Source: Haliotis cracherodii
Lineage: Eukaryota
Length of the DNA stretch: 64,000 bases
Assembly (NCBI RefSeq): GCF_022045235.1
Contig: NW_027266308.1
Span: forward strand, 52,390,001-52,454,000
Direction: 5' to 3'
Position numbers and translations under genes: made by a program. The notes under the pieces were generated by a model. That model was not told the origin of the DNA. It made no database searches and saw only the letters and a program-made list of their open reading frames with translations. How positions within the stretch are numbered: position 1 is the stretch's first letter; each line of letters begins with the position of its first letter. Positions 1 through 64,000 of the stretch are shown piece after piece.

Positions 1-353
1 GGACAAACCAGGTTTGCAATGAACTGTTTTGTTACACCCCAATGTGAATTTCTCAGAGGACCATTACGGGTTGGAAAGGTTAAACTTGTGTTAAATGTGT
101 CCAGCAATCAAACCAGAGTTTGTAAGAGTTCTTTTAGAAAAATTACAGCACTCATGACATACCGGTACCAGCTGAGATTAGATAAGACCAATCCTAATGC
201 AAAGAGGGATCATGATTTAGATGAAATTGGATTAAAGATGTGAATACATTCTCTAAATAAACTGGCAAAATTTCCCCATAGACATTGTCTTGGCATGTCA
301 TTATTTAATACTTTTATAGGTGGCTGACAGCAGAGATACACCAATCATTTACC

Positions 354-800
354 ATGGCGTCAAAAAGAATGACTGGAAAGATTGCCTTGTGGCAGAAACG
401 TACAGATGAGCACCAGGAGAAACAGATGATAAACCCCTTCTCAGAATGGGAGGGTGCATCCCATCGATCAGCCCTCAGCAAAGATGATGTGAACTATGGC
501 GTACCCATCGCAGGGTCGTCTACAGAGAGGAGAGGTCGTCAGGCTGGGAATCTGATCAGCGGAGAGATAGTGGAGCTGTGTCATGTGATTGCTGAGATTG
601 GCTGCAGACAAGATGATGGAACATATATAATTACTTTTGGGCCTTTATTTGAAGCTTACACTAGAATCTCCAATAAACTTGTGGGTATGTTGATGCGCGC
701 TCGTAAACAACATCTGATTCAGTTTGAAGGTGAGATGCTGTTTCAAAGGCGGGATGATGATGTGCCGATTACTCTGCTGAGGATTCCAGACGAAAACTGA
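354..800 (+). CDS. ABRA: Actin-binding Rho-activating protein-like (Costars domain), single coding exon
   Basis: 148 aa with QMINPFSEW...YGVP..GS.TERRG and C-terminal FGPLFEAYTRISNKLVGMLMRARKQHLIQFEGEMLFQRRDD (Costars). Kozak accATGg; splice acceptor ttttatag ends at 319. Confidence 0.9.
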   Translation: MASKRMTGKIALWQKRTDEHQEKQMINPFSEWEGASHRSALSKDDVNYGVPIAGSSTERRGRQAGNLISGEIVELCHVIAEIGCRQDDGTYIITFGPLFEAYTRISNKLVGMLMRARKQHLIQFEGEMLFQRRDDDVPITLLRIPDEN

Positions 801-3285
801 GACATTTTGTGTATTTTGCCTGTGACCCTGTTCCTGATTTCTTTCTTATGCCTTGGACATTTGGTGATGATAAACTTATAGGGGTAATACCTTGATTATG
901 TTTCTAGGTTTGTCAACACCATATGGATGCTCTAGAGTTGCACCAAAGTGGTAAACGTCTGTGACCTGCATCTTTTTGGGCTTTCCTCCTTCATCAAGCT
1001 GACACGCTGTGTTATAACTGGAATACTGTTCAGAGTGGTTTTAGAGACAACTCACTCACTACAGGGTAGTATGATTGGGATGGTGCCCATTTCTAATCTA
1101 GGTCTTGATTTTATATTATGTAATATAAAACAGAGACATTGTCTCCGTCTAATTAGGGTAATCATTAACTGTTAGAATGAACACATAAAATTTTAGATTA
1201 CAAACCACCAAAGTCATTACTGATTTGAATCAACTTGAAAGTACTGCCAATTAACTTGAGCCCAAAGAACTTTAGAACCCAATTCATGGCAAATTACCGG
1301 TACATTATGTCTGTAAATGATTTTAAGTGTTTTATTTTAATGTGAAAGGAATGTTGAGTAGGTGTTATTAGTGAACCAGTTAAAAAATAAAGCACTTATA
1401 CTTTATATAATGAGAAAAATAGGTTGTTAAACATTTTTCCAGCAAATGTTTGTTGACTTATTTTAGGCCCTTTATTTATCAGATTTCACGGTAGTATGAT
1501 TTTTATATTCTCTGTATCAAGCAAGGTCAATTACAATTTACCATCTTCTTTTCATCCACTTTTTTGGGGACTTGAAGTCAGCACGATGTTTGTCTTCATC
1601 ACTTCCGTAGTTGAATCCCCTGAAAAGGTTTTTAGTTGTTTCTGCATTGTCCCCTTGAATGTGGGATCTTCCTGTTGTTTGGAGAGCAGTCAAAGTGCAG
1701 TCAAGTGCCATCAAATGTGTGAATGCAAATGCAAAAAAAGACTTCCATCATCAATGAGGTCACATTAGAATGACCTCATCTACACTAGGGCGGCTTACTT
1801 GGTGCTTACAGCAGAGCTGTGTCCTATATTTCTAATGCCATGTGTCTTGATGCATAAACATAGTTTATGTACATACAATAATTGAAGGCAACATCACTCA
1901 TTAACAATCCAAACATTTAAGAGTTCTTTTCTTGTCACAGAGGTAAACATACTATTTATTTGAGTGAGTGAGTGAGTATGGCTTAACGCCGCTTTTAGCT
2001 ATTCCAGCAATATCATGGCAAGGGACACCAGAAATGTACCCATGTCGGGAATCGAACCCGGGTCTTCAGCATGACGAGTGAACGCCTTAACCAATAGGCT
2101 ACCCGACCAGGCCCTATTTATTTGAAGGTTTGAGACCTATTTGGATATTTGATACCTCTAAAATATACATAAATAGAGGTATCAAATCCTCAAACTACAA
2201 AACATTAAGTTTATCTCCTTTTTACAAAATACAATGTAAATCCTATATATTTTCAAGAATGCATGTTATTTATATAAGATGGCTGTGTTCGCTGGTTTGT
2301 TTTTGACAGCTTTACAATACCCAAGATTTGTGTGTTGACTTGCATGTCATCTTTTTCCATCACCCTTTTGTGACAAAACAAAGTGCAATATATATTTTAA
2401 GTGAAGTTATTTATTGAAAATAAACAAAGATGAACATTGTACACCGATTTTGTTGTCTCTTCTAAAGCTGGGACAGGTACTGAGTAGGACCCGGTTACGC
2501 ACAGGAGTACCCGACCCGTTGTTAGTCACATGCTATATTGTTTAATGACAATAACAATAAACTCCATGGTTACACTACAAGTCGCTGATGTCTGCATCCC
2601 TTCTGACTTTTAAAGATTAAAGCCTCAGTCAACTTCAGTGTATGCATGATGAGTTCGTTTTATATATGTGTATGTAAATGTTTTTTGCCTGGGCATAGAT
2701 AAGACAATTTCCAATCGTACATTTTGTGTACCAAACTCTTGAGACCTGGAGCAGCTACCTAGGTAGGGTTGGCTTTTAGGAGTTAGATACCCGGGTAGTT
2801 CATTTGGAATATCCCATCCCTAGTCTGCACAGCTGGAGACCATATACAGACGGTTCATGGTCTCTGATGCAAATGAATTGGCTCAACTTGAATCTTGTTC
2901 GTTTCATCTCAGTTCTTAGGCCCTGATGCATCAGTAAATCCGCCTCCATGAAAGCATTTGTCTCCAACATAAACAAAAGGAGCATTTCTAACCAAGAAAA
3001 CGTCAAGGCTGCCAATATGAATCTGCCCATATGACTCCTGTTGAAAGACCTTACCCATGCATCCTCGGAACCACTTGTTTCCAATTATTATTTTTTTTAC
3101 CTAATACAAGCGTCATGAAGTATGGGAAGATTCATCAAGTGAAAGTGACATCAGTGTATGAGCAATATACACACACAAAGGAATCCCCTTTATTGATTTC
3201 TTGGTAGTTACATGATCTATAACAAAATTACATCACACACCATTCGTTTCAAATCACTTCACAATGTCAGTTATGTCCCCTTGAA

Positions 3286-6020
3286 TTAGTTAACTTTGTT
3301 CTGTCTTTGAAGATCTTGAACTGTCTTGGAATCTTCCCATGGACGTGGACCACGGACATTCTGCCAGTTGTCCAAGTCATCCCTCTGCAGTTTCTGTTAA
3401 CAAATATTAAGAAACAGTGCCAAAACTCTGTGTATATTCAAAGTGAGCCGAATGTTATACATGTCATATACTACTCAAAACAAGTTAAAGAAAACACATA
3501 TCTTTCATATTGCCATAGTTAAACGGTCAAAGCTGGTGGGTACTGCAACACGCAACCTTCCTCTAACTTGTTTTCAGTAGTTTATGAAGTAAAATCTTAT
3601 GCCGTTAAGTAACGAAACTGTGGCTGTGTGGTATGGTTGATGTGAGGGGACATAATTATCTCAGTATAATATCCTTTTTATTACATGGTAATAAAGATTC
3701 ATAAGAAGGCTCAACACATCTAGTAAAGCAGTTTAGGAGATGTGATATATTCTAATTTTCCCCAAGATTGTCCACAATTGCCACAGTCCGTGAAGATGGT
3801 TGTGTGATCATTATCATTTACACATAGGTTTCAGCCTGATCACACTGATTGATCAGTGTCAGATTTTTATATTAATATTGTCACCACTTTTGGTTTGTGT
3901 CCTTTTTGACTTTAGTGAGCCCCTTTTGACTTTAGTGTGCCCCTTTTGACTTAAGTGTGTCCCTTTTGACTTTAGCGTGCGCCTTTTGACTTTAATGTGC
4001 CCCTTTTGACTTAAGTGTGTCCCTTTTGACTTTAGTGTGCCCCTTTTGACTTTAATGTGCCCCTTTTGACTTAAGTGTGTCCCTTTTGACTTTACTGTGC
4101 CCCTTTTGACTTTAGTGTGCCCCTTTTGACTTTAGTGTGCGCCTTTTGACTTTAGTATGCGCCTTTTGACTTTAGTGTGCCCCTTTTGACTTTAGTGTGC
4201 CCCTTTTGACTTTAGTGTGCGCCTTTTGACTTTAGTATGCGCCTTTTGACTTTAGTGTGCCCCTTTTGACTTTAGTGTGCGTCTTTTGACTTTAGTGTGC
4301 GCCTTTTGACTTTAGTGTGCCCCTTTTGACTTAAGTCATGTGTTTGTGGTCCTTTTGATGTGTGGCTCTTTTGAATAACCGTCATATTTACCTCATAAGC
4401 TTTTTCAATGGCTTCTGTGCCTTTTGTTTCCTTCAAATTTAAACCATGTTTTGCAGCTTCCTCTTCTGTTAGCTGAAAGACAGACAATTGTAAATGGGTA
4501 TGGATGTCACTTGTAAGCTTTCAGATCAAACTTTCACCTTGAACAGGTCACAATGCAAGGGTAAATACACATTTATTATTGTCAGTATAGAATGCTTACA
4601 GTATACAGCAGAAACATTTCAGTGCTTGAAATAGCTGAAACTACTCGAAGCGGCCTTGTAAATCTGTCAAGCTTTCAGTATCATTTATTTAGTTGCACAA
4701 TTCCATCTACATTAATATCTTTATTAATATTTATCACATTTTGAAATAATGGAATATATTTGTTTGTTCAAATAGATAGGAGTTCAACAGGGAAGAGAAA
4801 GCCAGGGCTGCATTAACAGATCAATCTGAGTGCCATGCATCAAAGACAGACTATGCTACATGGTCAGGTCAGCTCTAGACTTTGTAATAAGTTGCCATTG
4901 TTCAACAGAGGCATCTCTATGTAATTAGGATCCTCAATGAGAGTTAGGTGGACATACATTCCAAAATTTGCATTAGAAGTCAAAGTGTTATTTGAACGAA
5001 TAGAATCAAACTTGCGAGGATTATCAGTTGGCTCAAGCCAAGTGCCTCTAACAACTCACTATATGATGCTTTCGTGAGAAGATTGCCTTGTGGAACAAAA
5101 TCCAGCTACAAACTCAATTTAGGTTAGTCATCTGTACTGCAAGGTGAGTGAGTGAGTTTGGTTTTATGCCACATTTAGCAATACTTCTGCAATATCACTG
5201 TGGGATCACAAAATGATCTTCACACATTGTACCCATGTGGGGAATTGTCTTTTGGTATGACGCGGTCGGGGATCGAATCCCGGACCTTCTGCTCTCCAGG
5301 TGGACACTCTACCACTAGACCACAGAGGCGATCGAAATAACTATGAAAGAAATTATATGTACAATACCTTTTTCCCCTTTCGGAATTGATATCTAATCAC
5401 TGTGAACTTTTCCAACCCAAATGATCCGCCAACGATGAGTAGCTAAAAAAAAGTAAAAACTTTAAGTTAGTCTTAACCAATCAATCATGTATTATATCTG
5501 CTTTTCCTTAAAGCCACAGACCCATAGTTTTTACATTGTAAGTATATGATTATGGTTGACACAATGACATCCTTTCCATATTCTAGATAAATTGTGTAGT
5601 ACCATATTTCCTCAATTAAACACCCAGAAATGGGGAAATGGGGTATATAGTGTTTGTCTGTGGACATCAATGTTACAATTTACACACAATTGGGGTTTAC
5701 AGAGAAATACTGTTTGACATATTATCTAAAACAGATAGCATCACATTTAAAGTTAAACTCGAACAAAAGACATGTCTATATTGACTGGTGTTGCAACTAC
5801 ATGTATACTGACAATGTTAACTAATATAAACAATTTTACCAAATACTTTGAGAATCATCTACAGTTGTAACTGCAGTTGACCTTGGGCATATATATTTTT
5901 TTTTCCTTGGTTTATTATTGTACTATATCTGTAACATCATACCAGAAACGGAGCACCAAGTCTGATGAAACGACGTCTCGAAACATTTCTTAGCCACTGA
6001 AAGACATTAGTTGCCGACAT
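3286..6020 (-). CDS. COX16: Cytochrome c oxidase assembly protein COX16, 113 aa; exons 6020-5943, 5442-5368, 4472-4392, 3393-3286
   Basis: Spliced product MSATNVFQWLRNVSRRRFIRLGAPFL|LLIVGGSFGLEKFTVIRYQFRKGKK|LTEEEAAKHG...EKAYE|KLQRDDLDNWQNVRGPRPWEDSK...; GGSFGL and W.N.RGPRPWE are COX16 motifs. All introns GT-AG phase 0; AATAAA at 3189-3194 (-). Confidence 0.93.
3900..4335. repeat. 20-bp minisatellite (CCCCTTTTGACTTTAGTGTG)n, about 21 copies, in a COX16 intron
   Basis: Directly visible tandem array. Confidence 0.95.
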
Positions 6021-6824
6021 AGTTCTGGATATCTGACACAGATCTTGTTGGAAACATTGAAAATACACTGAATATGCTCTGTCCTCTCTTTTAATGAAAC
6101 ATCGGTTGTGATATATGCGCTTAATAAACAGATCTATTCGTTCAAGATGTAGTTATTTTGATCTTCATGATGGACAGTGAGTTACAGACGAATGATACAC
6201 ATAACCGTAATAAACATTGACACTGGAGAAACGGTAAACAGGTGCTCGTGTGCGTGCCAGTTGGGAGTTACCTGCCCTTGACTTCAACAAAGAGGTTCGA
6301 TATGGGTTCGTCAAATTGTGTCTGACTGTTCATCAAACGGGCGGCTTTTCGCTTAAAAAGGACACATAAAGAAACCGTTTCATTCATTGACGTGGCAGTA
6401 TGTCGAAACATGTTAAAATTGTGACAATGATCTGATAAACATCAAACATTCACATATATTTCAACATTCTTCCATGATTTTACATTTTATTTACGCAACC
6501 ACCTAATCTCACATTTCTCAGGTTATAGTACCTGGGTTTATATGCACAATTATTTGTCACTTGACACATTACACAACATCGTCACAGCTATAAAAATGTT
6601 TTAGAAAGATCTCAGAACCTCAGATGTTATCGGTAACATGAAAGCACCACCATGCTCTGACATCTGTCAACAACTAATAATATTTAATACACAATGGGCA
6701 TCTTATAGTCGGATAATCTCTTTATCGTTAAATAAACAAACGTTTCATTAAGACTATCATGAATATTTCACAGGAGAGAGAGTCCTCGCTGGTCAGGTAC
6801 TCACATTTGACAACAAAACATATA

Positions 6825-7461
6825 GGGGAGACCGGGGTGCTTTGGGACACGAGGTGCATTGGGACACCCCCCAAAACTGCTATTTATAGGTGTACAATCA
6901 CATGATCATTTACACTAAAGGATGTGACATCATACACCATGGTACTTTTTGTTGCAGGGGTGGAAGCAGCACCCGTTGATAGAAGTTTGGTATGTAAAAT
7001 GTTATTTTTGCACTTCATTGTTAAATTCAGAGGCCTATTTTTGAAGCTTTACATGACAAAGTGTTCCATCTTTCAGTTGATGTATGAGTTTTATTCAAAA
7101 CAGTGATATCTTAAAAGTATCCCGCCAAGAGATGAAGGTCCTTTTGTCACAAGGTTATATCATGAAGCCATTAAAAAATGCAAGGGTAGCGTCAGGGCGC
7201 ATTGGGACACCCTGACTGGGGTGCCTTGGGATATGTCCCAATGCACCCCAAACATGTGATTCTAAATGGCCAGCATGTAATCATATTTATGAATTCATAT
7301 TTATGTCTCAGTTAATTTCATGTTTGTGAAATATTTTTTTTGTTCAGTGATTCATTATTAAATTGATGATAAGAAGATGTGTCTATTTCTTTATGAATCC
7401 ATTTCAAGTGGGATATAGACTGGGTAATACAAATTTTGTCTCAATGCACCCCGGTCTTCCC
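6825..7461. mobile_element. MITE with GGGGAGACCGGGGTGC TIRs and TA target duplication (Tc1/mariner-type)
   Basis: ta|ggggagaccggggtgc ... gcaccccggtcttccc|ta; repeated subterminal gtgcattgggacac motifs. Confidence 0.8.
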
Positions 7462-8982
7462 TATTTCCGTGACGCGAAGCACCCCATTTATATATTCACC
7501 GACCACTGCGCCGTATTAGGACAGCTACCCACTTACCCGCACCAGCTGTTGGTGATCTCTTCACCAGTCAGTGTTCAATGTGAACAAATTTAGTGCCCCT
7601 TTAGCTTGAAACCATATCCAGAGAGTTGATGACATCTAATATAATTCCCATAACCAGTGCTAATTGGCGAAAAAATCAGGAAAGTCGGAAAGTAATTCAC
7701 AATTAGGAATTATTTTATAATCACCGAGTCTGAAAACCCCATTTAGCAATAAAACTATTTTCATGCATGTCCCGACAGAAGATATGAAACTCACCACAAC
7801 AGCATGTTTAAATAATTGTTCAGGATCATGGCCATGATGACACTGAATTATATCATTTCTTTTTGTACCCTCTGACCACATGTTTACACAAAATACAAGG
7901 ACAATTTTGAAAGCGGTTTTTTTTCGTCTTTTATTTTCCGACCACCGACTTCGAGTTTTGATTGAAAAATCCGTAAACCAAATCATAATATAAAAAGTCC
8001 TCACGAAAACAAGATCTTAGGATTAGTTAAAACTCAAAATTACAAAATGCACACTATTATGGAACGTTAGTTCATACATTCCATCACTACGGGGATTCCG
8101 AGTTAGAATTGGTCCTCAGCAACTAACATCATAACGCGGACCCACAAAGGTCATGGGTGGGTTGTTTAGGTGATTGCGTAACTATTACAATAAACATTGT
8201 GAAACAAATTAATTATTTTAATAAACTCTTAATTGTGAAAAGAAGTCGGAAGTTCAATATTGTCAATACAATTATGATATCTCAGAACAGATCGAAGAAT
8301 CCTCATTTTGAAGTTTATCTGACTACAATACCTTGAATACGTGTAGCAATGCTATTGCCCAGAGTCAAACTGCTCACTCTCCTCATGACGCTGAAAGGCC
8401 TTGCTTTACCAAGTTGGCTAAACACACGAGTGAGTGAGTATGGTTTTACGCCGCTTATAGCAATATTCCAGCAATGTCCGGGCGGGGACCCCAGAAATGG
8501 GCTTCAGACATTGTACGAATGTGGGGAATCGAACCCGGGTTTTCGGAGTGACGAGCGAAAGCTTTAACCACTAGGCTTCCCCTACCGCCCCTAAACACAT
8601 TAGCTGTTGGGGTGCGGATGTGACAGGCATTTCTACGAGAGGGATTGTTCACAACGGCCGATTTCAAGATAGTATATTTACAACTTTCATAAAAGATCCT
8701 GGCTTAAACAACATGGGTATCATTGACAAAAATACGACAAGCGGAAATGATTAAACTGTATAAACAACAAGTGACCCCAGGTCATCTCCATGGAGTAGCC
8801 ATGTAGATGTCTCGCCGTTTACTGCACGACAATTTGACGTCTGAAATTGATCGCGGTCTATTTAAGGTACATGTATAGCGATTGTCATCTGACCAAAAAC
8901 ACCTTTGAATTTTTCAGTTTAAAGTTAAAAAACAACAACGCAATATACATTTCGCGAGCTAAAAACAAAGGTACTTTATTAT

Positions 8983-9006
8983 TGACGTCATAGACATGTG
9001 ACGTCA
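8983..9006. promoter_or_regulatory. Two perfect CRE palindromes (TGACGTCA) about 65-90 bp upstream of the kinase ATG
   Basis: TGACGTCA at 8983-8990 and 8999-9006. Confidence 0.55.
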
Positions 9007-9071
9007 CAGATCGTCATTCTGATCGACAGAAGTGGGCGTCTTTGTTTACCTGACGAGTTGTTTCTGTAGAT

Positions 9072-11941
9072 ATGGCGAGCTTATTTCATATGAAAACCTT
9101 CTCCAACCCTTCCGTGAACTTGGCCTTCGGTAAGAATTACATGTCGAAAGAACTGGATGTGAAATGTAGTTGCTTGCTTACGTTTTCCTTTTTTTGCGCT
9201 CCGTTCTGTTCTTAGCAGCCGGGCATGGTGTGATAGCCTTGTTGTTAATGTATATGTTCGTCATGGCAAAGGTCCGGGTTCGATTCTCGGCATACTGCTC
9301 TAGCACATTGTTTAAGGCGGCGTAAGCGGATGCTGCTTTGTGCAAGGGCCAAGGTCGAAGTCGAGGTGACAATAGTCCACAATGTTTGTAAAGCTATAGT
9401 TTTGTACGGTATTCAGAATATTATATTCATTAAATTATCAGACAATGTCAATCCCCAATGCAGTTACCCATGTCTTGTCCACAAGCGGATCCAGAGGGGG
9501 ATGGTGGGATGGATGTGTGTGCATGTTTCAAGCATAGTGAGTGATTTTATAGGTGATCTGGCATACTAAAGTATAGGTGTAACAACTCTAGGACTAACTT
9601 ATTTGGTGATATACATACAACAATTTTAAACACGATTACGGAACGCGAATTGCCAAATCAGAAAAGGCTAAAGCGCTCGGTTTCAAATTAAAAGTAATAA
9701 GTATCAAATTTACAGTGAGAGGACCTCAAATTACAAAAAATCCCAGGGTAGGTTATCTCCTATTTAGGCCACCATTTTTGCCATAAAATCGAGCTGATAT
9801 TCTGTGGAGAACACTAATGGAGTGAGTGAGCTGGATTCACCCCGATTTGAACAGTATTTCAGTTATATTACGGTGCGTCAGCTTGATGTGAGAGGAAAGT
9901 GCAAATCCTGGCCAATCATAGACGAAGCCAGCGAGCAGCATTATGCTGGCGATCGATAACGTACTCTCTTATAATAAAACAAGTGATATTATTTTGAAAA
10001 CATCTGCTTCTCTGACATCACTAAAGATCTTAATTTGGGCGTTTGATGTTCTTTTAATATAAAAAAACAACCTTATAGACAAAAGCATTCAATGACATCA
10101 ATAGTAGCCTTTCCCTCCACAATCCACATGGTATGACATTTACCTGTCTCAGCTTCTACCACCCACGTGAGGTGTAGTGAAATGGGGTTCAACGTGGGTC
10201 GCGTTCAAGATTATTGCACTTATATAGCGATGTGCATACACGTGTGTGCGTGTGCGTGTGCGTGTGCGTGTGCGAGTGCGTGTTGCGTGCGTGTGCCTGC
10301 GTGCGTGCGTGCGTATGCGTGGGCTGCTTGTAGTAGTCCGGACTTATGCCGATTTTATAGTGCTGAGATACCATGCCGCAGTTTAACAAGAATAACAAGA
10401 CACAGTATACTGACTCCGAGACGACCAGTCCTTGTTTTAGACTATTTATACCGAGCGCCAAGCATAGTAGATGGTAACAACAAGTACATCTTTTAACGTC
10501 TTTTGGTATGACGCGGCCGGGGATGGAACCAACGACCTTCCGCTCTCCGGGAAGACGCAAGACGCTCCACCACTAGACCACGGAGGCGGTCACCACCCAA
10601 GTGGTATGGCNNNNNNNNNNNNNNNNNNNNNNNNNNNNNNNNNNNNNNNNNNNNNNNNNNNNNNNNNNNNNNNNNNNNNNNNNNNNNNNNNNNNNNNNNN
10701 NNNNNNNNNNNNNNNNNNNNNNNNNNNNNNNNNNNNNNNNNNNNNNNNNGCTCCTAAATGGGTACAATGTGTGAAGCGCATCCCTGGTGTCCCCAGCCCT
10801 GATACTGCTGAAATATTTCTGAAAGCGGCGTAAAACTATACTTACTCACTCAACGTGGTACAATATCCAGCTGATATATTTATTCTTATCCTATCTAGGT
10901 TACCGAGCACGTTTCTATCCTGCCATTCCCGGGCCACACAATGCTGCTGCTGAACTTTGGCGAGAACGTCTCCAGCCATCTGACAAGGCCAAGACGTCAA
11001 GGCCTGTCGACGTCCCTGCTGGTTCCACCAATCCCAGGACGTCCACCTTTGCTGTGCCCCATCCATCTGCCCCCACAGAGCCATCAACACCCATTGGTCA
11101 AACCATTAAAGGCTACTACTTCGAGGATGTCATCGACTCAGGTGGGGCTGCGATGGTGTACAGGGTGAAGAAGAACGGGCTCCTCTACGCCGCGAAGGTC
11201 TCTCTACGGACAGCAATTGATGGAAACTTCACAGTTCGCACCTGGGAAAATGAATATAAAATTCTGAAATCCATTAATCATGAAAACATCATCAAAGCAT
11301 ATGACCTGTTCCAGCACAATGGGAAGATGTTTATGATCCTGGAATACTTTGAAGGAAATGACATGGTACATTTTATCACCAACTACAGTGTTAAATGGAG
11401 ACAAAAGCACCTGAAACCGATTGCCAAGCAGATACTGGCAGGTATAAATTACTTGCACAAGAACAACATCGTGCATAGGGACATCAAACCAGACAACATA
11501 CTGATTGGGCCCAGGAAAAATATAAAGATAATTGACTTCGGTGGGGCGATACGCCTGGCGCCAGAGCAGCCACCTAAGGATAGAGAAATGACTTTCTCTA
11601 CCCCTGCCTTCTCCCCACCTGAAGTGCACAGAAAAGACGCCAATGTCACCTCTGATAAGTGGATTAGATCCTTCGACATGTGGAGCATGGGCATCACCCT
11701 GTATATGGCCATTGCAGGAGAGTTTCCTTTCTCTGTAGGGTCAAATAGAAATATCAAAGCTGATGTCTTTGACAAGGGGCCGGACTTTGATGTTCTCGGG
11801 CGAATCGACACCCAACTTCTATCCCTGATGAAAAGGTGTCTGGACATAAACCCTGTGGGGCGCATTACAGCCAAACGTGCCCTGCAGCATAGATACTTTT
11901 CGAGAAGTCCAGTTGATATCATTTCTTCTTTCTTTAAGTAA
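9072..11941 (+). CDS. Divergent Ser/Thr protein kinase (CAMK-group-like), about 366 aa; exons 9072-9129 and 10899-11941
   Basis: MASLFHMKTFSNPSVNLAF G|gtaag ... ctag|GT YRARFYP... joins in phase 1 and in frame with the kinase ORF. Motifs: AAK, alphaC E, HRDIKPDN, DFG, STPAFSPPE, DMWSMG, RITA..AL.H.YF. An N gap in the intron could hide further exons. Confidence 0.82.
10611..10749. other. Assembly gap (N run)
   Basis: Run of n characters. Confidence 1.
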
Positions 11942-12360
11942 AGTTCCGATTCGCCCCAATTATGTACAAGGTTTGTTAGCACCATACTCATGCTATTGGG
12001 TTCTCCAAAGTGGGAAAACCCCGTCTGAGACATGCACCACTTTGAGCTTTCCATCAACATTAAGCTGACACGCCGTGATATAATTGAAATAGAGTTCAAA
12101 GCGGCGTTAACCCCAACTCAATCACTCCTTCCTTCCTATCCTGGGCCCGTGAAGATGTGCCAAGCTGGCGTGGTCTGTCACCTCCACCATGCCTGTCTGC
12201 TTGGCAATAAGTATATATTCATACATATTTGGCTAAACATAGATGTCACTTTTCCTAATTGACATGGAACTGACGACCATCTGTCAAACATTTCCTGGAT
12301 CTATTTTATCTGGTTATGATAGATGACCACTATGAGATTCACTCTGCTAGCCATTCCTCC

Positions 12361-24082: not shown

Positions 24083-26367
24083 TGGATGCAAGACTGATGA
24101 ATGTGTGCTGTGTAGAACAGGGACTTAGACTTTATCACATATTTTGAATTGGACTGTAAATCATTGATCCTTCTGCAAACTAGAAATAAAGGGTTTAGTA
24201 ATTTATGTTTGACGGTCATTTTTTAATGTTCCATGTAGTATACACCCAAGGGAGTTGATGTCATTGCTTTTTTCACACTTGTGACAATTCATTTTGGAAA
24301 TAATAATTTTTTCAGTAGACTGCTGGACCAGCAGCCGTATTGAACACTTCTGACATTTTTGTCCTTGTTCTCATCTGTAGACATTTTCTCCACTGAAGCT
24401 TGGCATACATACACCCACCACTGTGGCCACCAAATATTTCTTCAAATTTGTTCCGATGTTTGGAAAAGGTTTTAATATTCTTCTCAAAACATCTAAAGAT
24501 AATACTTTGTGGAAATGATGACAGCTGGAAGTGGTTTCAAGTATTTGCACAGGCCAATACCTTGGCTATTGTACTTGTAGACAGTGCTGCAGAAAGATTT
24601 TTCTGAACACATTGCTGATGTATTTTATCAATTGAAAAAAATATATTCCTACTTAATAAACAGTTTTGTAAGTATTTTGAAACCACGAAGCACAGCCTGT
24701 TGAGACTTTACGTGAATGATAATGATGATAAGTAATTTAATACTTTTCATGATCTGAATTCAATTTGGCCCCTATCAAAGTTGCCGATGGTATTGCAAAA
24801 TAGACGTGTGCTTTCATGTCCAAGACTATTTGTCTAAAAATGAGAAGGGTATATGTTGGAACTTTGCATGAATGTTAGATTGTCAACATTTAGTGTTGTG
24901 AATAATTCGTAACTATGAGAAAAAAGCATGAGTTCCAGAGAGTTGAAAATTTGTGTGAAGGATTGATTGAATGCTGTCTCTACACTGCAGTTGACAATAT
25001 GACGCCTACATTTTGCCTGGATGTTACTGATCTTGTCAGTGGGGCGGTCGGGTAGCCAAGTGGTTAAAGCGTTCGCACATCACGCCGAAGACCCGTGTTT
25101 CTTTCCCGACATAAGTACAATGTGTGAAGCTCATTTCTGGTGTCCTCTGCCGTGATATTGCTGGAATATTGCTAAAAGCGGCGTAAAACCATACTCACTC
25201 ACTCCGTGGTTGATAGCATCACCCCACATCTTCAACCATAATCAATGGCATGACACACATCAACCAACCATTCCTCTTTGGTGGCTACTTTGACAAGTAT
25301 GAGATTTTCAGATTCTGCTAAGAATTTCTGCAGGGATATGTCGCAGATGTTTTCACCACGAAACCTAACATCAAGGTTTAAAATAAAAGGCTTGAACATA
25401 TTGAAGGGAGTGGACATCATATGAACAATAATTCCATTCAATCAGAACTGATTTACCTATCAACAGAGCATTGATATCTAGAATTATTGTGATCATCAGG
25501 AAACTCCACAGTGAGTGAGTGAGTGAGTATGGTTTTACGCCGCTTTAAGCAATATTCCAGCAATATCAAGGCGGGGGACACCAGAAATGGACTTCACACA
25601 TTGTACCCATGTCGGGAATCGAACCCGGGTCTTCTGCGTGATGAGCGAACGCTTTAACCACTAGGCAATCGACCGCCCCTGGAAACCCCACAGTACACTT
25701 TTGTACTTCTTTTTCAAACAGATGTTTGTCATCAACAGTACTCTGCTTAGGCAGGTTAGGAGTGAGTGAAAGCTGTTTCACGCTGTATATTGATCATAAC
25801 AGCAGCCTGTAAATAACCATGTCGGAACCACAGTGTCCCCATTTCAGTCTGGAAATAGTCTTATCTTACCGGCCCATACCAAGAATTATAACTCATAAAG
25901 TATGTCCTATATTACAATATTCTATATTTTGCCCTGCAATCCACACAGGTATCCGTTGAGGACATGCAGGACATGGTTCCCATTCTTCTTTCTGATGTTG
26001 GAAGGTTATAGACAGATGCAGCCAGCCAATAACTTTTGCTGATTATATAACACAATTCATGACGAGCAGCTGACCAATGTTTAGCATTCAACACTGACCC
26101 ATTCAAATGATCAACATTTAGCATTCACACAGGGGCCTGTGAAGATCCGGATAGGGAATAGGTCTTCAGCAACCCATGCTTGTCGTAAGTGGCAAGTAAT
26201 TGGATCTGGTGTTTAGGCTTGCCGACATAGTTGATGCATTTCATTGTATCCTAATTGCGTGGATCGATGCTCATGATGTCAATCACTGGATTGTCTGGTC
26301 CAGACTGGATTATTTACAGGCCGCACCATATATCTGGAATATGCCAAGTGAGGCATTAAACAAACAA

Positions 26368-26968
26368 GCATTCAGCACGGGATCCACTGAGTGGATCACT
26401 GTTTAGCATTTAGCACAGGATCCAATGAGTTGATCACTGTTTAGCACGGGATCCACTGAGTGGATCACTGTTTAGCATTCAGCAAGGGATCCACTGAGTG
26501 GATCACTGTTTAGCATTCAGCACAGGATCCAATGAGTTGATCACTGTTTAGCATTCAGCACAGAATCCACTGAGTGGATCACTGTTTAGCATTCAGCACG
26601 GGATCCACTGAGTGGATCACTGTTTAGCATTCAGCGCAGGGTCCACTGAGTGGATCACTGTTTAGCATTCAGCACAGGATCCACTGAGTGGATCACTGTT
26701 TAGCATTCAGCACAGGATCCAATGAGTTGATCACTGTTTAGCATTCAGCACAGAATCCACTGAGTTGATCACTGTTTAGCATTCAGCACGGAATCCACTG
26801 AGTGGATCACTGTTTAGCATTCAGCACGGGATCCACTGAGTGGATCACCGTTTAGCATTCAGCACGGGATCCACTGAGTGGATCACCGTTTAGCATTCAG
26901 CACAGGATCCACTGAGTTGATCAATGTTTAGCATTCAGCACGGGATCCACTGAGTGGATCAATGTTTT
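26368..26968. repeat. 38-bp minisatellite with internal palindrome GATCCAC-TGA-GTGGATC, about 15 copies
   Basis: Unit GCATTCAGCACGGGATCCACTGAGTGGATCACTGTTTA; period 38 (26589, 26627). Confidence 0.93.
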
Positions 26969-29026
26969 GGAGTGTGACTATTGCTAACACTGCATCATCA
27001 GTAGTGGGATGTATGACTAATGTTGCAGGAGTGAATAAAAAAACAACTTTTTTTTAATAGTTTATTATAAAAGGAAACCAGTAGGATATGTCTGTCTTCT
27101 TGTATCACAGTGTAGGAAGACATCATGCCATTCAGACATGCCATTCACCCTAGTGCAGGGATTGTAGTCAACAGTGACATTTTACAGTCGGTTCAGGAAG
27201 CCTGATAGAAACAATCCAACAAGTTGGTCATAAGATCAATGCCACATTTGACTTCAAACGATTATTATGATATGAATAACAATAACATACAAAGCAGTAT
27301 GAACTAACAAGGAGGGCAACGGGATACACATAAATTTCTAAGTCTGTTGATGTTGTATTCGCATTCGAAGATGTGGTCTGCATGATATCAGTTCTGAAAA
27401 AATTAAACTACATCATGTTAACACAGAGCTCACTCTCTACTGTCACCAACAGTCCTCGATTCTTACAACTCCCAGATTAGTTGACTTGTTACATTTGACA
27501 CCCGCTGTTGCATGGCGTCTATAAGAGAGGTTTTAACTGTTGCCCCTTTTCTCCAGTTCTAATGATGGTGATTAAAGGCACTATGGGAAGCTGCTGCTCA
27601 AACAAGGAAGTCAGGACTGCGAAGTTGAGGCCACACGTTTTTCCTTTTGGTTTACATGTTTTCTGGTTAATTACCCTGTTAATTTCATGACAAAGAATCA
27701 TAATTTAATAACTAAAAAAACAATTCATACAGTTACATAAATAAGTATGCAATGTGTGAAGTGTTCATTAACTCAGTCCTGGACTGAAACATATATGTAG
27801 TTTTTTTCATTGTTAAAATACAAGTTTGCATTCAGCAGAATTGTAAACCAATTTTTAAAAAAAGGTTTGGCCTGAAAACTATGCGTAAATTATGGACATT
27901 TCATGGAAGCAAAAAATGCACATGATGATATAAATAAATAACATTTATACACAAAATAAATTACAACTGATCAACTGAAATCACAACCACCAATGAACAT
28001 AACAACCTAACCAACTAACAAATCAAAGCCAACATGAGATCACAGCTTACAATACAGACAAAGTGTACCTTTTGGTACCAACAATACTCATAATTTACAC
28101 TCCTTTCGTAGTTATTGAAAACTTGGAATCCAAGTTTCTTTTGTATCAATGAACAATAACCATGAAAATGAATGTACTTGATAGCTGTCTTGAAATCAAC
28201 CTTGAGCACTTTACAGGTTTACAGAGGATTCACACATTAATCATATTATTTATTAGTTACATATTTCGTTGTCCGAACTCGAGAAAATGGATGAAGGAAA
28301 AGACTTCTTGGAAATATCGAAGCTGTTCAAATATCAAACACATTGTTATGAAGCATAGTATCTGATATCAACAAGACAAATTTGAACTTTTCTACTACAA
28401 ACATTGAAACAATGAAAATGCCACGAAAAGCTGACTAGAGCTTGAAAAGACAAGTTCTATGATGGTATTCTACATTAGAAAAGTTCTAGCGTGGTAAATA
28501 TGTCCTAATAAGCTCACTAGTAAACATCTATATTCTATGTTGTTATCCCTTGATAGTGTACTTGACTGAAGCAGTAACTAATTATAAAGTGAATGGTCTC
28601 TCTTTGGGAAACAACACTACTCATTCAATACAGACAATTCTAACAAACGTTAGAAAAAACAAAAGACATGATAAACAAATAGTTTCACAGGAAGTTTCAA
28701 CTTTGATATGAAAAAAAAGGAAATACTGATTCATGAATCTAAAATACTTCTTTGTAAACACACGCAACACAACTTGTAGTAGTGGCTACCGCTATCACAC
28801 TAAACTGGTAACACCACAGTACTACCCAGAAACACAAAACTCAAGTAGAATAGCACTCAAAATTCACTTTTTCATTTCAAATTCACATTATCTATAACTC
28901 AAAATTTGTTATTTCAGAAAGAAAGAGATCAATATTTTTCAGAACAGTTTTTATCTGTACCATCTTAGTATCCTTTCAAAATCAGTGAAAATCATTTGCA
29001 AATTTAGTTTGGGAAATGTTCTGTTT

Positions 29027-29590
29027 CAATCTCATTAAAATCAGATCTTAGTCCTCGCTACAGCGACACAAAGACATCCCATTACAGGTCATCTCAGAAC
29101 GACCTTTCAGCCGACCAATCAGAGCATTGCTTAAACATCACAAAAGTGAGAGTCTGAATGTGTTTTCTGATCTTGTAACCTCGCATTGGGCATTCCAAAC
29201 GAAATCATCGTCTATCTCTTGCTTCAATGGGATAAATATGTGAAACAAAACACTTTCCATGGTCTGTGGAAGTACTGTCATACAATATCTGCCATCAATT
29301 AGACATTCCAGATTCTCCCATTGTTCAGTTTTTAAATTCTGAATTGAAAACCTTGTCAATTTATTTTCAAAGTGTAGTCTGTAATGGAAGTTGCCATTTT
29401 GAAACTAGTGCCATAAAGCTACAGAAAGCTGCTTTCTGATTGGCTCCTGTCGACTTCCTGTAATAGTCATTTCATTGGTCAATCAAAGTTTGCGAAAGAT
29501 CACTCTGACTGTAGACATAAACCGTAATGGGTTCTCCTCAGACCTTTGGGAAGCAGTAGTGAGCCTTAAGACCTGATTCTAATGAGATTG
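29027..29590. mobile_element. MITE with CAATCTCATTA TIR and about 10-bp TSD, downstream of the NEK2 stop
   Basis: caatctcattaaaatcag...ctgattctaatgagattg; TSD tgttctgttt/tgtcctgttc. Confidence 0.75.
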
Positions 29591-30368
29591 TGTCCTGTTC
29601 TTCAATCTCACAAACTCAGCATTCCGAGTGAGTGAAACACTTCACATGAAGCACTTCATACATCTAACACATGAAAGTAGGATTTCTTTAACAGCTGTAC
29701 AGAGTCAATATCATTCCTGACGTCTAGAACAAAAAACCCAACTACCTTGGAAACACAGGTAAATCAACTTCAGACTCCCAGGTCTTTGTGCTGACATTTG
29801 CAACTGTTATGCTTCAAAACTGATGTAGCATTAAGTTAGCATTGTGAATAATTAATAATGTTTTCGCCCATCTCAAATTATACCCCTGTACCACTGTCCA
29901 CAATGTTAATACACCAACATCAAGCCAAACATTTTCTAATGCCAATTATTTGAATTTCTTGATAGAAATAAACATGTATTTGTTCTCTCACATACAAAAA
30001 CAAGTAGTCCCAAGAAGAGCTCAGCCTTGGATCTTTAAACTTGGAATAAGGAATTCCAATAGCACGATATTGTCATTACTTTTAAAAAACAAAACACAAA
30101 ATTATCACAAGAGAATGAAAGCTCTCATAACAATATGGCAGCCATTATCACACAACATTCAAATCACTTTGACTGGCTGGCCTCAGCAAGCAATTTCTAA
30201 TATAGATTCTGCTTACAAAGAACTGTTTCAGCATCAGATTTACAAATCATCAAAATTCCTGAGATGACTTCTCCGATAGTTCTCTCTCTATATAAATAGC
30301 CCTAGGCCACAATTAAAAACACATGATTCAAGATGGCTAACAACCTGATTCATTTCACACAATAGATA

Positions 30369-33300
30369 TTAACGGAAGTATAACAAATTGCGGGTCTTAT
30401 ATTTTGTATCTAAATCAACTCCTCCATAGTCAAAGGCCCTAACTTTTGCCTTGATCAATCGGTCCTTGATTTCTTGGCGCTTTACCAATTCTTTTGTGTA
30501 CATATCATCATAATCTTTCACTTCAGTCACGTAGTCAGGGAAACGCTGGCGTTGACGAAGATTCTCCTTGCCGTACATGTCGAAGGAAACACGTTTCTTT
30601 GGAGTGTCTGCCTCCTTCTTCCCTTTGGAAAGACAAGAGTGAGGAGACTCTAGATCGGTTAACTCTGAAAATATACAATGACAGTGTTAGACATTACGGC
30701 ATGAGGTTTGAGACAAGAAGAGTGTTGAGATTTTACCAAGGTGCTGTTACATTTTGCACAGACCATGTTTCATTTCGTTATGATGCATCAAGTTAAAAGA
30801 ATTCGAGTTAAAGACGTTCACCACTTTGGTGAAACCCACTAGCACGGGTATGGTGCTGACAAACCTAGAAAAATAATCGGGGTGAATCAGGGATTTGAAC
30901 CCATGATCAAATGTTTCCGGTGTTCCCAAGGGACGCAACTCTGCACAGTGAATTGCGGTGCCTCAGATGTTTGGGCCACCTGTGACCCTTTCAGTAAAGA
31001 TCAAGTGGTTTTGGAGACCAAGATGCAATCATGGATACACCAATCAGGGTCCAGTGGTGTGTGTCTTAGCCTTCATCACAAAGGATATTATGTTGAAAAC
31101 ATATTCTGGTCATATCGCTTAACATGTAAATGGTCAATGGTCTCTCAAGGTATACCTGAAACAAACCCCATGTGGAATGCAAATGCAGAATATTTTTCAC
31201 CTTAAGCATATACAGTTGCTACAATATGAGTTGCAAGTGATGTGGTATTACAATGCTTTCCGATACTTACCCATTTCTGTTTCTGAAGATTATTTATAGA
31301 AATGGTACTACTGACAGTACAAACAACACAACAATGATTTTGTCTGAAACTTTAATGCCTAAAAATAGCGCAAAAAAAACACACATTTTTTTTATCTTGG
31401 CACATTACCGAACCTGCGGTACAAAAATATTCTTGCTCTGTATCTGATGTCAGATTGTCTTAAAGGGCAAGTAAAGTCAACATACCAATTTCGAAGATTG
31501 TAATATTTTGAGACATATTTACTCACAAATGCTTGACCAAAATTAAATTTGAGAAACAAATTTAGCATAAAACAGACAGGCGAAATTGTCCCCCAAACGT
31601 AAAATTGCGCCACTGCGGCGATTCCCCTTATTTTGGTTAAAACAGATTCCTGGTGTTTGAATATTTTAGGAGCCAAACCTTCGTTTATAGGAGCCAACCA
31701 TTTATTCCACGGAGCCTGACTGAGAATCTGGGATTGGACATACGTCCACCCAAGTTTCATTTGAGGTAGGACATATGTTCGCAGCTGCTTCAATGTGTGA
31801 AATCTAAAGATGGGTATTCTGTTGTAATAATAGACCGGTAACCTTAATTATGTAAATTAATTATGTAAATATTTCCTTTCGGCGCACTATCACTTCATGC
31901 AAATGCAACCGGGTACAAACTACCCTAGCTATTGATGAAACACCTTTTATGGTCACCAATCATATTTAAGTCACATAGGTGACCAAAATGGTTGCTACTT
32001 AGGGGGCTGAAAGAAGTTTCAAAATCTACACCATTGTTGGGTCGCAAATAATTATTTATGTTTTAAAAGCATCCATCGGTCCCATATAGTGTTTGATAGG
32101 AGTCCCCCCCAGCTTAAACAAACACAATGCTGATTATCCCTTGGTCAGCTGCTGGACAAGAAAGAAGTCACTGTTTCAGGTACCCAACAGGATGTTGGTG
32201 ATAAAATGCAAGTTACAGATTGTTAATAGTTATTAATTTTTATGCACAATATCAAGATCAAAGTTGACGTTTCACACATTCAACAATGTATGCAATGCCC
32301 CAAAACATGTTTGTTTTGTAATTTCAGTACTTTCATTTGGACATTTAGATAATCTCTAGGAATTCCCCCCTCAGAAACTGACTTAAAATATGTAGGACTA
32401 TTGACATTTGCAAGCAAATCGCAATAATTTCTTTCACTTTACTTGCCCTTTAAAACATACCAGTAGTAAATGATCAACATTGTCTTAAATATTTGTTTGT
32501 GAAAATATTTTTACATCCAAGCTGACTGAGACATAAAAGAAGTTCATCTCTGTGAAGGGTGTGATATATTCTGATGACTGTTTACAAGTGCTATACACTC
32601 ATTTTCTACAGACACACATGCCAATTAAATGTACTGGTATATACATATGAAGGGCAATCTCATTAAAATATGATCTTAGATCTCGCTACCGCTAAACAAA
32701 GATCTGAGGACATCCCATTCTGGGTCATGTCAGACCAACCTATAGCGAACTTTAACCGACCAATGGAACAACAGACAAGAAGTCTGCATAAGCCAATCAG
32801 AAGGCAGCTTTCTTGTGCTTTACGGCACCAATTTCAAATAGGCGACTACGCTTCAAAACATATTTTGACAAATTCTCAATTAGAAAAGTGAAACCTGAAC
32901 AAAAGTACATTCCGGAATGGTTAGAAGATGGTCCAGATTGTATGAACTCAGTCGTTAACTATTGTTCAGAATATCCCGAGCTAAAGTTTTGAGGTTGCGT
33001 CAGAAAACACATTCCGACTGTCACTTTTGTGATCTGGTAAGCGACACTCTGATTGGTCCGATGAAGGGTCGTTCTGACATGACCCCTAATGGGATGTCGT
33101 CAGATCCTTGTTTAGCGGTAGCGAGAATGAAGATCTGATTTTAATGAGATTGATATGAAGGGTGACTATGAAAGAAGTGTCAGAAGACTACATAATGCAT
33201 ACTGGTTGTACTACAATCTTGACCGCCACTGTCAAAGTACTTGCCCATGATGGTGTATTGCTGAAAGCAGCGCAATAGCGTTATCACTCACTTTAAAGGA

Positions 33301-35184
33301 GATATATCTTTCTTAATTTGATGTCTCATGATTTGTATCTGTTGCACACCAAGTTGACATGACACCAGATTGCATGTCACCAGATCAGTGCTGTTGAAAT
33401 GCACTTAGGTAATTTATTTCTATATATGTTGATCGCAGATTTTTAAAATCAAGATCAGGAGTTGGAAGAGAGAATAAAAAATTCAAACGTTGACACTGTG
33501 GCTCTGAAGAAGTAACACCATTCTCATGAGACTAAGACATTGTATGTTACAGATATTTGTCCATTTAGCAAAGTTTTATAAATCTCATGCTATTTCATCA
33601 TGTGGACAGGATTGTACTACAATCCATATGCATTATGTAAGCTTTAGGATAGTGAGGTTTGATACTTAATGAATGGCATGTACAATCATGCTCCACTACG
33701 ACAAGATCAACTACAGAATGGATCATACAATTCAAACACTGCTGATGAAGGGAAGGCACTATGTCAGCTAGGCATGACCAATAAACAGTGATTGAGTGAG
33801 TGAGTATGGTTTTATGCCGCCTCTAGCAATATTCCAACAATATCACGGTGTGGGACACCAGAAATGGGCTTCACACATTGTACCCATGTCAGGAAAAGAA
33901 CCTGGGTCTTTGGTGTGACGAGCAACGCTTAACCACTAGGCTACCCGACCGCCCCGACCAATAAACAGAACTCACATGATCAGCAAAGGGAAACCAGTGA
34001 TATTTTTGTTATTTTGGACATAAAAAAGTAGGGTACACATTGAAGTAGACATTGATTATAAATATCTGTATCACATAACATTACAAGAGCATGACAGGAA
34101 ACAACTAGAAGCATCTACAGAAAAAGTGGATAGTTTAATAATTTAGCTACTTGTCATCTGTCAAGAAGAAGGACATTACTGACTTCTTGTCACAATCTGA
34201 TGTTGTAGAAGCTATGGACGGATGTGGAGAGTTGACTTCTGGATTTCAGGGTCTTTATTAGGTCACTGGGACACTATGTGAAAGGTGCTTGATAAAGGTA
34301 ATAGCTCTAATATCAAAATGTCATATTGAGAGAATAAAGAATTTGTCAGGTGGGTCCTTTTTCTTGACTGGTGATGCTAAATTCTACAAAGCAGGACAGT
34401 TATATATTGCACATTCAGGAGCCACAGACATAGGATGATATGATACACATAATGCCTGGATGTATATATCACATCAGTCCATGATACGATAGAAGAAAAA
34501 GTTTCATTTGGTTATGACTGAAGTGAAAAAGCAGACCATTTAATTGGCTTTTTTAAAATTCTGTCGCATTTGCCAAAGACTTTTCATGCTTAATGCTTAC
34601 TATTCACCCAAAAGATATGATAATGTAATACATATTACATAGGTTAGAGGTATCTATACTGTACAAAACATTATCAATCTTGTGTCAACTTTTGAATACT
34701 AAGATGTACTGCATTGTGATGAAAACCATATCATGGACCAAAGATCATGCATATCAAGTAACGATCAGAAATGTATGAACATGTCAGACAGTCAGTTGAT
34801 TCTTTGAAGTGGAGAGCGAGATGGCTTAGAGCGGACATGACAAAGCTTGTTAGTGGGCAGTCTTGGGGGTGGCACAACAAAGCCAGCAGGAAGACACACA
34901 GGTGAGATGTTCTCTCCATTCTGTAGGCTGTATTTCCTACCTGGCATAGGGGTGGGGGATCCCTCCGCCACCCTGGGGCTGCAGTAGAGATTCTCGTCTA
35001 TCACAGACCCTCCTTGACGTTTACACTGAGACAGGAGATCCATAGCTCTGAAAATATAAACATTGTTGGTGTCTTTCTTTTGCATACAGCTGTTTGTTTC
35101 AAGTTTCAAGTGTCTGTAGATGAAGTCATATGAATAGTTGGCGAATTGGCTTTTTGTTGACATGAAGTTTTACCATTTAGTTGC

Positions 35185-35237
<53 letters not shown>

Positions 35238-38200
35238 TTGTTTTGTTTGTTTGTTGTTTAACGCTGCGCTCAGCAATATATCAGCTATATGACGGCAGTC
35301 TGTAAATAACTGAGTCTGGACCAGACAATCCAGTGATTGATATCATGAGCATCGATCCACGCAACTGGGATAAGATGACATGCATCAACCAAGTCAGTGA
35401 GCCTGACCACCGGCAAGTATTGGTTGTTGAAGACCTATTCTACCCCGGATCTTCAAGGGTCCTCATATCAATTTTAATACTTATGCATGGGCCAAGTGAC
35501 CTATTTACTGGGAAAACAATGGACATATTGAGGAATATAGTACCAATAACTTGGGGACCCCTGACAACCAGGAGCAAAGGTACACCATGACAAAAAGATT
35601 TTTATCCCCATAAGGTGAGGTGAGGTGAAATGGGGTTTTATTTTGTGTTCAAGATTATTGCACTCATAGAGCGCCATGCATGCTGTGGTATGACCCCTGA
35701 TCTTCCACTCTACAGGCAGACACTGTACCACTAGACCACCGAGGTGGTCGTACCCCAATAAAAGATTGTAAGCTTTTACACCATCAGTCTAACGTTGTAT
35801 GCACAAATCACACGTCATAAGGCCATACATAACTCTCTTAAATAACTGTAAAAAAAGTCACTCATAAACTAATAGTATCTGAAGCTTATGTGATTTACCT
35901 TTTCAGTTTATCATCTGCAAGTTTCTCCTTTAATGCAAGACTTCTCTCTCTACCTGAAAGAATCATGTTTATATACTTGCTTATGACCAAACGTTACACA
36001 TATATATATGAACATATCTGGAAACTAAGACGAGTTCTATGGATGAACAACTTCTTTATTACAATTAGTGCGACGTTTCGGTGTAGATCCTAACATCTTT
36101 ATCAAGCAAGTGATGGATAGTGCTAAACAACATAGGTATGTATACTTATTAACATCAATGTTTATACAGTAAATTGATTGATGGACACAGAGAGCTGATT
36201 AAGATAATTGGAAGCCAGTGGATGACTAATAAAGAAGTTGTTCATCCATAGAACTCGTCTTACTTCATCACACCAACTTCTAAATGCCACTGAAAGAAGA
36301 TATCTGGAAACCTTTTACAGTAGATTCCCTTTGGGCCTTTCCATTTTGTACACAACTTTTTATATCAGTAGGCAATTTCGTCGACTTGAAAAAGCAATAT
36401 ATTCATAAAAAAAACCAATGCTGGTGGTGTGACGGAAAGGATCAATAAAACTGCTGGGGACAGCATGATTAGCACTGAAACATATTGGTTTTATGCTTTA
36501 AGAAAATGAAATACCAGGAAAACACTGGACTTACTATCAAGCTCCTTCTCACGAAGATCCAATTGTCTGAGCTTAGCACGTAGTTCCTCTTCCTGGCGTG
36601 AGATTCTATCTGGTTGTGGTGGTGCTGAGGTATCACTCTCGCTGCGAGAACTGCGGCGGGATAATCTATCTCTCATACACACCACAAGACTGTCACTCAG
36701 AATATCCTCAATGCCTGGCCTCCGAACAACCTACAAACAACATACAATTTAGATTAGTTAGCACCTTCGATTCTGTTGATAATTTGGTTCACAGATTCCT
36801 CCACAATGTAGAGTTTGTCACAATAAAAATATCATGATGTAGTTTTGAAAGTGATTTCTTACAAGAATTGTCTGTCAGGTGAAATAAAGAAAAATATCAA
36901 GAAGTGTTTAACGGAATGGCAGGTAAAATGATTACTTTGTTTCACAAATCAACTTTGAATTTATTTCATATTTCAACTTAATTTAACACTCGACAGGAAG
37001 AAAACCTTGCAAGGCACGATGTCGTCATACCACCCACCTCAACTCTAATCATCTTCCTAATCACTTGGTCCAGCTGGTCTGAGTACCGAGATGGAAGACG
37101 AGCGAAGTCACCAATGCGGATCTTGCGATTGAGTTCTGTTTGACTTGTGGCAGTGAATGGAGGGTAGAGGGCACACAGCTCATACAGCATGCACCCCATA
37201 GCCCAGATGTCAGACTTCTCGTTGTACGACATATTGTTGACTAGTTCCTGGAACCACAGAATTGGATAGATTTGTGCCTTTGAATTTACATTTAGCTGTG
37301 TACTACAACATGGTTCCATTCAATACACAACTGTAAATTTTATAAAAGAAACCCAGTATATTTATATACTTATCATATCTCACACTAAGCATTTCTTCCT
37401 TCTTCTTTCGATCCTTCTGTGGAAACATGCTTGAACAAAGTTTTACAGCTTCTAAAAACAATTCACCCGGACACATTCCAGCATCACCATGGGCACCCAT
37501 CTTCCCGAGGCAAGAGAGTTAACTGACTTTAAAAGTCCAGTTTCCACCCTTGCCGAACAACATTAACAAGCCACCCTAACTGATGAAGCTGCAGTGTGAA
37601 AATTGAGATGGTGCACAACGTCTGGATCTGTGTGGGCCTGAGTACAATCAACGATGTTTAACTCTAACGCAATCCCTCGAATGTGTAGGAACTTCATGAT
37701 GGGCTTGAAAATACGGATAAAAAGCCACAGGGCCGAAGAAATCCAAAATGGGAGCACCTTCCATTTGTAGTGGCGGCCTTGGAAAATTAACCAAAGGAAA
37801 TAGCGATGCTCCCGATGGATGGGTACGTGATGAAACACGTCCTGGTGGTTGAGACCAACCATGTGGTCGGTGGGTTTGATGAAAATTTGAGGGAGCCTGA
37901 TTAATGTCACGTGAAAATCCTCTAGATACACTGTGTTGTTTGTTTTCATATTGAAGATAAGGAAGATCAGGGAGTAAAATCCTAGGGTACTTGTGTTTGG
38001 ACTTTCTATATTCTATGGCATGTTTTGAAAGCGTACCAATGGTTTCTTTCAGTGCCAGAAGTTGGCTGGCCGGATACACTCGCTGCATGGGTGTGGACGT
38101 CATCGGTGGCGTTCCAATCAGTGGCAGAATGTAACCATTCTGCAGGAGGACCATCATGAAAGGATCGGCCATGATTGACCAATTTGCTGCAAATAGACTA

Positions 38201-41200
38201 AGTCTGCCACCTACAGGAGTCTCTACAAAGGGTACAACTGGAGGCAAAAGTTCCCAGTTGGAGCTGTGATTCCTGGATGAAGAACGGCAATCCCTGGTAG
38301 ATGTGAGTGAGTAATCCCAGCTATGGCGATCCTTGTGAAGGTTAGAGGACGAACATGTACGATCATTCTGAGGCATAGTCGAATCCATCATTGTCGATTT
38401 AGGAGTGACTGTACGCTTAGCCGAATGGGTGAGCTTGACGATGACAGAAACATCACGTAAAGGAGCGGGGGACGACAATCGATTGGTAGCTGATGATCAT
38501 GGAAAAATAGCAGGGTTGAAGCTGCTTGGATGAGTCGTCTGTAGAACCATGCAGAGGTCTGAGGCGGCTGGTTTCTCCACTGTAGGCGGGAACAAGGATG
38601 TAATGAGGACAGAGACTGTTGAACTGGGGGGGCGCTGAAGATGGTTTGATGACAGACACAGAGGACGGGACAACTGGCTTGATCACCCTCTTAGGCTTCT
38701 TAGTAGAGGAAAACCATGTTCCACGTCTTTGGACTTAGACTGCCGGTCAACTTCCTGCTTGTGGCGATTGCGTAGGTAGACGGTAAAGGATTTATATGTG
38801 AGATGGGTACATCATTTGTCTTTACTACAATGGCCGCGACAATCACAACAGAGAGGATCCGAATGGAGAAAGTTTGTCTGCACATGAGACATGCCAGGAG
38901 ATTTTTAATGTTCGGTACCCATCTTCCCTCAGGTTATAACATAAAGATAATCAATACATGGTGATGCTATGTGTTTTTGTGAAATGTTTTTAGATGCTGG
39001 AAACTTTGTTCAAGCATGTTTCCACAGAAAGATTTAAAAAAAAGGAAGAAATGCATCGTGCATAGTTTGAGATAGGATAAGTTTAAAAATTTAACATTGT
39101 AAAAATACCTACGGGAGACATGTAATATGGAGTTCCAACATAGGTCTTGGCGAAACTTGTTTCATGATGCAGTACCCTGGCTAGTCCAAAGTCTCCAAGT
39201 TTTACATTCCTGTCTGCATCAAGGAACACGTTTGCAGGCTTTAGATCACGATGAAGAACAGCTTTGCCATTTTTTCGTCTGTGGCATTCTTGTAGAGCCA
39301 AAGTCATTTGTATGAGAATTTTCCATGCAAAGTTTTCGTCAACATGCAAACTGCAAATCGAAATAGCTCATATTACTACATGAAGAACATAATAGATTAC
39401 ATATTAAAAACATGTTTAATTCACACATATTACACACAAAATTAACCATAGGGGTAGAAGGGAGGGACTTAACATTTTGATACCAGCATGTGCATTTCAG
39501 CGATTCTCAATGCTAGTTGGTTGGGCGAATTGATATGTCAAATTGTTCCATTGTTGAAGAAAATATATGATGTGAACAACTGTTCATCATGTTATCATTT
39601 TTTAACAGGTTAACTCTGCTGGGCTGTCATGTCATATTTTTTAAATTAATTTTCACTCTTAAAATGACAAAGGGTAATATATGGGCTAGCCATCTCAAAA
39701 CTCTGGCTCGCTGGCTCTGGACTTACACCACTCATTCACCAGGACCAATAATTAGTAATTCTCGTAAGACCAAACATTATTAGCATATGTTCCCAGGCCT
39801 GGGGCACAGTTAAAGAGCAGTCAGCCAAAAAAGGCTTGGCCTAGTCATATCTTCGACACCTGACCACTGTGACATTACTTTCATGCCATAGTTCCATTTT
39901 CTGTTTTGCTTGTTCTATTAACCTTACCAAAACTACTTTTCCTGTTTCTCATTGGTATTCTGTCTAGTGTGTTTGGAATGAGGAAAGGCATGTTCAAGTA
40001 AACAAATCCTTTATTTTATTTACTTTGTCTCTGCTTCTGCATAACATCTACTTAACAAAGTAGCATACAAAACTGGTTCTGTATCGTGCAGCTAGTACCA
40101 GTCTAAATAATTGAGTGGATAGCTCAATCAGGTACAGGTACATACATTATTGTTAAATCAAAATAGGAATAACCATGAAAGAACTTAAAAGCTTTCCTAA
40201 TATTAATTCCCAACTTCCATTTCACTTCATGTTCAAGCTATAACAGTGAGTGAGTGAGAGTATGGTTTTACGCCGCTTTTAGCAATATTCCAGCAATATC
40301 ATGGCAGACACCAGGAATGGGCTTCACACATTGTACCCATGTCGGGAATCGAACCCGGGTCTTCGGCGTGACGAGCGAACGCTTTAACCACTAGGCTACC
40401 CGACCGCCCCTCAAACTATAACAGGAGATTGTTAGTGCCATTACAATCTTCAAATAACTCACCCCTCCTTTCTGGATTTAGCAATGAGTGTGGAAAGATC
40501 CCCACCCTCACAAAACTCCATGATGATGTAGATGGTGGTGTTATTGCGGTCGATGATGCGATCATAGTAACGGACAATGTGTTCATGTCGAAGTTCACGT
40601 AACAAGTTGACCTCTGACACAAGCATCTGCTTTTCTGATTCTGTCATGGAACCATAGTCCATCTCTTTCCACACAAGTACCTGGAATAGATCAGTGTTAA
40701 TTTAAACTAAACTCAAGCAAGTCATTTACTCAGGGATTGAAATAAACAAAGAAAGTCTAGTAGCCTGACATATAGCAAGACTCAGACAAAAATACAATAA
40801 GAAGAACTGGTTAATCTCATCATAAGTTTCTACAAGGAAACATTCAAGATGTCACTAAACCTGTTAAATGAAGTCATTTACTCAGGGATGGAAATTAACC
40901 AAGGTCTAGTAGCTTGAATAGTGATGACATATACAGTGATATAGCAATACAAAGAATGTCTACTATCCCGGATCGTGATAACACATAACAATAAACCCAG
41001 AAATGTTTGAAATTCAACTAGCTCTTAAGATACCTTTAACATTAACAAAACTGGTTTGCGCTAAACGACTGGTACTAATAACCATCCCTGTTTACTGTTT
41101 AATATTATACTTGATTATCTTCATGTGACCAAACTATGCAAAAAAGGAAAACTTTGGTTCTTGGTTCTCAGGCATGAAAAAGAAAACATAAAATTGTGAA

Positions 41201-41415
41201 CCACGGGCATGTCTTGAAACACACTGTTTCACACCTTAAAAAGCCCAAATTTGAAAGGTCATTGCCTGTAAACTAATTGTTTCAAGTGATAAGTTATGAG
41301 TGACAAACAGACATTATACCTTTCCATCTTTTTTCCTCCTGATCTTTTTGCAGGTTCCATAGGAACCTGTTCCTATTGTTGTGACCACTTCAAAGTCATC
41401 AAGAGTTGAGGGCAT
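30369..41415 (-). CDS. NEK2: NIMA-related kinase 2, Nek2A-like, 471 aa from the canonical ATG; exons 41415-41320, 40680-40463, 39350-39113, 37247-37038, 36730-36535, 35953-35899, 35047-34941, 30664-30369
   Basis: MPSTLDDFEVVTTIGTGSYG, VWKEMDYGSMTESEKQMLVSEVNLLRELRH, HRDLKPANVFLD, DFGLAR, SYNEKSDIW, coiled coil, KKRVSF, KEN, C-terminal LLYFR. All junctions are GT-AG and phase-consistent (1416 nt total). Confidence 0.95.
31464..32449. mobile_element. Non-autonomous DNA transposon with TTAA TSD and AG termini (Kolobok-like)
   Basis: ttaa|agggcaagtaaagt ... actttacttgccct|ttaa. Confidence 0.75.
32655..33152. mobile_element. MITE of the same CAATCTCATTA family, opposite orientation, perfect 10-bp TSD
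   Basis: TSD atatgaaggg on both sides; about 70-bp TIRs. Confidence 0.85.
35186..35236. repeat. (CA)n microsatellite
   Basis: Directly visible. Confidence 0.95.
36026..36299 (-). mobile_element. Penelope-like element remnant with inverted terminal copy and hammerhead-like motif
   Basis: 12-bp TSD atatctggaaac; about 35-bp inverted repeat; minus strand CTTGATAAA-stem-GAAACGTC followed by AATAAA. Confidence 0.6.
37369..39081. mobile_element. Long-TIR (about 130 bp) element enclosing cargo, in a NEK2 intron
   Basis: cttatcatatctcacac...gcatcaccatg versus catggtgatgc...tgagataggataag; lone ends of the same family at about 54778 and 61930-62041. Confidence 0.75.
37563..38480 (-). pseudogene. 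Frameshifted DIRS-type retrotransposon reverse transcriptase fragment
   Basis: PVGGRLSLFAANW...LQNGYILP, then in another frame DVFHHVPIHREHRYFLW..FQGRHYKWKVLPFWISSALWLFIRI; YLDD motif degraded. Confidence 0.8.
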
Positions 41416-42171
41416 CCTAGGACTAAAGAATAAAGAATGTTGGATAATCAGACAAAACGATAAACGTTTGTCAAACTGCAATGAAACCTGGATAAATGGA
41501 TATGTTTGGGATTTTAGTAAATAGGGTGGGTAGATTTGTTGGCCTTCTTGGAATTTTAAGGCCTTAGTGATTCATTTTTATATTTCAGTATGTATATATA
41601 TATATTATATGATAGTGATAGGAGTTAGTTTCAATTTCTCAAAACTTTAACATGTTCATACATTGTAAACTGCAATCAACAGTATCAAATATGCATGCAA
41701 AGAATTTACTTTTTACAATTGCAAAATAGAGAATGTACAAAATAAGGAAATAATAATGGTTTAACACACACTATAAATGTTGTAGGCTTCTTGACTGAAG
41801 CTTATTTAACCTGTTTCCAACCAATTTTTATATAATAAAATAAATATTGGTTTCAGTGTTATTCCATGTAGATTTCTAATTGCATCTACTAACAGTAATA
41901 TTACAATGTCTGTTTTCCCCCCTTCAAAACATAATAAAACAAACATGATTGTCATGCAGGATAACAAGCTGTCCTATATCTAGTATTCTCTAAATCTAAT
42001 CTGGATGAAGCCAGAACCTACTATGATGTGACGAATGACACAACACTGACCTGCAGCACATCACTCTGATGTTATCAGTAATCTTTATTACTCAGATTGA
42101 CATGCACACATAATATCCAAAATCTATGAGGTAGCTCACAGAAGTATTCCTGGAGTGATATTATGACTTAC

Positions 42172-42516
42172 GTTTTTAACAAATTCATTGATTGCGCTGG
42201 TACAATATTACTATGCACCACATCAGCTACCAGCTGGTGATTAGATTTCTCTGCAGATTTACTCTGCCTAGAATGTTTACTTTCTGCTTTTCCTGACACA
42301 TGATGCCCGGAAGATGTAGCTTGTTCCTGCTTTACTGAATTGATAGTATCCATTTCTGAACTCATATATGAGGACTTAAACAAATCTGGTCAAACAAAAA
42401 ACAACACAGGTACACCATGTTGTCATAAAATTGGGACAGCTATCGATACACGGACACTCTCTTGATCTACCTGTCTCAACTTGCCGTGACTTTCGACCAA
42501 TGGAACACCCAGTCAT
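42172..42516 (-). CDS. NEK2: Candidate upstream NEK2 coding exons (42516-42471, 42385-42172) adding 87 aa in frame
   Basis: ATG...ACA G|gtag; ccag|AT TTG...AAA AC|gtaagt; ctag|G ATG CCC. No stop through both junctions. Confidence 0.55.
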
Positions 42517-42718
42517 GCAGATTGTGATGCTGTGTCTGAACACGCTTCAGCCAGAGCGGGGCTACTTCATAATTTGACTATTTAGTACCAACAAACCACA
42601 TGGTATGAAACATCGATAATTGTTGTTTTGATTACAAAATCAAGAGAAAACTCTGGATACGATGCATAAGTGTTGACAGATTTGTTTTGATATCGCTGTA
42701 TCATTTTCACTTCTTGGC

Positions 42719-42852
42719 TTCGAAACTGCCGCACTCATCTAACACGTTTCCTGATTGGTCACTTGACTAAACGTAACGACGTATTTTATTGGTTGAAGGA
42801 GTAGAGGGCAAAGTTTATTCGAGGTCATGTGATTTAGTCAAAATGGCAGCGC
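42719..42852. promoter_or_regulatory. Bidirectional NEK2/ZFYVE26 promoter: two CCAAT boxes plus CDE/CHR-like element (-) and YY1-like AAAATGGC (+)
   Basis: ATTGG at 42754-42758 and 42788-42792 (34 bp apart); minus strand GCGG-cagt-TTCGAA at 42732-42719; aaaatggcagcg at about 42840. Confidence 0.6.
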
Positions 42853-42962
42853 ACACATGATAAGAACCATAACAGAAATGTTTTTATTTTGAAATTTACA
42901 AGATAACCCGTAACCGTCTACTGTAATAGACATGTGCGATCGAGAGTCATTCATTAGGAAGC

Positions 42963-45900
42963 ATGGCCTCAATATCACAATCCTCTCGATCACATCCCTC
43001 CTCCATAAACAGAGAGGGGGAGGAAACTATTGCTATGTTGTACAAGAGCTTCAGCAACAATTTACTTCTGGGACAGTGGGAGTTGGCACGAGCCTGCCTT
43101 TCTCAACTTAGCAAGGACTGTCATCAAATTGGCGTTGACATCAAGGATGTGTTACGCAAAGTAGCTGCATATCCATTTGATTCAAGGTATTTCATGCTGT
43201 TGAATTTAACATATTGATACAGAGAAGTGTATTATATTTCAAAGAATATGGTTCCCAACTGTCAGTTTGGCAGATATCTTATGATATTTGTACATACACC
43301 TTTATATGCTGTTGTTGATTAGTGTTAATTAGTGATACTCATGAAGCATGAACCTATGATAAACTGTTCAATGACTTTCTCCATTTACACACTCACTGCC
43401 AAAAGAAATGGGAATACCATACATGTTGGTTCATATGTGAAGACTTACTCATATTCAGAGATATATAATTGGTTTGATGCACAAACGAACATACTGGTAT
43501 GTTGTATGAACTGATGCTCATGAACGCATCACATGTGATCAGGGTGCACCATTTGTCTTGTACAGGATTGGCATGTAATGTTTGGAAATCATGTGCAGCA
43601 TATCGTGATAAGAATAAAGACACTCTGTGGTAACACTTGACTGATTGTTAGTTTTGTCATTATTGGCACACCTTGGAAACATCTCTTCTTAACGTTCTTA
43701 CTTCTCTATGTGTTGCTACGGTTCGTTTTTCTTTTGGCGGTGAGTATATTTCCCAACACATTTAGCCAAGTATTAATTTGGATTCATATGTACATGCTCA
43801 ATGTAAGTGGATCTACAGTCTAGACATCATAGGCAGTGCCATGTGTGAAACTGAGACACTGGTACTGTATACATTAATTAGCATAGTCTGTAACTGCATG
43901 ATTGATCATAGGATTTCAATTAGTAGACAGTTGTTAAGTGGTTATTGAATAACTTCAATCAAACCTGCTAGTATTGCCTACTGACTAGAGACTCATGCCC
44001 CTGTACATGTTCTCAGGTTCTTGTAGTTTGAAAGAAAAACATATCCCTGGGGATTAAAGTGGAAATATGAGATCCTCAAGTAACTAATCATGCTAATGGC
44101 AAGATAGTATTGATGATCACCTACCTTATTTCATTTGTGATGACGTTAGCACCATTAGAATATTCAATGAAAAAATAGTTTTATAGGTTTGTATTATTTG
44201 TAAGGTTTATTTATCTACAGTTATGGTTCAGCGTCGCTCAGCAGTCCTCATGAATTGTCATGGTTGTGTCTTCTTGAATGCAAACAACTGGAAGACTGGA
44301 GTGAAGATAAGGTACATAATTAGCACGTTCAATGTGACCAAAATTGGCCTGAGTTTGTCAATGATTGTTTTACCTAGATGATAAGTTTTTCCTCTTATCA
44401 TGCACATGCATTAACTAAGTGATTGATTGTTAGAGCAACTGTAGTCTTTTGTATAGTTATGAAAGCCCAGTTTAGCATGTGGAAGACTTGTTAGATAGAT
44501 CAATCATTTCCTGCCATTTCCACTATATTACACACCATAACAATGCCTAGTTTACCTAATGTAACTTGTGTAAACTGTAATGAGGTCTAAAACAAAAATG
44601 TTTCATTTGCATTAAATTCAACATTTTGGTCATTTATGTTTTGTAGCATGTGATATGTCACTGTATATTAAGTGGAACTTGTAATTGCCATTTATGTTGA
44701 TAATGATGTCAATAAGAATGCAGATAAAATCTTTTGTGTTGTCATCTAGAATTGAAGTAATTGAATGTTTGGAACTACACATCTTCCCGAGGCAAGAGCG
44801 TCCACTAGCCTTTTTATCAAAGTCTTGTTTCCACCCTTGCCACATCGAGCCCTCTTTTCTGTGCTAAAGATGATTGGACTATTGCACATATCGATAATCC
44901 AATCAGGGAACGTTTCACAAAATCAACATCCACGACTGGTACACCTTCGTATGAAAGTGATTTACCACAGTCTTTGTTGACACAAATATGTCTTTTTCAA
45001 GTTTTAGACCCCCCAGGAATTGCCTATGTATTTTTGTCAGGGATGAAATGACAAATGTTTTCGTTATCTGATCAACGAGGTTGTCGCCTAATGTAGTCAC
45101 CGTTTTTGTGAAGCTATATGGGATAAGAACAGAGATCATATTGGATATCGCTTTTCATTACAAGCGCACAACTCATGATCTTCGCGGGGTGGCGCCAGGG
45201 TCAAGCCAAGAAAAGTGGCCTTGATGTGGCAAGGGTAAAAAGAAGGCTTTGGTATAGGCTAGTGGGCACGCTTGACTCGGGAAGATGGGTACTACATTAC
45301 TTTCTTTTATGTGAATCATGATAAGTAACAGTTTCCTTACTGGATGGTGACAACTGATGCTGGGCTGTGTTTTTTACTCTTTTCAGAACGAATCCCCCAG
45401 TTACTTGACGAAAGAGATCCAGTTTAGATTGCTTCTGACCCAAACATGTCAGGAGGCAGATTCAGAAGTCATTAAAGTAAGTGATCTTTCTTATAGCTCA
45501 TTGGAATTAGTTTCTTTGGATAATTCTGCTCATTTGTGCAACTGGGGAATTTCATGATTTATTAATGATGCTTTTGTTCGTAAATGTTTAAATGAAACTT
45601 TTGACCATCCATATCATAATTTTCTATAGGCTATCTTGCCAAAGACCCGGGTTTGATTCCCGACATGGGTACAATATGTGAAGCCCACTCTGGTGTTCCC
45701 TGCCGTGATATTGCTGGAATAGTGCTAAAAGCGACGTAAAACTCACTCAGTCACTATAGACTATCTCAAGTTATTTCTTGTCTTTAGGAATGTATTGTAA
45801 TCCTTAAGTCCAGCAAGCAAATCACAAAGACTATCTGGAAGGTTTTGTTTCATTGTCTATCATGTTTATATGATGGAATGAAATAGAGTAATTAATACAT

Positions 45901-48900
45901 ATACTGTAGGTGTGTGTGTGTGGGGGAAGAAGTTACAATGACAATAATCATATTGAAAAATCATCCCATTAACCTATTTTGAGTAGTATATTTTAATCTT
46001 TGTATGCCCCAAATCTTTAACTTCTAACATTAGGGTTAGGACAAGGAACCCTTGATTTTCATACTTAATTCTGAACATAGCTACGGTATGTGTCAAATTA
46101 AGCTTGTATTTTTGGCAGGTAGTTCTGAACACGGCCATGTTATTGTAAATCAAAATTCTATGCTGACCTGGGACATTGATGGCTGCTACATGAGCTTCAC
46201 ATGAAATGTTATGTTGCAGGACCTATATCTGTGCTTCAAGCACATCCACTCACCTCCACCAACCTCATCACAGAGAGCATCTCCTCTGTCCAAGGGCACT
46301 CTGACCCACATTCAGCATGTTCTCCTGACCTGGCCATCACAAGGGTTTGCCCTCATAACATCCCTCACGCCTCCTCAAACACATGAGAGACAAGAACATA
46401 AACAACAAAAACAACGGAGTAATGAAGAACGCAACAGCGAAAACCTGCAAGGTGTTTACCTCGACTGTATCAACAAACACCTCGACACCCTGTCTAAGTG
46501 TTCCAGCAAGGAAAGGACAAAATGTGAACAGATTTTTGTCCAGGTATACACCCTGCTGTCGTTTTACAACCCGGTACCGTTTTGGAATTACTCTCAGCTG
46601 CAGCAGTTGTTCACACGGTTGCTGCAGCTGTCTCATCAACATGACTGCAGCATCAGGAAGGACAAGATACTTTCTGTGTTGCTGGGAAGGGATTGCCCAT
46701 ATCTGATGGAGACATTTTGTAAGTTAGACCACGAACTGAGTCTGGCTTCAAAAGTCAAGCATGGTGGAACTGATCGTCTGACTGATAGTGAGAAGGATGT
46801 GATTCACTTGTTTCGAGGTCTCGACAGTGAAGAATGTTGGAGGAACCTCTTTTTGCTTTCCACTCAGAGACAGAGGCATTTCCTGCAGATGGTGTTGGTC
46901 AGTATCTTATAAGCTAAACATTCATTCTTATTCAACCTCTCCAGCTGTAGGTCATGTACTGTCTCAAATATAGAATCTCACCCCAGTGTCTTTTGATATT
47001 GATTTATCATCCAAACCTGGCTCCCTCAGGAGATATCGCTTGGGTGAGATCAAACGATATCTACGCTGTAGATATCGCTGCAATGAAATTGCATCACAAT
47101 GCTTTGCAGACCATTGTGATATCATTGGTTACCATGATGTCACAATCAAATGACATCACTAATGGCTCTGCTACTGAAGCTGTTAGCAGTACTTTTTACA
47201 CATAAGACACTGCTTATTACTGTCTGCAAACTGAAAAAGTTGGAAGAATGATGTTGGATGATAAATAAAATCTCACCCTTGTGTCTTTTGATATCAAATA
47301 TATCAACACTCGTTGATAAAAGTGGAAAAAATCCTCGGCAAGCCTCAGAGTTTTTGCACTTTTATCAACTCGTGTTGATATATTTGATATCAAAAGACAC
47401 TCTGGTGAGATTCTCTATATATCAACATCAGACGATAACAGAAGCTTGCCAAGGAGTTTTAAACATTATAGATAAGTTTTGATATATTTAATATCCGAAG
47501 ACATTAGGCTAAGATTCTCTATTTGCTGCGGTATTATCAAAAATGTTTCTTGAGTGTAAACTGTACAGCTAACCAGTCTGAGTGAGAGAGATGAGTGATG
47601 TCATTTGATTGTGATGTCATGACGTCATTATAGTCTGAAAGGAATTGTGATGCAATTTCATTTCAGCGATATCTCCTGAGAGATGTCACTTGATCTCACA
47701 CAAGTGATATCTTTTGTGGAAGCCAATTTGGATGGTGAATGTTCTTTTCTAGAATTGGGGGTATTGATGAATTTCAATTTCCGTTAATGAACTTCATTCA
47801 GTTCATACCCGTGAAGATCCGGGGTAATATAGATCTTCAGCAACCCATGCTTGTCGTTAATAGCAATTATGCTTGTCGTTAGAGGTGACTAACAGGATCG
47901 GGTTGTCAAGGTCGTTGACTCGGTTGATGCATGTCATCGTATCCCAATTGCATGGATCTATGCTCATGTTGTCAATCACTGGATTGTCTGGTCCCAACTC
48001 AATTATTTACAGACCACTGACATACAGATGGAATATTGCTGAGTGTGGCGTTAAACAACAAACAAACCAATCATTTTGTATTTTATTTTTATGAATTCTT
48101 CTTTACCTCTGATAAATTTATTGAGAAAAGTGTATTGATATTAATATCTGTATGAAATTCCTATGGTCCTTACTTTCACTAAAGAGGTAAACATTATAGC
48201 CCCGAATCACTTTAATGTTTCCTCCCGCATGCTGTGATATAACAGCAATACTGTTCAAAGGGGCCTCACTCACTCTGTAAACATGGTAAAGAAACTTAAT
48301 ATCCCCTTGCTTCTCTTTAAGGAAACCTCCCTTAGCTTGATACGATGCGGACAATTTGAAGAGCTTAAGGACTTACTGAGACCGACAGAGTTACACCCCC
48401 TTAAGCCAGTCGTCTTGCTGCTCGGCTGGTCACTGTGTACAACTTCAACAGTTGCCAGGAAACTGTTGGATGTTCTTTGGGATGAAAAGGTATTTACACA
48501 AAACAATGTTCTAGATAATTGTATGTGAACAAGGCATAGTGGGGAAAAACATATTTTGGCTATTAGTTGCTACTACAGTTAACATTTTTCATATACTAAT
48601 TCCAGTTGAGAAGTTTTACATTTGCTGCAGACTTTCTTGAATATCAGCCTCAGAGAATGCCTAGATAGTCCATATGTGTTATTTTGACATGTTTGGGCAT
48701 AATTGTGAAGATATTGAACTCCATATGGATTCAGTGTGAAGTAAGCAAATCGTCAGGAATTTCTTTCACTCATTAACAGCCTGAATGTCTCAAATGATGT
48801 TCAGTTCCAATATCCTGCCTTTCAGCATGTTTAGGGCTGGGGTGAGTCCAAATTTACTATGCCGGTACCTGTTCACCTATTACCCGCCCCTACCCGGGTA

Positions 48901-51900
48901 CCTGCTGTAGGTCATAAGTTGGGAACAAAATGTTCAGTTTGGGAATTGTTTTACTGGAGCCTTGGCAAAAAGTGTTTAGATATAGTATAAAATGATCTGA
49001 TTGTGTATGTTACACCATGATAACTCATAAAAGCACTTGATGTGGATCTAATTATTATAGGGTAACTTAGTATAAATGTTATACCATGATAACTACTTGA
49101 GTTGACTGAAACTCAAACATACTGTCTTTACTCAAACACATAAAAGTCAGAAGAAATGTGCCCATAGTCAGAAAGAATTGCTAACATTTATAGCGACGTG
49201 TACTAGTGTAACCATGGAATTATAATTATTGTCATTTAACCATATATCACATGACTAACCACGGGTCCAGGTAGTCTTGTGGGTACCCAGGACCCTAGTC
49301 AGGACCCACACGACCCTAGTACCCGAGTTACCCGTCCCAGCCCTACTGCCTGTTTAGATCTATGGAAATACTGTCACAATTAGGCGTACTTCTTCCTATT
49401 CCGTATTGTATCGGAAATCATCATTGGAAAGTTACAGAAAATGATACATTTTTTTCCGAAATTTAATGTTGTTTAGAATTACTGATCCTTATGATGATTG
49501 CCCCGGGTATTGATTCCATGTGTTTAGTTGCAACCCATGTTTGATTTTGACATTTTGTGGAATTCTGATTTTGGTTATCATATATTAGAACTCCATCAAC
49601 TCATTGTTTATATTCCAGACACCGTGTCGGCATCCTGCCCTGGCTGCTGGCTGCCGCAAGTTGGCATACCAAATTGACCTCATTCAGTGGTGCCTTGATA
49701 GAACCAAGTAGGTGGAGCTGTTAACCGTCCCATACATACAGGATATTATATGAGTGTTCATGTCATACCATACTATGTTTGACCGCCTCCGTGGTCTAGT
49801 GGTAGAGCGTCTGCCCGGAGAGCGGAAGGTTCGGGGTTCGATCCCCGACCGCGTCATACCAAAAGACGTTAAAAGATGGTACTTGTTGTTACCCTGTCTG
49901 GCGCTCGGCATGAAGGGGCTAAAACAAGGACTGGTCGGCTCGGAGTCAGTATACTGTGTCTGAGTGGGGTATTCATGTTAAACTGTGGCATGGTATCTCA
50001 GTGTGCTAGCACTATAAATCAGCATCAGTCCGGACTAGTACAAGCAGCCACACAAACACACACACGTACATGCACGTCGCTATATAAGTGCAATAATCTT
50101 GGACGCGATGTTAAACCCCATTTCACCTCACCTCACCGTACTATGTTTACGACACAAGTCTTTTAATACTGGAATTTGGGCACGAATGTCGTAAACATAG
50201 TATGATGTGAAAAAAAAAATAATGTTCTATTTATTACTGAAGAAGATGTCTACATACAGAGATGAATTTTAGTGCAAGTCGCAACAGCAGCAGAACCACA
50301 ATTTGTCAAATGGCGTCAACAATCTTCAGCTATGACGTGTCTAGTGTGACGTCATTCCAACCTCACGTCACAATAAGATTTGAATGATGTCAACAATCCC
50401 ATCCGGATGACGACAACAATACACTGTTGTCTCGTGACGTGATATGACCCAAGGGCACGTATGATTTATATGAACCCTGATATGTGTGCCTTCGTAGGTT
50501 ATAAGCCGTGATACACACTGCTGCGTGTATTGATAACAATATTTGAGGTTAGCTTGTGGTGTAAGCACAAATGTTGGTTACATGTCTGATGCAAAATTTA
50601 TGAAACAACAAATTGTCAAGGTGTAGAGAAAGAATTGTAATTCATGCTTGTGTTTAGACAACTCAACAGGTTATATTTGATAGTCAAATGATGTGAATGA
50701 TATTCTTGAGAATTGAAGAGTAAATATGTTTTTGATCATGGGAGATAATTTGTATGTATTGAGGTTTGATAATTACATAGAGACTGAAAACCCGCCGTGC
50801 TGGTTTGTGCAAATATTTGTGTTCATCCTGAAGTGATGTTATGGAAAGCCATCAGATGAGTATTGTGGCTGAGTAACATGTAATACAACTGTCAGTGAGG
50901 GTTTACATTTATTTAAATACTTTAGTTTATATACTTAATTATTATTTTGGGGTATGATGAGTCTTTGAGTATTTTTGATGCCCAGAAATAGGAAAGTGCT
51001 TTATTTGCAAGAAAAGACTCATTCTCGTGTAAATGAAGTGATTAGTAAGGATGAGATTGCTACTAACCAACTGACTTCACGAGTTGATCCTGGCAGTGGA
51101 ATGACATATGAAGTTTTAACAGTTCTTATTTCTATGATTGTTGAGATGTTCAAAGATGGTACTTGTTGTTACCCTGCCTGGTGTTCAGCAATAAGGTTAT
51201 AAAATAAGGACTGCTTGGTTCGGAGTCGGTATAATGTGAAACTGTGGCATGATATTCTGCGAACTAGCACTATAAAACCGTCTTTAAGTCCACACTATAC
51301 CTGACAAACAACTACACACTCACATGCTTACACTTTACTACGTGAGTGAAAACATATTGAACATGCTGTTTAACCCCATTTGACCTTACCTGTGAATTTT
51401 GTGTCAGGTATTATTATTTAACAGTAAGAATTCTCACATATTTCAATGTTATTCTTGAAAAGTTTTCTAATGCTTTTTGTAAGAGGATTGGGTGGCCAGG
51501 CTTGCTGACTTGCTTTATGGATGTCCCCATATCCCAGTTTCCTAGATCGATGCTCATGAGGTCAGTCACTGGAATGTCTGGTCCAGACTCGATTATTTAC
51601 AGACCGCCGCCATAAGCTTGAAAAATTGCTGAGTGTGGCGATAAACAACAGACAAACCCCCACCACCATCCCCCACCCCGCTCCCTCACCCCCTCAATTA
51701 TAAGTACTCCCGAGCTGTGAATGAGCCGTGTGTGTTGTCAGACCCCTGCTGGAGTCGAGCGGTGTTGGTGTAACTAACCAGGAGAGAGCGACACATCTAC
51801 TGCAGGGCCTGGAGGCCCACTCAGTGTTATTTGTCCTGCACCAGTCCACAACGCTTGCCTCCCTTGACCAGCAGGAGGTGCTCCAGCTGCTCCAGAACAC

Positions 51901-54900
51901 GGCCAGGAGGCAGGACCCAGGTCAGTCCGGACTGGACATACACCATAACCCAGTGACATTTTAACTGGAACCGAAAACAACATTACTTGATATATGTATT
52001 TTGAAAGATAAGATCAAAATGACACCTATTCTGCTGATGTCATCTCATTTGACACCAGACAGAATGAGAGAGATAAGGATAAAAGAATCTGTGAGGACAT
52101 CGAGATAAATTGTATTGTACAAAGTTGATAAAATGTCAGGTATTGACTGAATGTTTTCTCTTGTGTATCCTAAATTTGAAAATCAGTGTTTATGATAATG
52201 TTGCCATGGTGCTGCATGGCAGCCTTGATGGTTTTCGGCAGATCTAATTCTTGTCCAAACATTATGTAATGCTTTTGAACTTTTGGATAAATTGCGACAA
52301 TGCTTGCAATTTCTATTACCTTCTATGTCCTTCAGAGTCCAATAAGAAACAAAAGAGTGTACGTTTCAACATTGCTGGACATGACCAGAATGGTGAGAGT
52401 GAAGCAGACGACGGACCAGATATCAGTATTGAACAGCAGCGAGATCTCTCTATTTATCGCAGTTTCTGTGCTATCAGGAACATCATGGATGCCATCGCCT
52501 TCTGTTCTGACAATGCAGATCTTGAATTAATGAACCCTATCTGTGTGAGGAAAGCCCCTCGGCCGCGGAGTCTCTCGAAATCCTTCACATGCGAAGTGAG
52601 TGTCAGCAGCAGTGAGGGAGAAGACAGCAGCAGCCAGTACCCTCAAAACATCAGCAGGTCTGTCTCGGCCAACTTCACCAGGTCTACCTCGGAAAACATC
52701 AGTCAGGTGATTGATAAGGACAGCTTTCAGGATCTGTATGATCAGTGTGTGACTCAGAAACTGATGGACACCCAGAACCACCTGAAGAAACTACATCCGT
52801 TAACATACAGGGTTGAAGTGCTGGAGGATATATTTTCTTTACTGTTTGCCACACATCGGGATGTCCAGGAATGTTCCAACACAGCTGATTTTGATAGTGA
52901 TGAAGGAGGCGAGGATGGGAGCAAGAGGAACAGCCAGGAGAATATGTCCCTCAACACTTCACTCATTTCAGAGGAGGATACATCACCACTGGCCCTGAAG
53001 ACGGATTTTTACTCAAGCCAGCCACCGCCACTAAGTAGTCAAAGTGTCCCTGCAAGTGGATCAGGTTATGATGAACCATTCCGGGAAGATCCCCCTGTAC
53101 AAGTATCTCAGTCTGTCCACAAGAAAGTCCGAGTTCCTCAGGATCAGTTGGCTGAGGAGGTGAAGAAGTCAGCATCTGCTCTACTCAACTCAGACAACAC
53201 CAAGATGACGATCAACTCCACTGGGAAAAGAGCTCATGGGGCTGGAGAGGAAATAGATAAATGTGAGGTTTTCAAGCTAGGATTTCTAGCAAATGAATAT
53301 CTTGTACGGGACCTTCTTGCAATGCTGAAGGAGTCCCTTCTTAATATCAATGCTGTCAGATATAAACTGACTGGACAGAAGTCAGATTTAGGTAAAAAGT
53401 CGGAGCAGAAGGGAAACTCAGATACACTGCATGTTACTCCTGCCATGGAGGAGGCTCTTACACAGATTGTCAAGTCAAGTGTTGTTCCAGAAACATTACA
53501 GAAGAGGCTGACCAGACTCACCCAGTATATACATGAGGCGCAGTGGCGTTTCCAGCTGGTGTCACATGACCAGTTGCCCAAGCAACCAGGTCAGGTTCTT
53601 CAGAGGCCGGTGTTTGTTCCTGGAGATGATAACTTTGATGTATGCAGGTCAGATGGATGGAGAAAGGGAAGATCTAGAAGTCCAAACAAGGACAAGAGAT
53701 CAGGTATTTGTATTAGCATTCTCAAGATGAGGGTTTCCACAGGTTAGAGAAGGTTAGCGAAATTCAAGATCAGGGTCCACTTGCACAAAGCGATCTAGCG
53801 CTAAGACTATCGTAAGCCTATGTAAGGGAGTATGGGAGTTCCAATCATCTTAGCACTAAGATCACTTTGTGCAAGCGGGCCCAGGTAATGTTTCAGCACT
53901 TCGATAACAGTCAATAAAAAATGGTATTTTCATAAAATTCAAGGAGTTTTATAATTTTAAATCGGTGAATACTTTTATTGCTCAAGTATTGGCTTTACTC
54001 TATGTCTTCTTTTGATTTTAAATATTGACCTCTGTTCATAAAGAAAGTAGATACTGATTGAATTTGAATTGTTTTCCATTTTGAATATTTCAAATCTGTA
54101 GGAACCCTTTAAACTCATATTAATGACTTGCCAAGTTGGATATTTTAAGCAGAGAGGCATACAATTGTATTCTATAATGGCAATGTTTGGATGGCTTTCA
54201 TGACAGCTTCTACCTTGTTTACAGCAACTGATACATTACCAGCATACCACAGAAAGAAAGTATTATTTTGATCAATAGCCTACTTTCACAAACATTAGCA
54301 GTAAGTGACAAGATGTTTTTATTTTGAAGCATCACCGACGTTGAACGGAGAGAATGAGATGCAGGGTATCCCAGGTGATGATCGAGTCCGACATAGGCGA
54401 TCGTCTGGTGTGTCTAGGGCAAGCTTTAGCACTCAGAGCAGGCTAGTGCAAGCAGGTCTGGAGATAATTCCACTGATGCTGTCAACACCAGACACCCTGC
54501 TGACTATGAGCTTATCAAAGGGAAACTTTGCACAGGCAGCCCAAGTCATCAAGGTGAGTTTTGGTTGGAAATGTTTGAAGTAAATCTGTGATGGAAAGAA
54601 TTAATTTTAACTGTTGTTGTCTGAAGAACAGACACATCAACTGTAGTACTTAATAGATATGTCAACTAGACAACTGGGAGATTGTCCCACAATGTTAAAC
54701 AACTCACTGTGAATTGTAAGTCTGGATGAGCTAACGGTTGAAGTCAATGCTGCACACTGAGGATGTCAAAGGGGTGTCTTATCCTATCTCACACTATGCA
54801 TTTCTTCCTTTTTCTTTTGATATTTGGAAAACATGCTTGAAACAAGGTTTCCGTTTCTAAAAACGAATCAGCGAACACATCCTAGCATCACCATGGTCAC

Positions 54901-57900
54901 CACCTAAATGGGTCACGCACTGAAACTCTTGTTTTCTTTAGACTACAGAACTGGATTCTGTTCTGCTGATCTTCCTTTTCATTATGAACACAAATGCTAC
55001 AACAAAGCATTAAATAACTGTATTGATAAATTGTGTGCTAATAAAACAATACATGAAATTAGTCACATATATTTTGTCTCTGAGGAATATGCCTTAGATG
55101 CTTTATATAGCCTAGGAAAAACTTCAATATCAATATTTTAAACTTTTAGTAATCGTGCTTGAGAAAGTGTTTTCTTATCAAAATACTCTTTCACAATGGT
55201 GATTTCAGTTCAATTAGAGGTAGGTTATAGACTCCAGAGTGTCATTTTTTTAGTATCTTCTAGGGTCACAGTAGAAGAAATATTCATTCTGATTTCAGTT
55301 GTTTAAGCTTGAGAAGTCAGAAGCCGCAGAAGAGGTGTCATTTTCTGAGGCTTATCACAAAGCTGCAAACAAAGTGGCAACCCTAGAAAGTTCAACAAGG
55401 GAGAGAACTGGTGCTTCATCTAACCTAGGCAGACCTAGCATGAAGGCCTTGGCTAAAGTAGCAGCTGCAGGAGTTGCTTCAGCCTCGCTCTCAAATGTGA
55501 CAGATGAGCTGTTGTCTGGCCAGATTATTCCCAGCTTGCCAAAGCCAAAGACCACCTCAAACATGCCTGAGAACATTATGAGATTATTCAAGGAAATTGA
55601 TGTCAGTACTGCAATACTTTTAGACCTTGTGTGTACCTCATGTAGGACATGGGACTTGTGCAATAAACTCTTTGATATTATCAAGACTAAAGTAACCATT
55701 GACAATGAGATGAGTGAAGACATTGGCTGGAGGGACAGTGCTGGTCTGAGTACCTCGAGCAGAAAATCAAAGAGCGACGGTGGGCTGAAAGGGGCACTAA
55801 CATTCCTTAGACAAGTGGAGAAATTAGTGCATAGTTTTGCAGATGATTCTAATATTGGGAAAATATTCACAGATGGTGGGCCAATGACATCGTCAAAGCC
55901 AAGCCTAGAGAGGCAAATGAGAACTGGAACTTGTCCTCTTGTATCTGAAAAAGTGAACACTTTTGTTAGTGTTGTTGAGGATGTTAGAAGATGGGTTGAC
56001 AAAATTAATAGGGCCTTTGAAAATGTGAACAGGCGTGATAGTTTGCAGTTGCCAGAAACCTCACCTCAGGTGTCTCCCAAGGACTCATCACCCAAGTTCA
56101 AGGACTCATCACCTAAGGCCAAGGACACACCAAGGTCATCTCCAATACACAGTGCCTACAAGCAGTTTTGTACAGCACTAGAGAGATGTGCACCGAAAGG
56201 TGGCCTGGTGTACCTCCTCAAACGGTGAGATCTAGTTCCATTAGTGTCATCTCAGAGGTTGTATGTTTAATATTTGTGTGTGGTATGCTTGTCATCATTT
56301 TGTAGTTAAATATTTCGTAATTGTAAAATTGATTTTGAAGGTTAACTACACTTATGTGTGTCTGGTATGTGTATGTGTTACTTTCTGTTTGATGATTGAA
56401 ACCACAAGAGACTGCCAGAAACACAACTCATTACCAGCATCATCTTCCCGAGGCAAGCGTGTCCACTAGCCTATATTAAAGTCTAGTGTCTACCCGAGGC
56501 AAGCGTGTCCACTAGCCTATATTAGTCTAGTTTCTACCCGAGGCAAGCGTGTCCACAATTCTATATCAAAGTCTAGTGTCTACCCAAGGCAAGCGTGTCC
56601 ACAATTCTATATCAAAGTCTAGTGTCTACCCGAGGCAAACGTGTCTACTAGCCTATATCAAAGTCTAGTGTCTACCCGAGGCAAGCGTGTCCACTAACCT
56701 ATATCAAAGTCTAGTTTCTACTCGAGGCAAGCGTGTCCACTAGCCGATATCAAAATCTAGTTTCTACCCGAGGCAAGCGTGTCCACTAGCCTATATCAAA
56801 GTCTAGTTTCTACCCGAGGCAAGCGTGTCCACTAGCCTATATCAAAGTCTAGTTTCTACCCGAGGCAAGCGTGTCCACTAGCCTATATCAAAGTCTAGTT
56901 TCTACCCGAGGCAAGCGTGTCCACTAGCCTATATCAAAGTCTAGTTTCTACCCGAGGCAAGCGTGTCCACTAGCCTATATCAAAGTCTAGTTTCTACCCA
57001 AGGCAAGCGTGTCCACTAGCCTATATCAAAGTCTAGTTTCTACCCAAGGCAAGCGTGTCCACTAGCCTATATCAAAGTCTAGCTTCTACCCAAGGCAAGC
57101 GTGTCCACTAGCCTATATCAAAGTCTAGTTTCTACCCAAGGCAAGCGTGTCCACTAGCCTATATCAAAGTCTAGTTTCTACCCAAGGCAAGCGTGTCCAC
57201 TAGCCTATATCAAAGTCTAGTTTCTACCCGAGGCAAGCGTGTCCACTAGCCTATATCAAAGTCTAGTTTCCACCCGAGGCAAGCGTGTCCACTGGCCTAT
57301 ATCAAAGTCTAGTTTCTACCCAAGGCAAGCGTGTCCACTAGCCTATATCAAAGTCTAGTTTCTACCCGAGGCAAGCGTGTCCACTAGCCTATATCAAAGT
57401 CTAGTTTCTACCCGAGGCAAGCGTGTCCACTAGCCTATATCAAAGCCTACTTTCTACCCTTGCCAGATCAAGGCCACTTTTCTTAGCACGATCCAGGTGC
57501 CACATTACGTAGAGTTGTGCCCCTTGTAATGAAAATGAGATATCCAATCAGATTGTTGTTCTCAGATCTCGTATGATTCACAAAGATGGCGACTACCATA
57601 GGCGATGACCTAGTCGATCAGATAACGAAAACATTCCTGACTTCACCCCTGACACAAAACATAGGCTCTGTGGGTTTTAAATATGGAATATTTGTGTCAA
57701 CAAAGACAAGCAGTGGTATATCACTTTCATACAAATGTGTACCAGTTGTGGATGTTGACTATGTGCAATAGTCTAATCATATTTAGCACAGGAAATAGGG
57801 CTTGATGTTGCGAGGGTGGAAACAAGTCTTTGATAAAAAAGACTGCTTGAAGCTCTTGCCTTGGGAAGGGCAGAATTGGTCCCAAATACTCAATGCTAAT

Positions 57901-60900
57901 GGTAACAGCAATTTAATGGTGGATTAGATGGACGAAATGGCTGCAGTCAAGTGACATGATTGATACTCAGTTTCAGCCACAGGTCACCCTGCTTCATCTC
58001 TTTGGATGGAACTTTGTAGGCAGGCACAATACCATCTCTTTTCTATGACTATCATAGCGCTAAGTTTGCTTTGTGGATCAAATTGTCACAGGGGATTTAC
58101 TTGACTCTGTTGTAACTGCTGTGCAGAATGTGTCCCTAAGGCTTGCCAGGAATCTATGATCGTGGGTTCATATTCTGGTTTACTCTGATCATGTTTCTAG
58201 TTTTGTCAGCAACATATCCGTGCTAGTGGATCTCAACAGGATGGTAGACATCTAAAACCTGCATCACTTTGGGCTTTCCTCCCACATGAAGCTGACACAC
58301 TCCGATGTAACTGAAATACTGTTCAAAGCCATGCTAAACCCAACTCACTCAGCCTTACAGCATGGTACTGGGGACCAATTCTAACACAGAAAGACGGAAA
58401 CTACATGCCTCAATCTTGTCAATTTGACCTGTAATTGAATCTGCTTGCTTTTTCCATTAAAGTTAAAGTATGGGAGTTACAACTGTCTTAGCACTAAGAT
58501 CACTTTGTGGAATGGGTCTCTGGTCCTTGGATGGATGACTACGGTCCAGGCATCAGGGCCAACTTGCACAAAGTGATCTTAGCGCTGAGACTATTGTAAG
58601 CCTATGTTAAATTATGGGAGTTACGATTACCTTAGCGCTAAGATCGGTTTCATCTGTGAAGATCAGGGTTAGAATAGGTCTTCAGCAACCCATGCTTGCC
58701 GTAAAAGGTGACTATGCTTGTCGTAAGAGGCAACTAAGGGGATAGGGTGGTCAGACTCACTGACTTGGTTGATGCATGCCATCGTATCCCAATTGCGTGG
58801 ATCGATGCTCATGATGTCAATCACTATATTGTCTGGTCCAGACTAGATTATTTACAGACTGCCGTCATATAGCTGGAATATTGCTGATTGCGGCCTTAAA
58901 CAACAAACAAACAAATTGTGCACGTGGGTCCTGATCTTACTGACTCCCACAAAGCAATTTTTGCACACTGACTATTGCAACTTTTCCTACTTCTTCACGT
59001 GGTAATGTTACATTTACTTGGTCAGTTCAGGCCCTTTTCACCAAGCCGTCATAGTGCTACAACTGTTGTAAGTCTGTGTTGAAGTATGGGAATTACCGTA
59101 GCCGTACTGTTGCTGTGTGGAACAGGGCCCTGGTACTTTTAGAGGGAGTTGTTTGCAGACCTCAGATGTGTCTGTATTGTTGCTATGGAAGTAAACCTCT
59201 TCCGTTTGTTTGCTGCCTGCTTATAGCAGTGATGTCATGGATTGTTTCACCTTCCAGGTATGGCGTGGAGTCATCTCATGAAAAGAGTTACCTTCATAGT
59301 CTGTATGAACATGTACGGGAACTTGCAATACTTGTAGCAGAATGTGACGGCAGAACCAAAGGTGAGCATCGACAGTCAACAAATCACTGATCATGTGTTT
59401 TGAACATTATTTAAAATGATAGTTTATGACATGAAATAGTGATATATATATCATTCATTGTGAAGATGGGGTTACATGTGGCCCTGAAGGGCAGAATTGG
59501 TCCCAAATACTCAATACTAATGGTAACAGCAATTTAAATATGGATAAGATGGACAAAATGGCTGCAGTCAAGTGACATACCCTGATGGCATGATTGATAC
59601 TCAACTTCACTGATCATGTGTTTTGAACATTATTTAAAATGATAATTTATGACCTGAAATAGTGATATATATATCATTCATTGTAATGGTGGGGTTACAT
59701 GTGGCCCTGTTATGTGAGAAGCCACAATTTGTTGTCTAGAGTTGTGTCCCTTACGCAGCCCAGAACCCAATGGTCATGGGTTTGAATCCCATATTTGCCC
59801 TGATTATGTTTCTAGAGTTGTCAGCATATACTCCTGCTCATACCTTTCACCAAAGTCTTTCCTTTGACATCAAGCTGAAATCTGGTGACATAACTGAAAT
59901 ATGATACTGGTCAAAGTGTTGTTCACATGGTTAAACCAAACACGCGCCAACCAATTGTAATTATTTTACAATGCTGTGTAAGTGTATTAGTAGTAGGGGG
60001 GGCACGGGTGGCCCAGTCGTCTAAGGTGACATGATTCGCTGTGCAGAGTTGCGTCCCTTGGGCACGCCTGAAACCTATGATTGTTGGTTCGAATCCCGGT
60101 TCGCCCCGATTATGTTTCTAGGTTTGTCAGCACCGTACCTGTGCTAGGGGGTTTCACCGAAGTGGTAAACGCCTGAGACCTGCATCACTTCGGGCTTTCC
60201 TCCCACATTAAGCTGACACGCCATGATATAACTGGAATACTGTTAAAAGCGGCGTTAAACACAACTCACTCACTACTAGTAGTAAAGGCAGCAGCAGGTA
60301 TTAAATTTAAGTATGATGATTTCATTATATGTGCAAGGATGAGAACATGTAGTGTAAATCAGAGGTGAGGTGAAGTGAAATGCGGTTAAACACGCCTTCA
60401 AGATTGTTGCACTTATATAGCGATGTGCATGTTCGCAGCTGCTTGTACTAGCCCGGACTTATGTCGATTGATAGTGCTAGCCCACTGAAATACCATGACC
60501 CAGTTTAACATGAATACCCAACTCAGACACAGTATACTGACCATGCTGACTCCGAGCCGACCAGTCCTTATTTTAGCCCCTTAGTGCCAACCACGGAGGC
60601 GGTCTTGTAAATCAGAAGCCTCTGTAAATTTCATATTCGGGAACACTATGTTTGATGGAGATCTGCACAAGAAGAAACTGCAGTCTGGGTAATTGCCCAT
60701 GGCATGTGTTCATTGTGGTATTAAAGTAGAGACATGTTTTGCATCTTTCAGAGACCCTGATCGTGCCACAGAACTACTTTGAGATGTTGCGGGAAGGACC
60801 AGTCACCATCTTGGGAAGGCTGATGTTTGCCAAGAGAATGATTCCATCTAGGTAATTGATACATGTTAATAGTGCGTGTGCGTGTGTGTGTGCGTGTCTG

Positions 60901-62505
60901 TCTGTTTGTCTGTCTGTCCGTCTGTACTCTTTATTCGTAATATTGTTAAAGGTAAGCACTAGCAGAGAGTTCATTTTATTGTGATATAGGGGTGGAATAT
61001 ACTTTGTTTTCAATGATACATCCTGGTGTTAGGCACAAGCTCTTTTCTGTTCCAGATTGGAGACTGTGGCCCAAAAGTTGAGCCTCAACCTAACACACAT
61101 CATAGTCCACAGCTGCTGCCCCCGAATCCCTAGCAAACACCTGCCACCCTTGCTTGCCTTGCAACTGAACCAAGGTGAAGGTCATCCTGTCATTGTATCT
61201 ATGTCTGGTACGGGTAACTCAGGTACTCGGGTCGGGTGGGTACTCAGTAGGACCCGGGTACCCAAAGGACTACCCGGGTAGTACATTTAGACTCGTCCCA
61301 GCCCTAATTGTATCCTACAATTCAATTCAGTGTTTCTTTACAATTATGTTGATATAGATATTCTGACTTCTATTTTGTTGTTGTAAGTTACTGTAAGATT
61401 GAACTCTGCTTTTTTCAGATTATGAAGTATTTGGACCAAGGATAATTTACAACTCCAGTCAGCCTCCACCCCCATCCCCACCGCATCCTGAAGAGATTGT
61501 ACGCCATCTATTGGACAAGCTTATCACTTTAATGAAAGGTGAAAGACTTGGAGAGTATATTTTCTTCACCAGGTTAACCTTAGCGCATTTGCTCATGAAA
61601 ACACACAGTGCATGTTTTGGATTTTCACCTGATGGAATTACACTTAGCCATGGCATCTTTAGGAATAACGACTATCAAGATTTGGGTCATTGCTTGCAAA
61701 AGAACCTCTGACTCCAATCTGCATTTTATAACTGTGTCTGACCTATTCTTGTAGACTGCAATATCATTTTTAATTTGAATGGTTAAAAATACTCAACTGG
61801 CCTACAAATTATATTTGTAAACTTCCATTTGTTCTTATATTTTTACGTTAACATTGTTACCAATGCTAACAAACATTTCAGCTGTAATTCATAGTGTCTA
61901 CAGGTTGAAATTGAATAATAAATCAGTAAACATGGTCATGCTGGGATGTGTTTTTCTTGAAGTGTTTTTAAGAAGCTGGAAACTTACATGTTTCCATATA
62001 CCGGTATAAGAAAAAAAATGCATACTGTGAGATAGGATAAGTATATAAGAAGAAAATTTATAAGAACATTTCTATTTTTTTAGATAGGCCCTGTGAAACA
62101 CAATACATCAATTCTAATAGAAAAGTTGTAGTTCCACAACCTTGGTGCAACACATTCCATGTTGGCCATGTTGACAACATGTTTACCTGGCTTCATGAAG
62201 ACTTGATTAGTAGCTGCAGGAAATGTTGAGATCATCTGTTAGACTTAGCTAAACAATTCCCGATTTTCTTTGTAGATACTGCTGCTAAGTCCAATGCACA
62301 GAGTATATTTGACACATCATGTGCCAAGCTTGCTATGAAATCAGAAGAGTACCGAGACTTGTTGACCTCCACCAGCCAGCTACAGGAGGTCGACCTCTCG
62401 CAGCTTCACACCAGGCAGATGTCATTGTGCTTCTATGCCAATCTCCAGAACCTCATGACCATTCACCTGTTCCTGCACCAGATCTGGCAGAGGACTCTCA
62501 ATCAG
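42963..62505 (+). CDS. ZFYVE26: Spastizin/ZFYVE26 (SPG15), 5' part, continues beyond the window; exons 42963-43186, 44221-44311, 45387-45476, 46220-46897, 48322-48489, 49619-49707, 51742-51920, 52336-53703, 54330-54553, 55299-56224, 59258-59361, 60752-60851, 61056-61174, 61419-61538, 62276-62505
   Basis: N-terminal GQWELARACL, PHELSWLCL, PVVLLLGW, LEAHSVLFVLHQ, YRVEVLEDIFSLLF, EAQWRFQLV and IIVHSCCP resemble spastizin; all listed junctions are GT-AG and phase-consistent. Confidence 0.85.
44780..45287. mobile_element. Mutator-like MITE (CATCTTCCCGAGGCAAG TIR)
   Basis: 9-bp TSD ggaactaca/ggtactaca; TIRs at both ends. Confidence 0.8.
46969..47740. mobile_element. Foldback/MITE cluster
   Basis: TIR-like tagaatctcacc..gtgtcttttgatat versus atatcaaaagacac..ggtgagattct (47388-47420); inverted copy of 47007-47100 at about 47640-47735. 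Confidence 0.6.
48832..49345. mobile_element. hAT-like MITE (TAGGGCTGGG TIR); relatives at 2463-2822 and 61200-61306
   Basis: tagggctggg...cccagcccta; the internal segment 49190-49290 is the reverse complement of about 2500-2585. Confidence 0.7.
49781..50137 (+). mobile_element. tRNA-derived SINE family C (Meta/RUDI-like core); other copies at 10165-10591(-), 17075-17388(+), 35613-35750(-), 51150-51390(+), 60364-60604(-)
   Basis: tRNA head ggtctagtggtagagcg...ggttcgatcc; core gtcataccaaaagacg...gactggtcggctcggagtcagtata; (cacct)n tail; TSD c(a/g)tactatgttt. Confidence 0.88.
53772..53883. mobile_element. About 110-bp palindromic MITE (PIF/Harbinger-like); copies at about 16676-16775, 58555-58932 and 59029-59130
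   Basis: gggtccacttgcacaaagcgatc...gatcactttgtgcaagcgggccc. Confidence 0.7.
56441..57868. mobile_element. Mutator-like MITE (inverted relative of 44780-45287) whose left end is expanded into a 46-bp tandem array of about 22 copies (56446-57460)
   Basis: Unit CCCGAGGCAAGCGTGTCCACTAGCCTATATCAAAGTCTAGTTTCTA, period 46; 57460-57868 is the reverse-complement homologue of the 44780 element. Confidence 0.85.
59997..60273 (+). mobile_element. tRNA-derived SINE family D; partial copies at about 885-1060, 11943-12127, 21355-21470, 23050-23190, 30745-30960(-), 58090-58350, 59710-59940
   Basis: Head gtggcccagtcgtctaagg...ggttcgaatccc; tail aagctgacacgccatgatataactggaatactgttaaaagcggcgttaaac(actc)n; TSD ta(t/c)tagtagta. 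Confidence 0.85.
61200..61306. mobile_element. 107-bp hAT-like MITE with perfect 8-bp TSD
   Basis: attgtatc at 61192-61199 and 61307-61314. Confidence 0.8.
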
Positions 62506-62589
62506 GTATGTCAGCCACGTCTGTGGTCAGAAGAAATATTGTCTGTGTCTTGGAAATCATAGAAATGCCTGTTGGTGATTCCAGGACAT

Positions 62590-62846
62590 TTGGTTGGTTT
62601 GTTGTTTGATGCCGCACTCAGCAATGTTCCAGCTATATGACGATGGTCTGTAAATAATCGAGTCTGGACCAGACAATCCAGTGATTGACAGCATGAGCAT
62701 CGATCCACGCAATTGGGATCAATGGCATGTATCAACGAAGTCAGCAAGCCTGACCACCCGATCCCGTTAGTCGCCTCTTACGACTAGCATAATACGGCAA
62801 ATATGGGTTGCTGAAGACCTATTCTAGCCCGGAATCTTCACGGGTC
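62590..62846 (-). mobile_element. SINE family B (V-domain-like core, no tRNA head seen); other copies at 15609-15845(+), 16535-16855(+), 17880-18137(-), 19700-19830(-), 21115-21352(-), 26135-26368(+), 35236-35462(-), 47807-48070(+), 51480-51657(+), 58652-58915(+), 63951-63990(+)
   Basis: Shared acccgtgaagatccgg...gcttgtcgtaagaggcgactaa...gctggaatattgctgagtgcggcgttaaac(aaac)n. Confidence 0.85.
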
Positions 62847-62974
62847 GATTCCAGGACAGACATGATCCAAACTGACCCAGATGGTTACAATGAGTGACCT
62901 GTTACAACTGTGGGACACTGTGCCTCAACATGGATCATTGCTCATGCTTTCAACCCCTGGTTTTTCTGGCCCTT

Positions 62975-63855
62975 GTTATGTCACCCCCCACCCCCAAATG
63001 AGGGGAGACATACCGGTAGTGCTTTTGGCTAGGTTCCCATTGGCATTGGTGTCAGCATTCACATCCTATTCCGATCCATAACTTATAAAACTGTTCAGTG
63101 TTTTCAAATGAATCTTGGGATATGAATTGCTCATCAACTTAACTGGCGCCTTTTGCTTTTTTGAATTCTGTCAAAAGAAATTTTGTGTGTGTTGCCATGG
63201 AAAGAATTTCGACTTAGTCTCAAACGAGGGTATGGTTCATTTCTGGGACAAAATTTACAAATGTTTTTTTCTACAAAACTGAACATAAGCCTCACTGGTG
63301 CCTTCTGCTATTTTTTAAATTTCATTTTTTTATGTTTCCATGGAAACAATTTGGACTTAGTGTCACACAATTCTTGGCTTTTTCTGAGCCATGACTCTCA
63401 AACTAATGAATATTTTTGCATGAAATTATACATGTGCAATGACCATATGCTCAACTTAGGCCTTTTTAATTTTCTAATTTGTAGTGTTTCCATGGAAACA
63501 ATTTGGACTTAGTGTCACACAATTCTTGGCTTTTTTCTGAGCCATGACTCTCAAACTAATGAATATTTTTGCATGAAATTATACATGTGCAATGACCATA
63601 TGCTCAACTTAGGCCTTTTTAATTTTCTAATTTGTAGTGTTTCCGTGGAAACAATGTGGATTAAGTCTCAAACAAGTAGTGTTTGTTTCATCTCAAAACT
63701 CTACAGTTAATGAATATTCTTGCATGAAACCATTATCTTTCTAGGCTATGATTTGCATATTGTTTTTCAGATTTGAAAACATATTTACAGTCACATCTTA
63801 GCTAATGTATCCAAAAAAGAGGGGGAGACATGTTTTGAGTAAAAGCACATTCTAG
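62975..63855 (+). mobile_element. Helentron-associated (HINE/pearl-like) element with internal tandem repeats of about 152 bp (63338-63660)
   Basis: 5' ttatgtcacccc...ggggagacata; 3' gggggagacatg...ttctagt; near-identical internal duplicates. Confidence 0.55.
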
Positions 63856-64000
63856 TGTTACAATTGTTGTCAGTAGTGCAGAGCAACATTGACTCACTCA
63901 CTCCACTATAATTCCACTTTGTGAGATCTGATAGAATCAAAAGTTAAACACCAGTGAATATCTGGTTTAGAAGTGGTCTTCAGCAACCCTGATTATTTAC

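What the first reader, a model, noticed from the sequence alone, without database searches (positions are those of the whole stretch)
61419..62505. DUF547-like domain spliced in frame into spastizin
Seen: the last two exons read ...HPEEIVRHLLDKLITLMK...AMKSEEYRDLLTSTSQLQEVDLSQLHTRQMSLCFYANLQNLMTIHLFL. This matches from memory the DUF547 start motif (SEEF..Y.....ELQ.VDL..L...E.LAF.IN.YN.L.IH) of glutaredoxin/DEP/DUF547 proteins. I do not recall human ZFYVE26 having this domain. Inference: a lineage-specific or vertebrate-lost domain that could link DUF547 to AP-5/lysosome biology.
Basis: partly seen in the sequence, partly recalled or inferred. Interest (0 to 1): 0.7.

Follow-up and report, generated by a model that had tools for sequence, protein, structure and literature searches.

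The report
Vertebrate-lost DUF547 domain inside invertebrate spastizin
In abalone and many other invertebrates, from sea anemones to amphioxus, the lysosome-coat protein spastizin (mutated in a human paraplegia) carries an extra 310-residue domain of unknown function that the vertebrate versions lack; it has lost its family's conserved cysteine pair, so it likely serves as a docking surface rather than an enzyme.

Summary
Confirmed and larger than reported. The two exons begin a complete ~310-residue DUF547 fold, spliced in frame into the genome's only detected ZFYVE26 (spastizin/SPG15) gene. It runs over seven exons (five beyond the window) and about 25 codons of an eighth. RNA-like contigs from three studies include these exons; one reaches the first FYVE exon. 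A 98%-identical abalone protein scores DUF547 at 51.7 bits (cut-off 27).

The domain is not lineage-specific. All 45 invertebrate-type proteins tested carry it (molluscs, nemertean, annelid, hemichordates, echinoderms, amphioxus, cnidarians); 0 of 79 vertebrate-type proteins do, lamprey included. They keep a short linker there (human ~1235-1298).

The predicted fold is confident (pLDDT 88.6) with no solved relative found. The family's C-x4-C pair (36 of 37 bacterial members) is kept in 0 of 45, although 35 of 45 have a shifted cysteine in that loop. Best reading: a non-catalytic docking appendage on the SPG11-SPG15 coat (inferred, 0.55).

Databases already call the domain automatically; my literature searches found no paper describing the fusion. 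Ecdysozoans, tunicates, sponges and non-animals were not sampled. The scan had not noted this elsewhere.

The parts
42963..43186 (+). First coding exon of ZFYVE26/spastizin (ATG at 42963)
   Evidence: Open 29-exon model; 99.9% identical over 2,478 aa to a public abalone protein
44221..56224 (+). Nine exons of the N-terminal alpha-solenoid (44221-44311, 45387-45476, 46220-46891, 48322-48489, 49619-49707, 51742-51920, 52336-53703, 54330-54553, 55299-56224)
   Evidence: contig pieces lie on 46220-56226; human 8yad_C 2-615 and 694-1240 match the family profile
59258..61174 (+). Three solenoid exons just upstream of the insert (59258-59361, 60752-60851, 61056-61174); the last carries the CC anchor shared with vertebrates
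   Evidence: their lengths plus exon 61419-61538 (443 nt) fit the gap in contigs X9 and X1 exactly
61419..61538 (+). First exon of the DUF547 module: short strands, an xIxN motif and the first helix; phase 1 start
   Evidence: aligned to canonical DUF547 by hhalign, probability 99.7
62276..62505 (+). Second exon of the module; holds the start of Pfam PF04784
   Evidence: Pfam E 0.006 alone; lies in contigs of X1, X9 and X13
62506..64000 (+). Intron leaving the window. The module goes on in G000:C45 at window-extended 64940-65064, 66104-66183, 67023-67123 (cysteine loop), 68165-68257, 70711-70882 and the first ~25 codons of 71388-72352; FYVE exons at 79268-79446 and 80440-80570; TPR_ZFYVE26 at about 96,500-99,000
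   Evidence: summed exon lengths match the contig distances

Best explanation
This is the abalone spastizin (ZFYVE26/SPG15) gene, whose N-terminal helical scaffold carries a whole DUF547 domain that vertebrates lack and that likely works as a non-catalytic docking appendage of the SPG11-SPG15 lysosomal coat. Shown: in-frame splicing, the whole-domain match, presence from cnidarians to amphioxus, absence in the vertebrates sampled, and loss of the family's invariant polar residues. Inferred: a DUF547 of the eukaryote/cytosolic type entered a loop of the solenoid once, before cnidarians and bilaterians split; it lost its thiol chemistry but kept its fold; it packs on the solenoid and offers a new surface (the YxxGQLGxxS hairpin is near-invariant only in spastizins) to a partner protein or a neighbouring coat unit; and it was deleted once on the vertebrate stem, before lampreys split from jawed vertebrates.
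For: Splicing: contigs X1 (1961 nt) and X9 (3177 nt) run from upstream solenoid exons through the module into the downstream exon; X13 (5493 nt) runs from the module to the first FYVE exon. Three of four distances match the model exactly; the fourth is 12 nt short, at the spot where P0001 is 4 residues short. Domain: Pfam 51.7 bits; hhalign probability 99.7, E 4.6e-26, 265 columns. Range: precomputed PF04784 in 39 of 41 invertebrate-type and 0 of 79 vertebrate-type rows; own HMM 45 of 45 at E<1e-3 against a best of 0.5 bits in vertebrates. The span between two shared anchors is 350-457 aa in invertebrates and 75-115 aa in 69 of 79 vertebrate rows. Single origin: spastizin modules form one side of a branch, SH-aLRT 100. 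Constraint: identity to Nematostella is 30% in the module and 29% in the downstream solenoid. Loss of invariant residues, bacteria (n=37) against spastizins (n=45): Y 37/0, E 36/0, H 36/0, first C 36/1, second C 36/0, N 36/0, while core F, N, P, W, D, F stay. Both stand-alone DUF547 genes of this genome keep C-x4-C-P. Packing: the 755-residue model has pTM 0.81, and both flanks superpose in one alignment on human 8yad_C 1140-1532 (Z 8.6, rmsd 5.8, 300 aligned).
Against: No partner is identified and no binding was tested. No activity has been shown for any DUF547 in the papers I saw, so 'lost catalysis' is inferred from conservation alone. 35 of 45 modules keep a cysteine one or two places after the first lost one. 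The canonical set is 37 bacterial proteins, about 30 of them from one phylum, plus two abalone genes. The Z of 8.6 to 8yad_C is within the range common for helical repeats, and ten other chains ranked above it. The runs are only guessed to be RNA and differ from the window by about 2%. The trees are quick searches with a long spastizin stem. No spastizin from outside animals, or from sponges, ecdysozoans, tunicates or hagfish, was retrieved, so the date of entry and the number of losses are open.
Confidence: 0.55

Rival explanations
1. The module is a thiol, redox or metal sensor. The cysteine that has shifted within the same loop would still react and would tune coat recruitment or assembly.
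For: 35 of 45 modules have a Cys in the loop (26 at +2, 12 at +1). Canonical DUF547 is fused to a glutaredoxin in this genome and in plants (PMC13621322, passages). 5 of 18 bacterial loci examined have arsenic-metabolism neighbours: TIGR04283 in three, ArsM-like plus ArsS in one, an arsenate-reductase-like gene in one (75 of 118 ORFs scanned).
Against: 10 of 45 have no Cys in the loop, and its place varies. The second Cys is Ser in 44 of 45, and the His, Glu and Tyr that go with the pair are gone.
Confidence: 0.2
2. The module is a second membrane or lipid-binding site that works beside the FYVE finger.
For: DUF547 recurs in peripheral membrane proteins: with DEP in class IV glutaredoxins, behind the C2 domain of Entamoeba PTEN1, and in Arabidopsis AT2G23700 at the polar plasma membrane without a transmembrane helix. 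Human recruitment needs coincidence detection (PMC7814351, passages).
Against: The modules are mostly acidic (net charge -24 to +6, median -11), and no basic residue reached 90% conservation. In the three examples cited, other domains or partners could explain membrane binding.
Confidence: 0.12
3. The module is a tolerated passenger: an old insertion kept only because it must stay folded, with no task of its own.
For: Vertebrates lack it, and human SPG11-SPG15 forms its W-shaped complex without it (bioRxiv 2024.06.14.598999, section 5). Most conserved positions are core positions.
Against: It is kept in 45 of 45 proteins across seven phyla. Exons 61419 to 70882 form a 921-nt block, phase 1 to phase 1, that could be dropped in frame, yet no retrieved invertebrate lacks it. 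G1606, Q1607, G1609 and S1612 (P0001 numbers) are kept in 43-45 of 45 and include a one-residue insertion absent from the family.
Confidence: 0.12
4. Artefact: a separate DUF547 gene nested in, or mis-joined to, spastizin.
For: No single contig spans the ATG to the FYVE exons, and the runs are labelled RNA by guess.
Against: Contigs from three studies include the module exons without introns. The same architecture appears in independent annotations from seven phyla.
Confidence: 0.01

Closest known systems
Human spastizin / SPG15 / ZFYVE26 (PDB 8yad chain C; SPG11-SPG15 cryo-EM, bioRxiv 10.1101/2024.06.14.598999)
   Same: Solenoid-FYVE-solenoid plan. The family profile matches human 2-615, 694-1240 and 1299-2527 at E 0; FYVE and TPR_ZFYVE26 are above cut-off.
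   Different: About 3,170 against 2,539 aa. Profile positions 1398-1795, which hold the module, have no human match; human residues ~1235-1298 stand in their place.
Class IV glutaredoxin-like proteins (Grx-DEP-DUF547); one lies in this genome at G000:C34:55.674-55.688 Mb
   Same: Same extended DUF547 fold over 265 columns. The spastizin branch joins on their side of the unrooted tree, apart from 30-33 other bacterial rows (SH-aLRT 97-99).
   Different: They keep H-F-x3-C-x4-C-P, DxxE and YDWxxN and have a glutaredoxin domain; the spastizin module has lost these motifs and sits inside a solenoid.
Bacterial DUF547 proteins (PF04784), some beside arsenosugar genes
   Same: A spastizin-module HMM finds 36 of 37 at E<1e-3 within that small set.
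   Different: Stand-alone, many with signal-peptide-like N-termini (read by eye); cysteine pair in 36 of 37.
Entamoeba histolytica PTEN1 (phosphatase-C2-DUF547)
   Same: A DUF547 fused to a phosphoinositide-linked protein (bioRxiv 2021.11.29.470399, two passages; its text says DUF457, its legend DUF547).
   Different: A C-terminal add-on to a different host protein; sequence not compared here.

Membership tests
ZFYVE26 / spastizin | FYVE finger between two alpha-solenoids | tested here: met
   PF01363 E 3e-18 at 2415-2472 of P0001; FYVE exons in frame in the model
ZFYVE26 / spastizin | C-terminal TPR_ZFYVE26 (PF25569) and colinear homology to human SPG15 | tested here: met
   E 8.2e-40 in P0001; the only genome hits are at this locus; profile to 8yad_C E 0
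ZFYVE26 / spastizin | Binds SPG11 and PI3P; recruited to late endosomes and lysosomes | not testable with these tools
   Shown for the human protein; assumed here by orthology
DUF547 (PF04784) | Score above the Pfam cut-off across the model | tested here: met
   51.7 bits against 27, positions 5-125 of 125 in P0001; 4 of 10 long relatives scanned passed the cut-off besides P0001, 4 matched below it, and 2 N-terminally truncated ones had no match
DUF547 (PF04784) | Extended fold beyond the Pfam core (N-terminal helices; C-terminal WY-x-x-DF region and last strand) | tested here: met
   hhalign probability 99.7 over 265 columns; model pLDDT 88.6, pTM 0.89
Canonical (cysteine-pair) DUF547 | H-F-x3-C-x4-C-P motif | tested here: not met
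   Pair in 36 of 37 HMM-selected bacterial proteins and both abalone paralogues, 0 of 45 spastizins; a shifted Cys in 35 of 45
Canonical (cysteine-pair) DUF547 | Invariant N-x-Y-N tyrosine, DxxE glutamate, terminal YDWxxN | tested here: not met
   Y 0 of 45, E 0 of 45, W 5 of 45, N 0 of 45
Class IV glutaredoxin (Grx-DEP-DUF547) | Glutaredoxin and DEP domains | tested here: not met
   Neither appears in the Pfam scan of P0001; both are in the separate C34 gene
Any solved fold | Structural match of the module to a PDB chain | tested here: inconclusive
   Foldseek best E 2.2; VIA best Z 5.5, rmsd 4.9, 116 aligned

The most novel reading that the evidence does not exclude
The ancestral animal SPG11-SPG15 coat had an extra regulatory arm: a DUF547 pseudo-enzyme, or single-thiol sensor, taken from the glutaredoxin-DEP-DUF547 lineage, that couples lysosome reformation to a partner or to redox or metal state. 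Vertebrates deleted it, so human SPG15 is a trimmed coat whose residues ~1235-1298 mark a lost regulatory site, and the invertebrate protein is the first handle on DUF547 inside a known pathway.
Probability: 0.3. Interest if true: 0.72.

Novelty: new variant of a known kind. Interest (0 to 1): 0.5.

Why it matters
The SPG15 papers I saw deal with vertebrate proteins, and its domain plan is given as solenoid-FYVE-solenoid. This shows that plan is the trimmed one among the animals sampled: most sampled phyla carry a further folded domain, conserved as well as the scaffold next to it. It marks a site in human SPG15 (~1235-1298) that once held 300 more residues, useful for tagging and for reading variants there. 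DUF547 occurs in bacteria, plants and animals, and I found no solved structure or shown activity for it. An apparently inactive copy in a well-studied complex, beside intact paralogues in the same genome, points to the family's likely functional residues (Y, E, H, C, C, W, N). The limit is that Pfam already flags the domain in these proteins and no function is shown.

Tried and rejected
Homologue search with the 308-aa exon and 'longer' found nothing; it covered only 540-2000 aa. A search with the Nematostella mid-region, meant to reach sponges, arthropods and tunicates, returned 3 cnidarian-like proteins, so it says nothing about those groups. Nine of ten divergent fragments looked up had no name. 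The genome-wide PF04784 search missed this locus and found only the two paralogues; single downstream exons do not score. The exon after the module has no PDB sequence match. No solved structure matched the module; this does not show the fold is new. The vertebrate linker helix may be a relic of the module's first helix, but hhalign gave probability 0.7, E 0.076: not supported. The 52 bacterial loci were selected by the cysteine motif itself, so they were left out of the conservation counts; five were used in the trees and in the 44-row HMM. Introns of the module and of the two paralogues did not coincide by eye. The careful tree did not finish; both trees are quick searches. One search used 16 of 45 spastizin rows; one search used 12 and dropped six bacterial rows (two long branches, four near-copies). 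Exon skipping could not be judged, as the joint tables were filled by repeats and cut. No run was on record as RNA. Atlas hits for the module scored 0.77-0.81, leads only. No complex prediction was sent, as no specific partner is claimed.

Full report
1. Observation. The exons at 61419-61538 and 62276-62505 are present, bounded by AG/GT, joined in phase 1, and read as quoted. The second alone matches the first 33 positions of Pfam DUF547 at E 0.006, below the cut-off. The window ends in the next intron, so I fetched 140 kb downstream (G000:C45:52454001-52594000) and built a 29-exon model from ATG 42963 through the FYVE finger: 2,478 codons, no stop, 28 of 28 introns GT-AG. It is 98.1-99.9% identical to three public abalone (Haliotis) proteins and 89% to a fourth. 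TPR_ZFYVE26 hits only this locus in the genome.

2. One transcript. Contigs of 4 of 22 listed runs were laid; RNA is a guess for all four. X9's 3177-nt contig covers exons 54330 and 55299, exon 62276, the last module exon and the large exon after it; X1's 1961-nt contig does the same from 55682. X13's 5493-nt contig runs from exon 62276 to the first FYVE exon. I matched contigs between the two calls by run, length and depth. Model and contig distances are 1593/1593, 572/572, 445/445 and 2652/2640. The 12-nt difference lies at the end of exon 70711-70882, where X13's piece stops early and P0001 is four residues shorter. X3's listed pieces did not bridge the module. No contig spans the ATG to FYVE.

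3. A whole domain. P0001 scores DUF547 at 51.7 bits (cut-off 27; residues 1538-1691), FYVE at 66.1 and TPR_ZFYVE26 at 136.4. Homology runs beyond the Pfam core: separately aligned profiles of 45 spastizin modules and 44 other DUF547 proteins match over 265 columns, probability 99.7, from an xLN motif near residue 1465 to the last strand near 1781. The window's own model scores 62.2 bits against the 44-row HMM; of 200 shuffles four scored at all, at most 2.7 bits. AlphaFold2 gives pLDDT 88.6 and pTM 0.89 for the module. No solved chain matched it clearly.

4. Distribution. A search with the C-terminal 645 residues found 529 proteins and listed 120. Precomputed PF04784 is on 39 of the first 41 rows (37 named invertebrates, 4 unnamed); the two without it, Argopecten and Mya, carry the module by alignment and HMM. 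It is on 0 of the other 79 rows (77 named vertebrates including lamprey, sharks, bichir, gar, teleosts, coelacanth and turtle; 2 unnamed). Adding Owenia, Saccoglossus and two unnamed cnidarian-like proteins gives 45 of 45 at E<1e-3; the vertebrate best is 0.5 bits, or E 0.32 with an HMM of the spastizin module itself. Macrostomum and Patiria fragments match the last third of the Pfam model below cut-off. The alignment shows one block missing in vertebrates: 350-457 residues between two shared anchors against 75-115 in the 69 of 79 rows my pattern captured. Human 8yad_C matches up to 1240 and from 1299. With cnidarians, spiralians, ambulacrarians and amphioxus positive, one loss on the vertebrate stem is the simplest reading (inference). 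The 409 unlisted hits were not seen. Whether the domain predates animals is open: the nearest Atlas cluster for the C-terminal part (score 0.93, commonest taxon plants) shows no DUF547, but its representative is only 1178 aa. An unchecked scan note describes a ~2,000-aa Naegleria spastizin. PMC3744948 (passages) says Drosophila has SPG11/SPG15 without AP-5; I could not retrieve that protein.

5. What changed. This genome has two other DUF547 genes: a glutaredoxin-DEP-DUF547 on C34 and one on C11, partly reconstructed. Both keep C-x4-C-P. In 37 bacterial proteins picked by the Pfam HMM the pair is present in 36; in spastizins the first is C in 1 of 45, the second in 0 (S in 44). The family's Y, E, H and N are in 36-37 of 37 bacteria and 0 of 45 spastizins; W in 36 and 5; R in 37 and 26. 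Core positions stay, and spastizins have their own near-invariant set (Y1603, G1606, Q1607, G1609, S1612, H1557, P1707). Against a fully inert loop: 35 of 45 have a cysteine shifted by one or two places, Cys1665 in P0001. The module is as conserved as the solenoid after it (30% and 29% to Nematostella) but less than FYVE or the C-terminus. In two quick trees the modules form one group (SH-aLRT 100) on a long stem, on the side of the two abalone genes and a few bacterial proteins that look cytosolic. The trees are unrooted and name no donor.

6. How it likely works. In human, SPG15 and SPG11 solenoids coil into a W-shaped coat, and FYVE sits on long linkers in a pose that blocks PI3P binding (bioRxiv 2024.06.14.598999: passages and section 5; 'DUF' occurs 0 times in its main text; its supplements are closed and might hold alignments). 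Recruitment needs PI3P and Rag GTPases (PMC7814351, passages). The insert lies about 500 human residues before FYVE. A 755-residue model with both flanks has pTM 0.81. Its top Foldseek hit is 8yad_C (E 0.009), and VIA aligns model 10-752 to human 1140-1532 (Z 8.6, rmsd 5.8, rank 11), which fits a continuous solenoid with the domain looped out. I had no coordinates and could not inspect contacts. I infer a folded, non-catalytic appendage that offers a conserved surface to a partner (0.55), ahead of a thiol sensor (0.2), a lipid-binding site (0.12) and a passenger (0.12). Hints on the ancestral family are leads only: fusion to glutaredoxin (PMC13621322, passages, which reports no biochemical characterisation of those proteins), arsenic-related neighbours at 5 of 18 bacterial loci (75 of 118 ORFs scanned, no background measured), and membrane-associated hosts (passages). 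The first seven module exons form a 921-nt phase 1-to-1 block, which would allow an in-frame deletion; vertebrate intron positions were not checked.

7. Novelty. The domain call is already in databases (one fragment is named 'DUF547 domain-containing protein'). I found no paper on the fusion. DUF547 gave 28 papers, 26 listed, none on spastizin by title; PF04784 gave 3 plant papers. DUF547 with FYVE gave 4, 3 listed: two are gene lists (passages) and one is the PTEN paper. The 40 listed of 224 spastizin papers have 0 occurrences of DUF547. (listings) added nothing. Subscription journals, including any journal version of the structure paper, were not searched. Verdict: real, a new variant of a known protein, function untested; interest 0.5.

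Noticed in passing
G000:C34:55,674,000-55,688,000 (L112, L113): A glutaredoxin (CPHC)-DEP-DUF547 gene, the class IV glutaredoxin plan described for plants, intact in a mollusc with C-x4-C-P.
   Followed up: partly
G000:C11:17,092,800-17,096,400 (L115): A second canonical DUF547 gene; one exon's 3' end is repeated several times in the following intron. Upstream exons were not found.
   Followed up: partly
window 39086-41571, minus strand: Protein-kinase exons, NEK2-like by recall, head to head with spastizin about 1.4 kb from its ATG; a shared promoter is possible.
   Followed up: no
window 10823-11938, plus strand: A 372-codon open frame holding a whole kinase domain without introns (Pfam E 2.5e-54); possibly a retrocopy or element-borne kinase.
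   Followed up: no
window 309-797 and 23828-24079, plus strand: A Costars-domain gene (E 6.7e-31) and an MNLL (complex I) subunit-like exon (E 6.5e-6, just below cut-off).
   Followed up: no
window 37566-38496, minus strand: Overlapping frames that resemble a broken DIRS-type retrotransposon by recall; no Pfam match.
   Followed up: no
window 56443-57459 and 63312-63675: Intronic tandem arrays: 46-bp unit x 22.2 (95% matches) and 153-bp unit x 2.4.
   Followed up: no
L002:6868-6882 (end of last module exon): A 12-nt in-frame length difference between the window and run X13; P0001 is four residues shorter at the same spot.
   Followed up: partly
L023:1083-3797: A bacterial protein with a trehalase-like glycoside hydrolase region fused to a eukaryote-like DUF547, near an arsenate-reductase-like gene.
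   Followed up: no
L031, L037, L056, L065: Bacterial DUF547 genes directly beside TIGR04283 arsenosugar glycosyltransferase or ArsM-like/ArsS genes.
   Followed up: partly
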